A stretch of 64,000 nucleotides of DNA, from IMG/VR virus record IMGVR_UViG_3300021430_000575, positions 19,401 through 83,400 of that record; one strand, given 5' to 3'. The translations under genes and the position numbers were made by a program. The notes beneath the pieces were generated by a model that was not told the origin of the DNA, did no database searches, and saw only the letters and a list, made by a program, of their open reading frames with translations. Shown piece after piece: positions 1-64,000 of this stretch. Every line of letters begins with the position of its first letter. The first letter of the stretch is position 1. The DNA is from a virus (taxonomy: Duplodnaviria > Caudoviricetes).

Positions 1-1
1 T

Positions 2-292
2 AAGAATGTTACACATAATGATCCAATTTTTAACGGCTGGGATGCTGACATTCTTTTACATGATTATAAGATCGCAATCTTATGGAACGGTGATTGGCAT
101 TATCAAGAAATGAATTGTTATAACCATAGCTTAAAACAAGTGCAAAATCGAGACAAACATAAAAGTAAATTAATAAAAGAAGCAGGATGGGTTGAATATA
201 TTATCAAAGATACCACCAGAGAACCAACTACTCCAACAGATGCATTTAATTTATTGTTAAAATATATTAATGAGTATTGGTCCTACCATTGA
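2..292 (+). CDS. C-terminal part of a Vsr/DUF559-like endonuclease (5' end outside window)
   Basis: Frame open from base 2: KNVTHNDPIFNGWDADILLHDYKIAILWNGDWH...RDKHKSKLIKEAGW, resembling the D-x(8)-AI-x(2)-NGDxWH pattern of Vsr-like nucleases. Confidence 0.5.
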   Translation, partial: KNVTHNDPIFNGWDADILLHDYKIAILWNGDWHYQEMNCYNHSLKQVQNRDKHKSKLIKEAGWVEYIIKDTTREPTTPTDAFNLLLKYINEYWSYH

Positions 293-315
293 AATACACG
301 GGCATAATTTGGTAA

Positions 316-368
316 CAGAGTGCATGATACATGTGCTCATGTTTCACATGTACAGCTCATGCACTCTG
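316..368. other. Long hairpin in intergenic spacer
   Basis: CAGAGTGCATGA (316-327) pairs with TCATGCACTCTG (357-368); inner TACATGTG pairs with CACATGTA. Confidence 0.6.
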
Positions 369-410
369 CTTAGGGATTATTAGTGCTCGCGAAACACTTC
401 ACCCTAAAAC

Positions 411-490
411 TGGCTCGGGGCCCAGGAATCGAACCTGGCTGAACGTCCTGATTCAAAGTCAGGCCTCCACACCTTGCAGAGCCTCCCCGA
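411..490 (-). tRNA. tRNA-Gln(TTG)
   Basis: Anticodon arm CCTGA-CTTTGAA-TCAGG, T-arm CCAGG-TTCGATT-CCTGG, encoded CCA. Confidence 0.9.
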
Positions 491-496
491 AAAATT

Positions 497-570
497 TGGT
501 AGGGAATAACGGTACCGCCCCGCTTTAGCTGGTATGTAACACCAGTGCATTACTTTTATGCTAATTCCCC
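497..570 (-). tRNA. tRNA-Val(TAC), atypical T-loop and G32
   Basis: Acceptor GGGGAAT/ATTCCCT, anticodon arm CTGGT-GTTACAT-ACCAG, T-arm AGCGG-GGCGGTA-CCGTT, CCA. Confidence 0.8.
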
Positions 571-578
571 AAAACTCG

Positions 579-783
579 TATTGTGTGCTAGGCTTGATAC
601 TAGCTTGTAGGCGATAGGCGTGTAATGACGCCTCGTTTTACATCTTGTCCGGCGACCATACAGGACGGTGTTTATCCGCTCTGGGCAGCTCTGGTCTTGC
701 CCGCACCACCTGTAATCTCTTACAAGATACCGAACAAGTTCTCGCTCTACTGATTAACGTGTCCTATCCACGTTGACACAATA
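579..783 (-). ncRNA. Candidate ~205-nt multi-helix non-coding RNA, family unassigned
   Basis: Closing TATTGTGT/ACACAATA enclosing AACGTG/CACGTT, GTAG-AGCGA/TCGC-CTAC, ATCTTGT/ACAAGAT, TACAGG/CCTGTA, TGGTG/CACCG, GGGCA/TGCCC, AGGCGT/ACGCCT and GCTAG/CTAGC; no ORF of 60 aa or more in the track. Confidence 0.7.
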
Positions 784-785
784 TC

Positions 786-1052
786 TCAATCCATTAATTG
801 AACAAGGCTATCTGGAACTTTTTCGTATTCCTTTACCCATTTATCAGCTAACGGACATCCTGCATCTTGTGCCATGTAAGCAACAATAGCAAACTTATAA
901 CTATACTCATCAAAATATTCATCTGGTGTTCTATCTGGATCATCCCAGGTGCCCGGAGGCTGTGTAGTCAGCCATTCATTAAATTCTTTTAGATGACGCT
1001 CAACCATATCATTATAATCGTCCACAGTCATCGTTGATTGTTTCTTAGCCAT
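786..1052 (-). CDS. Hypothetical protein (88 aa)
   Basis: ORF with SD-like GGAG and an upstream sigma70-like promoter. Confidence 0.7.
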   Translation of the reverse strand: MAKKQSTMTVDDYNDMVERHLKEFNEWLTTQPPGTWDDPDRTPDEYFDEYSYKFAIVAYMAQDAGCPLADKWVKEYEKVPDSLVQLMD

Positions 1053-1071
1053 TGTATAACTCCATTGGCAT

Positions 1072-1099
1072 ATTTTAACAGATAAAATAACAATGTCAA
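1072..1099 (-). promoter_or_regulatory. sigma70-type promoter
   Basis: TTGACA (1099-1094), 16-nt spacer, extended -10 TGT-TAAAAT (TAAAAT at 1077-1072). Confidence 0.6.
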
Positions 1100-1109
1100 C
1101 TGTATAAAT

Positions 1110-1198
1110 TGGAGCGGTGCGGGGTAATCGAAACCCATGTACCTTTTACAGTCGTCGGGTTGGAAGCCCGATGAAGGCCCCAGCCTTCCGCACACCGC
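1110..1198 (-). tRNA. tRNA-Gly(TCC) with long variable region
   Basis: Acceptor GCGGTGT/GCACCGC, anticodon arm TCGGG-CTTCCAA-CCCGA, TTCGATT T-loop, CCA; 89 nt. Confidence 0.85.
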
Positions 1199-1203
1199 AT
1201 TAT

Positions 1204-1410
1204 TCATTTACAATTATATGTATAAACAAAAGTTGTTCCGTCATATGTAAGAAATTTTGGTTCGCACCAATTCTTCTTTTTATCTTTTGTTTGTTCTGTT
1301 TTCTTTTCATTGTCTTTCTTGTCATTGTCTTTCTTGTCGTCGTCTGCTGCATATGCAACAACTGGCATCAAGCAAAGACATAATAGCAAAGTTTTATACA
1401 TCAAAAACAC
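1204..1410 (-). CDS. Small secreted-type hypothetical protein
   Basis: Hydrophobic N-terminus ending AYA-A (signal peptide-like), then a D/K-rich repeat. Confidence 0.6.
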   Translation of the reverse strand: MFLMYKTLLLCLCLMPVVAYAADDDKKDNDKKDNEKKTEQTKDKKKNWCEPKFLTYDGTTFVYTYNCK

Positions 1411-1418
1411 CTTGTATT

Positions 1419-1516
1419 TGGTGAAGTGGGATGGATTTTAACCACAATCTGCTCGCAGCAGCGGAAAGGCACGACCCGGGATCCTTTCCGGCAGCACGTT
1501 CCTCTGCCGCCACTTC
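1419..1516 (-). ncRNA. tRNA-like RNA with 6-bp D-stem and 13-nt anticodon-position loop
   Basis: Acceptor GAAGTGG/CCACTTC-A-CCA; CGGCAG/CTGCCG; GAAAGG-ATCCCGGGTCGTG-CCTTTC; variable arm CTGCT/AGCAG; T-arm GTGG-TTAAAAT-CCAT. Confidence 0.75.
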
Positions 1517-1526
1517 ATAAAACTTT

Positions 1527-1603
1527 TGGTACCTGAGGTCGGATTCGAACCGACACTGGAACGCTCCTAAGGCGTTTGCCTCCTACCGTTGGGCTACTCA
1601 GGC
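1527..1603 (-). tRNA. tRNA-Leu(TAG), short variable loop
   Basis: Acceptor GCCTGAG/CTCAGGT, AACGC-CTTAGGA-GCGTT, GTCGG-TTCGAAT-CCGAC, CCA; 77 nt. Confidence 0.9.
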
Positions 1604-1617
1604 ATAAACTCTAAATA

Positions 1618-1684
1618 TGATAGGTTCTTCCCTTTTAGGGGGCAGGAAGATTACGCTGTGGCCCCACTCCGATACTACCTATCA
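1618..1684 (-). ncRNA. Small spacer RNA with possible H-type pseudoknot
   Basis: Closing TGATAGGT/ACCTATCA; GGGGC/GCCCC stem whose loop segment TCTTCC can pair with downstream GGAAGA. Confidence 0.45.
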
Positions 1685-1691
1685 CGTATAT

Positions 1692-1776
1692 TGGTGGGCA
1701 AGGTTGGACTCGAACTTGCCCACCGTACGGCAATGTCCTCTAAGACTATCTCAGCTACCAGCTACGACACATCTGC
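1692..1776 (-). pseudogene. Degenerate/chimeric tRNA-Leu(TAG)
   Basis: Leu-like 5' body GCAGATG...GTCTTAGAGGAC...GTTCGAGTCC, but 3' strand CTTGCCC-A-CCA does not pair with GCAGATG; 5' end overlaps the last codons of the HNH gene. Confidence 0.6.
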
Positions 1777-2214
1777 AATTTCTTTCTTTTTTCTACCACC
1801 TTTGTGATGTAATGCAAGTTTTTTCTTGTGTTCTTCTGACTTAGGTTTTCCTTTATTTCCACGTCCGTGTGTATTACCAGTTTTACCTTTGGAGTTCATT
1901 TTGCATGCCTCTTCGTAACCATACTTTTCTACCATTTTTTCCCAAATACTCTTTCCGCCATTATTCATGTAATCCCTTCTATTTTCTTTTGCTGTTCCCC
2001 AATACAAATGGTTAGGGTTACTACAACTACCATTATGGCATGCATGGCACACATGAATTTTATGTCCAGAAGGGATAGTAGTATTATGTATATGAGCCAG
2101 TAATCCTTTACAATACATGCTCTGGCCGCCACGTTCCAAGCAAGGCTCATCTAATTTCAAGTGTTTTTGTCTATCTTCCTTGGGTAATTTAATATATTCA
2201 TTGATATCTTTCAT
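1762..2214 (-). CDS. HNH homing endonuclease
   Basis: VCHACHNGSCSNPNHLYWGTAKENRRD HNH motif; basic C-terminal DNA-binding tail. Confidence 0.8.
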   Translation of the reverse strand: MKDINEYIKLPKEDRQKHLKLDEPCLERGGQSMYCKGLLAHIHNTTIPSGHKIHVCHACHNGSCSNPNHLYWGTAKENRRDYMNNGGKSIWEKMVEKYGYEEACKMNSKGKTGNTHGRGNKGKPKSEEHKKKLALHHKGGRKKKEIADVS

Positions 2215-2229
2215 AATAATAACCTGTAA

Positions 2230-2454
2230 TCACCTATCATATAAATTACATACCCTAAACATACGCAGATCTTCTTGATATTTAAATCTCAATTCATAAG
2301 CATCAAACAGATATGTATATGGAGAATTATAAAATTTTACATACCATCGTTTTCCATAATCACCTAGGTTGGCATAACACCACTTTTCCATATCATAAGT
2401 TGAAACCAGCCATGGTTTACTAATTCGTTGTTTATACCAAAAGAATTTAAACAC
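2230..2454 (-). CDS. Hypothetical protein (74 aa)
   Basis: ORF overlapping its neighbour in operon fashion. Confidence 0.6.
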   Translation of the reverse strand: MFKFFWYKQRISKPWLVSTYDMEKWCYANLGDYGKRWYVKFYNSPYTYLFDAYELRFKYQEDLRMFRVCNLYDR

Positions 2455-2689
2455 GATCTATATTCGCCAAGATAAAAAATGTTCGATCGTCATCGTTTTC
2501 AAAAATAAACATATTAGCCGGTCTAGAAATATCTAATCTATTCATAGTTTGAGGAATCCATTTGGTATCTAGGTCCCATTTATTACCTCGTAGACTGATA
2601 TGGTCATTACACCATCGAATCATATTATTAATTTCAGCACGATTATATGATAACGGAACCACATAATTAATATTGGTAAATCTATTCAT
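2447..2689 (-). CDS. Hypothetical protein (80 aa)
   Basis: ORF; WC...G..W pattern similar to 2230..2454. Confidence 0.6.
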   Translation of the reverse strand: MNRFTNINYVVPLSYNRAEINNMIRWCNDHISLRGNKWDLDTKWIPQTMNRLDISRPANMFIFENDDDRTFFILANIDRV

Positions 2690-2733
2690 TGTATACTTTT
2701 ATAATGAATAATATTTCTAGTCAATGAATAAAA

Positions 2734-2808
2734 TGGAGGACCGTGTGAGGCTCGAACTCACCGGTGTCGGATTAAGAGTCCAACTGACCCACCCGGGTGC
2801 TACGGTCC
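2734..2808 (-). tRNA. tRNA-Lys(CTT)
   Basis: GGACCGT/ACGGTCC-T-CCA, TTGGA-CTCTTAA-TCCGA, TTCGAGC T-loop. Confidence 0.9.
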
Positions 2809-2814
2809 ATAAAT

Positions 2815-2901
2815 TGGCTGCCCCTCTAGGATTCGAACCTAGACTGAAGTTATCTCTACAGATTCAAAGTCTGTCTGCCTACCAATTAGCATCAAGGGGC
2901 A
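2815..2901 (-). tRNA. tRNA-Gln(TTG) with long variable arm
   Basis: TGCCCCT/AGGGGCA-G-CCA, ACAGA-CTTTGAA-TCTGT, variable region AGAGATAACTTCAGT, CTAGG-TTCGAAT-CCTAG. Confidence 0.9.
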
Positions 2902-2911
2902 ATAATTTCAA

Positions 2912-3250
2912 CTACTTTTTTTCAAACTTTTTCTTTAGACGAAGATATTCTCTTTTTTCTGCGGCTAAAGTCTTTTTATCTTTTTCTTCTTTTTTTGCTT
3001 TTTCATGCGCTAGAGCACTTTCATATCTTGCAATACGTTCATTCATTTCTAGATCAGTTTCTGGCTCATACCAGACTAGATTGACGTTGCAGTCTTCATA
3101 ATACCAATCGAGTTCAATTGTAGCTTTTGTATTGTTGTTGCAGATCTTTAAGATATCACCGAGCGACATTGAATCTGAGATATCATGCTCTCGTCTAACA
3201 TCCTGTCGCTTTTTATAATCATATTTTTCTTTAGCCATATTGCACACCAT
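2912..3250 (-). CDS. Hypothetical protein with charged helical C-terminus
   Basis: 112-aa ORF. Confidence 0.65.
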   Translation of the reverse strand: MVCNMAKEKYDYKKRQDVRREHDISDSMSLGDILKICNNNTKATIELDWYYEDCNVNLVWYEPETDLEMNERIARYESALAHEKAKKEEKDKKTLAAEKREYLRLKKKFEKK

Positions 3251-3376
3251 ATAAAAATGAATACTCTAACTTACCCCAGATTCTATATATAGTATCAATT
3301 GTCCAAATACTTTACAAGAGTTGGAATAAGTTTAATTATTTTACAATAAAATTGTTTGTATATATAATTTATAAAT

Positions 3377-4108
3377 ATGTCAATACATCAAATAAATTAT
3401 TTTAATTTTAACTTTCTTAATAACAAATATACAAAATGGTATATTACTATTATTCAAAATGCATTAGCAAGAGATGAGGTTACATCTTATACTGAAATTC
3501 ATCATATTATACCACGGTCATTTGGCGGTTCTAATGACAAAAGTAATTTAGTTAAACTTCTAGCTAGAGAACATTATATAGTACATTTATTATTGCCTAA
3601 AATGGTTGCTGGACAACACAAACATAAAATGCAAGTGGCGTTATGGAATATGATGATTAAATCTAAAGATAGGTATATACCACATAATAAACAATATGAG
3701 ATCATTAAAAAAAATATGGCAATAGCATTATCTGTGTTACATAAAGGTAAAGAATCAAAACTTAAAGGTAGACCAAACAATAAAATACCATGGAATAAAG
3801 GTTTAACAGGAGTGCCCAGACATTATACAGAAGAAGGGATGAAGAAATTAAGAGCACCTAAAAGTGATGAAACTCGAAAACGTATTAGTCAAAGTATTAA
3901 AAATCGTAAAACTAAAAAAGGGTACACCCCCGCACCAAAAATGAAATTTATATTAAAAAATATAATAACCAACGAAATTGCGGAAACTACCAATATAACA
4001 AAATGGTGTAAAGAAACCGGTTTCAACTCAAGTTGGTTGTATCGAGATAAAAGCAATTGGAAGATTATTGAAAAATATAAACTTAAAGATGGGTCTAAAA
4101 TTTTATAG
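3377..4108 (+). CDS. HNH homing endonuclease with NUMOD3-like motifs
   Basis: EIHHIIPRSFGGSNDKSNLVKLLAREHYIVHLLL; PKSDETRKRISQS repeat; opposite strand to the tRNAs. Confidence 0.85.
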   Translation: MSIHQINYFNFNFLNNKYTKWYITIIQNALARDEVTSYTEIHHIIPRSFGGSNDKSNLVKLLAREHYIVHLLLPKMVAGQHKHKMQVALWNMMIKSKDRYIPHNKQYEIIKKNMAIALSVLHKGKESKLKGRPNNKIPWNKGLTGVPRHYTEEGMKKLRAPKSDETRKRISQSIKNRKTKKGYTPAPKMKFILKNIITNEIAETTNITKWCKETGFNSSWLYRDKSNWKIIEKYKLKDGSKIL

Positions 4109-4119
4109 GCAAGAAATAT

Positions 4120-4203
4120 TGGAAGACCGGTGAGGTTCTGCCCCTCTTACGGGAGGATTAAAAGTCCTCTGGCGAGACTACTCTGCCTTTACGTTACCGG
4201 TCC
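4120..4203 (-). tRNA. tRNA-Lys(TTT), enlarged D region, atypical T-loop
   Basis: GGACCGG/CCGGTCT-T-CCA, GAGGA-CTTTTAA-TCCTC, T-loop GGCAGAA. Confidence 0.8.
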
Positions 4204-4409
4204 ATTACTTATAATTTCACAAACTAAGCCTTGTTCTTCATAGTTTAGCCTAGTCCAAGTTTTACTATACATGTCTGATGCAGCTTTAAACTGCTTAATT
4301 GAGTCTTTATTATTCCAATCTACTGGAAGGGTGTCAAGTACTCGATAGTATAAATCTACTACTTCTTGTAGGCGTCCTGCGGTGTCATATTATCAACCTC
4401 CTATAAAAT

Positions 4410-4497
4410 TGGGGGACCGGGAGGGAATTGAACCCATCCGTGCCTGTTAAGGCGGGAGATTAAAAGTCTCCTGTCAACACCAGTCGACAACCGGTCC
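4410..4497 (-). tRNA. tRNA-Lys(TTT) with long variable arm
   Basis: GGACCGG/CCGGTCC-C-CCA, GGAGA-CTTTTAA-TCTCC, variable arm GCCT-TAAC-AGGC, TTCAATT T-loop. Confidence 0.85.
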
Positions 4498-4526
4498 GTT
4501 ATCTCATTAACAACAGCAGTATAACA

Positions 4527-4663
4527 CAGGTATTATGCTTTTCCTAGCATATTCATCTAGCATCCTAGATGTACCTGCTAAATTTTAAAATACATAGTTA
4601 GTCTTATTCTTCGAGCAGGTATATCGACTATACCACCTTGGTAGGTAATTGCGCACTATGTAT
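4527..4663 (-). ncRNA. Two adjacent structured spacer RNAs
   Basis: 4590-4663: closing ATACATAGT/ACTATGTAT with inner GGTATA/TATACC. 4527-4577: three-way junction CAGGTA/TACCTG, CATCTAG/CTAGATG, ATGCT/AGCAT. Confidence 0.5.
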
Positions 4664-4666
4664 GAT

Positions 4667-4743
4667 TGGCGACTCTTAGGGGTACTGCCCCCCTCATTTC
4701 CGCCGTGACAGGGCGGCGTCTTCACTATGCAGACCCAAGAGCC
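4667..4743 (-). tRNA. tRNA-Asp(GTC), atypical T-loop
   Basis: GGCTCTT/AAGAGTC-G-CCA, CCGCC-CTGTCAC-GGCGG, AGGGG-GGCAGTA-CCCCT. Confidence 0.85.
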
Positions 4744-4753
4744 AATATAAATC

Positions 4754-5371
4754 TTATTTTGATATTTTTCTACCTTTATACCATCCAACCGGAATTTCAT
4801 CATTCTTCATTATTGATTTAGATGTTAGTCCGTTGGTGATCCACATTTTACCGTACTGTGAATTATTCTTACCAGTCTGCTTACCTTTTAGTGCAGCAAA
4901 TATTTTTTGTTTGCTATCTAATGTATGATGTTTACCTTTAAAGGTATCGTATCTTAATAATCCAAGCTTATGCCATTCTCTTAATCGTTTTGATCCTGCC
5001 GGATTTTTACGTCCTATATTTCCTTGTTGCAATTTTTTTATAATAGCGGAAACATCTCTTTTAGTATTGTTTAGATTGTTTCTATTAATATAGCTAAATC
5101 CACCGTGTCCACCTTCACATATATTATATGTATCTTTACGTAAACAAAATTCTTCTGTGACCAATTCTTTTTCTTTATTATTCATTTCATTTTCAGTTTT
5201 AAAAACAAATAATATTTCGTTTTTAAAATTGTTAATACCATATTTCTTTATGGCTCTTTTAAGAAGCTTCCCAGATCCAAAATAATCATCATTTATATCT
5301 TTAGTTTTATGTTTACCAATATAAATCTTATTATTGATTAAATTGGTTATTTGATAAATGATATAGTATAT
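4754..5371 (-). CDS. GIY-YIG homing endonuclease (Seg-like), probable ATA start
   Basis: Track ORF starts at 5185, but the frame is open upstream through YYIIYQITNLINNKIYIGKHKT...YFGSG; first codon after SD GAGGT is ATA (5371-5369); 206 codons including stop. Confidence 0.8.
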   Translation of the reverse strand: MYYIIYQITNLINNKIYIGKHKTKDINDDYFGSGKLLKRAIKKYGINNFKNEILFVFKTENEMNNKEKELVTEEFCLRKDTYNICEGGHGGFSYINRNNLNNTKRDVSAIIKKLQQGNIGRKNPAGSKRLREWHKLGLLRYDTFKGKHHTLDSKQKIFAALKGKQTGKNNSQYGKMWITNGLTSKSIMKNDEIPVGWYKGRKISK

Positions 5372-5378
5372 CTCTTTA

Positions 5379-5432
5379 CCTCTGTTTTCTATGAATAAGT
5401 CTTACATATTGCTTATTTATAAAAAACAGAGG
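5379..5432 (-). promoter_or_regulatory. RBS-sequestering hairpin containing a TATAAATA late-promoter motif
   Basis: CCTCTGTTTT (5432-5423) pairs with AAAACAGAGG (5388-5379, contains SD); TATAAATA at 5421-5414 in the 5' arm. Confidence 0.7.
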
Positions 5433-5438
5433 CCTATG

Positions 5439-5518
5439 CGCCGACGACGGGATTCGAACCCGCCTTGCTGTAAAGCCCTGTTAGACAGACAGGTGATCTC
5501 CCCGAGATCTACGTCGGC
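5439..5518 (-). tRNA. tRNA-Asp(GTC) with variable arm, CCA not encoded
   Basis: GCCGACG/CGTCGGC-G, CCTGT-CTGTCTA-ACAGG (pyrimidine at 37), variable arm GCT-TTAC-AGC, GCGGG-TTCGAAT-CCCGT. Confidence 0.8.
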
Positions 5519-5576
5519 ATAAATCAGTATTCTATTTTACAATATGAAATGCAATGACATGTCGAGACAAACTTTA

Positions 5577-5963
5577 TTATATCCAATCTGATTTATGTTG
5601 AATATAGTATGGATTATTATCTTTTTTGTAATGCACACCTTCAACTTTGCTTCCTTTAGCTTTATTGCATGCTGTGCATAATATTTGAAGATTGTTCAAA
5701 TCTAATCTTGAATCCCAAAAATATCTAACAGGTTTTATATGATCAATATTTAGATATTTTTGATTTGAATCGTTTAGGTTTCCTTGACACCCATTACATA
5801 CCAATTCTTTATTTTGAAGAAACTCTTTTCGACATTCCTTCCATTCATGAGAATGATAAAAGTCATATATTTCATCATATGACTTGTTTGAGTATTTAGT
5901 AACCGATACATTATGATTATGAACCGTTATGTACTGTTTTCTACGCTTTTTATAAAATGACAT
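5577..5963 (-). CDS. HNH endonuclease (McrA-like zinc-finger HNH)
   Basis: CNGC...LNIDHIKPVRYFWDSRLDLNNLQILCTACNKAKG. Confidence 0.85.
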   Translation of the reverse strand: MSFYKKRRKQYITVHNHNVSVTKYSNKSYDEIYDFYHSHEWKECRKEFLQNKELVCNGCQGNLNDSNQKYLNIDHIKPVRYFWDSRLDLNNLQILCTACNKAKGSKVEGVHYKKDNNPYYIQHKSDWI

Positions 5964-6000
5964 GCAATATATGTAATATAATATTTTTGATATTGCAAAA

Positions 6001-6078
6001 TGGAGCGCCCGGTGGAATTCGAATCCACACTATCTTCTGCTTCGTAGGCAGATGCTTATCCAATTAAGCTTCGGACGC
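6001..6078 (-). tRNA. tRNA-Arg(ACG)
   Basis: GCGTCCG/CGGGCGC, TCTGC-CTACGAA-GCAGA, TTCGAAT T-loop, CCA. Confidence 0.95.
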
Positions 6079-6088
6079 ATAAAATCGT

Positions 6089-6160
6089 GCTAACCATTTA
6101 CCAGGTATACATAAAATATACCACCTATCGTCATCACATCACGAGGAGGAAGATGTTAGC
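6089..6160 (-). ncRNA. Structured spacer RNA
   Basis: Closing GCTAAC/GTTAGC, ACATC/GATGT hairpin, AGGTGGTATA...TATACCTG hairpin also present in the 4590-4663 element. Confidence 0.45.
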
Positions 6161-6174
6161 GTTCTTGTTAAATA

Positions 6175-6250
6175 TGGTGCCGCCCCTCGGGATCGAACCG
6201 AGATATCACGTTCTTCAGACGTGCGCCTGAACCATCACGGCCAAAGCGGC
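6175..6250 (-). tRNA. tRNA-Phe(GAA)
   Basis: GCCGCTT/GGGCGGC, CACGT-CTGAAGA-ACGTG, CTCGG-TTCGATC-CCGAG, CCA. Confidence 0.95.
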
Positions 6251-6258
6251 ATTTAAAT

Positions 6259-6334
6259 TGGCTCCCAGGGAGGGCTTCGAACCCCCAACCACCCGGTTAA
6301 CAGCCGAGGGCTCTACCGATTGAGCTACCTAGGA
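6259..6334 (-). tRNA. tRNA-Asn(GTT)
   Basis: TCCTAGG/CCTGGGA, CTCGG-CTGTTAA-CCGGG, canonical D and T arms, CCA. Confidence 0.95.
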
Positions 6335-6351
6335 ATAAAACTTTACTAAAA

Positions 6352-6484
6352 TGGCGGTAACATGTGGATTTTAACCACAAGCCTAACATTCTGTAGAATG
6401 GTCTTTGATTTATACTCTAATTATCAAAGTTTTATAGGCTCATACTCATCTGAGTGGAGTATGCAATCCCCTGCTTATGTTACC
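6352..6484 (-). ncRNA. 133-nt tRNA-like RNA with a branched domain in place of the anticodon arm
   Basis: Acceptor GGTAACA/TGTTACC-G-CCA, T-arm TGTGG-TTAAAAT-CCACA, internal helices ATACTC/GAGTAT, GAGCCTA/TAGGCTT, CTTTGAT/ATCAAAG, CATTC/GAATG. Confidence 0.8.
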
Positions 6485-6490
6485 ATAAAA

Positions 6491-6564
6491 TGGTGCTCCT
6501 AAGAAGAATCGAACTTCTATTACTATCGTACCAGGATAGTGTAATACCATTATACTATGGGAGC
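6491..6564 (-). tRNA. tRNA-Thr(GGT)
   Basis: CTATC-CTGGTAC-GATAG, AGAAG-TTCGATT-CTTCT, CCA. Confidence 0.95.
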
Positions 6565-6572
6565 ATTAAACT

Positions 6573-6664
6573 TGGTGGGAAGTAGCTCGAATTGAACGGC
6601 TTGCCAAAAGAGGAGCGAGGTTACAGCTCGCCGACGGGACCACCCATCCTTATTGATACTTCCC
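6573..6664 (-). tRNA. tRNA-Tyr(GTA)
   Basis: GGGAAGT/ACTTCCC, GCGAG-CTGTAAC-CTCGC, long variable region, TTCAATT T-loop, CCA. Confidence 0.85.
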
Positions 6665-6670
6665 TTAAAT

Positions 6671-6747
6671 TGGCGTCCCCAAGCGGCGACAATCCGCTTC
6701 CTTGACCTTGAGAGGGTCACGATCTAATCTACGTAATCTATGGGGAC
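6671..6747 (-). tRNA. tRNA-Glu(CTC), atypical T-loop
   Basis: GTCCCCA/TGGGGAC, TGACC-CTCTCAA-GGTCA, AGCGG-ATTGTCG-CCGCT, CCA. Confidence 0.85.
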
Positions 6748-6810
6748 AAAATTCTGTGGGCGCCCCGCAAGTGGGTCATTTAAGGATAGGTTCTTACCAT
6801 CCCCCAATAT

Positions 6811-6887
6811 TGGCGTTCCCAGACGGCGACAATCCGTCTCCTTCGCCTTGAAAGGGCGACGATCTAATCCACGTAATCTATGGGAAC
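6811..6887 (-). tRNA. tRNA-Glu(TTC), atypical T-loop
   Basis: GTTCCCA/TGGGAAC, TCGCC-CTTTCAA-GGCGA, GACGG-ATTGTCG-CCGTC, CCA; paralogue of 6671..6747 with compensatory changes. Confidence 0.85.
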
Positions 6888-6889
6888 AA

Positions 6890-7300
6890 ACTAGTATTTG
6901 TGATGGGATTCACACCCATATTTCCGGCCTCCAAATGCAAATGCTAATGGCCAGCGTGTTAAGTTAGAAACGGCCTTCAAAACCCCTCATATATACTCTG
7001 CAATTTTTCCTAATGCTTGACTTGTCTAGGCGCTGCCCCTAGCTCGACGTTTTTATAGCCTTTGCATTTAATATCAAACATTTTTACTAGAATGGTTTGT
7101 ATATACTACTCATTCCTACTACCCGTTAATTCAATTACACTACACAAAGCTCAGTAATTAAAAAAACTTATCCAGGACTTTCACCCGGTGTGAGCATCAC
7201 GCTCTCAGATAGATTTCTCATTCTACCACCGTTGGAGATCGGGTTAATGCATTGAGTTCGTAATTTACAAATTATACTCAACTACCTCTAACATGCATCA
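6890..7300 (-). ncRNA. Non-coding region with several T-arm-like hairpins
   Basis: ATGGG-TGTGAAT-CCCAT, CTAGG-GGCAGCG-CCTAG and CCGGG-TGAAAGT-CCTGG 5-bp/7-nt hairpins plus TTGAGT/ACTCAA; no convincing ORF. Confidence 0.45.
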
Positions 7301-7353
7301 AAGTCTATCTTATCAACACATTAGCCAACTTCGTTCTGTTAAAGCACACAATA

Positions 7354-8115
7354 TTATCCTGTGTGCTTTTTAAATACCTCATAAAATTCACTGTCAACGT
7401 CATCTATATTGGCAGCGATCATTGCAAATCTATCGAAAGGATCAAGGCCTTGTTGCAGACGATGCGAAATCTTTTCTATGTCAGTATAAGTTGAATTATT
7501 AAATTCTTGATGTGAAAAATTTTCTATTTTGGTTTTTATATCTTCTGGTGACCCCCAAAAGCTTAGATGATACCCAGCATTTTTAGCTGCGGCCATTTGC
7601 CATCTTTGATCTCTCAACTGTTGAGCAGTGAATTTATTCATTAATGCTTTTTTGCAAATTACAGTACCACACCAATCCTGCGGTATATACTGACTAAAAT
7701 TATAATAATATGTACGTTGTTCAGCTGTTACAGAATCAAATTTATCTAACAACTGTATAAAGTCTGGTAACAATTGTTTTAAAGGAATTTCATCTAGGTC
7801 ACTGATCATAACAACAGCATTGTTGTCAAATAACTTGACTACTTGATCTATATGTCCTCGTTGAGCAAATTCAATTTGCCAATTAAAATTATCATGGAAT
7901 AATGTTGTATCAATAGTTATCGGTTGATAAATTATTTTATCTAAATATTTCTTATATCGTTTTATATTACTTAGAAAATTAAGAGGCTTTTTCTTTCCTG
8001 CAAAGGTAATATCTGCTTCTACTATGACAAAATAGTCAACTGAATCATAAAGATATTCTAGTCGACCTTCCAGTAGATCTAATTCTCTAAAAAATGTAAA
8101 ACAATCAATTATCAT
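7354..8115 (-). CDS. Glycosyltransferase family 17-like (beta-1,4-GlcNAc transferase-like)
   Basis: IIDCFTFFRELDLLEGRLEYL...FVIVEA..TF.G..KPL; SDLDEIP; YHLSFWG...IKTKIENFSHQE. Confidence 0.8.
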   Translation of the reverse strand: MIIDCFTFFRELDLLEGRLEYLYDSVDYFVIVEADITFAGKKKPLNFLSNIKRYKKYLDKIIYQPITIDTTLFHDNFNWQIEFAQRGHIDQVVKLFDNNAVVMISDLDEIPLKQLLPDFIQLLDKFDSVTAEQRTYYYNFSQYIPQDWCGTVICKKALMNKFTAQQLRDQRWQMAAAKNAGYHLSFWGSPEDIKTKIENFSHQEFNNSTYTDIEKISHRLQQGLDPFDRFAMIAANIDDVDSEFYEVFKKHTG

Positions 8116-8601
8116 CTATTCTACTTGCCAATCATATGATTCTCTAATGTAATCTGGTAACCCGTCTAAAGAATTGTTAAACTTTGGCCAATTGGAAAAA
8201 TTACCTGTATTTTCTAAAAGCAAATGCCATCCAGTTGGCTGTAATGGACTATAATAAGAGCTAAGAGTTTTTAAATCAAATGGTTTTATAGTACCGTCTT
8301 TATACCATGATTTTGTAAATCTTGATAATCCTTTAACCACTTCTTGCATATCTGATGAATGAATGTCCCCCAATAATAACTGTGGGTGATTTAATCTAGT
8401 TTTAAAAAACCAAAGCATCTTTGAAAATATTTTTTGTCCTCTATAGTCTTTATTAACCCATACATGATCTACTATTGGTATATATTCATTATTTAATGAT
8501 GCCATTGCTACAAAAATAGCATTATCCCATAGCGAATAAAAATTGTTATATTTTTTTACAACAAACTTGTCTATATCGCCTATATGGTCACATATTTTCA
8601 T
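8116..8601 (-). CDS. Hypothetical protein with GNAT-like motif A
   Basis: HVWVNKDYRGQKIFSKML resembles an acetyl-CoA-binding motif; TAAATA 5 nt upstream of ATG. Confidence 0.55.
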   Translation of the reverse strand: MKICDHIGDIDKFVVKKYNNFYSLWDNAIFVAMASLNNEYIPIVDHVWVNKDYRGQKIFSKMLWFFKTRLNHPQLLLGDIHSSDMQEVVKGLSRFTKSWYKDGTIKPFDLKTLSSYYSPLQPTGWHLLLENTGNFSNWPKFNNSLDGLPDYIRESYDWQVE

Positions 8602-8696
8602 ATAAGTATTTAGTTACCGGTTTAATGGAGAGCCGGCATCCAGGATAGTATCCGCCAGTCCATTTTTATCTTGCGAATGGTAATGAACACCCAATA

Positions 8697-8775
8697 TGGT
8701 CAAGGTGGAAAGATTTGAACTTTCGATCTCCAGTTTCCAAAACTGGCGGGGACGGCCAGACTCCCCTACACCCTG
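8697..8775 (-). tRNA. tRNA-Pro(TGG)
   Basis: CAGGGTG/CACCTTG, CCAGT-TTTGGAA-ACTGG (A37), GAAAG-TTCAAAT-CTTTC, CCA. Confidence 0.9.
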
Positions 8776-8806
8776 TTATTTTTATCTATAGATATAAATT
8801 GTAAGA

Positions 8807-8842
8807 TCCAAGGCCGGCACTCTTCTTCTGAGCTACACCCTG
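8807..8842 (-). pseudogene. 5' half of a second tRNA-Pro(TGG)
   Basis: CAGGGTG-TA-GCTC-AGAAGAA-GAGT-G-CCGGC-CTTGGAT, then unrelated sequence; starts immediately after the stop of 8843..9547. Confidence 0.65.
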
Positions 8843-9547
8843 TTAATTCTTTGTTAGCACACAGCTTACCATAGTATGGTTCCCTAGTCCCTGATATTTC
8901 ATACTATTAAAAGTATAGCCGTGCCGTTTGGCTATAAATCGTACAGCGCCTTCGGTTATCTGCCGATATGGAACAGCCATATTACCACGACGATGCTCAT
9001 ACATTTTTATGCCTAGCCTATTCATCCATTTAATAATACAGGTATTATGTTTGCCGCCGCCGCCACCGCGTGTTGAGACAACTAGTATAATGACCTCTAC
9101 ATTATTTTTGCATGCTTTTTCTAAAAAATCTATATGGTAATCCTGTAAACATTTTACATCATCGAAATCAATCAATGATATCTTGTGTCCCAACGCCCAC
9201 AACATTTCGGCTTGGTTAATTAAATTAGCCTCTACAACTTGACCTTTGAAGCCAAGTTCCTGTTGAGCCTTACGTAATGTCCAATAGGTTTCCCAATCCC
9301 AATCGATCATAAATAGATTTTCTTCTCGAATTCCATTAGCTAAATGCTCATCGATGTGCCGTTTCAGTTGACCGCCGTACCCGGGTATACACAACCCAAC
9401 TCCGTCAAACGTTTTATTCTTAAACGTATTTTGTATAAGAGCAGTCTGACGTAAACAGGTAAGAATCTTACCAGGACTTGTGGTATCAGTATATGCAAAT
9501 TTTGCAGTTTTGCTTGCCATATATATATATCTCCATATTTCACACAT
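8843..9547 (-). CDS. Hypothetical protein, possibly Rossmann/methyltransferase-like fold
   Basis: 234-aa ORF; likely start at ATG 9520 after SD GGAG; GVGLCIPGYGG...LFMIDWD...ISLIDFD only weakly suggests the fold. Confidence 0.6.
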   Translation of the reverse strand: MCEIWRYIYMASKTAKFAYTDTTSPGKILTCLRQTALIQNTFKNKTFDGVGLCIPGYGGQLKRHIDEHLANGIREENLFMIDWDWETYWTLRKAQQELGFKGQVVEANLINQAEMLWALGHKISLIDFDDVKCLQDYHIDFLEKACKNNVEVIILVVSTRGGGGGKHNTCIIKWMNRLGIKMYEHRRGNMAVPYRQITEGAVRFIAKRHGYTFNSMKYQGLGNHTMVSCVLTKN

Positions 9548-9587
9548 AACGCTAACATGTGTGCATGTTGAAAAGCAAGGATAAAGT

Positions 9588-9664
9588 TGGTTGCGGGAGG
9601 AGCGATCGCATCTCCGTCCGATAGAGTATGAATCTATCCATCTACTGTCTGATTGTATCCCGCG
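9588..9664 (-). tRNA. Initiator-like tRNA-Met(CAT), atypical
   Basis: C1xA72 mismatch (CGCGGGA/TCCCGCA-A-CCA), loop TTCATAC; stem ATAGA/TCTAT lacks the three G-C pairs of initiators. Confidence 0.75.
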
Positions 9665-9671
9665 ATAATAA

Positions 9672-10000
9672 AATGAAGCAACCGTTATCTCCCATTATCG
9701 GGAACCCTCTAGCGCACTAGCTGGCGGAATATCATTTTTGATATTTAGGCATGATTAAGCCCATTGCTTCGTTGTCTCTGATATTAGTTAGATCAAGTTG
9801 AAATAGTATGAAACACAATATAGAATAACGGTTTATCAGATCGTTCCTTATATTACATTTTCTATACTATTTCAATTATGTAATAAAAAGAGGATTGACC
9901 ATTTGAGCGCATACGCGTCTACCTTTTCAGGCCGTGCCATCGTTAGTGGATGAATAACATGTATTCCACAACGTCCCAATGACTAAACAATCCCAAGTCT
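9672..10000 (-). ncRNA. Three consecutive structured spacer elements
   Basis: GAAGCAAT/GTTGCTTC multibranch (~9673-9771); inverted repeat TTGAAATAGTAT/ATACTATTTCAA (~9798-9875); GGGATTG/CAATCCT multibranch with CCT-GAAA-AGG (~9890-9995). Confidence 0.5.
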
Positions 10001-10011
10001 CTATGATATAT

Positions 10012-10084
10012 TGGTACCGGCTATTCGTACTGCCCGAATCTCGGATGGCGTTATGAGCACCACCGGGTCCTTGACCAAACCGGC
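10012..10084 (-). tRNA. tRNA-Met(CAT) (elongator Met or Ile2 not resolved), atypical T-loop
   Basis: GCCGGTT/AGCCGGT, TGGTG-CTCATAA-CGCCA, ATTCG-GGCAGTA-CGAAT, CCA. Confidence 0.8.
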
Positions 10085-10091
10085 ATAATAT

Positions 10092-10167
10092 TGGTTGGCC
10101 CGGCAGGTCCTGCCCCTGCGACCTCAGACTTATCAGGTCTGTGCTCTACTAACTGAGCTACGAGCCA
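10092..10167 (-). tRNA. tRNA-Ile(GAT), atypical T-loop
   Basis: CAGAC-CTGATAA-GTCTG, GCAGG-GGCAGGA-CCTGC, canonical D-arm, CCA. Confidence 0.9.
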
Positions 10168-10178
10168 TCGAAATAATT

Positions 10179-10254
10179 TGGGGTGCATAGTGGGTTCCGC
10201 CCCCACCTAAACAGAGTCACAGTCTGCCGGCTACACTAGCTGCCTCTACGCACC
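10179..10254 (-). tRNA. tRNA-His(GTG), atypical T-loop
   Basis: Encoded G-1 and C73, GCAGA-CTGTGAC-TCTGT, GTGGG-GGCGGAA-CCCAC, CCA. Confidence 0.9.
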
Positions 10255-10327
10255 ATAAGCTTTTTGAGACATATGGCTATATAATCTTTTTCAAAGAAAG
10301 ATCTAGTTACTCTATACATTTCAAAAT

Positions 10328-10401
10328 TGGCAGGTCGACCAGGTATTGAACCCGGGCTAAAAGTTTTGGAGACTCTTGTGCTACCATTACACCACCGACC
10401 T
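10328..10401 (-). tRNA. tRNA-Trp(CCA)
   Basis: AGGTCGG/TCGACCT, AGAGT-CTCCAAA-ACTTT, CCGGG-TTCAATA-CCTGG, CCA. Confidence 0.95.
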
Positions 10402-10448
10402 ATATAAACTGTTTGATTAAACAAACGATTTTTCTGCGTCAAATTATG

Positions 10449-11036
10449 TCATTCGCCAAAATCATGTTTTGTTAAATTATACCACAATTCAGCTGAATAA
10501 AATTTTCTACGTTCAATTATTTTGTAATTGTTTTTTTTATCTTTCCATTCGTTTATTCGATGTTGTTTTGCTACTAATCTAGCTTTCTTTTTTTGTTCAT
10601 TAGGTCGTAGAGTAGTCTTACTCTTCTTTACAATGTTGATTGTTTGTATGGTGTACCTTTTTTCTTTAATTGCTGTACCGGCAAATGTATTCTTCTTATT
10701 TGATGTACTTACCTTAATAAACACGTTTCCAAAAACGTCAGACGTTGTTATGCTGTTAACACTAACATGTTTGAAACATTCAGTTGACCCGCCTGAATAT
10801 AACCAATTAATTGGAACATATTTCTTAGCCTTAAATCTGTTGTGTAACTTTTTCTCGTGATCAAATGCAACTTTTGGGCTTAACTCTTTTGAGAGAGCCA
10901 ATGTTTCAATTTTAAATTGATTTAAATCTTTTGCAAATCTTTCCTCAATAGATGTCGATGTTACACCAATTTTATAAAATTCTTCAAAATTGTGTTCATC
11001 GAGCGAGGTAAATTTTAATAGATATACTTTCCACAT
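10449..11036 (-). CDS. T5orf172/MUG113-like (GIY-YIG superfamily) nuclease
   Basis: FYKIGVTSTSIEERF...HEKKLHNRF...GGSTECF. Confidence 0.7.
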   Translation of the reverse strand: MWKVYLLKFTSLDEHNFEEFYKIGVTSTSIEERFAKDLNQFKIETLALSKELSPKVAFDHEKKLHNRFKAKKYVPINWLYSGGSTECFKHVSVNSITTSDVFGNVFIKVSTSNKKNTFAGTAIKEKRYTIQTINIVKKSKTTLRPNEQKKKARLVAKQHRINEWKDKKNNYKIIERRKFYSAELWYNLTKHDFGE

Positions 11037-11095
11037 GCTTTAATGTAACACATATCTATTAAATTGCAATCTCTTAATACGGCAAGGCGGTTCTT

Positions 11096-11284
11096 CACCC
11101 TGCTAACCTTTAATCACCGTTCGGTGGTGCGCCACGTAGCGCACTTTATGCACTGGTATTATATAGAACATACCAGTTATTGACCCCTGTACATTCAGTG
11201 CCAACTCACCCTTTTTCATCTACGCTACAAATGCATCAAACTATATCGGCATAACCATATAGCCACGTAGTATCCCAGCAGGTG
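11096..11284 (-). ncRNA. Candidate ~190-nt multibranch RNA at the head of the tRNA transcript
   Basis: Closing CACCTGCT/AGCAGGGTG with CTACG/CGTAG, CTATATGG/CCGATATAG, TTGGC/GTCAA, ACTGGTAT/ATACCAGT, GTGCGC/GCGCAC and CACCG/CGGTG. Confidence 0.6.
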
Positions 11285-11429
11285 CTCAACAGTCCTTATT
11301 TGTTTTAGTTTTTTAACGTAGACCAAGTAGACCGCATCTAAACTACGTTTTAAAAATTCTATCTATTCATTCCTTGCAACTATCTAATCTCCTATCAATA
11401 CATCTTTGTTAACTATTTTGCTGACCAAT

Positions 11430-11463
11430 AAAAAACCCGGTAAGTTTGTTAGTCTTTACCGGG
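11430..11463 (-). terminator. Intrinsic terminator (attenuator 3:4 hairpin)
   Basis: CCCGGTAAAG-ACTAACAAA-CTTACCGGG followed by TTTTTTATT. Confidence 0.85.
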
Positions 11464-11496
11464 GTCTTGTCAGCTTTTTTGTGTTATCACATTACA

Positions 11497-11592
11497 CTAG
11501 CGGACAAGACCTCCCACAGGCTTATAATTCCAGGCCTGGCGATCTTCATTTTTACTAATAAAGAGCATATGTGTAGTCATTTGTGAACTCAT
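11497..11592 (-). CDS. Putative attenuator leader peptide MSSQMTTHMLFISKNEDRQAWNYKPVGGLVR
   Basis: Hand-translated 31-codon ORF (below track cut-off); AAGGA upstream; alternative ATG at 11580; overlaps 1:2 and 2:3 helices; TAG stop just before the antiterminator partner. Confidence 0.75.
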   Translation of the reverse strand: MSSQMTTHMLFISKNEDRQAWNYKPVGGLVR

Positions 11593-11633
11593 TTATCCTT
11601 TGTTAAAATTTGTGTGTTGTTTCCAACGTAGTC

Positions 11634-11663
11634 TATTTATACTGTATTTATTTATAATGTCAA
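11634..11663 (-). promoter_or_regulatory. sigma70-type promoter driving leader and tRNA array, with overlapping TATAAATA motifs
   Basis: TTGACA (11663-11658), 16 nt, TATAAA (11641-11636); TATAAATA at 11656-11649 and 11641-11634. Confidence 0.7.
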
Positions 11664-11701
11664 TTAGTTTTCTTGGTGAATCACGTATTTTTTAATTCTT
11701 T

Positions 11702-12076
11702 TTACCAACAGCGTCCTGCACGACATCCGTACCATGGTCTCGGGCCACCCCAAATAGGTGGAAGATAAACAGGAGGTGCTACATATACAGGCGGTGCTAG
11801 TATAACCGGGGCAGGCGCTACATATACAGGCTGAGGTGCTACATATACAGGCGGTGGTGTAGTATAAATCACTTGCGGCGGAGGATTATTAACAATGATT
11901 GGCCGCGGTGGAGGATTATTAATCACCACCGGAGGACTGTTTGGTTGGACAACCACAGCAGGACTGTCAACCACAATAGGAGGAGGACCATAGTCTACTC
12001 GCACCACTCCTGCTGGTACTGCAGGAGCACATCCATTTATTAAAAATCCAATGGCAAGTACAATATAACTATTCAT
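11702..12076 (-). CDS. Proline-rich putative lipoprotein (PVYVAP repeats)
   Basis: Lipobox-like FLINGC after a hydrophobic stretch; repeated PPVYVAP. Confidence 0.7.
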   Translation of the reverse strand: MNSYIVLAIGFLINGCAPAVPAGVVRVDYGPPPIVVDSPAVVVQPNSPPVVINNPPPRPIIVNNPPPQVIYTTPPPVYVAPQPVYVAPAPVILAPPVYVAPPVYLPPIWGGPRPWYGCRAGRCW

Positions 12077-12089
12077 ATTAATATTTATA

Positions 12090-13730
12090 TTAGCTAGAAA
12101 TCGTTGGTTTTACAACCTCATTCATAATTTTATTAATAGCTATTTCACCACCTGGTGTAGTTTCAAACGGCAATGAGTATGTGTCAAGTAGTTCTTTGAC
12201 TTTAATATCAAATCTCACAGCTTCAAGTTCATCTTTTTGATTTCTGCCTACTGGGTCATAGGTAAAATGTCGCTGTAATATGTAATTATAATTTTCATAT
12301 TCGTTAAAAACTTCCAGTACTAGGTTAGTAAAGTTTTTGCTAGTATATTCTGGTTTTACATATATAAGTCCCAGAGGAATTGGGCTGTCTGTGATTACCC
12401 AATCTATATTATGATTCTTTAGCCGTGCAATACGTCTTTGTTGTTTGGCAAATATATAAATTTGATCGTCAAATAAATCAACACGTCTTTCCCAGACAGC
12501 TTCTTTGGCATACTCTGTTACCAGTTCAACGCTGAGTTTTGATTTTTTCATTTCGTAAAAAAGTCCGGCGGCCGTTGTAGAATTATGTGTAACCACATAA
12601 TTATCAGTTACGTATAAATGATCTGTATGGTCAATCATAATACATTGAACTTCAGTTGTTCTAGAATATTCTATACTTTTGATTCTCAATTTTAAATCAG
12701 AATATTGGTAATTTTCTGGTAGTCGATTCATTTTTCTCGTAAGTTTACTTAATTTTCTTGGCTTGGGATATCTAATACAAACATTATAATTAATTTTACC
12801 AGATTCTTTTATACCTTTATACGTATATTTTGGGAATTTTTTTAATATTTTTGCTTGCCCTCCAAGTGACCAAATAATTTCTTGTATATCTTTAGCCAAT
12901 TGTTCGCTAGATGTAGAAATAGAAATGCTACCGCTTTTACAGACATACCCGTCAGAATCTACTAACCCGGCAATCAAATCTTCTTTTTGTGAAGTTGAAC
13001 CACGTTTATATAAATCTGGAATAAATTTGGTATATGAACGTGTACCAAATAATCCCAAATCAAATAATGATTTTTTATAGCAATTTCTAAAAACATTTCT
13101 TTTTCCTTGACCTTTAACAGATTCTGTAGGGTCTATGAACCTAATATTATATCCGTATTTTTGTGGCATTTTATGTATTTTATACTTTGACGATATCTTA
13201 TTGGACATTAAATTTACTATTTCATAGTCATTAGTTGTAAAAGATGTCAATGCTCGTTTACTTGAAAAGCATCCGTCCCCTAATAAAAAACCAAGAACCC
13301 ACGGATCAATTGGTAAAGGTATATCTATGGCATTTAAGTTTCTTACCATAGGTATTCTAAAAATTTGTGTTTTATTAGTCTTTAATTTATCCATCATCCA
13401 TTCTAATGATACGGTTTTATAATCTAATTTTCGCCCTGTATAATTGGATCTCGTCTTATAAGTATTGCCATATTTTCCATATATCTTCCAAAGATGATCT
13501 TTACAACATTCAACCGATCGGCCGTCAATAAATGTAATTTTATACACATCCTTAATCCCTTGTGGATATACTCCTACTACTTTTGAAACCTCTCCGTTTG
13601 GCACAGTAACAGTGGTTCCAATTTTTATATCCTTCATCTGTTTCCACCCATCAGGAGTCAAAACGTTTGCGTCTAATGGCTGAGCCTTCCCTGTTCCTGG
13701 GCCACCGAAGAGATTAATTACTTTCATCAT
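12090..13730 (-). CDS. P-loop nucleotide kinase (AAA_28/NadR-like) with intein
   Basis: Extein INLFGGPGTGK|STTAAGLF...ELVTEYAKE...ITDSPI. Confidence 0.85.
   Translation of the reverse strand: MMKVINLFGGPGTGKAQPLDANVLTPDGWKQMKDIKIGTTVTVPNGEVSKVVGVYPQGIKDVYKITFIDGRSVECCKDHLWKIYGKYGNTYKTRSNYTGRKLDYKTVSLEWMMDKLKTNKTQIFRIPMVRNLNAIDIPLPIDPWVLGFLLGDGCFSSKRALTSFTTNDYEIVNLMSNKISSKYKIHKMPQKYGYNIRFIDPTESVKGQGKRNVFRNCYKKSLFDLGLFGTRSYTKFIPDLYKRGSTSQKEDLIAGLVDSDGYVCKSGSISISTSSEQLAKDIQEIIWSLGGQAKILKKFPKYTYKGIKESGKINYNVCIRYPKPRKLSKLTRKMNRLPENYQYSDLKLRIKSIEYSRTTEVQCIMIDHTDHLYVTDNYVVTHNSTTAAGLFYEMKKSKLSVELVTEYAKEAVWERRVDLFDDQIYIFAKQQRRIARLKNHNIDWVITDSPIPLGLIYVKPEYTSKNFTNLVLEVFNEYENYNYILQRHFTYDPVGRNQKDELEAVRFDIKVKELLDTYSLPFETTPGGEIAINKIMNEVVKPTISS
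12582..13685 (-). mobile_element. 368-aa intein with LAGLIDADG endonuclease, class 3 signature
   Basis: Starts AQPLDA, ends VVTHN before Ser+1; HLW (block B), VQCIMID (block F), THN (block G); LGFLLGDGC and IAGLVDSDG motifs; inserted between K and S of Walker A. Confidence 0.9.
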
Positions 13731-13736
13731 TGTCCT

Positions 13737-14540
13737 CTATATTCTGGTTTCTAGTTCTTGTCTCACAGCTTCTATCAACTCTGGATTATAATTCTCGTGT
13801 TTATCTTTGAAACAGTCCATATTTTCCAGAGCCCACATGTAGTAGTCTGTGGGAATTTCTTTAAATTTCTTGCCTTTATATTTTCCAAATGGCCATGACA
13901 CCACAGGAAATGCCTGCCAGCAAAGTTTATTAATCTGTTTGCCAATATCAGGCGAATCAGTTACAATGCCTCTTTCTAGAGCAGTGTTTACCAGGAATTC
14001 AAATAATTTGCTGCATACATAGGTATCATCATGTGCTCTATGTACTCCAGTTGAATCATCAACTGGTAAATCAAACCTATAGCGTAGGTAGCTGAGGTTA
14101 TATTGCATGTTAGGAAAGTCAACTGTAAATAGTTGTTTAGCCAATCTATGTGTGCATATCCACCGACCGCGGTCTTGTGTAATCACACATTGTTTGACCT
14201 CGTCGGCCATGATCCATGCACGCCCTAGAACTTCCTGGTCGTAAAAGGAATTATGAGCTACCCAGTAACTGGTGTCAGTCCAGTGAAGTATTTCTTTTAC
14301 CAATGGTACAGAATCTGCAAAAGTTGGTTTGCCAGCGATCATTCGCTGACTGATATTATTCTTAGCGCTGGCTTCGGGCGGAATAGGATCACGACTTCCT
14401 AACAGCGTACTTTGCACTTGCCAATCGTTATCTTTATAACGTGCGCCGGCAATTTCTACTATTTCTGCTTTTTCTGGGACAAGATGTGTTGTCTCTGTAT
14501 CGACGACTGTGACAGTCTTAAAAAAATTTTCTTTGTGCAT
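13737..14540 (-). CDS. DEDDh 3'-5' exonuclease, exodeoxyribonuclease X-like
   Basis: VVDTETT, VAHNSFYD, HRAHDD motifs; C-terminal WPFGKYKGKKFKEIPTDYYMW. Confidence 0.85.
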   Translation of the reverse strand: MHKENFFKTVTVVDTETTHLVPEKAEIVEIAGARYKDNDWQVQSTLLGSRDPIPPEASAKNNISQRMIAGKPTFADSVPLVKEILHWTDTSYWVAHNSFYDQEVLGRAWIMADEVKQCVITQDRGRWICTHRLAKQLFTVDFPNMQYNLSYLRYRFDLPVDDSTGVHRAHDDTYVCSKLFEFLVNTALERGIVTDSPDIGKQINKLCWQAFPVVSWPFGKYKGKKFKEIPTDYYMWALENMDCFKDKHENYNPELIEAVRQELETRI

Positions 14541-14581
14541 AAAGAACTATTATGCAGTACCACCGGCTATGTCTAGATTTA

Positions 14582-15049
14582 TTAAGTAATTCTTTCAATT
14601 CCGTTGCCATAATAATGAAATTTACAGTAAAAATAATTGGTTGAGTTTTGTAAATTTTGTATATTCATCCAATAGGTAACATCATTTTTGATTACATGGT
14701 AAATGTTAGCAGGTTTCAATTGATCTTGCTGAATATCAAAAATATGAAAATTCCAATCAACTCCATTAGGGTTCATATTTACGCTGGCCTGTGTTTGTCG
14801 TGGGCTAGCTGTTATGCTTGTACCTGCTGCTTCTGCGCTGGGCCAGCAGCGCATACCGGGTATCCACACATTAATATATGGTGTATTATTAGCCAGTGTA
14901 ATTACCAATTGATGCCAACGAGGGCGTAGATACCAGGGAAAACAAAGAGTTTTGCTTGGTCCTATTGTATAAGTATAATCTTCTTCGTTTAATTGTGTAA
15001 CTATGCTGGCACCTTGCGGCAAGCCACCTGAGTAATACTGTCTAACCAT
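14582..15049 (-). CDS. Hypothetical protein
   Basis: 155-aa ORF, TAAATA 4 nt upstream. Confidence 0.7.
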   Translation of the reverse strand: MVRQYYSGGLPQGASIVTQLNEEDYTYTIGPSKTLCFPWYLRPRWHQLVITLANNTPYINVWIPGMRCWPSAEAAGTSITASPRQTQASVNMNPNGVDWNFHIFDIQQDQLKPANIYHVIKNDVTYWMNIQNLQNSTNYFYCKFHYYGNGIERIT

Positions 15050-15104
15050 ATTATATTTATTATCAAAATCTACTCATAAATATACAATAATTTGAGGTAT
15101 TCAT

Positions 15105-15542
15105 ATGAGTATATACACCTATCCGGTAATTGATGTCCAACTTCCTTCGTATACAGCAGGAGTATGGACTCCTACGTTAGAATTTAACGGTTCATCAGCT
15201 GGAATCATCAGCGATATTGCAGCAGGTACTTATTCATTCTTGTTTAACACAGTATTCTTTGAGCTATATATAAAACTATCCAGTAAAGGTGTAGCCACTG
15301 GCAACGCTACTATTGGCGGATTACCGCAGCTATCGTCAGTATATAGTGGCGACGGACGTATGGTTACGTATAGAAATATGTCAGGAGTAACATCTCCGGG
15401 TGGGTTTATTATGCCCAATGCTGGAAGCATAAATCTAACCAGTTCAACTTCCACAGAAACAGTAAACTTAACTGATGCCAATTTTACTGATACAACTGAG
15501 TTTGCGCTTTCCGGATACTACAGATTTGTAGAAATTAGCTAA
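15105..15542 (+). CDS. Putative virion/tail-fibre-associated protein
   Basis: GVWTPTL...GTYS...VFFELYI...ATIGGLP resembles fibre C-terminal beta domains; ATAAATA and SD GAGG upstream. Confidence 0.6.
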   Translation: MSIYTYPVIDVQLPSYTAGVWTPTLEFNGSSAGIISDIAAGTYSFLFNTVFFELYIKLSSKGVATGNATIGGLPQLSSVYSGDGRMVTYRNMSGVTSPGGFIMPNAGSINLTSSTSTETVNLTDANFTDTTEFALSGYYRFVEIS

Positions 15543-15569
15543 ATATTCTATTAAACGTGGACAAACAGC

Positions 15570-16793
15570 ATGACAGTTAACAGCAAAGTAAATCCTAATT
15601 TTCCCATACCGGGGATTGACCAAAGTAGTCGTGGGTTTCGAGACAATTTCGCAACCATTAAAGAAGAAATTGAAAATCTTCAGACAAAACAAATTCAATT
15701 AACTGGTACAATAGTGGGAGGTCCAGCACAAATTGGCGACGGTACAGGAGATGTTGTCATTGAAACATCTCTTAACATAACCAATGTGCCAGCGGCTGGT
15801 AGTAACTTGTCAATACAAATAAATGATTCTGGGCTGTTAGCTGGCTCAAATATGTTTTGGGTTGATAACAAAGTAGGTATTAACACATCATTACCGGCTT
15901 ATACTCTTCATGTTATTGGTAATGCAAATATTGCAGGAACTTCTAACACTGCTAGTTTATTTCTAGGACCTAATTTTGAAATTACCTCAGAAACCAACAC
16001 AAGTAATATTATTGTAAATGATTTAAAAGTTATTCAATTTACGCATCAATATGGCAACGTAGGCATAGGTACTGCACCCAGTACAACATTTGATGTTTTT
16101 TCAGTAAATGGCGATGTAGCACATTTCATAGCCGGAAAAGATGTAAACGATAATACAATAAGATTTAGTACATCTAATAACAGTACTGCCGGTGTAGTTC
16201 TAGAACAAGTAACTGCTAATAAACTTGGTGGTATGAGAATTGATCAATCTGGCAATGTTTCTATTCATGTAAACGAAAGCAGTGGAGCCAACCTATCCGA
16301 TGCAAGCAGAGTAATCAATATTTTAACAAATAATAATGTCGGTATTGGTAGCATGATTCCACAAAAACAATTGGATGTTCAAGGAAATGTTAAAATTACC
16401 GGACAATTGGAATTTTCAAATGCATCAGTGAATAGCGGAATAGTATTTCCCGATGGCAGTTTTCAAACTGTTGCTGGCGGAGGCGGTACTACTTCTAGTA
16501 GTACACGTTCTCTTACCTTAGATGATATTGGTCGTTACATTGTTTCGACAACTGCTGGATCAGAAACTATTACATTACCTACCGATTTGGCACTGGCATG
16601 GCCAGTTGGAGCCAGGACCAGTATTGTATTAACCGGAGCAGGAACTGTAAGTATTAGTCCAGATATAGGTGTTAGTCTTTATCTTGCAGGGATTGGAACT
16701 ACTGGAGCCAGAACACTTGCTACTTATGGGCTAGCAACAATTGTTAAAATAGCAGCCGACACTTGGTATATCAGTGGTGATGGTATATCATAA
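15570..16793 (+). CDS. Tail-fibre-like virion protein
   Basis: N-terminal NPNFP..DQ.S.GFRDNFA.IK shared with 48313..54198; VGIGT/VGINT repeats. Confidence 0.7.
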   Translation: MTVNSKVNPNFPIPGIDQSSRGFRDNFATIKEEIENLQTKQIQLTGTIVGGPAQIGDGTGDVVIETSLNITNVPAAGSNLSIQINDSGLLAGSNMFWVDNKVGINTSLPAYTLHVIGNANIAGTSNTASLFLGPNFEITSETNTSNIIVNDLKVIQFTHQYGNVGIGTAPSTTFDVFSVNGDVAHFIAGKDVNDNTIRFSTSNNSTAGVVLEQVTANKLGGMRIDQSGNVSIHVNESSGANLSDASRVINILTNNNVGIGSMIPQKQLDVQGNVKITGQLEFSNASVNSGIVFPDGSFQTVAGGGGTTSSSTRSLTLDDIGRYIVSTTAGSETITLPTDLALAWPVGARTSIVLTGAGTVSISPDIGVSLYLAGIGTTGARTLATYGLATIVKIAADTWYISGDGIS

Positions 16794-16811
16794 ATAACAT
16801 GAGGATTTAAA

Positions 16812-17138
16812 ATGGAACAAACACTTAAAGTTTTTGGGCAAAATAAACCGGATGCGGGTTTTGATACTAATTTGTTTACAGTTGCCATAGACAATCAGGC
16901 TCAATTCTCAATATTTGTTGCTAATCAATCAAATACATATGAGAGATTTACCATTGCAATAGTTCCTAATTCTCAAAGTGAACAGCCGGAGAACTATATA
17001 GCTTATAACACATATCTATATCCTAACGGTGTGATTGCATTTAGCGGATTATATTTAAACAGTGGTGACAAAGTGCAGGTTAGCAGCGAAAACGGAAATT
17101 GCAGTTTTACTGCCACAGGTATTGATTTTTCTCCGTAA
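16812..17138 (+). CDS. Small hypothetical virion-associated protein
   Basis: SD GAGG; C-terminal LYLNSGDKVQV resembles LVLQTGDRLLI of 47966..48307. Confidence 0.65.
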   Translation: MEQTLKVFGQNKPDAGFDTNLFTVAIDNQAQFSIFVANQSNTYERFTIAIVPNSQSEQPENYIAYNTYLYPNGVIAFSGLYLNSGDKVQVSSENGNCSFTATGIDFSP

Positions 17139-17180
17139 TTTAAGGGGTTTTTACTTTTGTGAAGTAAATATCTTGTTATC

Positions 17181-17447
17181 ATGGGCGATATAATTAAATT
17201 TCCAAAGCAAAGGACTAAGAAACAACAAAAAATTGACAATTTGTTAGTTGAAAAATTGCCCAATGTTGAACAACATTCTAACATCGGAGATGTTAATTTT
17301 ACCTGCGCTACATGTGGTACACGTAGTCAGTTAACATTTAATTATATTGTATTTAAATTGTGCGAATTTTATTGCAGTGCCTGTGGTACAGGTTATAAAA
17401 TATCTAATCCATTGTTTTCATCTCGTAAAAAGACTATATCAAAATGA
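17181..17447 (+). CDS. Zinc-ribbon protein
   Basis: CATCG...CSACG. Confidence 0.65.
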   Translation: MGDIIKFPKQRTKKQQKIDNLLVEKLPNVEQHSNIGDVNFTCATCGTRSQLTFNYIVFKLCEFYCSACGTGYKISNPLFSSRKKTISK

Positions 17448-17710
17448 GCGATAGTTCAATACACCCTTTTTTACCTCCTATGGCAGAATTAACTGCTGAT
17501 GAATTAGATAAAAAGCATTCATCATTGATAAATCGCTGGCGTATGGCTAAGAGTATGAATATGGATCAAAGTGTGCTTATACAACTTGACATGATGATTA
17601 CTGCAATGGAAGAAGAAAGATATCGCAGAGCTCAAGTCGAAGACAGTAAAAACAATGTAGTGATCGATACTGATCCAATTGAAATGCCAGTTTTTAATCG
17701 AAATAAATGA
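17444..17710 (+). CDS. Hypothetical protein
   Basis: 88-aa ORF coupled to neighbours by ATGA overlaps. Confidence 0.7.
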   Translation: MSDSSIHPFLPPMAELTADELDKKHSSLINRWRMAKSMNMDQSVLIQLDMMITAMEEERYRRAQVEDSKNNVVIDTDPIEMPVFNRNK

Positions 17711-18231
17711 CCGTTGATTTATCAAACAGACAAATTCTTGATAATGGAACAGTAATATTAGATCGTTATGGCCTAGTTGAGCTGTTGTACCAAGGTCAAA
17801 CCTTAGACAATTGTATAAGCAACGATCTAAGAGAGATTAATCAATTTAAACAAGCTAAGAAAATATGTGACAATAATCTAGATGAACCTAGATATATAGA
17901 TGACGTTGTTATTCCTGACATTCAATGGAATCAACATTGGTTTACACCTATAGAATATGCTGAAATAGATGTCAGAAACTGGTGTCACAACCTATGTAAG
18001 ACAGATGAAGAGCATCAACGAGTTGATTTAGAAATAAACGAACTTGAAAAAAGAGATATGCTACCAGTTTTACGACATTTAATATATTGTGTTGATATTT
18101 GGAGAAAGAATAACATATTTTGGGGTGTAGGACGAGGAAGCTCAGTTTGTTCTTTTGTGTTACATCTTATTGGAATTAACCGTGTAAATCCATTAAAATA
18201 TAATTTAGAAATTGATGAATGGCTAAAATAA
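17707..18231 (+). CDS. DNA polymerase III alpha (DnaE)-like fragment
   Basis: WGVGRGSSVCSFVLHLIGINRVNPLKYNL matches the DnaE GxGRGS motif; ends before the PDID catalytic motif. Confidence 0.7.
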   Translation: MTVDLSNRQILDNGTVILDRYGLVELLYQGQTLDNCISNDLREINQFKQAKKICDNNLDEPRYIDDVVIPDIQWNQHWFTPIEYAEIDVRNWCHNLCKTDEEHQRVDLEINELEKRDMLPVLRHLIYCVDIWRKNNIFWGVGRGSSVCSFVLHLIGINRVNPLKYNLEIDEWLK

Positions 18232-18258
18232 ATAATAATATACTTAAGGAGACAAATA

Positions 18259-18648
18259 ATGAGACATAGAACCGCACGCGGTGAGCTAATTGATATGGCA
18301 GCACTAACAACGCAAAATGCCAATCAAGTTGCACTAGGAAATGCAAGAATGAACGCAAGAGGCGATATATTAGGTGATCATGGTGTAGTTCTTAAAACAC
18401 AAGAACAAATTGAAGCTGAATGGGCAGCAGAAAAGGCTAAATTAAATAACACAGGCAATCAATCCGAAGACATTAAACTTCCTCTCGATCAAATGATCGC
18501 TCCTCCTTCGACAAAAAAACAACCACATTTAATGGTTGATAAGGATTTTGATATGGATATGATATCAGAGAATCCTGGTACTGAAAATGTATCACCAAAA
18601 GCACAGACTAACAAAACACCAAGACGTAGAATAGTGGAAACTGAATAA
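18259..18648 (+). CDS. Hypothetical protein
   Basis: SD AAGGAG; 129 aa. Confidence 0.75.
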   Translation: MRHRTARGELIDMAALTTQNANQVALGNARMNARGDILGDHGVVLKTQEQIEAEWAAEKAKLNNTGNQSEDIKLPLDQMIAPPSTKKQPHLMVDKDFDMDMISENPGTENVSPKAQTNKTPRRRIVETE

Positions 18649-18974
18649 TGGAAAATTTTGATTATGAACTCAAAGACGGGTCTATAGTAAGTCCTTTAGC
18701 CGATGTTATATTAGTATACGGAATGGAGCATGGTGATCAAATATTGTCATCGGGTATTATTATTCCAGATGACAACGGTAAAAGCTCGGGAATACGTCCG
18801 CGAGCTTGTATTGTTTATTCAGTTGGAAATAACATAGATTATATAAAACCAGAAGAAAAGATCCTTGTTAGTCACGGTCGGTGGTCACGTGGCTTCAAGA
18901 TCAAAGAAAAAGATGGTTCAATAAAAGTGGTTCGCCGGGTTGATCCCAAAGACATTTTGCTAGTTTATTCTTGA
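18648..18974 (+). CDS. GroES/Cpn10-like co-chaperonin
   Basis: SPLADVILV...SSGIIIPDD...IVYSVG...IKPEEKILV...KDILLV. Confidence 0.75.
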   Translation: MENFDYELKDGSIVSPLADVILVYGMEHGDQILSSGIIIPDDNGKSSGIRPRACIVYSVGNNIDYIKPEEKILVSHGRWSRGFKIKEKDGSIKVVRRVDPKDILLVYS

Positions 18975-19061
18975 TATCGTTACAAAATGTAACCTAGGTC
19001 TGGTATAAAGATTATATGTGGCTTGCTTGACATTCTGTTGATTTTAATACAATTATATAGA

Positions 19062-19505
19062 ATGATTAAATATATCACAGGCGATCTTATTGACGCCACA
19101 CAAAAAGTAATTGTCCATGGAGTAAATTGCTATGGAGTTATGGGTTCTGGAGTAGCAAAAGCTATACGAAATAAATGGCCTGAAGTATTTGAAGACTACC
19201 ATCTTCATTATAAACAATTTGGCTTAAAATTAGGTGACGTGTTGCCTGTGACTACCGATGATGGTAAAATCATTGTTAACGCAGCAACTCAAGAAAACTT
19301 TGGTAGAGATGGCAGGCAATACTGTAGCTATGATGCTATTGAACAGTGTTTTTTGCAAATTAATGATCTAGCATTAGAATGGCAGGTTAATGAAATTGCC
19401 TTACCAAAAATTGGCGCCGGTCTTGGTGGAGGGTCCTGGACTATTATAGAAAATATCATATTAAAAACTGCAAAAAATTATACACCTATTGTATACTCAC
19501 TATAA
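19062..19505 (+). CDS. Macrodomain (ADP-ribose-binding/hydrolase) protein
   Basis: ITGDL...VHGVNCYGVMGSGVAKAI...IALPKIGAGLGGGSW; start moved from track TTG 19023 to ATG 19062. Confidence 0.85.
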   Translation: MIKYITGDLIDATQKVIVHGVNCYGVMGSGVAKAIRNKWPEVFEDYHLHYKQFGLKLGDVLPVTTDDGKIIVNAATQENFGRDGRQYCSYDAIEQCFLQINDLALEWQVNEIALPKIGAGLGGGSWTIIENIILKTAKNYTPIVYSL

Positions 19506-19520
19506 TAATTGAGAAAGCAC

Positions 19521-20147
19521 ATGACAAATAATACATTATGGACTGAACGTTATAGACCAAATACAATTGAAGATTATGTATGGATAAATGAAGGTCAACG
19601 CCAGCAAGTTGAAAGTTGGATTGCAGAGCAAGAAATTCCGCATCTTCTATTGTCAGGTGGTCCAGGAGTTGGTAAAAGTTCATTAGCCAAATTGCTAATG
19701 AATGCACTGAATGTAGACCCCAGTGATATTAAATTTGTCAATGCTAGTAAAAACACTGGTATCGATTATATTCGAGAACTGGAAAATTTCATTGAAACCA
19801 TGCCTACTGGCAAATACCGTTATGTTATCCTTGACGAGTGCCTCGATGAAAACACAGTTGTCACGGTTCTAAGAAACGGTGAAGTATCTTCTATTAAAAT
19901 TAAAGATTTAGATGAAAAGAACGATTTAGTAAAATCATATAATTTAGAAAAAGAAAAAATAGAATGGCGACCATTTGAGTTAATAGATAAAGGAACTCAA
20001 GAAACAATTGAAATTGAGTTTAACAACGGTGAAATAATTATATGCACACCTACACATAAATGGTATGTTGAAGATCCTGCAACGTTGCAACCAATTGTAG
20101 TACAGGCAAAAGATTTATTTAATTATAATCATATTTTAACTCCATAA
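19521..20147 (+). CDS. Clamp-loader AAA+ subunit (RFC small/gp44-like), N-extein plus split-intein N-part
   Basis: WTERYRP, GGPGVGKS, NASKNTGID, YVILDE, then CLDENT... (102-aa IntN from 19839) and a stop. Confidence 0.9.
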   Translation: MTNNTLWTERYRPNTIEDYVWINEGQRQQVESWIAEQEIPHLLLSGGPGVGKSSLAKLLMNALNVDPSDIKFVNASKNTGIDYIRELENFIETMPTGKYRYVILDECLDENTVVTVLRNGEVSSIKIKDLDEKNDLVKSYNLEKEKIEWRPFELIDKGTQETIEIEFNNGEIIICTPTHKWYVEDPATLQPIVVQAKDLFNYNHILTP

Positions 20148-20170
20148 TTTTTTTACCACGCAGGCTGATA

Positions 20171-20212
20171 ACTTGTCTCGTGTTACACTAAATAGTGTAA
20201 TAGGAGACAGGT
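20171..20212 (+). promoter_or_regulatory. RBS-sequestering hairpin with TAAATA at the apex
   Basis: ACTTGTCTC/GAGACAGGT and TGTTACACTA/TAGTGTAATA; SD GGAG in the 3' arm just before ATG 20213; TAAATA at 20189-20194. Confidence 0.75.
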
Positions 20213-21238
20213 ATGGCAGTATCAGAGTTACATAAAGCTAAACTAAGACAGCTAGCATATGAAAGAAATTTTGGCGGAAATCGATACACTCAACAACGAG
20301 AGTACACGAATCAAGAGATTAATGATCTCTTTTACAAGTATAGTCATAAAGAAAATAAATTAGAATCTTTGTTTTCAAATAAAATTTTAAAAAATGAATA
20401 CTGTTGGTTAAATGATTTATCTCGATTCATGTCTAGATATAGCAAGGAAGTTCTATTATTATTAATAAATCCTAGAAAATGTCATACATGTAAGGAAATT
20501 CTTACACCTGATAATTACCCTAAATTAACGCGGAAAGCTATCAACTGTATTTATTGTTATCAAAATCAGCGATGGAAAACTAAACAATATAGAGATCCAG
20601 AAAAATTAAAATTGGCTGGGGAGAAAATTAGTACTCATATGAAAAAGCTTATGGCAGGTCCCACTGCACAAGAAATAAAAGATAATATTGGTAGGAAAAA
20701 TTCTATTAATATGAAAAAATATATGCAAACAGAAACTGGCAAACAGCAAAGGGATCGAGTAGCAAAGCATTTAAGCAATTTAATGGTTAATAAAATATTA
20801 GCCGGGCATTTCACACCATGTGTTACTAATTCAAGAACACATTGGTCTGCTACGATACAAACAGGTATCGAAATCAAAAAATTTAGAAGCTCTTGGGAAG
20901 CATGTTTTTGGTTTTCAAATCAGCATTTATTATACGAATACTATAGAATTCCATACTACGATAAAAATAATAAGAAACGTGCATATGTAGTTGATTTTTT
21001 TGATATAAACTCTAAAACAGTATATGAAATTAAACCAATAGCTAGATTTAATGAAGAAATTCACAAAATGACAGAAGCTATAAAATTTTGTATTGCAAAT
21101 CAAGTCAAATTTATTTGGATAAATGAGAATAATATTATGCAGTACATTGACACAGAGGTATTTAAAGAACATAATCTAAAACAGTTACAAAAGCTTCAAA
21201 AAGGTCTCAATGCAAAAGTTAGAAATAAAAAGTATTAA
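20213..21238 (+). CDS. Free-standing PD-(D/E)XK endonuclease (TnsA-N-like) between split-intein halves
   Basis: FRSSWEACF...YEYYRIPY...YVVDFFD...VYEIKP; different frame from both intein halves. Confidence 0.75.
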   Translation: MAVSELHKAKLRQLAYERNFGGNRYTQQREYTNQEINDLFYKYSHKENKLESLFSNKILKNEYCWLNDLSRFMSRYSKEVLLLLINPRKCHTCKEILTPDNYPKLTRKAINCIYCYQNQRWKTKQYRDPEKLKLAGEKISTHMKKLMAGPTAQEIKDNIGRKNSINMKKYMQTETGKQQRDRVAKHLSNLMVNKILAGHFTPCVTNSRTHWSATIQTGIEIKKFRSSWEACFWFSNQHLLYEYYRIPYYDKNNKKRAYVVDFFDINSKTVYEIKPIARFNEEIHKMTEAIKFCIANQVKFIWINENNIMQYIDTEVFKEHNLKQLQKLQKGLNAKVRNKKY

Positions 21239-21944
21239 AAAAACAAATACTACTCATCATGTATACGATCTCTCGGTGTCGTCAAATCATAATTTTTTTA
21301 TAGGAAAATCTGAAATTTTGACGCATAATTGCGATCGTCTATCAATCCAAGCTCAGGATAGTCTCAAAAGTATGATTGAAGAATATAGTGTTATTTGCCG
21401 CTGGATTTTAACTACTAATAGACCAAATAAAATAACTGCTCCTTTGCATAGCAGACTGCAAGGTTTTCATATTGAACAGCTTGATCGAGAACAGTTTGTT
21501 ACAAGAGTTGCAACAATATTGATCAATGAAAATATCGATCTCAAAGAAGAAAATCTTGAAGTATTAGATGAATATGTCAGCGTGACATATCCAGATCTAA
21601 GAAAATGTATTAATACTCTCCAGCAAAATTGTAAAAATGGTGAATTAAAGCGTCCAAGCCATACAGGGTCTGGGAGTATGACTGAATATATGGTGCAGGC
21701 TGTGAGTTTGTTTAAATCTGGAAAAATACACGAAGCACGCAAGCTAATATGCGCAAATGCCACTGACAATGACTATGAAGAAATTTATCGGTTGCTATAT
21801 ACTAATCTTAATTGGTGGTCAGCTGATGAAGAAGAGCAACATAAGGCCATTGTAATTATAGCTAACAGACTAAAAGATCATGCATTGGTTGCTGATCCAG
21901 AAATTAATCTTGCAGCATGTTTGATTGAGCTTAGTATGCTTTAA
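21210..21944 (+). CDS. Split-intein C-part plus clamp-loader C-extein
   Basis: 40-aa IntC (21210-21329) ending VYDLSV..NHNFF..ILTHN, then CDRLS..AQDSL...LHSRL; restores Walker B ILDE-CDRLS. Confidence 0.9.
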   Translation: MQKLEIKSIKKTNTTHHVYDLSVSSNHNFFIGKSEILTHNCDRLSIQAQDSLKSMIEEYSVICRWILTTNRPNKITAPLHSRLQGFHIEQLDREQFVTRVATILINENIDLKEENLEVLDEYVSVTYPDLRKCINTLQQNCKNGELKRPSHTGSGSMTEYMVQAVSLFKSGKIHEARKLICANATDNDYEEIYRLLYTNLNWWSADEEEQHKAIVIIANRLKDHALVADPEINLAACLIELSML

Positions 21945-21990
21945 AATAATCTATATTTGAAAAATATTACAGATTATTATTAATACAGGG

Positions 21991-22251
21991 TTATACATTA
22001 TCTTTTATAGTTACAGTTCCTTCTTGTCCAACTAAAATAGATGTATCTGGAAATTCATCTGGATAAAGTTGTTTAGCAAAATATGTGTACGGGGCATATT
22101 TAATTATAACATCGTCTATATTGTTAAAATCACTGTAATGTAGTCCAGTAACAAATACAGTAATTGGTGTAATATTTGCATAGCTATATTCAACAATTAT
22201 GTCATTGTTTCTAGATGAGATAATTTTCCAGTTTACATTGATATCTTGCAT
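21991..22251 (-). CDS. Hypothetical protein
   Basis: 86-aa ORF after the fibre gene, SD-like AAGGGA. Confidence 0.6.
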   Translation of the reverse strand: MQDINVNWKIISSRNNDIIVEYSYANITPITVFVTGLHYSDFNNIDDVIIKYAPYTYFAKQLYPDEFPDTSILVGQEGTVTIKDNV

Positions 22252-22275
22252 TTTATTCCCTTATGTATTATTAAT

Positions 22276-25200
22276 TTAAATTAAAGCAACATTACCGACC
22301 ATTTCTGTTACAGTAATATATGTAGTACCCGACCCTCCTGAGATTCTATAGTAAGTAGACATAGATGCTCGTATAGGTAACGGATTTGTATTTGGTAAAA
22401 TATAAGCAGCAACACATCTCATCGGAGCTTCGTGATATGCAAGGTTTGAGAATTGACAAAATGCTGTATTCAAAGGTATCCATGACCCGCCGTCCCAATA
22501 GCTTAGTGTCATAGAAACCACAGACGATTGGCTACCTACTGCCGGATTATCGCATTCAATTTTAATTGTATTGCCGGCTCTTTGAGGATTGTAAGTAAAT
22601 TCTAAGGTATTCCATAAACTAACATTCGCCACCATAGTCTGATATGCTATTTGATTGGGAAATACAGCAGCAGTTGTCTGTACGGTATTATCAGGGAAAC
22701 GAATGCCACTTTGTCGACTTGCAACATTTGAAATCTGTATATTACCATATACTGCAAGTTGAGAATTGGTAAAACCAGATGTAGATGAAGTTCCAATTCC
22801 AACATTTCCACCAGCAACTATTCCATTTCCAACACCAACCCCGCCGGCTACTGTTAACGCACCAGTTATAGTGCTAGTTGCTGCAGTGGAATTAGTAATA
22901 GATATATTACCAAATCTACCGCTGTTTGATACTTGTAAGCTACCAGTATTAGTTATAGTGCCGGTCAATGTTGGATTAGCACTTAGCACCATACTTCCAG
23001 TGCCAGTAACACTGTTGTCAAGCGTGACACTGCCATATCGTAGTGCACCTGGTAGTTCTAGAGTGCCAGCAGCCGCACCGGTCCAATAGAACAACTGTGC
23101 TGTATTGGTTGCAGTCTCTGGTTTAACGGTTAGAAATTTAGTTCCGCCTGTTGCATATACCCTTAAAGAATCAGCATTATTTAAACCTTGAACATTGAGC
23201 ACTGTAGAGATAGTTGGACTTGCTGATAATACCATACTACCGGTACCAGTTACACTGTTGGCAAGAGTTACACCACCATAGGTTATAGCACTACTGAAGG
23301 TTTGTGCAGCACTGAAGGTTTGTGCAATGCTTAATCCTGCAACAGTAAATGTCGAGTCAGGTATAGTAACAGTTCTGTTAGCTGTAGGTGTATTGGATAT
23401 CTCGTGATAAAATGTACCGGTGGAGTTAAATAAGCGTAATGCACCTGCACCTGTAACCGACAAGGCAAGTTTAGGTTCACCGGCGTTTACACTGGTAAGC
23501 ACTCGTAATTGACCGCCAGCACTTGTGCTTTCTGCCACAGCCAGAAGTTGAACTTTGTCTCCTCTACCTCCTGCACTACTATCATTGGCTCCGAATAATA
23601 GACTTCCTAGTTCAATACCGCCTGACAAGTTAGAAGAGTTCATAAGCCTTATTCTAGGAGGCAAAGTACTGGTCTCAGTACCATATATGTTAATAGCAGC
23701 GTTTCTTACTGTGGCTACAGGAACACTAAATCCAACGCCACTGCCACCTACGCTGGTATTGGCAACAGATATTACATCACCTGCAATGTATCGATTACCT
23801 TCTCTTACCAGTGTCACAGCGGTTACAGATCCAGAAGCTATTGTTATATTAGCCGTAGCAAGACTACCACTACCACCTGTGAGAGCAACAGCAGTATATG
23901 ATCCGTCTACATATCCAGATCCGCCTGTTATTGCACCAAATGTAAGTATAGGACCTCTATATGCGTCATCACCAAGCCCGATAGGAACGGTAGGACGAAG
24001 TTGAGTGGTTTGAACACTAAATCGGTTAACTCCGCTTACTGTGGTATTTACAGCTACGGTGGAACTGTTGTACCATATACCGCTTGTAAGTGCACCGGTC
24101 CAAGTAAAGCTGGGCTGTGTAGCACTGTCTGTTGCTATACCTTGGAATCCGCCATTTGTAAGACTGGTGGCATTAAATGTACCAGAACTTAACACGTCTG
24201 TACTTGGATTATAGGTAAGTCCACTGTCAACTCGTATACCAATATTACCCGATGTTGCTTCAACAAATGTAGGATAGAATGCAGCATTGGTTGTTGTGTT
24301 GATTACTGATATATTACTTGCATTAAATGCTGTGTTAGCAACACCGAATATTGTGCCACCTACATATAGGTTTCCACCAACACCAACACCACCTGCAACA
24401 GTTAATGCGCCAGAGGTTGTGCTTGTAGCTGCAGTGGTATTGGTAACTGATATATTTCCAACAGAAGAACTATTAGTAACTGATAATGAGCTTATTGTAA
24501 GCAGTCCAATGTTGCTTACTCTTAACAATGGACTTGCATTTAAATTATTATCGATATCAACAGCAAAATCACCGCCAGTTGCTTGCCCAATAAAAATTGA
24601 ACCAGTACTATTTCTAAATTCAGCACTTACATTTAACGATGCGGTGCGTTCTATAACAAGCGGAGTAGTATCTGCGCCTGACAACGTCAGTGTATTTCCA
24701 GTAGCTTGTCCAATCATTGGTGCTGTCAATGTAGGATTATTAGATAGCACCATGCTACCTGTACCAGTAACACTATTGCTAAGTGTCACACCACCATAAG
24801 TTAATGCACCATTAAGATGTAATAATGAAACAGGGACGGTTGTACCAATACCAACTAATCCTGTCGAGGTGATTCGCATTCTTTCATCAATAACTGCATC
24901 ACCAGCAGTGTTAGTTGCAAAAGCCAATGCGCCGCCAAGTCCTGCTACATTATAATTTGTATAAACACCGTATATACCAGCAAGACGAGCAATGTTTGAG
25001 GTGGCATTAGTTCCAATAAAAAATTCAATACCGTTTGTTTGGTTAAGTGCACCACCATTAGAGTTTGAAATTTTAAGAACTGCAGTTGAGTCACCAATAA
25101 TTGTAGAAGAATCGTTTCTAGCAATAGCAAGTGGATTATCAAAGGTAGATATGCCAACACCTATGTTACCTGCAAAATAAGACTTTGCAGTGCTTAGACT

Positions 25201-28200
25201 ATTGATTGCATATGCATTAACAGCAGTATTACTGTTAATGATAGAATTTTCAATCAGTAGACCTGCACTATAGCTTAATGAATTGTTACCAGCGTATGTT
25301 ACTGCACCAATTCTAAGACCAAATGCATTGCCATTTCCTCTTCCAGTAATATCAGAAACAGACAGACCGCCAGCTGTTGCACCTGGTTGGCTGCCTAATA
25401 CATTTGAAATGTCCGTTATAACAAGTCCATATGCTGGACCACTGCCGGGTACATTGTTAGATGTAACGCGGCTAATGATCTGACCATAAGCGGAATAACC
25501 TGAACCTCCTGCAGATATACCGTCAATCTGTTGACCAATTGCATTACGAGCAACACTACCTACAGCCACATTGGTGATTGTAGCGCCATACTCACCTTGG
25601 ATGCTGCCGCCTCCTGGATTAAATATTGGTCCATATGCGCCACCGTCACCCCACACGTCAAAACGTGATCTTGGTGATGATGTACCTATACCAACTTGTC
25701 CAGTTACTAGTATATTCGAACCAGCAAATATGTTACCTACTATTCCGACCCCGCCTGCAACTGTTAATGCACCAGTAGTTGAGCTGGTAGATGCAGTGGT
25801 ATTATTAATAGATAAGTTACCAACAACCAGACTGTTTTGAATAGCAGCATTGCCAGTTAATGACAGTTGATTTGTACTCGGGTTAAATGTTAAGCTACTA
25901 CCTGCTCTGATACCGATGTTACCTGAGGTTGCTTCGACAAATGCAGGATAAAATGTTGCATTGGAGGATGTATTGGTTACAGATACATTACTTGCGTTAA
26001 ATGCGGTGTTAGCAACACCAAATATTCTTCCACCTACATAGATATTGCCTCCAATACCAATACCGCCTGCGCCTTGTATAATTAAAGCACCAGTTGATGT
26101 TGATATTGACGGGGTAGGTGTATTGCTTGCACTGCCTATGGTAATATTTCCAAATGAAGCATCACCTAGTGCGCCGGCATAAATTCCAGTGGTACTACCA
26201 GCAGAGGCATTGCTGATATAGACAAATTGGCCTGTTGAATTTTGCCAACCAATAAATCCGTATCTATCTCCGCCGCCGGAGTAATAATGATACTCGAGAC
26301 CTCTATCATAGCTATCTGGTGTTGTGAGTGGTGTACCATTTGGACCTGTTCCAATTGCAACTGCAGGATCTTCAATAACAGCGACATTGGTATTAATATA
26401 AGTAACGTTACCATTTACAATTAAATTCCCGGCAACATATAAGCTGCCGCCAATACCAGCTCCTCCCGCTACTGTTAGTGCACCAGTTGAAGTACTTGTT
26501 GCTGCAGTAGTACTTGTAATATTTACATTACCAGAAAATGTTCCGTTTGTGGTTGATAGAGCTCCAACAAGTGTTAATGCACCAGCTCCGGTTAACGTAG
26601 CTCCTAGAGTTGTTCCACCGTACCATTTAAAAGATCGACCGGCATCAGGAACACTAAACCATAGTGTGCTGCTGTCAATACCCAACGCATAGTCAACTGC
26701 CGCTGCAGTTATAGCAGGATATAATACTAATTTTGTACCTGCACTGCGAGTGGTAAATGCTGGTGGTGCGACGCCGTTTGTATTCCAATCAATTCTATTA
26801 CCTGTTCCATTGAGATAAATCTGTCCGCCACCTTCGGCAGTGTTATTTGTTAATGTGGATATTATTTGTCCTGGAAAGCTAGTGCTATTTGGTGTAACTG
26901 TTAGGCTAAGGGTTGGTTCGCCTGCATTCAAGCTGGTATATACTCGTAGAGTTCCTCCACCTGAAGAACCTGCTGCTACTCCTTGAAGCCAAACTTTATC
27001 GCCTCTACCGCCAGTGGCAGCGTCATTAGCTCCGAATAACACAGTTCCTAGTTCTTGTCCGCCGCCTAAGGTAGTGTCAGTATTCATAAGCCTAATTCGA
27101 GGTGGCAAGGTACCAGATGTAGAACCATATATATTAATAGCTGCGGTTCTTACAGTGGATACCGGAACACTAAATCCAGTTCCACTACCCCCTACACCAG
27201 TATTAGCAACCGATAATACATCGCCTGCAATGTATCGGCCACCTTCTGCTACTAGTGTAACACTTGATACAGAGCTATTTGTTACTGTTATGTTAGCCGA
27301 TGCTATAGAGCCGTTACCTCCTGTAAGAGCAACAGCCGTATATGAGCCATCGACGTAGCCAGATCCGCCTGTGATTGCACCAAATGTAAGGATAGGTCCT
27401 CTATATGCATCATCGCCTAACCCAATAGGAACTGTAGGGCGAAGTTGGGTGGTTTGTACACTAAAACGATTAGTGCCACTTACTGTAGTATTTACAGAAA
27501 TTGTAGAGCTGTCATAATATAATCCACTTGTAAGTCCACCAGTCCACGTAAAGCTCGGTTGTGTGGCACTATCCGTTGCTATGCCCTGAAATCCGCCATT
27601 CGTAAGACTGGTAGCATTAAATGTACCGGCATTAAACACATCTGTATTTGGGTTATAAGTAAGTCCAACATCTGCTCTAATACTAATATTGCCAGTGGTT
27701 GCTTCAACAAATGTAGGATAGAACGTTGCGTTTGTAGTAGTGTTAAATACCGATACATTGCTTGCATTAAATGATGTGTTAGCAACACCAAATATTGTTC
27801 CGCCTACATATAAATTACCACCAATGCCAACACCCCCTGCCACAGTTAATGCACCTGTTGTGCTACTAGTTGCTGCAGTGGAGTTAGTAATAGCTATATT
27901 ACCAGCAGATATGCTGTTTTGTATGGCAGCATTTCCTATTAATGATATCTGATTTGTACTAGGATTAAACGTAAACACCGGATCTGTTCTAAGTCCAATA
28001 TTACCTGTTGTTGCTTCAACAAAAGCAGGATAGAATGTTGCATTTGTAGTAGTGCTAGTTACGGACAAGTTACTTGCATTAAATGCCGTGTTAGCAACAC
28101 CAAATATTCTTCCACCTACATAGACATTTCCTGCTATTCCCGCACCACCTGCTACTATTAATGCACCAGATGTTGTGCTGGTTGCAGCAGTAGAATTGGT

Positions 28201-29970
28201 AATAGATAGATTGGCAATTTGTGTGGCTTCGGTAATTCTAACATTACCCCATACCTCTAGCCTTGCACGAGGAGGAAATGTACCGACACCTACTCTACCA
28301 ATTCCATCAACAATAAACGGAGTTGTATCATTGGCGCTGTCGCTGACAATCAACGAATTCCCTGATCCATCTTGACGTATTCTTACAGTATCAGTTGTGT
28401 TATTTGCGTAAACTCTAAGAACAGATCTAACTAGATCGCTGGTACCAATACCGATATTACTTGTTATATATGCATTGCTAGCCCAGATATTACCGGCGAC
28501 ACCAATGCCACCGGCTACTCTTAATGCACCTGTAATTGTACTAGTAGAAGATGTAGTATTGGTAACTGATATATTACCTGCCCATAGACTACCCGTGGTA
28601 TATATATTTCCTCTTACATCAACTCGTTGAGTTGGCGATGCAATACCTATGCCAAAATTACCAGTAATATTATCAAAGAACAATTGATTGGTCGGAGCAA
28701 GTCTTACGTTACCACTGGTGCTGTATAAAATAGATCCACTAACCGGTGTAAGGTCGGAACTAGTACCACCTCGACTCATTGGCAACTGGCCGGTGGTTAT
28801 AGTTGTATTTGATAGATTAACTGCACCCCATAATAACTCACTACCGTTAGTAGTTAATATCTTGTCTATACTACCAATCGGAAGTTTACCAAGTAACAAC
28901 GAGTCGTTTGTTCCATAGAGAAGATCTCCATTGCTAATAGAGGTAAATCCAGTTCCGCCGACGTCAACATTAATTACTCGACCTGCCCATTCAGCTCCTT
29001 TAATTCTGTTTGTCGACGGATTATACGTATACTCAGTATCAGCACGAATAACTGAACTACCGGCAACTGTATCTACAAACGGAACATAATAATCATTATT
29101 ATTAGCTGAGCTATCAACAATAATAACATTTGCGATATTTCCACTGTTTAAAATAGAGCCATCTGGGAACCGAATTGAACTTTGTCTGCCAGAAACATTT
29201 GATATCTGTATATTTCCGTAAACTGCTAATGCCGCATTAGTAAAACCTACAGTCGATGAAGTACCAATTCCAATGTTTCCTCCAGCAATTATACCGTTTG
29301 CAATACCTGCTCCCCCTGATACAATTAACGCACCGGTTGTGCTGCTAGTTGATGCTGTAGAATTAGTAATGGATAAATTTCCAAACCTACCACTATTTTG
29401 TATCCAAGCATTACCTGTAAGAGATAGCTGATTTGTGCTTGGATTAAACGTCCACATGCTATCTGCACGTATACTAATATTTCCTGTAGTTGCCTCGACA
29501 AAAGTAGGATAGAAAGTTGCGTTAGTAGTTGTATCAACTACTGCAATATTACTGGCACTAAATGCCGACCCAGATGCAGCAGTAGCCTGAAATGTACCAT
29601 CAGAGAAAACAACACCACCAATTGTTGATGTGTTTCCAATACGTATATTGCCAAATACATGTAACGGCGATAATGGGGTTGCTGTACCAACACCAACATT
29701 TCCGCCAAATGCAGAAAGACTTACATTACCACTTGCATCAACATTGATAATAGGTATTCCAGAAATATCATTTACTGAGAAAATTGACCCAGATGTAACG
29801 TTATTAGAAATACTGAATAGTTGTCCAGTAATATTTTCAAAACTTAAACTGTTATCGTCGGTGACACGCAGAGTCATTGGTACATTAGCATTACCTGTGA
29901 AAACAACGTTTGGCTGTCCAGGTAGGTTTCTATTTGGTATGATAACTATGTTTTTGTCACTATTGGCCAT
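22276..29970 (-). CDS. Giant modular tail-fibre-like protein (2564 aa)
   Basis: Recurrent VGIGT..P and ST.TGAL.V.GG.GI.GN repeats; ~330-aa internal duplication; ATAAATA and SD upstream. Confidence 0.8.
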   Translation of the reverse strand: MANSDKNIVIIPNRNLPGQPNVVFTGNANVPMTLRVTDDNSLSFENITGQLFSISNNVTSGSIFSVNDISGIPIINVDASGNVSLSAFGGNVGVGTATPLSPLHVFGNIRIGNTSTIGGVVFSDGTFQATAASGSAFSASNIAVVDTTTNATFYPTFVEATTGNISIRADSMWTFNPSTNQLSLTGNAWIQNSGRFGNLSITNSTASTSSTTGALIVSGGAGIANGIIAGGNIGIGTSSTVGFTNAALAVYGNIQISNVSGRQSSIRFPDGSILNSGNIANVIIVDSSANNNDYYVPFVDTVAGSSVIRADTEYTYNPSTNRIKGAEWAGRVINVDVGGTGFTSISNGDLLYGTNDSLLLGKLPIGSIDKILTTNGSELLWGAVNLSNTTITTGQLPMSRGGTSSDLTPVSGSILYSTSGNVRLAPTNQLFFDNITGNFGIGIASPTQRVDVRGNIYTTGSLWAGNISVTNTTSSTSTITGALRVAGGIGVAGNIWASNAYITSNIGIGTSDLVRSVLRVYANNTTDTVRIRQDGSGNSLIVSDSANDTTPFIVDGIGRVGVGTFPPRARLEVWGNVRITEATQIANLSITNSTAATSTTSGALIVAGGAGIAGNVYVGGRIFGVANTAFNASNLSVTSTTTNATFYPAFVEATTGNIGLRTDPVFTFNPSTNQISLIGNAAIQNSISAGNIAITNSTAATSSTTGALTVAGGVGIGGNLYVGGTIFGVANTSFNASNVSVFNTTTNATFYPTFVEATTGNISIRADVGLTYNPNTDVFNAGTFNATSLTNGGFQGIATDSATQPSFTWTGGLTSGLYYDSSTISVNTTVSGTNRFSVQTTQLRPTVPIGLGDDAYRGPILTFGAITGGSGYVDGSYTAVALTGGNGSIASANITVTNSSVSSVTLVAEGGRYIAGDVLSVANTGVGGSGTGFSVPVSTVRTAAINIYGSTSGTLPPRIRLMNTDTTLGGGQELGTVLFGANDAATGGRGDKVWLQGVAAGSSGGGTLRVYTSLNAGEPTLSLTVTPNSTSFPGQIISTLTNNTAEGGGQIYLNGTGNRIDWNTNGVAPPAFTTRSAGTKLVLYPAITAAAVDYALGIDSSTLWFSVPDAGRSFKWYGGTTLGATLTGAGALTLVGALSTTNGTFSGNVNITSTTAATSTSTGALTVAGGAGIGGSLYVAGNLIVNGNVTYINTNVAVIEDPAVAIGTGPNGTPLTTPDSYDRGLEYHYYSGGGDRYGFIGWQNSTGQFVYISNASAGSTTGIYAGALGDASFGNITIGSASNTPTPSISTSTGALIIQGAGGIGIGGNIYVGGRIFGVANTAFNASNVSVTNTSSNATFYPAFVEATSGNIGIRAGSSLTFNPSTNQLSLTGNAAIQNSLVVGNLSINNTTASTSSTTGALTVAGGVGIVGNIFAGSNILVTGQVGIGTSSPRSRFDVWGDGGAYGPIFNPGGGSIQGEYGATITNVAVGSVARNAIGQQIDGISAGGSGYSAYGQIISRVTSNNVPGSGPAYGLVITDISNVLGSQPGATAGGLSVSDITGRGNGNAFGLRIGAVTYAGNNSLSYSAGLLIENSIINSNTAVNAYAINSLSTAKSYFAGNIGVGISTFDNPLAIARNDSSTIIGDSTAVLKISNSNGGALNQTNGIEFFIGTNATSNIARLAGIYGVYTNYNVAGLGGALAFATNTAGDAVIDERMRITSTGLVGIGTTVPVSLLHLNGALTYGGVTLSNSVTGTGSMVLSNNPTLTAPMIGQATGNTLTLSGADTTPLVIERTASLNVSAEFRNSTGSIFIGQATGGDFAVDIDNNLNASPLLRVSNIGLLTISSLSVTNSSSVGNISVTNTTAATSTTSGALTVAGGVGVGGNLYVGGTIFGVANTAFNASNISVINTTTNAAFYPTFVEATSGNIGIRVDSGLTYNPSTDVLSSGTFNATSLTNGGFQGIATDSATQPSFTWTGALTSGIWYNSSTVAVNTTVSGVNRFSVQTTQLRPTVPIGLGDDAYRGPILTFGAITGGSGYVDGSYTAVALTGGSGSLATANITIASGSVTAVTLVREGNRYIAGDVISVANTSVGGSGVGFSVPVATVRNAAINIYGTETSTLPPRIRLMNSSNLSGGIELGSLLFGANDSSAGGRGDKVQLLAVAESTSAGGQLRVLTSVNAGEPKLALSVTGAGALRLFNSTGTFYHEISNTPTANRTVTIPDSTFTVAGLSIAQTFSAAQTFSSAITYGGVTLANSVTGTGSMVLSASPTISTVLNVQGLNNADSLRVYATGGTKFLTVKPETATNTAQLFYWTGAAAGTLELPGALRYGSVTLDNSVTGTGSMVLSANPTLTGTITNTGSLQVSNSGRFGNISITNSTAATSTITGALTVAGGVGVGNGIVAGGNVGIGTSSTSGFTNSQLAVYGNIQISNVASRQSGIRFPDNTVQTTAAVFPNQIAYQTMVANVSLWNTLEFTYNPQRAGNTIKIECDNPAVGSQSSVVSMTLSYWDGGSWIPLNTAFCQFSNLAYHEAPMRCVAAYILPNTNPLPIRASMSTYYRISGGSGTTYITVTEMVGNVALI

Positions 29971-30034
29971 TTCTCAATCCTTGTACTCGATATTTATCGG
30001 TTATTAGCAGACAATTCACAGTTATTGGTATAAA

Positions 30035-30718
30035 TCATAGTCCAAATCTTCCTCGAGTTGCATTAAAAAGATGTGTTATTTCATTATTTGATAGAGCTCT
30101 GTTATATAACATTCCTGTTGCTACGTAGCCCCACGGTTGATTATTGCTACTATCACCTAAATTTCCTAACCAAACGTGCACTCCTCCGGCTACACTATAG
30201 GCTATCGTATTTCCTACTGGAACATCATTAACAAACAGAGAACTAGACCCACCTGATGATGTAATAGTCCACATTGTCCATTTAGCTTCGAGCTCGGCTG
30301 TGATAATATTATATCCAAATGATCTAAAAGTTCCACTGATCCACATGCCTGCTAGACCTGTGGTTTTTTGTATTAAAAAAGGATGATTACCGGTTGCCGA
30401 TGAATGTCTCCATAATGTTCTCCAAGTTGATACCTGCGAATCCAACAAACATCTAGCCCATGATACCATAGTGTATGATGCCGGCAATGTGTAATTAACA
30501 GACGTTCGTGTTATTACTCTACCAGTAGCTGCGCAGTCAAAACACTGAACTCCATCTTGCGATGTTAGTGCTACACCTGCTGAGAGAGTATGATTAATAC
30601 GATTTGTTGACAGATCGTTGAAACTGGTTCCAGATCCTGTATAACTGCGTGGATTAATCACGTCCAAGTATAAATCTAACCCAATAATTGGAATTAACGG
30701 TCCGTGTCCTAAACTCAT
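30035..30718 (-). CDS. LamG/ConA-like domain protein
   Basis: LYLDVINPRSYTGSGTSFNDLS...LYNRALS..EI..LFNATRGRFGL. Confidence 0.75.
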   Translation of the reverse strand: MSLGHGPLIPIIGLDLYLDVINPRSYTGSGTSFNDLSTNRINHTLSAGVALTSQDGVQCFDCAATGRVITRTSVNYTLPASYTMVSWARCLLDSQVSTWRTLWRHSSATGNHPFLIQKTTGLAGMWISGTFRSFGYNIITAELEAKWTMWTITSSGGSSSLFVNDVPVGNTIAYSVAGGVHVWLGNLGDSSNNQPWGYVATGMLYNRALSNNEITHLFNATRGRFGL

Positions 30719-31392
30719 ATACTAAACCTTCCACGTAATGCATTAAAGTTTTGTACAGTTTCAGCGGCTGTTAAAACTCTATTATAAACTGCTGCTATTG
30801 CCAAATCGCCGTTATAATAATATCCTCTAGTACCGCTGTAACCCCCATGTGCCCCTATGCTCATGCCACTGGCATTTGTCGCTACTGTACCAACAGTTGT
30901 GCCTGTTCCGGCAACAGATGAGTTAATATAACAAACTTGTGATCCACTGGTAAATGTAAATACCACTTGATACCAGTCTGTTGTATTCATAAAATTAGCT
31001 GTGGTTACGGCTATTGTATTCACTATAGTACCTGTGTTTACTCTACAGAAAATAACAGTACCTCCTTGAAAAAGACTATATTGTGTATTAACATTTCCTT
31101 TTTCAAACCAAAATCCATTTTGATTTAATGAATTTGTGCGAACCCAAACCATTATACTGAAATTTTGATTGTCCAATGCTGTTGTATTGGTAAATCTAAT
31201 ATATTTATTTGTAACAAAAGAAAAATATCCATCCAAATTGTATACAGGCGCGTTTACTGCTTCTCCAGTGGTAGAGTTTTTCATTAAATCAAAACATGCT
31301 GTTCCTGTACCTGGATAGCTCATTGTGTTTTTAGCATCAAAATAAAAAACCATTCCATTTGTCAACACAGATGGTCCAGCAAATGCACTCAT
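30715..31392 (-). CDS. LamG/ConA-like domain protein
   Basis: FYFDAKNTMSYPGTGT...YNGDLAIAAVYNRVLT..E..QNFNALRGRFSI. Confidence 0.8.
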   Translation of the reverse strand: MSAFAGPSVLTNGMVFYFDAKNTMSYPGTGTACFDLMKNSTTGEAVNAPVYNLDGYFSFVTNKYIRFTNTTALDNQNFSIMVWVRTNSLNQNGFWFEKGNVNTQYSLFQGGTVIFCRVNTGTIVNTIAVTTANFMNTTDWYQVVFTFTSGSQVCYINSSVAGTGTTVGTVATNASGMSIGAHGGYSGTRGYYYNGDLAIAAVYNRVLTAAETVQNFNALRGRFSI

Positions 31393-32054
31393 AGTCCAAA
31401 CCTCGATCTAGTTGCTTGAAAATTTTGATATATTTCTTGTGGTGTTAGAAGCCTTGAATATTGTCTAGCTATTGACACTTCTATGTTTGAATACAGATTA
31501 TCTCTGTTATCTTTGGCAATACTCCACACAGCATTGCCGGCTACACCTAAATCAGTGCTGGTAAATTCAGGAGTATCCAATTCACCGTTTGCATAATAGG
31601 TAGCAGTATATCCAGATAACAATACAACTGCCTGAACCCATTCTCCAATGGCCATTGTTTTATTAGATAATATTAAACTGCTGTCGTCCCATCTCCAACC
31701 AAACTTTCCTGTTCCGGTTGTTGTGCGCAATATACCACTGGAACCATTTCGATCGCCCCAGATAGCCATTCCAGCTAATGATAAAAATCGAAACCATATT
31801 TCAACAGTGCGGGTTGGTGATGCACTCCACGTAATGTTTAGTGCGCTGCTGCCTATATCAGCATGTTGATTGATACCATCAAATACAAAAGTTGATCCTG
31901 TAAACGTAGGAGTATTAAGTAAATTAAGACCGGATGTAACACCTGATATGTCTGTCCAGGTATCACCGGTACCTGGATAACTTCGTTGATTAGCCGCATC
32001 GACACAGAACAATAATCCATTTGTTACAGCAGACGGTCCGTACGCAACCGACAT
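31389..32054 (-). CDS. LamG/ConA-like domain protein
   Basis: LFCVDAANQRSYPGTGDTWTDIS...YSRLLTPQEIYQNFQATRSRFGL. Confidence 0.8.
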   Translation of the reverse strand: MSVAYGPSAVTNGLLFCVDAANQRSYPGTGDTWTDISGVTSGLNLLNTPTFTGSTFVFDGINQHADIGSSALNITWSASPTRTVEIWFRFLSLAGMAIWGDRNGSSGILRTTTGTGKFGWRWDDSSLILSNKTMAIGEWVQAVVLLSGYTATYYANGELDTPEFTSTDLGVAGNAVWSIAKDNRDNLYSNIEVSIARQYSRLLTPQEIYQNFQATRSRFGL

Positions 32055-32055
32055 A

Positions 32056-35000
32056 TTAAATCTCCACCTTAAGTTTTGGTACGTCTTTTCTTTCTGCGTA
32101 AACAGTGTAAAAACATTTGATAGATTTTAGCCAACTTGAGCTGGCCACTGTTACGGTTTCAGCACTGATATTTTTTACATATAAACTCTGTGCCGACCCA
32201 TATGGTGTTAGATGTACCGTGATTGTGTCAGGATCAACTAGATGTTCCCAATACGCAGGTAGATCTATAACATCATCTCCGTCAAGTTTGCCTCTGATAT
32301 ACACACCATTTTCTGGACCTTCCAAGCTGGCATATTGTAGCTTCATGCCGGAGCGTGTTGGATGAGGTATTACGAAGCTCTTGGTTGTTGCTGCAAGACC
32401 GCCGTTTACAGTTAGTATATATCCGCTGACTGGAACAGTTGTACCTATTCCAACATTGCCGTTAACAAATATTTCTGAACCGGCAAATACATTACCTGCA
32501 ATTCCAACTCCGCCTGCTACGGTTAATGCTCCGGTTGTTGTGGAGGTAGATACCGTGGTATTGGTAACGGATATATTACCAACCCATGCACCGCTTGCAG
32601 TATAAACATTGCCTATCACAGTTAATTGTGCCTGTCCATAGACTGAACTTGTTCCGATACCTACTTGACCTGCAGGATTTACAAAGAACGTTGCACCGGT
32701 ATATACTCCTGCACTTCCGCTTACAGCTGGTCCTACTGCAAATGTTCCATCTACTGCTGTTTTTAATTGATAACCAGCCATACCGGCGTTTGCACCGGCA
32801 GTTCCAGATGCTGCCCAACGAAATCCACCATAGCTACCCGCAAAATAGAGGAGACCGGCAGCACCGGTACGACGATATGCAAACTTTGATCCGTCGTAAT
32901 AAACGTTTTCTCCAATGTGTGAATTGTTTAACGCATATGACTGAAACTCAAAAGAACCTGTGATGATATTTGGACGTGTAGTGTTAAAGGTACCAACGTC
33001 GAGTAATGTATTTGGAATAGTGGTTCCGATACCCACATACCCAACCGAACTAATTCTCATTTTTTCACTTGAATTGGTAGCAAATCCTAGTGTATTAGCA
33101 GTTGGTAACCATATACCATTTGGCGGTGCATTTGATCCGGTAACGTTTACGTTAGCTCCATTAATACTTCCGTCAACAAACAGGTTACTTGAAACACCAA
33201 CACCACCGGCTACGGTTAATGCTCCAGTTGTGCTACTAGTAGATGCAGTTGTATTGGTTATAGATAGATTACCAATTTGTGCGCTATTGGCAATACGTAC
33301 ATTTCCTGCAACATCTAATATTTGTGACGGAACAGTGGTTCCAATGCCAATTCTACCGTCGCTTCGTAGTGTTAAAACATTAGTGAGGTCACTTGGCAAA
33401 GTATTAGATAGCTTGATGTCTAGCTGAGTTCTAGCCCATACGCTGTCAAATCCCCATGCCGACATGTCAAACATTGCAAGCCCGGCATACACGACGCCGC
33501 TTTGGCCGCTTCTAGATAATACCATTACATTGCTTTGTGCGCTGCGTTGATTTGTGACCTTAGAAGTGATAATAGCACCGACATTGCTAAATGTAACAGA
33601 ACCTGTATCAGTCAGGTTATTACCGCTGTGTAGCGTAGCTAGTGGGTTTGTAACTCTAATTCCTACATTTCCACTTGAATTGATACGCATACTCTCTGTA
33701 CTTTTGGTTGAAAATCCTAGTGTATCAGCGACTGGTAACCAAATACCGTTTGGAGGAGCATTTGATCCAGTAACATTTACGTTAGCTCCATTAATACTTC
33801 CGCCAACAAACAAGTTACCTGCGACACCAATACCACCGGCTACAGTTAATGCACCAGTGGACGAATTGGTAGATATACTAGTATTAGTAACCGATATGTT
33901 CCCGACAGATACACTATTTTGAATAGCAGCATTACCTGTTAATGTTAATTGATTTGCGCCCGGATTAAAGGTAAACATAGGATCTGTTCTAATACCAATG
34001 TTACCGTTAGTTGCTTCGACGAAAGTAGGATAGAATGTTGCATTTGTAATAGTACTGGTTACAGATATATTGCTTGCGTTAAATGCTGTGTTGGCAACGC
34101 CAAATATTCGCCCGCCTACATATAAGTTTCCACCTACGCCAATTCCACCATTTCCTTGAATAATCAATGCGCCAGTTGATGTAGATGTAGATGGATTAGG
34201 TGTATTGCTTGCACTGCCGATCGTAATATTTCCAAATGCAGAGTCACCTAATGCTCCTGCATAAACTCCAGTTGTACTACCCGCTGTAGCATTGCTAATA
34301 TAAACAAATTGCCCTGTGCTATTTTGCCAACCAATAAACCCGTATCTATCTCCGCCGTTGGCGTAATAATGATATTCGAGACCTCGATCATAGCTATCTG
34401 AGGTTGTCAGAGGTTCTCCATTTGGTCCTGTGCCGATAGCCACCGACGGATCTTCAATTACTGTAATATTTGAGTTGATATAACTAACATTACCATTTAC
34501 AATTAGGTTACCAGCAACATATAAATTACCGCTAATACCAACACCACCTGCAACTGTTAATGCACCAGTTGTTGTACTAGTTGCTGCAGTAGAATTGGTA
34601 ATAGATATATTACCAATCCATGCACTATTTCCAGTGTAAACATTGCCTAACACAGTTAATTGTGCTGATCCATATACTGAGCTAGTACCAATACCAACTT
34701 TCCCCTGTACTGCTAATCCATCAGCCGGCGCCGCAGCTGACGATACGCCAGCATAGTTACGACCTATTACCTGATTCCCATAAACATCAACATTGTTAGT
34801 TGCTGCCGATCCGCCGCCTGCACCAACCCACAACCTACCGTTTCGTAGGTACATTACATTATACCCACTAAGTACGCTGTAACCATTACCATTAATTGAC
34901 CATGCGTATCCAGCTGAAAGATTATCAACATAAAATTGCATATAACCACTGCTAGCACCAATACCGACATTTGATATGCCTTCACGGTTCATTGCTATCC

Positions 35001-37257
35001 AAAGTCCTGCATCTGAATTTGGTTTAGCTAGAATTAGATTTGTACTTGTGCCACGTAAGCTAGGATTACTTGTTCCAATACCCACTTGACCACTGACTAT
35101 CATGGTATTTGCACTAGTGGTTATATTACCTGCATAGTTACCAATAGCTACACCACCTAATACATCAAGTGCATTGGTACCAGTAGATGTACCAATACTC
35201 AGTCCTCCAGTTGATGTTAATCTCATTCTTTCGGTTGAATTAGTTACAAATCCTAGTGTATTTGTAGTAGGCAGATATAAACCATTAGTAGGTAGATTTG
35301 CGCCAGTAACATTAAGGTTAGCTCCTTGTACCTGACCATCAGCAATCATGCTACCTGCAACACCGACACCACCTGCAACTGTAAGAGCACCAGTTGTTGT
35401 ACTAGTTGCTGCAGTAGAATTGGTAATAGATATATTACCGGCCCAGATACTTGCAGTGGTATATATATTTCCCCTTACATCTAACCGTTGTGTTGGGGAT
35501 GCTGTACCAAGGCCAAAATTACCACTAACATTATCAAAAAATAACTGATTAGTTGGAGCAAGTCTTACATTACCGCTGGTACTATATAAAATAGATCCGC
35601 TAACTGGTGTAAGATCTGAACTTGTACCACCTCGGCTCATTGGCAGTTGTCCGGCGGTAATACTTAGATTTGATAGATTAACTGCACCCCAGAATAATTC
35701 ACTTCCATTTGTGGTTAGTATTTTATCTATAGTGCCAATTGGTAATTTGCCAAGAAGTAGAGAGTCATTTGTTCCGTATAATAGATCGCCGTTGTTTACA
35801 GTTGTAAATCCAGTGCCACCAACATCTACGTTAATTACTTTACCAGCCCATTCAGCTCCTTTAATTCTGTTTGTTGATGGATTATAAACATATTCGGAAT
35901 CTGCACGTAGAACTGAGCTGCCGGATACAGTATCTACAAACGGAACATAATAATCATTATTATTAGTTGAGCTATCAACAATAACAACATTTGCTATATT
36001 TGCGCTGTTTAGTATAGATCCGTCTGGGAAACGAATTGAACTTTGTCGTCCGGCTACATTAGATATTTGTATGTTTCCAAAAACGGCAAATGTAGCATCA
36101 TTATATCCAACAGTTGATGACGTACCGATGCCAACATTACCATTGAAATTTGCCCGCCATCCTGATAGTTGTCCTGCAACACTGGCATTTTGCAGAATTT
36201 GCACATCGCCAGATATTAAAGCATTACCAACTAGGTCAAACCTACTGTTATTACCCAAATCAAATTGATAAACTACACATGCACCGGCTCCTGTTCCAGT
36301 ATCATTAGTAATGTAGATTGCACTGCCATCCGGTTTTAAATATGTTCCGGTTGGCGCTGTAATATTTGAAACCATGCTTGGTAGGCTAAACTGTGTTCGA
36401 TGTCTTGCAGTAGTTAGTGCCCACGGTTCTGATAAATCATATACATTAATTTCATCACCATTAGAGCCTATTATCAACATAGTTGCGCCATCTGACGTAA
36501 AAGTTATACTAGTAGGTGTTAATTCTTGCGAAGCAATTGAAAGAGAACTAACAACAGTATTTGATATACCTGCCAATGTCCACTGCGTGGCAGGTTTAAA
36601 TTCTACGACGCTTCGCGGATTTGTACCTATGGTTCCCGCAAATACAACAAAAAGAGAAGTACCATCTGGTTTCCAATAAATCTGTCTTGGTGCGTTATTA
36701 CTGCTGGTTATAATAATACTAGACCCACTGTAAGACAAAGATGACGACGACACATTCCATGGAATTGATAGATTATATTCGTATATACCAGTATTGTTGC
36801 CTGTCATCCACATCTTAGTACCAGTTGGATCAAAATACACTCCAACCGGATCACCATTTTGTGCAGCTAGTGACGGTGATGATCCTGCAAAGGTTGCAGT
36901 CGAAATATCCCAGGGAGTATCAAGATTATAATAATCAACAACATTTCCAGATGTACCGATGAGATAAAATATTTTACCATCAGGACTAAAAAATATATTA
37001 AAAGGATTTGCTTCTTGACCACTAACATCCAGTGATTTACCTGTATATACTAGAGTGTTACTGGTTAACACATTTGATATAATTTGCTTACCTGCAACAT
37101 AAAGAGTTGATGCAGGCAGCGAAGTACCAATACCAACACTGCCGCTGATAATAGCCCCATTGGCTATGGGTGTAGATTGTAGTGTGTATGAGCCTACAAC
37201 GAGATTAGACGATACTTGTAGACCGTTTTTGACTATAAAGTCGGTGTTATTGGCCAT
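32056..37257 (-). CDS. Modular tail-fibre-like protein (1733 aa) with beta-propeller-like region
   Basis: Repeated F.PDG..(F/L)Y...Y.L..PW.(I/V)S units; shared fibre modules; C-terminal KSFVIPHP...LQYASLEGPENGVYIRG. Confidence 0.8.
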   Translation of the reverse strand: MANNTDFIVKNGLQVSSNLVVGSYTLQSTPIANGAIISGSVGIGTSLPASTLYVAGKQIISNVLTSNTLVYTGKSLDVSGQEANPFNIFFSPDGKIFYLIGTSGNVVDYYNLDTPWDISTATFAGSSPSLAAQNGDPVGVYFDPTGTKMWMTGNNTGIYEYNLSIPWNVSSSSLSYSGSSIIITSSNNAPRQIYWKPDGTSLFVVFAGTIGTNPRSVVEFKPATQWTLAGISNTVVSSLSIASQELTPTSITFTSDGATMLIIGSNGDEINVYDLSEPWALTTARHRTQFSLPSMVSNITAPTGTYLKPDGSAIYITNDTGTGAGACVVYQFDLGNNSRFDLVGNALISGDVQILQNASVAGQLSGWRANFNGNVGIGTSSTVGYNDATFAVFGNIQISNVAGRQSSIRFPDGSILNSANIANVVIVDSSTNNNDYYVPFVDTVSGSSVLRADSEYVYNPSTNRIKGAEWAGKVINVDVGGTGFTTVNNGDLLYGTNDSLLLGKLPIGTIDKILTTNGSELFWGAVNLSNLSITAGQLPMSRGGTSSDLTPVSGSILYSTSGNVRLAPTNQLFFDNVSGNFGLGTASPTQRLDVRGNIYTTASIWAGNISITNSTAATSTTTGALTVAGGVGVAGSMIADGQVQGANLNVTGANLPTNGLYLPTTNTLGFVTNSTERMRLTSTGGLSIGTSTGTNALDVLGGVAIGNYAGNITTSANTMIVSGQVGIGTSNPSLRGTSTNLILAKPNSDAGLWIAMNREGISNVGIGASSGYMQFYVDNLSAGYAWSINGNGYSVLSGYNVMYLRNGRLWVGAGGGSAATNNVDVYGNQVIGRNYAGVSSAAAPADGLAVQGKVGIGTSSVYGSAQLTVLGNVYTGNSAWIGNISITNSTAATSTTTGALTVAGGVGISGNLYVAGNLIVNGNVSYINSNITVIEDPSVAIGTGPNGEPLTTSDSYDRGLEYHYYANGGDRYGFIGWQNSTGQFVYISNATAGSTTGVYAGALGDSAFGNITIGSASNTPNPSTSTSTGALIIQGNGGIGVGGNLYVGGRIFGVANTAFNASNISVTSTITNATFYPTFVEATNGNIGIRTDPMFTFNPGANQLTLTGNAAIQNSVSVGNISVTNTSISTNSSTGALTVAGGIGVAGNLFVGGSINGANVNVTGSNAPPNGIWLPVADTLGFSTKSTESMRINSSGNVGIRVTNPLATLHSGNNLTDTGSVTFSNVGAIITSKVTNQRSAQSNVMVLSRSGQSGVVYAGLAMFDMSAWGFDSVWARTQLDIKLSNTLPSDLTNVLTLRSDGRIGIGTTVPSQILDVAGNVRIANSAQIGNLSITNTTASTSSTTGALTVAGGVGVSSNLFVDGSINGANVNVTGSNAPPNGIWLPTANTLGFATNSSEKMRISSVGYVGIGTTIPNTLLDVGTFNTTRPNIITGSFEFQSYALNNSHIGENVYYDGSKFAYRRTGAAGLLYFAGSYGGFRWAASGTAGANAGMAGYQLKTAVDGTFAVGPAVSGSAGVYTGATFFVNPAGQVGIGTSSVYGQAQLTVIGNVYTASGAWVGNISVTNTTVSTSTTTGALTVAGGVGIAGNVFAGSEIFVNGNVGIGTTVPVSGYILTVNGGLAATTKSFVIPHPTRSGMKLQYASLEGPENGVYIRGKLDGDDVIDLPAYWEHLVDPDTITVHLTPYGSAQSLYVKNISAETVTVASSSWLKSIKCFYTVYAERKDVPKLKVEI

Positions 37258-37324
37258 ATGATTTCCCTTTCCATCACTGCCATAATTGATTTATTACGTA
37301 TTTATGTTAATCAACACCCAACTT

Positions 37325-40300
37325 TTAAATTTCAATCGATGTTCTAATCAATTTTACAGTTTTATTGGTTGCTGCAATTGGTGTAAAGGTAAGAGATAAC
37401 GTACCGGTTGCTATAGACGCATCAAATGTTCCTAGCCCGTTTGGATTTGTTATATTACTGCTATACATTATGTTGTATTCAGTTTTATAAACAGTGGTAC
37501 CATCGTGCATTACAGTAATTTGAACAATATGATATTGAGAATTGGTATTGTCTGTAATTTGGATCATATAATGTGCAGTACGATATACAGCAATAGGCCA
37601 GCTATCAAGTATTTTATCTCCAGTCGTCCCAAATGCTGTAACATTACCATTTAATATAAATGCATTGCCAGAAACTGATGTATTACTAATGACCTTGTCA
37701 ACTGTAATTGTACCAGCAGCATATATGTTACCGCCAATTCCTGCACCACCTGCTACAACTAATGCACCAGTTGATGTACTAGTAGAAGCTGTGGTATTTG
37801 TAACTGAAATATTTCCAGCCCATACACTGTTAGCAACATAAACGTTACCTCTTACACCAACTCCTCCAGCTACTGTTAGTGCGCCTGTTGTGCTACTGGT
37901 TGCAGCAGTGGTGTTATTAATGGACATATTACCTGCCCAAACACTGCTCGGTGTAAAGATGTTACCTGTTGCTCCAATACCACCTGCTACTGTTAATGCC
38001 CCAGTGGTAGAAGATGTAGTTGCAGTGGTATTTGTAACCGAAATATTTCCAACCCATACGCTCGATGGCGTAAAGATATTGCCTGCAATTCCCGCACCGC
38101 CCCTGACAAGTAAGGCACCGGTTGTACTGCTGGTTGTCGGTGTTGTGTTAGTAATAGATGCATTTCCAAACCATGCACTGCTTGGAGTAAAAATGTTACC
38201 TGCAATTCCAGCACCACCTCTAACAAGTAAGGCACCGGTTGTACTGCTGGTTGTCGGTGTTGTATTGGTGATTGATGCATTACCTGCCCATAAACTAGTA
38301 GATGTAAAGATATTACCAGCTGTTCCAATACCTCCAGTAACTATCAGTGCACCTGTGTTATTTGATATAGTAGGAGTTGCATTGGCTATGAAAAGACTAC
38401 CGTGTGTGGCACCTGCAGATGTAAACAAGTTACCAGATATTCCAACACCGCCTACAACTACAAGAGCACCAGTTGTGCTACTTGTAGATGGAGTTGAATT
38501 GTTAATTGATACGTTTCCAAACCATGCACTACTTGGTGTAAAGATATTACCAGAAAGTCCAATACCACCTGTAACTACTAGTGCTCCTGTAGTAGAAGAA
38601 GTAGTTGTGTTAGAACTTGTTATAGTAGCATTATTCAACCATGTCCATCCACCGGCGTATAGGTTGCCAGATATTCCTACACCACCAGCTACTGTTAGTG
38701 CTCCAGATGTTGTACTGATTGCAGGTGTTGTATTAGTAACAGATATATTACCTGCCCATACACTTGATGGAGTAAAGATATTACCGGCAATTCCTGCACC
38801 ACCTGCAACTATCAGCGCTCCACTTGTACTATTAGTAGTTGATGTTGTATTGGTAATAGACGCGTTACCTGCCCATAAGCTAGTAGATGTAAAGATATTA
38901 CCAGCTGTACCAATACCACCTACAACTACAAGAGCACCAGTTGCATTACTAGTTGTTGCAGTAGCATTTGTAATAGATGCGTTACCTGCCCATAAACTTG
39001 TGGATGTAAAGATAGCTCCTGCTGTACCAATACCACCTGTTACTACCAGTGCCCCTGTTGTAGGGCTAACTGTAGCAGTTGCATTTGTGATAGATAGATT
39101 ACCAATCCACGCGCTAGATGGTGTAAAGATGTTACCTGCAATCCCAACACCGCCTCTAACAATTAAGGCACCAGTTGTACTGCTAGTTGTTGGTGTTGTA
39201 TTGGTAATAGATGCATTTCCAGCCCATAAGCTAGTAGATGTAAAGATATTACCTGCTGTACCAATACCACCTGTTACTACTAATGCACCTGTTGTATTGC
39301 TGGTTGTTGCAGTTGCATTTGTAATTGAAATATTACCAAATCGACCGCCGTTCTGTACATATGCACTACCGATAAGAGATAGTATTCCAGTACCAGGATT
39401 GTATGTAAGTGCAGTGTTAGTTCTAGCTGTGAGATTTCCAGAAGTCGCTTCAAAAAATGCAGGGTAGAATGTAGCATTAGTTGATACAGCGGTTACAGTT
39501 AGATTGCTTGCATTAATAGAAGTGTTAACAACACCAAATATTGTTCCACCAACATAAATGTTCCCGCCTACACCAATACCACCTGTGCCTTGTATAACTA
39601 ATGCACCAGTTGAGGTTGATATTGACGGTTTAGGAGTGTTAAGTGCACTGCCAATAACTACGTTACCAAATGCACCGTCACCCAATGCTCCAGAATATAT
39701 ACCGGTACTGTTACCAGCAGTTGCATTAGCAATAAAGACAAATTGTCCTGTGTTATTTTGCCAACCAATAAATCCATATCTGTCACCACCGCCGGCATAA
39801 TAGTGATATTCTAATCCTCTATCATAGCTATCTGGAGTGGTTAGTGGTGTACCATTTGGGCCTGTGCCAATTGCAATTGAAGGATCTTCTATAACAGCAA
39901 CATTGGTATTAATGTAGCTGACATTACCATTTACAATTAAGTTTCCAGAAACAAGAAGATTTCCTCCGATTGTAGCCGAGTTACCTACATATAAACTCTT
40001 AGCAATACCAACTCCGCCGGCAACAACAAGAGAACCAGTTGTAGTGCTAGTTGCATCGACAGTACCATTTATTATTACAGATGTATTACTGGTAAGTCCT
40101 TGTACGTTTGCAGCAGTTGTAGCATTTAAATATGATGTCTTTACAAATGTATTGCTGGTAATATCATTAGCAATTACGGATGTAACAAAATTTGAAACAC
40201 CTGACTGAACATATAACCCACCAGCAACAATGTTAGCACCATTTCTAATAACTACGTTGCCATTTACATCTAGGTATCCAGTAGGACTACTGGTATTAAT

Positions 40301-41989
40301 ACCTAATCTACCGTTAGTGTTATTCCAGTACAATGCAGCAGGATTTGTAATAGCCATTGCGGTTGATGTACTGTATACCATTCCTCCAGCAGCAGCAGTT
40401 AATGCAGCATTAGTTCCGCCGTTTGCTAATGGTAATATCCCAGATACATCAGTAGTCAACGCTACTTGGCTAAATGTAATAGATGTTCCATCAGTTCTTA
40501 AAACTCGGTTAGCTGTTGTACCGGATGTCCATTGAGGTGATCCAGTAGCACCTGTAACCATTGCTGATGTTGTACTTGTAAGCAGAGTTGACATAGAAAC
40601 GGTATTACCGCTACCATATAACAATGCATATTGTGGAATGCTAGGCGTACCTGTGCCGCCATTTGCAACTTGTAAAGTTCCTGTAATACCAAATTGCGCA
40701 TTAACTTTACTAAAACTTAGTGCACCACCTCCGACATTAGTAGTTAGATATGTGTATGGACCACCGGTTACAGCCGTTGGACCACCGTTGTTATCAAATA
40801 CCACAGCAGCATTTGTGTTACTGGTAAGGCTGCTCATTACCAATCCGTTACTGGCAGTAATCACTACTGCGTTACCAGAAAACGCCGAGGCGTTAGTACC
40901 ACCGTTTACAATTGCCAGTTTGCCACTGACCATAGTGCTAACATCAAGCTTACCCCATTCAGGTGCATCACCTGCAGTATTAGTGATTAACACATTTCCG
41001 TATGGTTTGATATTTAATCTCTCTAATGTTGAACCACTGTTAGCTTTGTATAGGATTTGACCATTGCTCCACCCACTTGAATCTAATCCGGTTCCTCCAT
41101 AACTTAATTCAACTGGCGATCCATACCAAGTACCAACTGTTACTGCACCGTCAGATGATATAACAAATTTTTCTGAAAGACTTGAATTAATAAATTTTAA
41201 AAATTGTCCGTCAGATTTAACCTGTATAGAATTCTGAGACGCATCTGCAACAATAGAAAGCTTTGAACTAGGTGAGCTATCACCGATGCCAATGTTGCCA
41301 GAAACTACTAAACTGTTATCTGGTACAGAAACTGCAGTCGACCATCCAAGTGCAGCATTTCCGTTAATAGTAAGAGTAGCAGAAGGTTGTGTATTTCCAA
41401 TTCCAACTCTACCAGATTGAGTTACAACCAAGGTTGGTAAATTTGGGGACTGTGCTCCGGTAAAATATCCATAGTTATTAACAGGATCATAGCCTACAAT
41501 TAAGTTGCTGCCTACTGGAGAATTATTTCCAATTTGTATTTCATAATTTGTTCCATTTCTGGAAGAAAATACCGCAGGCCCGTCTGTGCCTACTACATGG
41601 AAAATATATTTGGCTTCTGATGTTCCAATACCAACATGGCTATTACTGGTATGAAAAGTAAAGAGAGAACTGCCACCAAATCCGGTACCAGTGTTATACT
41701 GAACGCTGTTAACCGGTCCACCGGCTGGTGTGCTATAACTTGCTGCGCTGGTTGCTTGATATGTGCCGTCTGGAAAGTAAATTCCGCTTATAGTACCTGC
41801 AACATTGGTAATTTGTATATTACCCACAACATGTAATTTTTGTGTGGGAATCGCTGTGCCAATACCTACGTTACCGCTTACAATCATACCATTAATAGGT
41901 GCTGCGTTAGCTAGTGTATAACTACCGACCACCACATTACTGGTTACTTGCAAGCCATTTCTTAGAATAAAATCAACAGGATTAGCCAT
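37325..41989 (-). CDS. Modular tail-fibre-like protein (1554 aa) with tandem Thr-rich repeats
   Basis: About 13 tandem W.GN.SITN.T.TTS.TTGAL.V.GG.G..GNIFT repeats (~37760-39400); C-terminal domain shared with 42073..42786. Confidence 0.8.
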   Translation of the reverse strand: MANPVDFILRNGLQVTSNVVVGSYTLANAAPINGMIVSGNVGIGTAIPTQKLHVVGNIQITNVAGTISGIYFPDGTYQATSAASYSTPAGGPVNSVQYNTGTGFGGSSLFTFHTSNSHVGIGTSEAKYIFHVVGTDGPAVFSSRNGTNYEIQIGNNSPVGSNLIVGYDPVNNYGYFTGAQSPNLPTLVVTQSGRVGIGNTQPSATLTINGNAALGWSTAVSVPDNSLVVSGNIGIGDSSPSSKLSIVADASQNSIQVKSDGQFLKFINSSLSEKFVISSDGAVTVGTWYGSPVELSYGGTGLDSSGWSNGQILYKANSGSTLERLNIKPYGNVLITNTAGDAPEWGKLDVSTMVSGKLAIVNGGTNASAFSGNAVVITASNGLVMSSLTSNTNAAVVFDNNGGPTAVTGGPYTYLTTNVGGGALSFSKVNAQFGITGTLQVANGGTGTPSIPQYALLYGSGNTVSMSTLLTSTTSAMVTGATGSPQWTSGTTANRVLRTDGTSITFSQVALTTDVSGILPLANGGTNAALTAAAGGMVYSTSTAMAITNPAALYWNNTNGRLGINTSSPTGYLDVNGNVVIRNGANIVAGGLYVQSGVSNFVTSVIANDITSNTFVKTSYLNATTAANVQGLTSNTSVIINGTVDATSTTTGSLVVAGGVGIAKSLYVGNSATIGGNLLVSGNLIVNGNVSYINTNVAVIEDPSIAIGTGPNGTPLTTPDSYDRGLEYHYYAGGGDRYGFIGWQNNTGQFVFIANATAGNSTGIYSGALGDGAFGNVVIGSALNTPKPSISTSTGALVIQGTGGIGVGGNIYVGGTIFGVVNTSINASNLTVTAVSTNATFYPAFFEATSGNLTARTNTALTYNPGTGILSLIGSAYVQNGGRFGNISITNATATTSNTTGALVVTGGIGTAGNIFTSTSLWAGNASITNTTPTTSSTTGALIVRGGVGIAGNIFTPSSAWIGNLSITNATATVSPTTGALVVTGGIGTAGAIFTSTSLWAGNASITNATATTSNATGALVVVGGIGTAGNIFTSTSLWAGNASITNTTSTTNSTSGALIVAGGAGIAGNIFTPSSVWAGNISVTNTTPAISTTSGALTVAGGVGISGNLYAGGWTWLNNATITSSNTTTSSTTGALVVTGGIGLSGNIFTPSSAWFGNVSINNSTPSTSSTTGALVVVGGVGISGNLFTSAGATHGSLFIANATPTISNNTGALIVTGGIGTAGNIFTSTSLWAGNASITNTTPTTSSTTGALLVRGGAGIAGNIFTPSSAWFGNASITNTTPTTSSTTGALLVRGGAGIAGNIFTPSSVWVGNISVTNTTATTSSTTGALTVAGGIGATGNIFTPSSVWAGNMSINNTTAATSSTTGALTVAGGVGVRGNVYVANSVWAGNISVTNTTASTSTSTGALVVAGGAGIGGNIYAAGTITVDKVISNTSVSGNAFILNGNVTAFGTTGDKILDSWPIAVYRTAHYMIQITDNTNSQYHIVQITVMHDGTTVYKTEYNIMYSSNITNPNGLGTFDASIATGTLSLTFTPIAATNKTVKLIRTSIEI

Positions 41990-42072
41990 AAAAAAACCTC
42001 AATAAAGAACCACAGTTCATGCTCTATGTTACTCTATTTATCATTTTTTAATTTTAGAGTTGACTTGTACTA

Positions 42073-42786
42073 TTATGGCTCAATACTTGTTCGTATTACC
42101 TTGATGTTTTTATCACTTATATAAAAAGGACTAAAATTTAACTCTACATTACCACTGTTGACTACGCAGTCAAATTCACCAAGTTTTTGCTGAGTTACCA
42201 CAATATTATATTCACTTTTAAAAGCTTTAATTCCATCATGTATAATCATTATTTGACTGGTATGATACCAACTGTAATCGTTGTCTGTTACCTGAACAAT
42301 ATAATGACAACTTCTATAATCAACAGCAGGAAAACTATCTAGTACAACTGTACTGAGATCAGAAACGCTGGTATCTGTACTTTCATACCCAACATCTTTA
42401 ATTTGTAGAGTAGAGCGAGGATTGTTAGTTCCTATTCCTAACCGAGCAGTTGAATTATCAAAATATAAATTTATAGAGCTGCCAAAGTTACCATTATCAT
42501 AAAATTGAACGTAGCCTTGGTTTCCGCTGGGAGAAATAGTTACAGCTTTGGTGGTTTGATGTGTGCCATCTGCAAAGATGTAACCAGAATTGGTACCCGA
42601 AACCGATACATTACCTATTACTGACAGTGGATTTTCTGGTAAACCGGTTCCAATTCCTACTTTATTATCAATTATAAAAACATTACCGGCTGTGTTAATA
42701 TCAGTTGACGATGCAGCAACAATCACTTGGCCGGTTGATGCACCTTGTTTTCTAAGATATTCTATGTCTAAATATTTAACTACCAT
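42073..42786 (-). CDS. Short fibre-associated protein
   Basis: LDSF....YRSCHYIVQVTD...SQIMIIHDG....SEYN matches the C-terminus of 37325..41989. Confidence 0.75.
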   Translation of the reverse strand: MVVKYLDIEYLRKQGASTGQVIVAASSTDINTAGNVFIIDNKVGIGTGLPENPLSVIGNVSVSGTNSGYIFADGTHQTTKAVTISPSGNQGYVQFYDNGNFGSSINLYFDNSTARLGIGTNNPRSTLQIKDVGYESTDTSVSDLSTVVLDSFPAVDYRSCHYIVQVTDNDYSWYHTSQIMIIHDGIKAFKSEYNIVVTQQKLGEFDCVVNSGNVELNFSPFYISDKNIKVIRTSIEP

Positions 42787-42851
42787 TGATATGCTACTTT
42801 ATAAGATATTATGTAGCAATATTTATGCTATTATACTAATTGAAACTATTA

Positions 42852-43286
42852 CTAGAAAGTATTAATTTTTAACCAATGAATTGTTGTTGATGGTTCAAGA
42901 GCATGAATAGAATGTATTTCATTTAATTCAATATTTGCTGTTTCTCCAGGACCAAGTTCAATATCACCTTGGTAATCTCTTTTTACCAAAACACGTCCTT
43001 CCACACATTCTATATTATGAAGATTTTGTTCAGTGTTATGCTGATGGTGGTAAAATACACCATCGGTTGAAAACTTATAAGTTGTACCAGCGACAATCAT
43101 ACCTGTGGAATTATCAGGTAAATCAGTTCCTAGTAGCCTAGTTGGTATATCCGGCGGATTTATCAATGAGCTAATATCATAATTAAGTGAACGGCCGTCT
43201 TCAAACGTTACCGTTACGGTTTTATCAGTATGATGTGTGATTATCCAATTATCCATTTGTAACTCCTTGTAATGTTCCAGCAGCAA
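42852..43286 (-). CDS. Hypothetical protein, cupin-like C-terminus
   Basis: HQH...HNIECVEGRVLV...ELGPGE...IHSIHALE. Confidence 0.55.
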   Translation of the reverse strand: MLLEHYKELQMDNWIITHHTDKTVTVTFEDGRSLNYDISSLINPPDIPTRLLGTDLPDNSTGMIVAGTTYKFSTDGVFYHHQHNTEQNLHNIECVEGRVLVKRDYQGDIELGPGETANIELNEIHSIHALEPSTTIHWLKINTF

Positions 43287-44135
43287 TTATAGATATTTTA
43301 GAATAGCCAACGATAGAATACCCTGGCGATCCACCTGCAGCACCAGAAAATGCGTAATTATAAACATCTGGAACATTGCTAAATCCAGATAACCCTGCTG
43401 ATCCTGCTTGTGCCCAGGTACCACCGTTTCCGCCATTTCCTCCATATGTTGGAAAACCACTAACATAGCCGCCAGGTCCACCTGCTCCTGCCCCAAGTGT
43501 AGTACCATTGTTTCCGGGTCCTAAAGTATACGGAGCTCCGGCATAATATGCCGGTCCAACAAAATCTTCGTAACCGACTCCACAAGGTCCGCCGGTGCCA
43601 CCAATGTTTCCTTGGCCACCTCCGCCACCGCCACCTCCAGGATAAACAACTGAATTGCCATACGTACCCGGATCACCACCATATTCGTATCCAGCAGCGC
43701 CGCCGCCACCGCCGCCACCGCCACCTGCGCGAATAGTACCAACATTGTTTAATTTAAATACAAATCCGCTTACTGCATTAGCATTTAGTGCGTTACCTCC
43801 TGTAGAACCTTGTGCTGCAGGATACCAAGAATATGGATTGTCTGGTCTGCCACGACCACCAGTTCCGCCTGCACCACCAGCGCCACTAATATAACCGTTG
43901 TTAGTTAGAGTAACTATAGAACCTGCAGGAAATGTACCCACTGTTAGACCATAATTAGAGGTATTAGATGCATAACAATCTATACCTGAATTAATTGTAG
44001 CTTCTACGTGTCCATAGCCTGAATAACCAGCGGCATTTGCCAGAGTTCTAAGATTTGCATTTATTTGGTTGGTTGAAATTGTAAATTTAAATACTTTAGC
44101 AGCCGCTAAGCTTGCTCTAGCAACACCCATGACCA

Positions 44136-44136
<1 letters not shown>
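43249..44136 (-). CDS. Glycine-rich virion/fibre protein
   Basis: NNGYISGAGGAGG...GGGGGGG stretches; likely start at ATG 44136 (TAATG overlap) or 44130. Confidence 0.75.
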
Positions 44137-47895
<3,759 letters not shown>

Positions 47896-47965
47896 TGATT
47901 TATTTATACAATTTCATTCAATAGAATTATTAAATTTTTACTGTAAATGAGCAAAATGATAACAA

Positions 47966-48307
47966 TTATTGATTTGCTGTTTCTAAAATACTGGCAATGA
48001 ATTCTAGCTCATTATTTCCTTGAGCTTGTATTAACAGCCTGTCTCCAGTTTGAAGAACAAGTTTACCACCAAGTAGTATACGTGCATCATTATTTGGGAC
48101 TGATATCTCTTTGACAATAACTGTTTCAACATTGTCGTTCTGACTATAGTGCTTAAAAGTTACCCATGATGAATTTTCAATAATATTGGCCACTTGTGCC
48201 ATCAATACTATGCTTGTAATTCCTAGAGGTGTTTCATAAACACTAGTCGATGTATCAGTTACATCGGCTCTAACTGTTTTAAACGTATTAAGTGGTAAAC
48301 CTGCCAT
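47966..48307 (-). CDS. Small hypothetical virion-associated protein
   Basis: 113-aa ORF within the structural operon. Confidence 0.7.
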   Translation of the reverse strand: MAGLPLNTFKTVRADVTDTSTSVYETPLGITSIVLMAQVANIIENSSWVTFKHYSQNDNVETVIVKEISVPNNDARILLGGKLVLQTGDRLLIQAQGNNELEFIASILETANQ

Positions 48308-48312
48308 TTTTA

Positions 48313-51300
48313 TTATCCTTCAAGTGCTAATATATAAGGTGTCATAATTGCGAACAAGCTCTTCTGGAAAGTACGTCCGCTTAATGTACCTGTGTTTTGA
48401 TTAATTACCAGTTCATCGCCAATTCTAAAATTACCTAGATGATCTGTACTTGTATATGCTACACGTCCTCCTCTAGTAGTAACTACTTCATTTTCTTGTA
48501 TAGGAACACCTCCGCGTGCTGGTATACAAAAAGCAATATCAGTTCCAGATCCAATATATTCCATACAATGAGAACTTGCAATAATTCTACTTACTTGATA
48601 GAACTGGAAAGTTGAATCATCATCTGGGACAAAAGGTAATCTCTGATCAATTTCTATACGTGTATTACCAGAGTTATCTGGTTCATCAGCTGCAATGATA
48701 TCATAATATATAGGATATCCAATAGCAGTTGCAGTTGCTTGTGTACCAGAAATAGGTGGATCTATAGTAATAAATGTTCCATACACATTATCTATTTGAT
48801 TTTGTGTAAACATACTGCCACTTACTACAAGTTCAACAGCTTCTAATTGTCCAGCATCATTGATAACTGCGGATGCTTGCGCTTCAAACCCTCCAGATGC
48901 TACATTAGGCTTCTTGAAATTAACCTTTGGAGGATTTGCCTTACTATAGCCAGATCCTGGATTGTTCACTTCAATTCGTTCTAGAATAAAGAATTGCTGA
49001 GCTTTTTCTGTTACTGGACCAGAATCAGTATCAAATGTTAGATTTTTACTGATGGTTATTACTTGTCCTACATAAGGTCTCTTATAGTTATTAGGAGTAG
49101 TTGAATATTCATATTGAGGTAAACCTTGAATATAGAATATACTTGGACCTTGCGACGCAGACGGTATTAGGGAAGCATTAATCAAGCATTCATATTGCAT
49201 TTCGCTAAGGCCGTCTGCCCATAGTGCGTAATTACCAAAATCTGTGTTACTATTGGTAATAGAACATGTTCCTCCACTTTCACACAATACACCAATATTA
49301 CAGCAAATTTCAAAGATAGATACCAGCTGTGCATAACCACCTTCTTTGATAACTATTCCTTTACCACCTGCTTGTAGTGCAGCTATATCTACGTTAGTAC
49401 CTTGTGGTGGATTTGGTACGTAGCTAATCTCATTGTACTGAGTAAAGGCATCAAGAACCATGCTGCTTAGACCTTGACCTTGATATGGTCTTGTTGATCC
49501 AGGTGGTACAAATATTGTTGGTCTTGCCCAGCTTTGGAAATTAAACGGACCAAAGTAGTTTCCGCCGACACTGTCGCTGAGGTTAATAAGCCATGCTGCT
49601 TGTCCTTGCCATGTTGTGCTGATAACTGAGCTTACATCAACTGTTCCACAGAGATAAATTGGTGTCTTGTTAGTTACCTCACTGGTTAACAGGCTAATAA
49701 TTAAACTAATCAAATCATCACAGTAGTCTGCAGCTATATTACCATCTACAAGTCCTGGGTTAATTATTTGAGATGGACCTCCAGAATAATCTGGTGTTAT
49801 TAGATTATTTGAAATAATATCTGGAATTAAATTCTTAATGTAACCAACTGTATCAGCTAACTCTGTAGATAATTCATAAAGAACAGGTTTCTTACCAAAT
49901 GCTCCAGATTGATAATCCATACCAGTTACTATATCTCCAGCAACTGCAGATATTACTTCCACTATTTGATCACCTAAGAATTGATCCTGTGGATACAGCT
50001 GAGCAATTGCATACTGCTGTGCTTGATATGTTAGGAATGGTATATTATCCAGTAACAATAAGTTAGCATTGATAATACCTTTAGCAACTAACGTTCCGGT
50101 GTTTTCACCATATGATATTACATTATTAATTAAGTTAGTTGCTGCAGAAATTTGACCCAGTGCAGCGACTCCATAATATTCAAAATTAACATCTTGCGGA
50201 ATTATATTCTGCATAGGATTGCTAACCGTATTATTCGTAACCACAGAATCAATAACTGTAGACAGATAACTTATCATGTCTTGCGTTTCTCCTCTGCGGT
50301 TATAAATCAACAACTCTGATCCTTGCCAATAAGATCTTGCAAATGCCAATGTTTTAGACCATCCGCCTGCGGCAACATCCGATACCAATGCTGATATCAT
50401 GCTGTTAATTTCTCTACTGAGCTCAGACAGAGGAAATGCTAGATTTGGATATGTTAGGTTCATATATGCCATGCCTTCGGCGAGTATAAAGCTACGATTC
50501 AAGTTAATTAGCGTAACAGCATCAAAATATGAAATATTACGAGCATATGGTTCTGTACTAATAATAGAAATTATTAAATCCATATTTTGATTTACAATAT
50601 CTTCTGCAACATTGCCATTTGTTAAGTCTAGGTCAATAACTTGTGATTGTGATATTTGATTTGGAGTTACCACTTGATTATTAATAATTTGAACTGCTAT
50701 ATCTTTAAGATATTCAAGAGCGCTTATAGTTGGTGCTCTATCATCATCAAATGGGAATGATCCATAATAATATGCGTTACCTGCGGCAACTGATTCAGTA
50801 AATGTACCATTTATAATATCAACACCTAGGCAATTAATAATATATCCAACGTCTCGAGAACATTTGGCTTGTTTACCTAGATTCCAATCTGGAGGAGGTG
50901 CATTTGCGGTAACCCATGCCACTACCTGAGCTGCCATAAACGGAATGTTATTAACTAATAAATCTCTTGCATTTGACAGTGGGATAACTGGTGACGAATC
51001 AGTTGGTCCTAGTTTTATAATGTTAGAAATAGTGTCAAGACTTGTGTTTACACGTCCTGTTGCAATACCACCGTCTGTGGATAATGTTATCACTTGTGGT
51101 TCACTTGAATATGTAGTTGGAACAGGTTGATTTTCTATAATATAAGCAGCATCAGTTTTAATTAATTCTATTGCTGATAAAGTTTGTGTAATTTCTCCTG
51201 CTACTGCGTTAACTGCACCTGTCCAATATGAACGACCAGCTTCTGTTGCAGATGCATTGCCGCCCCAGTAGACATCTTGTATAACATAATCAACTATTAA

Positions 51301-54198
51301 ACCTACATCTCGTTTACACTTATCACTGTTATAGATAAATGATGGATACTCGGCAGTAATGTATGCTATAACCTCCTCCTGCAGGAAGGTTTTATTCTGC
51401 AGCAATAGTTGATATGCACTAGAATACCCAGATGGTCTATTTGATTTATATGGTTTAAAATAATTTAAATTGTTGTTCAAATTGTATGATTTTGAATTAT
51501 TAATCATGCCCGTAACAATATCAAAACTATCGCTGATAGTAGTTGAAGCTACTTCACCACCGGCCAAATTATAGTTAATATATTGTGATTCAGCAGTTTG
51601 ATATGGCAGCGGAGTTTGAAGATTTGCGGCTACATTTATCGCTAACAACTTGGTGTATGCCAATGCTTCGGTTAACTGATCGGTGATTCCTGAGAAATAG
51701 AAGGCACCATCAATGAAATAATCAAGCATGGTATTAACTGTTCCGGCATGTCCGGCATTCAGTACATCTTTTACAACACCGTCAACAACATTGAAAACAA
51801 ATCCAGTTATTTCATCACTGTTAACTGTAACATTTGGGTATGAATCTGTTATATAATTAAGAGTTTCTGTTGCAATCCAAGATTTATTAATCTTTAGAAG
51901 TTCTGCAGCATTGCCAAACATATCAACTTCGGTTCCATTCATAATCATAAAACCAATTATATCAGAACTTGTAGTTATTGAGCTACTGACAATATTACCA
52001 TTTGCAACCGATGGATAAATTTTCTGTGGAACAATGCCATATGCAGTAACTGGTTGATTTTCGATAATTTGTAGGCAAAGTTCTTTCATGTAATCAATTG
52101 CATTACGTGTTTCATTTTGTTCGCCTGGTACTCTTGTTGTAGCACCATTCCAATATGCACGACCTGCAGCAAAAGAAGCTGTTCTACTACCATCCATAAA
52201 ATCACTGATCATGCATTCAAGTATTAGACCAACGTCTCTACGGCAAATATCACTTACATATTGAGAACCAAAACTACGTTCAATATACGCCATGGTTTCT
52301 TCTTGAATGAAAGTTTTGTTAGCTTCTAGAAGGGTCTGTGCATCTGTTAATCCAGGATCAGTTAATGCCCAACCACCTGGTAAGTTAACGTCAAGATCTG
52401 GAGCATATTGATCAAGCACAATAACACTACTGTCGGTAACAACATTAGCAATATTTGGAACACTAAGGCTGTTTAAAATATTTCCATCGAGTTGTATACT
52501 CCATGCATCTGCTCCATCAAATGTTGTAGTAGAACTAACTGAGACAACATTTACTGGTGTTCCAACTACACCAGATTGTAGTAACCATGCAGGGAACGCA
52601 GTTGATGTTCCGAACATTTCTGATCCCAGTGTTGGATGAATATCTTTAAGTATAATACCTGTATCATTACCGTCGACAGTGTTAAATCTTGGTACAGCAA
52701 TATTTGCCTGACTTGAAGTAGAAAGCTTGCGGCCTCGTTTACCATCAACAATCATGCCTGAACCGGCCTGTGTACCTTCATTTACATTTCCAAGGCTGAC
52801 ACTGGTACAATTCTGTACATACGGACTGGCCCAATCATGCAAGTCGTTGATTACAGCAACACCATCTTGTGGAAATTGTACAACTGCTGCAGGATGAATA
52901 TGTCCTCTAAAAGACATACCACATAGATATGTTTTTGGATTTAACCAGAATATATCAGCTCGTGGATTTTGAGGAATTACTGTCACAGTTCTGAGATTGT
53001 CACCTACAACACTGATTCCGCTGTGTATAACTACAGGGTTAGGTTCTGTATATTCACCGGATCTAACAAATATTGTTGCATATACCCATCCACGATATCT
53101 AATCATGTTAGCCGCAACCGCAGCAGCCGACGCTATAGTCCTTTTAGCACGGTCTTCTGTTAACCCATCGTTGCTGTCATCGCCATCTACGGTAACATAC
53201 ATAACACCAGTAACATATGGAGCAGTACCTAGAGTTTTTCCTGTTACTTCAAAATCACTATCGACTAATACTTTACCTATTCCGTCACCGCCTTTCAGGG
53301 TAACATTTTTATTAGCTAGCACATTACGAATAAGGTCGTTAGCGATAGATAAATTATGGCTTCTTAGAGCAGAACTGTGTAAAGTAGATCCATCCCATAT
53401 TAGATTTGGTGACCCGCCAAAGTTAAATCCATCTAGGTTAAACTGCACAGCTTGTATTGGAGGAGCTGGTTCTGCTGCTCGACCTGTTGGCCCCGTCGGT
53501 CCTGTTGGCCCTGTTACACCTGTTGGACCTGTCGGTCCTGTTGGGCCTGTTGGACCTGTTACACCTGTTGGACCTGTTGGCCCCGTTGGACCTGTTGGCC
53601 CTGTTGGGCCCGTCGGACCAGTTTCTCCTGTTGGACCTGTTGGGCCTGTTGGACCTGTTGGTCCTGTTACACCAGTTGGACCAGGAATACCAGGCATACC
53701 TATTGGTCCAACTGGACCTGGCATACCACGTTTACCTTCTGGACCTGGAGGCCCTCCATTTGGTCCAGTTGCGCCGGTAGATCCTTGTACTTGTACCCAA
53801 CCAGCATTAGTATAAACTTCAAGCAAATTAGTATCTCTATTATAACGTAGTGCACCATAATTTGCAGGAGAGTTTACAACACTAGGACGTTGCGCTGTAC
53901 GTCCAGATGGAATTTGTACAGCACCAGTACCTGGTAACGTTAAAATATGTGTGTCATCAGATGTTTGAATATTGGTAGTAAGAGTAGTAATTGGTCCTTC
54001 TATTACAGTTGGAACCGACGTATAGATGGGACCTGTTAAAGAAATAGACTGATTTTGCAAGCTTGATATTTCAACATTAGCGGTTGCTAATGCAGTTTTA
54101 ATTGCAGCAAAATTATCACGAAATCCCTGAGAATCATTGTTTTGATCTGATTCAGGAAAATTAGGATTAATTGTGTTTGGGTCAATATCTGATGCCAT
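48313..54198 (-). CDS. Large virion protein with collagen segment and beta-helix-like region (1961 aa)
   Basis: N-terminus shared with 15570..16793; GPT repeats; [12 protein letters not shown]...KRTIASA...VRSGEYTE...[11 protein letters not shown] resembles the start of pectin-lyase-like folds; repeated KC.RDVG.I helical units. Confidence 0.8.
53469..53787 (-). repeat. GPT collagen repeat tract
   Basis: About 100 aa of G-P-T/G-X-Y triplets. Confidence 0.85.
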
Positions 54199-54342
54199 AT
54201 GAAATTCACTTAAAAGTTAACTATTTCATATTTATGATTTGCGAATTATATAAGCTATCCAAAAAATCCTATTTTCAATGTACTTGGTGAATATTTTTAA
54301 TTCGTCTTATAAATATCTGTGAACCTTTATAAGGAGGATCAG

Positions 54343-55092
54343 TTGAGTAAGAAAAGCCATCGCTTTCACGGTAAGGCAGATAATACCGCACATAATTACA
54401 ATTCAAGAGAAAATATCGTAGATATCAACAGTTTTAGAAAACCAAGTCTACAAAAAGTTAAATTACTACCAAAAAATCTTTCACAAGAAGCATATATAGA
54501 AGCGCTAGAAGACAACAAAAAACACATTGTTTTTGGTATAGGGCCCGCAGGTACGGGAAAAACTTTTATTAGCACATTATACGCAATACAAGGGTTAAAG
54601 GAAGGAATATACAATAAAATTGTAATAGTTCGTCCTAACATAGCGGTAGACGATAGGGATATTGGATTTCTACCTGGTAGCATACTAGATAAAATGGCAC
54701 CGTGGACCCGACCAATTATTGAAATTTTCGAAGAATATTTCTCTGTAAAAGATATCAAATATATGATTGAAAACAATATAATAGAAATTTTACCATTAGC
54801 ACATATACGAGGTCGTACATTAAAAAAATCTGTTATTATTTTAGACGAAGCTCAAAATACAACTAAATCAAGTATGATGAGCTGCCTAACAAGAATAGGC
54901 GATGATAGTAAGTTGATAATTACCGGTGACATGAACCAAAGCGACAGAGGTTATAAAAACGGTCTATCTGACTTTTTAAATAGATATACCACTAGCCAGA
55001 ACATTTGCATTTGTAAATTTGGTAAAAATGATGTTGAGAGACATCCAGTAATAGATGAAATATTAAAAATGTACGACGAGTTAAATACTTAA
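54343..55092 (+). CDS. phoH: PhoH-like ATPase
   Basis: GPAGTGKT, IGFLPG, IRGRTL, ILDEAQN, TGD..QSD, VERH; probable TTG start after AAGGAGG; TATAAATA at 54308-54315. Confidence 0.9.
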   Translation: MSKKSHRFHGKADNTAHNYNSRENIVDINSFRKPSLQKVKLLPKNLSQEAYIEALEDNKKHIVFGIGPAGTGKTFISTLYAIQGLKEGIYNKIVIVRPNIAVDDRDIGFLPGSILDKMAPWTRPIIEIFEEYFSVKDIKYMIENNIIEILPLAHIRGRTLKKSVIILDEAQNTTKSSMMSCLTRIGDDSKLIITGDMNQSDRGYKNGLSDFLNRYTTSQNICICKFGKNDVERHPVIDEILKMYDELNT

Positions 55093-55171
55093 TAATTTAA
55101 AAAAGATTTTTCGTCAATGAATACTTATTAATTTTTCAAAGACAGTAACAGAAAGATAATATTTCTATATA

Positions 55172-55204
55172 TTCCGCTGTACCGTATGGTATCAGCGGAA
55201 TTTT
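55172..55204 (+). terminator. Possible terminator between convergent genes
   Basis: TTCCGCTG-TACC-GTAT-GGTA-T-CAGCGGAA then TTTT. Confidence 0.45.
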
Positions 55205-55285
55205 CTGAGTATATTCATTATATATTGGTATTTTATGATTTACATGTGGTTTAAGAAATAATATTATAACTGATTCTTTAAGAAT

Positions 55286-56326
55286 TTATGATAACGACCG
55301 AATTATACCAAATCCTAAATCTTTCCATGGTTTGTTTATCCAGCTAGCTGGTAATTTTGATCTATTCACTAACCAACTAGATACAAGTTCTGTGTTTTGA
55401 TTACAATATTTTTTGATATTTAGGAACCTTCCAGTTTTTCTATAGTAATCTTCCTTACATCGAACTATTCCTATATCTGTATTATATAATACATTTTGTT
55501 TCAAATTTGGTCGCAACCAATAAACATTTTCATTGTATTCCTTCAGAGTTAAAATACCTGTCTCTTTTGTTATAAAATGTTTACACGTTAATTTTCTTTC
55601 TTCGTCCATTGTATTTTGAATAAAACCCGGCGGAACTTGATCTATATTTTTTAATATTATCTTCTTTCCGGTTTTAATATTAATATATGCAATATTAACT
55701 ACGGGTTCTCTAAACCAAATTGTAGGATCATATTGTTGTCCCTTATCCCATTGAATTTGCCCGTCTATTGAAAATAATTGTTTGAATGGTCGTCTACCTT
55801 TTGTAAATCCATGAGGAATTTGTGTTAAATTTTTATCTAACATAATTTCAGTATCTGTAACAGAGTTATAATAACGTATCTTATTTTTTGTATTACTTTT
55901 ACCTAACCCAATACTCCATCCTACTGGAATTTTATCAGCTTTAAATATTCTTTTTGTTTCTTTTGTTTTTATATTATATATGAATATGGTGTTTGTCATA
56001 TACGTACTATGCATTGAATATAATTCTTTTTTAATTTTACTATATAACCTTGATGTTATGCGCCTACGTTTCTGATATTTGTTTGAAACCATCATCATAT
56101 TAAATGCATAAAATAACTTAGGCTCATTTGGGTAAATCTTACATAATAATAGATGAGAAATAAAATGAGCTTTTAATGGCAACTTAACAAGATTTGATTT
56201 CTCATCAGAACCACCTAAACATTTTGGTATAATATGATGAGTTTCTAAATACTGGTTAAAATCTTGATAATTTTTACTAACGATGTTGTTATAAATTCTA
56301 AGATAGTTCATATAATATTTATGCAA
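55286..56326 (-). CDS. HNH homing endonuclease
   Basis: ETHHIIPKCLGGSDEKSNLVKLPLKAHFISHLLL; repeated IP.G(W/F)..G units. Confidence 0.85.
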   Translation of the reverse strand: MHKYYMNYLRIYNNIVSKNYQDFNQYLETHHIIPKCLGGSDEKSNLVKLPLKAHFISHLLLCKIYPNEPKLFYAFNMMMVSNKYQKRRRITSRLYSKIKKELYSMHSTYMTNTIFIYNIKTKETKRIFKADKIPVGWSIGLGKSNTKNKIRYYNSVTDTEIMLDKNLTQIPHGFTKGRRPFKQLFSIDGQIQWDKGQQYDPTIWFREPVVNIAYINIKTGKKIILKNIDQVPPGFIQNTMDEERKLTCKHFITKETGILTLKEYNENVYWLRPNLKQNVLYNTDIGIVRCKEDYYRKTGRFLNIKKYCNQNTELVSSWLVNRSKLPASWINKPWKDLGFGIIRSLS

Positions 56327-56470
56327 ACTAATCGCAAATTAAAATAAAAATGATTAAATTGAGGTCAGTAAAGGATATATTAACTTCAATAATAGAGATG
56401 TCGAAAGACACCCTATTATTGAAGATATATTATCTATGTATAAAAAATCGTAATAATTGTTTATTAAAAG

Positions 56471-56502
56471 TACACTGGGAAAGCTAGGTTTTTCCCAGTG
56501 TA
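56471..56502. other. Perfect 12-bp inverted repeat in divergent intergenic region
   Basis: TACACTGGGAAA / TTTCCCAGTGTA. Confidence 0.6.
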
Positions 56503-56551
56503 TTAACATTTCTCAGATAACAAATAAACAGATTTTTGTATAAATACCATT

Positions 56552-57055
56552 ATGAACAAAATAGAAATAGATCAGAACGTTGTTAAACGTCTGTCAGATA
56601 GCCCTGATTTAGTAGATGTAATGATTAACATTGAAGATTATCTAGATCGATCTAACATCTATGTTTTTAAAAACTGGATAGATGGCGAACTAGTAGAAGG
56701 GCCTCACATAGAACCATACTGGGTTAAGGTAGTTTTCAAGTGGGATTATCATAACATGCCAGATCCAGAAGGTGGTCTAAGATTGTTACCACACGGAACT
56801 AAAATATTTTATAAAAAAGATAAAGAAATGGTTCCACAACCCATTAAAGAACCCAGTGACTACGAACCTGGTACCCACAAGCCAAAAATAAAGCCTAAAA
56901 AAGTATGGTTGGTAACACTTCTAATCCCGCGGCGTTTCTTAGAAGATATTGAAGATGAAGTACTTGATCTGTATGGTTCAAAAACAGATAACAAAGAACT
57001 TGAAAACCTAGTATCAACTAATTCAGAAAATCAAGGGTCTACAAATGATCAATAA
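56552..57055 (+). CDS. Hypothetical phage protein
   Basis: 167-aa ORF; TATAAATA 5 nt upstream of ATG. Confidence 0.8.
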   Translation: MNKIEIDQNVVKRLSDSPDLVDVMINIEDYLDRSNIYVFKNWIDGELVEGPHIEPYWVKVVFKWDYHNMPDPEGGLRLLPHGTKIFYKKDKEMVPQPIKEPSDYEPGTHKPKIKPKKVWLVTLLIPRRFLEDIEDEVLDLYGSKTDNKELENLVSTNSENQGSTNDQ

Positions 57056-57782
57056 TATATCAGAAGGATTAACTGCTAACTCTCTTGAGCATTTAGTATT
57101 ACCAATTATCAGCGTAGATGAGTTTGAATCAAAAATTGACGATAATCGTTGCATTGTGGTAGGATTTTATGTAATGGATCGTGACCCAGCAGAAGATTTA
57201 TCTACGTTTATAGATACCAGCAGTCGAAAAGTATTAGATACTGAAGTTAGTCCTGCTCCAACTCCGGACGGATACTATATGGTATTTGTTGAATTTAGAC
57301 GTAATTCTTTTTTTCCTGCAAACTTAATACAAATTTTAAAGTTAATTAAAAATCTCTGTGATATTAATCTGGATAGATGGCAAATGAAATGCATCGGGCA
57401 TGACAGATTGCTACAGGTAAACGAAGAAGAAATAAAAGAAAATATCATACTTGATGAAAATGATCTTCCAGATATAGAAGAAAAAGAACCCGAAGAAAAC
57501 GAATCTAAAAAAGAAGAGATCAAAGAATTCTGGAAATATGCAACAGTTGACCAAATAGAGATAGACGAGTCACAGTTAGTGCTTGTCAAAAATGGACAAC
57601 AATATGCGTATGAATTAATTGATAAACCAGTATCAGGTCCTCTCAACTTAATTGAGACCCAGCAAGTAAATGCCTTACAACATCTTCTAGGACCGAGCTA
57701 TAATGTTTGGGCAATAGACAAGAACCTTGCAGTTGAATTAGACAACAAAATTCAAGTTCTAAAAATTAAACAGTTGACATAG
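57045..57782 (+). CDS. Hypothetical phage protein
   Basis: 245-aa ORF overlapping the previous stop. Confidence 0.8.
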   Translation: MINNISEGLTANSLEHLVLPIISVDEFESKIDDNRCIVVGFYVMDRDPAEDLSTFIDTSSRKVLDTEVSPAPTPDGYYMVFVEFRRNSFFPANLIQILKLIKNLCDINLDRWQMKCIGHDRLLQVNEEEIKENIILDENDLPDIEEKEPEENESKKEEIKEFWKYATVDQIEIDESQLVLVKNGQQYAYELIDKPVSGPLNLIETQQVNALQHLLGPSYNVWAIDKNLAVELDNKIQVLKIKQLT

Positions 57783-57801
57783 TATATTATTGCTGTATAT
57801 T
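57774..57801 (+). promoter_or_regulatory. sigma70-type promoter
   Basis: TTGACA, 16 nt, TATATT; ATG 6 nt downstream. Confidence 0.55.
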
Positions 57802-57807
57802 AGCAGC

Positions 57808-58443
57808 ATGCCAAATTATCCTAATATAAAAGAGTTGCGCAAAGAATCACTTGCTGCAAATAACTCTGCATTTAATGTTCACGATGATCTCAAGCACCTA
57901 AGTGTAGAAGAGCTAAAAGCTCTAAGTCAGACTGACCGACAGCCTTGGCATACTATGACTATAAATCTCACAGGTGACCTAAATGTTGGTACGATAATAC
58001 GCACAAGCCATCTGCTTGGTGCCAGCAGTGTACTGGTTGTCGGACGTAGTAAAGTTGACCGTCGCAGCATGGTTGGTGCTGAAAACTATATAGATGTAAA
58101 GCGGTATAACACCATGGAAGATGTTATAGAAATTAATGCTGAAAAGGTGTATAATATTCTTGTAGAACATAATCTTACTCCTATTTTTGTTGAAAACAAC
58201 GGAAAGGATCTAAGCAAGATTGATTGGAAATTTCGTTGCTCTGAAATGAAAAGATCTGGATCTGAACCCTGCCTAGTGATGGGGAATGAAACAGGGGGAA
58301 TCCCTGATTCAATTCTTGCATTAGAAAACGAATTCCCTCTTAGTTTTAAACTAAGTGTCCCGCAATTAGGTGTGATACGTTCTCTGAATGTTGCTGTAGC
58401 ACATGCTATCGTGGCTTATAACCTTAGTGAATCTTACAAATGA
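57808..58443 (+). CDS. SpoU/TrmH-family (SPOUT) RNA 2'-O-methyltransferase
   Basis: LTGDLNVGTIIRTSHLLG, LVMGNETGGIP, VPQLGVIRSLNVAVAHAIV SPOUT motifs 1-3. Confidence 0.85.
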   Translation: MPNYPNIKELRKESLAANNSAFNVHDDLKHLSVEELKALSQTDRQPWHTMTINLTGDLNVGTIIRTSHLLGASSVLVVGRSKVDRRSMVGAENYIDVKRYNTMEDVIEINAEKVYNILVEHNLTPIFVENNGKDLSKIDWKFRCSEMKRSGSEPCLVMGNETGGIPDSILALENEFPLSFKLSVPQLGVIRSLNVAVAHAIVAYNLSESYK

Positions 58444-58802
58444 GCACATATATTTTTAGAAATTATTATGGTTTAAACATACACGATCAATCAACAAAAT
58501 ATATTGGCGAATTTAACTTTGAAATTGAGATAAAAGATATTCCGCTAGATATCACCAGCGAATTTATTGATTTTTGTTCATCTACTTTTTCTGGCAACTT
58601 TGTTATTATAGAAGTTAAAGATAGAATCGTAGCAGGCGGATGGGGTGACAATTATTCTGCATGGAAAGATGGTAAATTTAGAGTAAACAAAAGATGGACA
58701 AACCCTGATATTAGTTATTCAATTTTTATTAGACTATATAACGACGACATGAAATTATTCAACTTGAGATATGCCGATGAAATTAAAAAACAAAATAAGT
58801 AA
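58440..58802 (+). CDS. Hypothetical protein
   Basis: 120-aa ORF, ATGA overlap. Confidence 0.7.
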   Translation: MSTYIFRNYYGLNIHDQSTKYIGEFNFEIEIKDIPLDITSEFIDFCSSTFSGNFVIIEVKDRIVAGGWGDNYSAWKDGKFRVNKRWTNPDISYSIFIRLYNDDMKLFNLRYADEIKKQNK

Positions 58803-59523
58803 TTGGTTAAATTTAAATAAGCCAGGTGCATTAACCTGGGATGGGTGGGATGAATGGCATAAAAAAACCAAGGCAGCTAAACCTATCCCGTATTTTATAA
58901 TGGAAACTATTCCGGACTGTTGGAATAGTTTTACCAAATATATAACCGACCCTTATAACAACTTTCGTTATTATATTAAAGCAAGATTTTTTGACAGATA
59001 TCATCTAATCAACACTAGATTGCCATACGGATATCATGAGACTGGCGAACGCATGATGTATGGCATGTTTTCATTGTTAGTTGACTATGTGGAAAAAGAT
59101 CTTGCATGGAAATCTGCAGTATTTTCAGAAGAACAGTATAGCAAATACCCATGGTGGTCCAGAGGCATTTTTCGTATCAAATCTTTTAGATGTGCCCAGA
59201 AAGGCGTTGAGCATCTTTTATGGGAAGCAACATTAGATCCACAATACTCCCAAGCAAAAACTGCCCAAGAAGTTTTAGATTTATATTTTTGGTGGACTAG
59301 GGTTAGACCACAGAGAATAGATCCATGGATCTTAAGTGGGTCCAAAGAATTTTACAAAGATAGTAAAATTGGAGATATTTTTTCAAATAAGAAAAGTGCC
59401 AACTATATAAAATTAGAACAAGAATATTCTGCTCGAAATTCGGAAATAGAACAAGAATATCTAGAGGAGGACAACCGTCAATTAGAAAGATTATTAAAAA
59501 TAAGAATGTTCTTATGGACGTAA
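58771..59523 (+). CDS. Hypothetical protein
   Basis: 250-aa ORF, Trp-rich. Confidence 0.75.
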   Translation: MPMKLKNKISNWLNLNKPGALTWDGWDEWHKKTKAAKPIPYFIMETIPDCWNSFTKYITDPYNNFRYYIKARFFDRYHLINTRLPYGYHETGERMMYGMFSLLVDYVEKDLAWKSAVFSEEQYSKYPWWSRGIFRIKSFRCAQKGVEHLLWEATLDPQYSQAKTAQEVLDLYFWWTRVRPQRIDPWILSGSKEFYKDSKIGDIFSNKKSANYIKLEQEYSARNSEIEQEYLEEDNRQLERLLKIRMFLWT

Positions 59524-59533
59524 AAATTAGCTG

Positions 59534-59561
59534 TTGACACAGATATAAACTGTGTTATACT
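59534..59561 (+). promoter_or_regulatory. sigma70-type promoter
   Basis: TTGACA, 16 nt, extended -10 TG-T-TATACT. Confidence 0.65.
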
Positions 59562-59592
59562 GCTCATACAGTATCAAAATGATATTGTATTT

Positions 59593-59826
59593 TTGTTAAC
59601 AACTATTGCAGGAGCAATATTAATTATGGATAGTAATCGTAAGCACGACATCGTTCAGCGTAAGTTTGATAGCAGGTGGATGGTTTGGTCGATGGTCGAC
59701 AGTCCCTTTGCTGATCTGGATTTGCACCGAAAGAGCGGGCTGCCAATTCCGCAGGTCTGGGTTCCTATTGCGGTGTGCTATACCGAGGAAGAGGCAAGGC
59801 GAGCTTCCAAGCGTAGTCGAATTTAA
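59593..59826 (+). CDS. Hypothetical protein
   Basis: Short ORF; likely start at the internal ATG (MDSNRK) after GGAG. Confidence 0.55.
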   Translation: MLTTIAGAILIMDSNRKHDIVQRKFDSRWMVWSMVDSPFADLDLHRKSGLPIPQVWVPIAVCYTEEEARRASKRSRI

Positions 59827-59846
59827 GTAGTTAAAAATGGGGAATA

Positions 59847-60206
59847 CTAGGAAACTGTATTCCCCATTTTTTCTATGATCAAACTTCGATTAGAATCGTC
59901 TAGTTCAATATATCCTATTACTTCAATCATATCGAAATAGTGTTCAAGTTGATCAACTGCATCTTGCAAATCTTTTACAACACACACCAGTCCTAGGATA
60001 TCTGCAGCTATATATTGAGATAAAAATTCATCAATTTTTGATTCATTAAAACTTAAAAATATGTTTCGTAAAAAAGAATCATCAACTGTTTGTTTGAGAT
60101 TTTTGCGACTACGGTAGTCATTGTCCCCCTTTATTCTAATAAATTCCCAGGGTATTTCAACACTACCTTCTTTCCATGTTTTAAATTCTATATATAATTC
60201 TTTCAT
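59847..60206 (-). CDS. Hypothetical protein
   Basis: 119-aa ORF; TAAATA 5 nt upstream. Confidence 0.7.
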   Translation of the reverse strand: MKELYIEFKTWKEGSVEIPWEFIRIKGDNDYRSRKNLKQTVDDSFLRNIFLSFNESKIDEFLSQYIAADILGLVCVVKDLQDAVDQLEHYFDMIEVIGYIELDDSNRSLIIEKMGNTVS

Positions 60207-60233
60207 ATATATATTTAGAACGTTTTATTTTAA

Positions 60234-60263
60234 TTGACAAAATTTATTCTGATCTCATATAAT
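60234..60263 (+). promoter_or_regulatory. sigma70-type promoter for infA
   Basis: TTGACA, 18 nt, TATAAT; ATG 8 nt downstream. Confidence 0.65.
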
Positions 60264-60271
60264 ATTTAGGC

Positions 60272-60505
60272 ATGGGAAAAGAAGATATCGTTCGCTTTAC
60301 AGGTAAAGTAATTGAAATTTTACCAAACACTCTATTTAAAATTGAACTTGAAAACACTCATGTCCTTTTAGGACATCTTGCTGGAAAACTTCGAGTCAAC
60401 AATGTTAATATAATACTTGGTGACACTGTTGATGTTGAAGTTAGCCCATACGATCTAACACGCTGCCGTATTGTATGGCGTCATAAACGACAAAGAAATT
60501 CATAA
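60272..60505 (+). CDS. infA: Translation initiation factor IF-1
   Basis: KED....GKVIE.LPN..FKIELEN.H..LGHLAGKLR.N...I..GD.V.VE.SPYDLTR.RI.WR. Confidence 0.9.
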   Translation: MGKEDIVRFTGKVIEILPNTLFKIELENTHVLLGHLAGKLRVNNVNIILGDTVDVEVSPYDLTRCRIVWRHKRQRNS

Positions 60506-60523
60506 TTAATTTTATTTTATTAC

Positions 60524-61606
60524 TTAGTAAGACTCGACATCGGGCACCTTTATATCATTTTCATTAAAGTACTTTAGAATGAGATCAAGGTTTGATTGCA
60601 GCCTAGCATCATTTGGCATATGCTCAAGTGCTAGTTTGCTATGAGCATATGATTCATGAAATAGATTTAAGTTCCATGCAGAAATTGAAAGTAAGTCATG
60701 CGGCTGCCACCCCCAAGCTTCTGGGGTGCAAGTATAATCCATAGGATGTTTAGTAATAGCTAATGCATTTTTAGCAGTTTTGTAGCAGTTAATCCAATCC
60801 TGTTTTTCATAGTAATACTGCGCCAAATTAACCAACGGTTCTCTATGAGTTGGTACTTCTATGTGTGCCATTTTTAGCCAAAATTCTTTATTTTCTGAAT
60901 CAATCCATGATAGATTTATCATAGCCTGACCCCTTTCTACTTTATCCCAGCTCATACCTAAAAATTCTAAATAGGTTTTTTTGCTTTCTTCTAGATGACC
61001 TTGATACATGTATTCTCTTCCTAGATATGCACGTAATCTTGCATCATGCGGCCATTCTTTAACACTTTCCTGTAAAAGCGGTAAATCATTCTTTTTATCC
61101 TTAATATCAGGAAATTGATAGATTTTTAAATCGTCGGTAAAAGCTTGTATTTCTGGTAATCTACTGCAAAGACCTTCATGCGTACCTCCTTGCCAGCGAT
61201 ATCCTTTACGTGCATGTATTCTATCACAATACCATTGACGACCTGGCGACCCATCTGGATTCCAATTCCAAACATAAGGGTATCTAAGTTTAGTTGTACC
61301 AGGTACCCATGCTTTTTCAAGTGCATCTCTCCATCCTGGTTGCAAACGTTCGTCAAGATCTAATCTAATACAGACATCTACATCATCTGGTAAAAGATAC
61401 ATGGCAGTATTAAATGCATCATCAAATCTAAAAGGTTGAATTGACACCGACGTAACAGTTACACCTTTTTCTTTTAATAAACTGATTGTATTATCAGTTG
61501 ATCCAGTATCAGCAACACAGATAACATCTGCATCTTTACATGATTCGTACCAGTCATTTACATGTTTTTCCTCATTTTTGGCAGGGCAATAAATTCCTAT
61601 GCGCAT
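60524..61606 (-). CDS. GT2-family glycosyltransferase with TPR-like C-terminus
   Basis: KNEE...DTGSTDNT...LDLDE (DxD), HE.L; helical C-terminal YLGREY..., LAQYYY... repeats. Confidence 0.85.
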   Translation of the reverse strand: MRIGIYCPAKNEEKHVNDWYESCKDADVICVADTGSTDNTISLLKEKGVTVTSVSIQPFRFDDAFNTAMYLLPDDVDVCIRLDLDERLQPGWRDALEKAWVPGTTKLRYPYVWNWNPDGSPGRQWYCDRIHARKGYRWQGGTHEGLCSRLPEIQAFTDDLKIYQFPDIKDKKNDLPLLQESVKEWPHDARLRAYLGREYMYQGHLEESKKTYLEFLGMSWDKVERGQAMINLSWIDSENKEFWLKMAHIEVPTHREPLVNLAQYYYEKQDWINCYKTAKNALAITKHPMDYTCTPEAWGWQPHDLLSISAWNLNLFHESYAHSKLALEHMPNDARLQSNLDLILKYFNENDIKVPDVESY

Positions 61607-61609
61607 TAA

Positions 61610-62338
61610 TCATCTCCTAGCTTGTTTACACTGATCAAAATGCCATTTTTTCATAGCTGGTTTTCCACCACTTTTTCCGCAATGTGGACATTCAACTTTC
61701 ATTTTAGGTTTTCCTTTTAATGCAGCAGATACTGCTAATTTTTGAGATTTTCGTGCTTCTGCAGATAACACCCACCAACCAGGATTATTATCGCTTCTAA
61801 TTTTTGATATTTTAGATATGTAAGATTTAAATTCTTGGGAATGTGTATTACCTTTGTTTGGAGACGGACGACCTGTTAACGCCTTACTAAGTTTTGCTTT
61901 TGTCTCAGCGGTACGAGGAGGTAGGGTTTTCCCCTTATTCCACGGAATTTTGCCTTTTTGGGCTTTTGACATATTTTCAATATGTCTTTGAGAAAATTTT
62001 ATTCCTTTTCTTCCATTTGAAATTTTAGCCCTGATGCTCAGCGAACGTTTTATACCTTTCACGCCACCGCCTTCGCCACCTTTCTTTAAATTTAGGCATA
62101 ATGGATTAGATATTAATTCTTCAGTAACAATTTCAGCTTCTCTTAACATTAGAGACTTTTTATCTGGTAAAAATTCTATAATTTCTTTTCTAAAATTTTC
62201 AATTCCATATTTTTTTATCGATTCAACTAGTCTTTTTCCTGAACCCATGTAACCATCATTTAAATTTTTAGTTGAATGCATTCCGTAATAAAATTTATTA
62301 TTGATAATATTAGTTATTTTATAGATGTAATAATGCAT
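61610..62338 (-). CDS. GIY-YIG homing endonuclease with NUMOD3 repeats and C-terminal zinc finger
   Basis: YYIYKITN..NNKFYYG.H.T....DGYMGSG; ETKAKLS; CPHCG...HFDQC. Confidence 0.85.
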   Translation of the reverse strand: MHYYIYKITNIINNKFYYGMHSTKNLNDGYMGSGKRLVESIKKYGIENFRKEIIEFLPDKKSLMLREAEIVTEELISNPLCLNLKKGGEGGGVKGIKRSLSIRAKISNGRKGIKFSQRHIENMSKAQKGKIPWNKGKTLPPRTAETKAKLSKALTGRPSPNKGNTHSQEFKSYISKISKIRSDNNPGWWVLSAEARKSQKLAVSAALKGKPKMKVECPHCGKSGGKPAMKKWHFDQCKQARR

Positions 62339-62344
62339 GTTTAA

Positions 62345-62373
62345 ATTATATCTTCAGTTGTTTTATAAATCAA
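62345..62373 (-). promoter_or_regulatory. sigma70-type promoter
   Basis: TTGATT, 17 nt, TATAAT; ATG 6 nt downstream. Confidence 0.5.
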
Positions 62374-62407
62374 TTTAGTCTGTGGCAAAATTTATAGTTT
62401 TCAAATC

Positions 62408-63652
62408 TCAAAAATTTAAATCGCCGATGTTGTTTAATAAGCTACGTATTTCATTGCTATCTAATGTCATTAAGAAAACTCGGCGATCTTCGAAACTAAT
62501 TCCAGCAATTAAATCTTTTTTATTTGTATGCCAACACAATCCTATTATCATTTCCATGTTTATATGATTTATATAAAATGGTTCAGAGACCTTTATTAAA
62601 TTTCCCCAATGGTCATACATTACAAATCTATGTAACATGTTTCTAACATCTTTTTCTTTATCCAACACAACACATTCATGCACTATAGCCAAGTAACCAT
62701 TATCAAACGGTACCAATTGGCTACTGCCTCTATACGTCGATGCATCTATACAAGGACTCTTACTAGATACTATATTACCGTATTGATCTAGAATCGTAAC
62801 TGGGTCTGAATTATATACAAAATAAGGAATATCATGTATTACCAACGGCATCCAATTTTTTTCAGCATTATATTTTGCATTTTTAGGAATAATTTGATGC
62901 CACTCTACCATTCTATATATATTTTGTTCAGGAATAATTTTTGAAACAAATATTTGAGGCTTGCCATTACTATCTAAATTCATAGATGAGCTACTGCACC
63001 ATATTTCATTTTTTAAGAAAAATATTCTAGCATCTTCAAACCCTAGTGCCCATGCACTTGGATGTTTTTCTGGAAAGTCAACTGGTGGTAATAAATCAAT
63101 AGACTTAATTAATTCAAGTTTTTCATTAAATTTTACTACAAAGTTTTTTGTTTTAACAAATCCACTATCATCAACAAGAAATCCATGTTGATTATATTTT
63201 CTTGAATCATAGTTTACTGTGCGAAGTATTCCAACTATTTCATCATTATTATTAGTAATAGATAAATTGCAATTAAAATACCTATCCGGTGCAACAAAAT
63301 TTACAGGAATTAAAGCAGTCGATGGTGCAATTTGAAAAATATTGTTTGTATGAAATGATCTAGCTTTAAGAATTTCATACTTATTATCATATGTAACATT
63401 TTTTAAATAACTAAAATGATTTGCTAGATCTTTTGATCTTTGTCTTCTGATATTAGATTTAGTTTTAAAACCACTTAAACATAATAGTGTGTAAAATTCG
63501 TGTCTTAGGTTAGAATTCAATTCTAATTTAATTCCTGCTTCGCACAGAATACAACATAAATCAAATTGATTAGAATTATAAGCATCTCTAGCTAAATTAA
63601 GAACTGTAGTTGGATCTCCAAGATGATTATTATACAAAGATAGGTCAACCAT
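62408..63652 (-). CDS. TPR-like N-terminus plus GH130/GH43-like beta-propeller
   Basis: GFEDARIF, EKNWMP, YRGSSQLV, LAIVHE, HRFV motifs; next to GT2. Confidence 0.6.
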   Translation of the reverse strand: MVDLSLYNNHLGDPTTVLNLARDAYNSNQFDLCCILCEAGIKLELNSNLRHEFYTLLCLSGFKTKSNIRRQRSKDLANHFSYLKNVTYDNKYEILKARSFHTNNIFQIAPSTALIPVNFVAPDRYFNCNLSITNNNDEIVGILRTVNYDSRKYNQHGFLVDDSGFVKTKNFVVKFNEKLELIKSIDLLPPVDFPEKHPSAWALGFEDARIFFLKNEIWCSSSSMNLDSNGKPQIFVSKIIPEQNIYRMVEWHQIIPKNAKYNAEKNWMPLVIHDIPYFVYNSDPVTILDQYGNIVSSKSPCIDASTYRGSSQLVPFDNGYLAIVHECVVLDKEKDVRNMLHRFVMYDHWGNLIKVSEPFYINHINMEMIIGLCWHTNKKDLIAGISFEDRRVFLMTLDSNEIRSLLNNIGDLNF

Positions 63653-63654
63653 TG

Positions 63655-63921
63655 TTAATTACTTTTTAGAATTAGTACTCGTGTTGAATAAAAAAATTCT
63701 TGCCATTCATTATTGTCTAAGCCAATAAGGTGTTGAAAATTCTTTAACAAATTGTATTGGTATTTTCTAGCAAAATCCTTGCTTGTAGTAAACATTAATT
63801 TGTTAGAAAACATTGCAAAAGGAACCAGCCCATTTGATGTTTTATATCTGTTATGTAGATAATTGTAAATAGTGTTAGTTACTGCAAAATTTTCTGTGTC
63901 GTACACTGAATCAACTATCAC
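63655..63921 (-). CDS. Hypothetical protein
   Basis: 88-aa ORF, SD GGAGG. Confidence 0.65.
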   Translation of the reverse strand: MIVDSVYDTENFAVTNTIYNYLHNRYKTSNGLVPFAMFSNKLMFTTSKDFARKYQYNLLKNFQHLIGLDNNEWQEFFYSTRVLILKSN

Positions 63922-64000
63922 TATACCTCCAGATTGAAGAATATTTTCTGCTATACATAAATTATTATATATATTATCTTGATTATAACCATTGTTAATA

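Follow-up and report, generated by a model that had tools for sequence, protein, structure and literature searches.

Stable tRNA-like RNAs encoded within phage tRNA clusters, such as species 1 and 2 of T4 and RNA1 and RNA2 of T5, have been known since the 1970s, and to our knowledge none of them has an assigned function. A tRNA-shaped element of 133 nt (e133) in the tRNA array of a giant freshwater phage raises the question of whether it is a further RNA of this kind, a tRNA that still decodes through an expanded loop, or a decaying copy of a duplicated tRNA gene. Here, we analyzed this element within a stretch of 64,000 nt (the window), which forms part of an 83.4-kb IMG/VR contig of freshwater origin. 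Positions are those of the window unless preceded by L017, which denotes contig coordinates (L017:7251-7358 is contig 7251-7358).

The tRNA array and its 133-nt element

CheckV rated the contig as 32% complete, and the genome of this phage is therefore probably well over 200 kb in size. Using ARAGORN, we delineated a tRNA array on the minus strand that extends from the start of the contig to about window position 10,400, spanning roughly 30 kb, and is interspersed with HNH, GIY-YIG and LAGLIDADG endonuclease genes and a gene for a GT17 glycosyltransferase. Code 11 fits the genome well: ORFs reach 2565 aa, and each of the three stop codons occurs (TAA 50, TGA 20, TAG 14), so that stop-codon recoding was rejected. 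The array also contains a full-length match to Rfam RF02496 (Atu_At1, a Rhizobiales sRNA) at L017:7251-7358 on the minus strand (98 bits, E 3e-16), a hint that the host may be an alpha-proteobacterium. A 546-aa ORF immediately upstream of the array head (12090-13730, minus strand) combines an AAA_28-type ATPase match with LAGLIDADG homing-endonuclease domains and has the appearance of a gene with an intein.

In many of the array's tRNAs (among them 497-570, 4120-4203, 4667-4743 and 10012-10253, minus strand), the T loop is GGCRGNA, or AUUGUCG in both Glu tRNAs, instead of UUCRANY, on stems that are still paired. In both metatranscriptome runs that were compared, an identical 157-nt contig with 0 mismatches exactly spanned the stretch 6889-7045. 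On the minus strand, this stretch stops 1 nt before tRNA-Glu(UUC) (6811-6887), TATAAA lies just upstream of 7045, and the fold is no better than that of shuffled sequences; it may represent an abundant leader or a processed spacer RNA of a tRNA sub-operon.

The initial annotation had described a tRNA-shaped element of 133 nt, and its boundaries proved exact: e133 lies at 6352-6484 (minus strand) and exactly takes up the space that separates tRNA-Thr(GGU) (6491-6564) from tRNA-Asn(GUU) (6259-6334). It starts 6 nt past the CCA of tRNA-Thr(GGU), with a U at position -1, and ends 17 nt ahead of tRNA-Asn(GUU), on the same strand as both. The combination of an acceptor, a T stem and NCCA is expected 0.37 times per 64 kb on both strands of the block-shuffled window, and 0.05 times if all pairs are required to be Watson-Crick. 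By comparison, the real window holds 17 occurrences, all of them in the array and on the minus strand, with none in the 53 kb of the window outside it. The fold of e133 also lies beyond chance, with a minimum free energy (MFE) of -36.8 kcal/mol (z = -3.9) and 0 of 200 shuffles as stable. An attP-type 3' fragment of a tRNA was ruled out by the perfectly complementary 5' strand of the element.

We regarded as canonical tRNAs those genes that score at least 29 bits with the RF00005 covariance model or receive an ARAGORN call; e133 has neither. ARAGORN made no call at e133 at default thresholds, with or without introns. Rfam, one of the routes to identification named in the initial annotation, returned nothing relevant at three sensitivities, and RF00005 and RF01852 gave no match, whether at the gathering threshold, at E ≤ 10 over 1.2 kb, or when the search was confined to 146 nt. 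A covariance model built from the phage's own 8/4 Gly tRNAs (R2) likewise gave no match to e133 at E ≤ 10 with filters off. With filters off, the same model found nearly every other tRNA of the array, as well as a 98-nt sibling of e133 at 10 bits. Its positives include an unannotated tRNA-Tyr(GUA)-like gene at 6573-6664 (minus strand; 23 bits, E 5.5e-4), which was missed by ARAGORN and Rfam and has an odd D region, an imperfect T stem and a CCA end.

At the level of sequence, e133 appears unique so far, with no homologue in any collection searched. Neither blastn of e133 nor megablast of 4 kb against 50,697 phage records retrieved a homologue, and an exact 27-mer of e133 had no match in IMG/VR. 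The T-arm pattern TGTGGTTAAAATCCA-N10-CCA matched twice in IMG/VR and 16 times in JGI metagenomes, all in non-tRNA contexts. We then fetched 12 related loci through the neighboring GT17 glycosyltransferase, which is 32-46% identical in the nearest IMG/VR relatives; blastn and nhmmer found no homologue of e133 among them. A single-sequence covariance model of e133 (R1) found none in the 12 loci, in the whole records of five relatives, or in the T4 and T5 tRNA regions; its sole weak match, in one of the loci (L011), was rejected as it falls inside a 324-aa ORF at a locus without tRNAs. A second neighboring protein yielded no relatives. The best phage match to the glycosyltransferase is 33% identical and no cultured relatives were found; a far closer relative (P0001) has a 91% identical glycosyltransferase and lies on a 35.6-kb Logan contig. 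None of four sequencing runs (two metatranscriptomes and two metagenomes) gave usable cover over 6352-6484, and they are neutral on expression and conservation. As a single sequence, e133 on its own is suggestive and not decisive.

Predicted fold on an 8/4 frame

The best fold of e133 was predicted to be an 8/4 'allo-tRNA'-type cloverleaf. In the 8/4 order, an 8-bp acceptor is followed by an AA linker, a GCAG-GGGA-UUGC hairpin and a directly adjoining 6-bp stem with a 9-nt loop; then come G44, a 6-bp stem around two hairpins (a and b), U106, a 4-bp T stem, the acceptor 3' strand and GCCA. The pattern comprises a D stem with a tetraloop, a lengthened anticodon stem, a long variable arm and G73. 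All of the parts described below lie on the minus strand.

The acceptor is formed by a 5' strand, GGUAACAU (residues 1-8, 6477-6484), and a 3' strand, AUGUUACC (residues 122-129, 6356-6363). Its ends GGUAACA and UGUUACC make 7 of 7 Watson-Crick pairs, and the discriminator G73 and an encoded CCA follow in the sequence (6352-6355), in agreement with the initial annotation; the pair probability is about 1.0 for residues 1-7. The T hairpin GUGG-UUAAAAU-CCAC (6364-6378) directly adjoins the acceptor 3' strand and retains G53:C61, U54, U55 and A58, with C56 replaced by A. Of the 5-bp T stem originally proposed, the four inner pairs stand at a probability of 0.99, whereas the fifth, U106-A122, is possible but reaches only 0.07. 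In the ensemble, A122 pairs instead with U8 (0.80), which favors an 8-bp acceptor and a 4-bp T stem over the 7/5 division on thermodynamic grounds.

The D-like hairpin GCAG-GGGA-UUGC (residues 11-22, 6463-6474) has a stem of 3-4 bp and a tetraloop, with a pair probability of only about 0.6 (0.49 for G14-U19). Among the core bases, U8 and the GG of the D loop are present and A14 is absent, a G following the stem. Next to it lies an anticodon-arm-like hairpin (residues 23-43, 6442-6462; pair probability about 0.55), which departs from the canonical 5-bp stem, 7-nt loop and U33 in having the 6-bp stem AUACUC/GAGUAU and the 9-nt loop CACUCAGAU. Residues 9-43 form a two-state ensemble, the D hairpin with the 6-bp stem accounting for about 0.55 and an alternative pair of hairpins (GGGG/CUCC plus ACUC/GAGU) for about 0.4. 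Folded alone, these residues gave a z of -0.18, and the 8/4 model with the D stem and the 6-bp anticodon-type stem lies 1.7 kcal/mol above the MFE.

A 63-nt three-way-junction domain (residues 44-106, 6379-6441) takes the position of the variable arm, with one unpaired base on either side. It is closed by the stem AGCCUA/UAGGCU (0.8-1.0), to which G44-U106 is an optional addition, and encloses hairpin a (6403-6429), with the 7-bp stem CUUUGAU/AUCAAAG and a 13-nt A/U-rich loop (0.93), and hairpin b (6387-6400), with the 5-bp stem CAUUC/GAAUG and a UACA tetraloop (0.99). When folded alone, the domain had a z of -3.6, and 0 of 200 shuffles were as stable. That a branched domain had replaced the anticodon arm, as the initial annotation put it, is not supported: the fold retains a hairpin of the anticodon type (6-bp stem, 9-nt loop), and the three-way junction sits in the variable-arm slot. 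In the modeled fold, the expanded parts of e133 are the anticodon loop, with 9 nt instead of 7, and the variable arm, which ends in a two-hairpin three-way junction. Within the window, antisense targets of the two large loops of e133 were no more frequent than in shuffled sequences. No second copy of the insert occurs elsewhere in the genome fragment, which ruled out a repeated or mobile insert.

The same frame is found in real tRNAs of the array. The tRNA-Gly(UCC) at 1110-1198 (minus strand) scores 51 bits with RF01852 (tRNA-Sec); its D stem is 6 bp long and capped by a tetraloop, its variable arm is long, and its T stem has 4 bp. The array's tRNA-Gly(GCC) and tRNA-Ser(GCU) (L017:13263-13349 and L017:7622-7707, both minus strand) fold in the same manner, with an 8/4 frame and a D arm made of a stem plus a tetraloop.

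Siblings in the array and known tRNA-like RNAs

Within the genome fragment, the sole significant similarity to e133 is a 16-nt T arm, UUGUGGUUAAAAUCCA, which is identical in the 98-nt gene at 1419-1516 (minus strand). Beyond the T arm, the sequence of this gene is unrelated to e133; it combines a D stem of 5-6 bp and an anticodon-type stem of 7 bp, whose 13-nt loop contains CCCGGG, with a class II variable arm and A73. Three further oversized tRNA frames lie on the minus strand of the array: one of 131 nt (L017:18324-18454) with a 39-nt variable region, a 25-nt 'anticodon' loop and G73 (RF00005, 32.5 bits), one of 156 nt (L017:8935-9090) with a variable region of about 86 nt, and one of 173 nt (L017:1242-1414), whose anticodon loop carries an insertion of about 90 nt. 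Contigs of two distantly related giant phages hold elements of 117 nt (L003:9781-9897, plus strand) and 111 nt (L002:9006-9116, plus strand) that fill gaps between tRNAs; each has a perfect acceptor, a canonical T arm and ACCA, lacks a normal anticodon arm, and receives no ARAGORN call. These two gap-fillers are unrelated to e133. Given the siblings of 98, 131, 156 and 173 nt and the gap-fillers of 117 and 111 nt in relatives, oversized tRNA frames are a recurring feature of such arrays.

By comparison with the stable RNAs of T4 and T5, e133 can be read as a new example of the look-alikes in phage tRNA clusters, the resemblance being one of kind and not of descent. It lies in a tRNA cluster on the same strand as the tRNAs, falls within 100-170 nt, and joins a terminal acceptor-type stem and a T arm to a non-tRNA body. 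In T5 (AY543070), RNA1 (30501-30644) and RNA2 (32959-33083) are annotated as 'tRNA-like stable RNA with unknown functions'. Like e133, they lie within the tRNA cluster, are co-oriented with the tRNAs and adjoin homing-endonuclease genes; at 125-144 nt, they too combine a terminal acceptor-type stem with a T arm, a normal anticodon arm or loop giving way to an enlarged central body, and RNA2 folds with an 8-bp terminal stem, as predicted for e133. They differ from e133 in having no similarity to it in sequence or by the R1 covariance model, and in their canonical T loops (UUCGAAU and UUCAACU), which e133 lacks. The expansion lies at the anticodon arm in the T5 RNAs and at the variable arm in e133, and the stable accumulation of the T5 RNAs is on record in the annotation, whereas that of e133 is a prediction.

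The initial annotation had also pointed to two stable RNAs without a known role in the tRNA cluster of T4. This agrees with the literature (PMC3014915) and with the T4 record AF158101, in which they are annotated as rnaC and rnaD. RNA C (species 1, 139 nt) and RNA D (species 2, 119 nt) are, like e133, small RNAs of a tRNA cluster with no known role, and the T4 ones are stable. In its computed fold, RNA C resembles e133 in having a canonical T arm beside the terminal stem and two long internal hairpins, whereas RNA D is not tRNA-shaped. Neither has R1 similarity to e133, nor do they show its arrangement of D-like and anticodon-like arms, and these T4 RNAs have no encoded CCA.

In frame, e133 is close to the allo-tRNAs (Mukai et al. 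2017, PMC5389517). These occur in 8/4 and 9/3 forms within irregular tRNA polycistrons, and some are charged but unused in translation; alpha-proteobacterial phages include 8/4 tRNAs in their tRNA clusters, and inactive forms of allo-tRNA, in which five stems meet at the junction or an extra loop is present, are also on record (PMC5389517). The traits shared with e133 are G73, a long variable arm, a lengthened anticodon stem and a D stem capped by a tetraloop, and the 12-bp acceptor/T branch of e133 is likewise predicted to be split 8/4. Unlike the allo-tRNAs, e133 has a 9-nt loop, a D stem of just 3-4 bp and a branched variable arm of 63 nt; RF01852, the model by which allo-tRNAs were found, gives it no score, and no toxin-antitoxin neighbors were seen at e133.

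A resemblance to serine tRNAs is also apparent. With bacterial (class II) tRNA-Ser, e133 shares G1:C72, G2:C71 and G73, and with the phage tRNA-Ser(GCU) at L017:4521-4613 a long variable stem with a single unpaired base on each side. Unlike tRNA-Ser, it has no serine anticodon in a 7-nt loop, its variable arm is branched, its T loop carries A56, and tRNA models do not recognize it. The likeness to the phage tRNA-Ser(GCU) in G1:C72, G2:C71, G73 and a variable stem of 6 bp or more between single unpaired bases makes recognition by SerRS conceivable, and e133 may be bound or even charged by this enzyme.

A different parallel is offered by engineered tRNA scaffolds for RNA expression, reportedly described by Ponchon and Dardel in 2007. 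As in e133, a structured RNA is embedded in a tRNA frame, and in the scaffolds the tRNA-processing enzymes release and stabilize the foreign RNA. The payload of the scaffolds replaces the anticodon arm, whereas that of e133 occupies the variable arm of a natural element.

Competing explanations and a possible role

The reading that we favor, and hold with about even confidence, takes e133 for a genuine RNA gene built on the 8/4 frame of the phage itself, whose product would be excised in the manner of a tRNA and then endure as a non-decoding RNA of tRNA frame. Its nearest known counterparts would be T5 RNA1 and RNA2, T4 RNA C and the inactive allo-tRNAs. That it is a real RNA gene is suggested by a motif and a fold far beyond chance and by its exact fit, on the same strand, to the gap between two tRNAs; the 8/4 frame is favored by the pairing of A122 with U8 over that with U106 and by the small gap of 1.7 kcal/mol between this model and the MFE, and Gly(UCC), Gly(GCC) and Ser(GCU), which are real tRNAs of the array, share this frame. 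The reading also draws on the other expanded frames of the array, one of which has the T arm of e133, on the gap-fillers of distant relatives, on the stable RNAs of T4 and T5, on the 8/4 and inactive allo-tRNAs of PMC5389517, and on the absence of further copies of the insert from the genome fragment. Against it stand the failure to find a homologue in the collections searched, the absence of a score with RF00005, RF01852 and R2, the ambiguous fold of residues 9-43, and the loss of A14 and C56. The element would be transcribed within a polycistronic tRNA precursor and freed by RNase P at G1, for which the determinants would be the U at -1, G1:C72, the 12-bp coaxial stack of acceptor and T stem, U54-A58 of the T loop, and the 3' GCCA. 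Ordinary 3' trimming would then take it back to the CCA. The initial annotation had already spoken of a mimic processed by RNase P and at the CCA end; all the features read by bacterial RNase P and by 3'-end maturation are indeed present in the tRNA-shaped gene, and the processing itself is predicted from them. The product would persist as a stable tRNA look-alike unable to read codons normally, in effect a natural tRNA scaffold displaying a branched domain.

It is also quite conceivable, though unlikely, that e133 is a neutral, decaying tRNA paralogue, in which an 8/4 copy in a duplicating array gained insertions in its anticodon loop and variable arm and is still co-transcribed and trimmed but idle. 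Such a history would sit well with the orphan status of e133 in the collections searched, with the absence of any score from the tRNA models (RF00005, RF01852 and R2), and with the loss of the core bases A14 and C56 next to a floppy 5' region. However, about 36 Watson-Crick pairs are kept in e133, and neither the acceptor and T stem nor the closing stem and its two hairpins contain a mismatch. The 63-nt insert, moreover, is not a repeated element and forms a closed three-way junction (z = -3.6), a product rarely given by random decay or insertion.

A working, aminoacylated tRNA whose expanded loop still decodes is an improbable alternative to a non-decoding RNA. The sub-loop CUCAGAU would present CAG, the central UCA would read UGA, or a codon of 4-5 bases might bring about frameshifting. 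Of the 9 loop bases, the last 7 (CUCAGAU) conform to Y32-U33-NNN-R37-N38, odd-framed allo-tRNAs decode in E. coli (PMC5389517), and the array lacks a Leu(CAG) tRNA. Nevertheless, normal decoding by e133 is unlikely because of the 9-nt loop, here set on a 6-bp stem, and the missing bases of the tertiary core. With G73 as discriminator, e133 differs from the array's five Leu tRNAs, every one of which has A73, and no suppressor is needed in a genome that code 11 fits and that uses all three stops.

We regard an intron-containing tRNA as very improbable. With thresholds relaxed to 85% and introns allowed, ARAGORN called a tRNA-Pyl CUA (amber) with a 53-nt intron at position 34, and siblings in the array resemble tRNAs with anticodon-loop insertions of 8-105 nt; at default thresholds with introns allowed, however, the call disappeared. 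We rejected it as it pairs non-adjacent strands into a mismatched stem, breaks the perfect hairpin b, and would read TAG, an ordinary stop codon in this phage. An intron of 53 nt is also far below the size of group I introns, Rfam gave no ribozyme, and no gene for an RtcB ligase was found in the fragment, whose 83 kb make up only about a third of the genome.

A miniature tmRNA, or a Y-RNA-like (YrlA) partner of the Ro60 protein of the type that some jumbo phages encode as a tRNA-like RNA together with TROVE/Ro60 (PMC7824862), is hardly plausible at all: tRNA-like ends do surround a structured body in e133, but position 3:70 is U-A and not G3:U70, ARAGORN and Rfam gave no tmRNA or YrlA, the 133 nt contain neither pseudoknots nor a tag frame (the initial annotation had likewise set tmRNA aside), and the tRNA-like module of YrlA is internal and without CCA, whereas the termini of e133 form an acceptor with CCA. 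No TROVE gene was found in the 83-kb fragment; since this is only about 32% of the genome, the absence there of genes for TROVE, RtcB and a CCA-adding enzyme is uninformative.

If e133 is a processed, non-decoding tRNA-frame RNA, one speculative and rather unlikely role would be to act as a decoy for, or to titrate, a factor of the host or of the phage that recognizes a tRNA shape made of acceptor, T arm and long arm. The initial annotation had proposed a sponge for tRNA-targeting defenses or a binder of stress sensors, and these roles too would be conjectural. In a broader and still less probable version, e133 and its siblings (98, 131, 133, 156 and 173 nt; at least five) would form a battery of deliberately expanded, processed, possibly aminoacylated, non-decoding look-alikes that titrate tRNA-targeting host factors, such as anticodon nucleases, acceptor-end toxins and SerRS-type readers of the long arm, with the three-way junction as a dedicated binding platform. 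If true, this would establish a first functional class of tRNA decoys in phages and offer a hint as to the roles of T4 RNA C and of T5 RNA1 and RNA2.

In summary, this phage carries several tRNA look-alikes in one array. They are predicted to use the unusual 8/4 frame, and they lie amid tRNAs whose T loops are altered and whose variable arms are long. If the look-alikes are merely decaying copies, they illustrate the turnover of large tRNA arrays. If they are made and conserved, they would provide a richer set for asking whether such RNAs act as decoys against tRNA-directed defenses, as charged non-decoding carriers or as natural scaffolds.

Follow-up and report, generated by a model that had tools for sequence, protein, structure and literature searches.

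A conserved leader-ORF and terminator module at the head of tRNA arrays in uncultured giant phages: a proposed gauge of decoding

The module and its neighbourhood

The window described here is a 64,000-nucleotide stretch of DNA that forms part of an 83.4-kb fragment from an uncultured virus, with an estimated completeness of 32%. It carries a self-contained element of about 240 nt, which consists of a promoter, a short leader open reading frame (ORF) and three hairpins, the last of which is an intrinsic terminator. All of these features are on the minus strand. The -35 hexamer (11658..11663) was read in the sequence, and the alignment shows that it is invariant in all 12 of the complete family copies described below. 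The -10 hexamer (11636..11641) follows after a 16-nt spacer and is kept in most copies; the window version ends in A. An earlier note on this DNA had proposed this pair as a promoter, and it is present on the strand and with the spacing described there. A simple promoter and terminator scan listed neither the promoter nor the terminator of the module.

The promoter region displays a repeated pattern. An A+T-rich 8-mer that contains the -10 hexamer is found at 11641-11634, and a second copy directly follows the -35 at 11656-11649. The 6-mer right after the -35 is invariant in 12 of 12 family copies, and either of the two elements could act as the -10. The 8-mer, which resembles the T4 late-promoter motif, is not over-represented in the window (eight found versus about 11 expected). 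Elsewhere in the window it occurs at 3370 and 56539 on the plus strand and at 12089, 47908 and 5421 on the minus strand, and four or five of the six occurrences outside the promoter sit just upstream of ORF starts.

The 5' untranslated region has a purine-rich, Shine-Dalgarno-like pentamer (11596..11600) that is conserved in all of the copies. The leader ORF itself (11497..11592) has 31 codons and a TAG stop at 11499-11497. However, the start that is conserved in the family is the second ATG of this ORF (11580-11578), which gives a leader of 27 codons. The pentamer is about 14 nt ahead of the conserved start, a larger distance than is usual for a classical ribosome-binding site; a strong ribosome-binding site is also absent from most genes of this phage. 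The spacing is therefore not decisive, because ribosome-binding sites are weak throughout.

The first of the three hairpins, P0 (11515..11539), lies within the ORF and covers approximately codons 14-22 of the 27-codon frame. The second, P1 (11461..11514), is an antiterminator-like two-tier hairpin with its 5' arm at 11514-11503 and its 3' arm at 11471-11461. The terminator (11430..11463) has a stem at 11463-11436 with a 12-nt loop, followed by a U6 tract at 11435-11430. The 216-nt module RNA folds with a z-score of -4.2 relative to dinucleotide shuffles. Downstream, the first gene of a same-strand tRNA array is tRNA-Trp (10328..10401, minus strand), which was found by ARAGORN and Rfam.

Two minus-strand genes precede the module. 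Directly upstream is a 124-residue proline-rich ORF with PXPV repeats (11702-12076), for which no relative was found in the viral contigs and which is absent at the same place in the related contig L002. Next to it is a gene for an AAA_28-type ATPase (12090-13730), which an intein that carries a LAGLIDADG homing endonuclease divides in two. The ATPase orthologue in L002 (2556-3095) is uninterrupted, encodes 179 residues and is 62% identical over the exteins.

A family of related modules

The syntenic contig L002 was found by way of a neighbouring exonuclease gene, and it has a homologous module directly after its ATPase gene. The family search used the ATPase as an anchor in viral and metagenome contigs, followed by blastn, nhmmer and a covariance model. 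The result is 12 complete copies of the module, namely the window and 11 other contigs of uncultured giant phages, which represent nine lineages; an additional copy, in L097, is 92% identical to the window and is cut by the end of its contig. The promoter, ORF, P0, P1 and terminator are in the same order in all 12 copies, all of the modules are downstream of the shared ATPase gene, and every ORF has 25-27 codons from the conserved start, with its own promoter and its own in-ORF hairpin. The homologous modules are a real, conserved element of uncultured giant phages, and the family is small, with nine lineages.

Searches beyond these contigs gave no further members. GenBank phages had no match by blastn when the window element and two family members were used as queries, and an exact 17-mer scan of the viral contigs found nothing. 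A covariance-model search of 68 loci and nine further whole records gave no new members. In an Rfam cmscan of window positions 1-16000 (E <= 1), no match fell within 11430-11663, including no His, Thr, Trp or Leu leader and no T-box, and Rfam at gathering thresholds gave only tRNAs in eight related loci. The module is absent from complete distant relatives that have 52-58 tRNAs. The array heads of two distant complete relatives have no small ORF with a terminator. Two small-ORF-plus-terminator matches inside arrays are probably 3' ends of longer ORFs rather than leaders.

Position ahead of the tRNA genes

The earlier note had suggested that similar leaders be sought upstream of tRNA arrays in related phages, and the modules were found at just such array heads. 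The clearest example is a complete genome of 453 kb. Its single copy of the module is at 414765-414928 on the minus strand, and 43 of its 45 tRNA genes are on the same strand immediately downstream, at 378.8-414.5 kb. The module is also single-copy in the record from which the window was taken. The first tRNA starts 135-830 nt after the terminator in the relatives; when the window is included, the first same-strand tRNA is 135-1030 nt downstream.

In the window, 14 tRNA genes were found by ARAGORN and about three to four more by Rfam. All of these are on the minus strand and downstream of the module, and nine more tRNAs lie beyond the edge of the window in the same record. Thus, the earlier statement that 23 tRNAs follow the module on its strand was correct with respect to strand and position, but the count of 23 was not reproduced.

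A single attenuator is unlikely to control tRNAs over 30 kb or more of DNA. The region extends over 30-36 kb and has intervening ORFs, and therefore most of its tRNAs probably have other promoters. One candidate for a separate signal is a conserved element of about 21 nt, located 20-30 nt past the terminator in eight of 10 lineages (L099 1355-1380, L096 6185-6210, L087 11205-11230, L005 11820-11845, L008 7415-7440 and L002 3590-3612, for example) and absent from the window and L091. It is followed by a stretch whose end, right ahead of tRNA-Tyr, forms a strong G+C hairpin. The element could be an independent transcription start signal; it scores as a poor sigma-70 promoter. Taken as a whole, the 390 nt after the terminator in the window (11040-11429, minus strand) show no significant structure (z = -1.45).

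The genes that immediately follow the terminator display some other patterns. In the window, and only there, the terminator is separated from the first tRNA, about 1 kb away, by a 195-residue ORF (10449-11036, minus strand); the match of this ORF to the T5orf172 domain is weak (E = 0.0027) and does not reach the Pfam cut-off. This ORF may be a mobile insertion, because no relative has such an ORF at that place. In other relatives, the module is followed first by an intact tRNA-Tyr gene; in L087 (approximately 11395-11700) and L002 (approximately 3765-3935), tRNA-Tyr-like genes are apparently disrupted by an insert located past the anticodon region, and the L087 insert carries an ORF.

The leader open reading frame

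The conserved ATG is present and frame 0 is open in nine of nine lineages, while the +1 frame is open in three of nine and the +2 frame in none. From base composition alone, the probability of an open frame is 0.16-0.35 per lineage. The lower 5' arm of P1 always ends at the stop codon. The upstream ATG, in contrast to the conserved one, is variable: it lies in frame, four codons ahead of the conserved start, in the window, L097 and L098-L100, and L002 has CTG at the position of the first ATG of the window.

These observations bear on the simplest alternative, which is that the module is transcribed from its own promoter as a small non-coding RNA, about 170-200 nt long and folded into three hairpins, and that the open frame is incidental. 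In its favour, the folds are strong and conserved (z about -4), and the nucleotides around the start codon are conserved as well. However, an incidental frame does not agree with a frame 0 that is open in every lineage while the others are closed, with a conserved ATG and a stop that is fixed relative to P1, or with the selection on amino-acid composition described in the next section; there is also no match to an Rfam family. We consider this explanation highly improbable.

Several relatives have tRNAs that could bear on the stop codon. CUA-anticodon tRNAs of the amber-suppressor type, which ARAGORN labels as Pyl, are present in four relatives (L002 11647-11722, L005 8854-8928, L087 9279-9353 and L091 8644-8717) and are upstream of the module in three of the four. 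In the window, L008 and L091 the leader ends in TAG, and suppression would extend the leader into P1.

Composition of the leader peptides

The earlier note had drawn attention to the window peptide because its 31 codons specify 19 of the 20 amino acids (there is no Cys), with 15 non-repeating residues in a row, and all of this is confirmed. Its estimate of about 6e-4 for 15 distinct residues in a row at uniform frequencies is arithmetically right. A background of real protein sequence was obtained from 60,721 25-residue windows in the 1,283 long ORFs that these loci contain; among these, a run of at least 15 has a probability of 0.0016, at least 18 distinct residues 0.0022 and at least 19 distinct residues 1.5e-4. 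The background windows average 13.1 different residues. The peptides of the nine lineages, with 25-27 residues each, are richer: they use 16-19 different amino acids (mean 17.9) and reach 14-17 within the first 18 positions.

Shared ancestry could in principle produce a similar result, and so the divergence between the peptides has to be considered. Their identity between lineages is 24-50%, with 6-13 aligned identities. When the residues shared with a reference are fixed and the rest are drawn from the background, six of eight lineages are above the expected diversity (p = 0.0003-0.04). A column-shuffle test preserves the composition of each alignment column: the peptides have 7.67 repeated residues each versus 10.09 +/- 0.39 after shuffling, and none of 20,000 shuffles was as low. 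The result stands when the poorly aligned window and L005 rows are left out and also when only the first 18 columns are used. With a rejection rate of 3% at a nominal 5%, the test is calibrated. Neutral drift simulated from a diverse ancestor gives 10.5-10.7 repeats. High diversity has thus been kept in the orthologues in spite of their divergence, and beyond what phylogeny would produce.

The few conserved residues, such as Trp, Pro and Gly, have their codons in the G- and C-rich hairpin arms of P0 and P1. Because of this coincidence, the constraint on them looks to be at the level of the RNA and not of the peptide. No conserved stall motif of the arrest-peptide type was found among the lineage peptides. 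The diversity tests, together with the location of the conserved residues in hairpin arms, lead us to conclude that selection appears to act on the composition of the peptide, that is, on the avoidance of repeats, and not on a peptide motif.

A second alternative should be weighed against these results. The ORF could be a free-standing micropeptide gene of 25-31 residues, in which case P0 and P1 would stabilise the mRNA or tune its translation, and its place before the tRNAs would reflect synteny and not regulation. The ORF is indeed conserved: two close relatives differ by one change in 75 nt within it, versus about seven changes in the 45-nt 5' region and about six in the 3' part, and a few residue positions are conserved in the family. 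However, the peptides have only the 24-50% identity mentioned above, their conserved residues are those encoded by the hairpin arms, and they match no Pfam or PHROG family. A functional peptide also does not predict a one-of-each composition, or that the arrangement of runs by which P1 competes with the terminator (see below) would be kept in all of the members. We regard a micropeptide gene as an unlikely explanation.

Other features of the codons are less informative. None of the leaders has runs of codons for the same residue, and so there are no clustered control codons. The use of both Lys codons, which the earlier note had pointed out in the window, does not hold up in the family, where pairs of the same residue differ in codon 53 times versus 50.2 expected, which is not significant. 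A match between the leader codons and the tRNA set of the phage is not demonstrable, because the leader and the array both cover nearly all amino acids. The idea that a leader without Cys mirrors a missing tRNA-Cys was rejected: the leader of the complete genome has no Cys, yet that genome has two tRNA-Cys genes.

RNA structure and the predicted switch

P0, P1 and the terminator fold in all members of the family. The terminator has a G+C-rich stem and U5-6; the base of its stem, which consists of a C-run and a G-run, and the U-tract are conserved in 12 of 12 copies. P0 is in the minimum-energy fold of all members, although its arm sequences differ, and it shares no bases with P1; it may be a pause hairpin.

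The 5' arm of P1 is formed by the last sense codons, right before the stop, and its 3' arm enters the C-run of the terminator. Folded alone, P1 reaches 3-4 nt into this C-run in every member. It precedes the terminator in the order of transcription, and it is also predicted to be the more stable of the two, with -21.5 kcal/mol for P1 folded alone versus -10.8 kcal/mol for the terminator stem in the window and -19 to -29.5 versus -11 to -18.5 kcal/mol across the members.

Evidence that P1 is maintained as a helix comes from a frame-anchored table. In every lineage, the C-run is paired with a G-run located 11-14 nt ahead of the stop. The next ten positions of the 5' arm have 1-5 pair types, including compensatory changes, which is covariation. 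All members keep the order of G-run, C-run and G-run through which P1 competes with the terminator. Alignment-based methods were less useful for this purpose. RNAalifold on a MAFFT alignment recovered only the terminator, as bulges shift the arms out of register, and the covariance model gave 76.9% paired positions versus 30-60% for slid partners, which is modestly above the controls. Since the covariance model kept the register of its seed, the frame-anchored folds of the individual sequences were used for the covariation of P1.

The three helices drawn in the earlier note are all located where it put them: 11546-41 with 11511-06 (called 1:2), 11511-03 with 11471-63 (called 2:3) and the terminator stem with its U6 tract. 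The proposal that 2:3 and the terminator exclude each other holds for the family in the sense that covariation is seen in the helix and that 3-4 nt of the terminator base are part of it in every member. As drawn for the window, however, the two share a single base and form together in the minimum-energy fold. If an A is bulged, 2:3 in the window gains two further G-C pairs into the C-run and the overlap increases to as many as 3 nt. The 1:2 helix, on the other hand, is present in the window, and nothing equivalent to it was found conserved in the family. The switch thus looks, from these folds, to have two states and not three helices, and because a conserved 1:2 helix is missing, an untranslated leader would be expected to read through.

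The effect of a ribosome was modelled by masking a footprint that extends 15 nt upstream and 12 nt downstream of the first A-site base and by calculating, from the partition function, the probability of the three basal terminator pairs. In this equilibrium model of the 12 copies, the basal pairs have a probability of 0.0-0.77 without a ribosome. With the A-site at codons 2-17, the probability is lowered for most positions, although the effect is not uniform and there are intermediate rises in some members. With the A-site anywhere from codon 19-20 through the stop, the probability is 1.0 in 12 of 12 copies in this model, which includes no kinetics. The modelled switch falls between A-site codons of about 17 and 20 in all 12 copies at equilibrium. 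Its amplitude is large in eight copies and small in the window (0.7 to 1.0), L005, L091 and L008; by this calculation, the window has one of the weakest switches in the family.

The loss of basal pairs beside the U-tract is known to impair intrinsic termination. The stop codon is about 62-65 nt before the U-tract, a spacing that resembles that of the trp leader.

Proposed mechanism

We propose that the module is a translation-coupled transcription attenuator that gauges the decoding of many amino acids on behalf of the tRNA array, and we would assign this reading a probability of roughly 0.6. The earlier note had interpreted the module in the window in a similar way, and its interpretation is supported by the location of the modules at array heads, the ORF that is open in nine of nine lineages, the diversity of the peptides and the overlap between P1 and the terminator. 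Translation of the leader, termination at the U-tract, the coupling of the two, read-through into the tRNAs and a trigger such as starvation or tRNA-cleaving host defences are the steps that we infer.

The proposed sequence of events is as follows. The promoter of the module would start a short transcript ahead of the tRNA array. A ribosome that reaches the end of the leader, which has 25-31 codons, would cover the 5' arm of P1, as this arm is made up of the last codons and the stop. With the arm covered, the C-run would be free, the base of the terminator would close and transcription would stop at the U-tract; the predicted effect of a ribosome on any of the last 7-8 codons is thus to free the terminator. 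If, instead, the ribosome stalled in the first 17-18 or so codons, or if there were no ribosome at all, P1 would form first, and it would be more stable than the terminator. By holding the C-run, P1 would deprive the terminator of 3-4 G-C pairs beside the U-tract, and the polymerase would continue toward the tRNA genes. Since 14-17 different amino acids, about one of each, are specified within this presumed stall-sensitive stretch, a shortage of almost any charged tRNA should raise read-through.

A further step is more tentative, although we think it quite possible. The leader may have been selected to have about one codon per amino acid, so that each run of a ribosome tests the whole pool of charged tRNAs, and the array would then be an inducible counter-measure, switched on when host anticodon nucleases or starvation deplete any tRNA.

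An attenuator of the same build could also report the overall capacity for translation, such as the state of ribosomes and elongation factors or the presence of toxins and drugs, and not individual charged tRNAs, with the diversity of the peptide serving another purpose or being a side effect. A two-state design without a conserved 1:2 helix, in which any failure of translation gives read-through, would suit such a function, and so would the lack of a detectable match between the leader codons and the phage tRNA set. A 26-gene tRNA operon of Anabaena is, moreover, induced by general translational stress (PMC8421152, PMC10272220). However, this explanation does not account for the avoidance of repeats within the peptides, which is far beyond the neutral expectation, and we judge it to be improbable in comparison with a gauge of the decoding of many amino acids.

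If the proposal is correct, the principle of attenuation would be extended from one amino acid to the whole decoding capacity and would be applied to the tRNA genes themselves. It would also provide a rare case of selection on the composition of a peptide and not on its sequence. Finally, because the element is self-contained and has only about 240 nt, it yields codon-by-codon predictions that can be tested without culturing the phage.

Relationship to known systems

To our knowledge, the regulation of phage tRNAs is essentially unknown, and literature searches for a leader or attenuator ahead of phage tRNA genes found nothing. Phage tRNAs are now viewed as a defence against host immunity that cleaves tRNAs (PMC10264068, PMC11464382), and the proposed mechanism fits this view, in which the phage counters the depletion of host tRNAs.

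The enterobacterial leaders, which sense translation with a short ORF, are similar in construction. The trp, his, leu, phe, ilvGMEDA and thr leaders resemble the module in having their own promoter, a short leader ORF, an antiterminator that competes with an intrinsic terminator and a comparable distance between stop codon and U-tract, and they use the position of the ribosome as the input, as is proposed for the module. Multivalent leader-peptide attenuators are also present among the enterobacterial amino-acid operons, as in ilvGMEDA and thr. There are also differences. The enterobacterial leaders have runs of control codons, whereas in the module 16-19 amino acids are specified by roughly one codon each; the module has no conserved 1:2 protector helix, and its competition is limited to 3-4 basal pairs of the terminator; and the genes downstream are tRNAs in a phage instead of biosynthetic enzymes. 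The module would thus work like a leader-peptide attenuator but without two of the classical features, clustered control codons and the 1:2 helix.

In leaders of the ermC, vmlR and toiL-topAI types, a ribosome that stalls in a short ORF redirects the folding of the RNA and relieves termination or occlusion. These leaders sense drug-bound ribosomes or arrest peptides, whereas the module has no conserved motif beyond the codons that are constrained by helices. T-box riboswitches report the charging of tRNA by a choice between a terminator and an antiterminator; they have no ORF and bind a single uncharged tRNA directly. The module, in contrast, has an ORF, and the search of window positions 1-16000 found no T-box match.

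The nearest published functional parallel is the trn operon of Anabaena sp. PCC 7120, which has 26 tRNA genes and is induced under translational stress (PMC8421152; PMC10272220). Both systems involve large tRNA arrays, and the Anabaena array is expressed more when translation is impaired, as is proposed for the array behind the module. The means of control are different, however. The Anabaena operon belongs to a cellular system and is controlled by a protein, the TrcR repressor, which acts on direct repeats over the -10 box and the start site (PMC8421152, PMC10272220), and the text of the paper mentions no leader, attenuator or terminator. The TrcR operator consists of tandem direct repeats over the -10 and the start and is bound by a repressor of the RHH type; in comparison, the promoter of the module has the two A+T-rich 8-mers at 11656 and 11641. 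Should the proposed mechanism be correct, the module would represent a general gauge of decoding, for which no counterpart has been described in cells or viruses.
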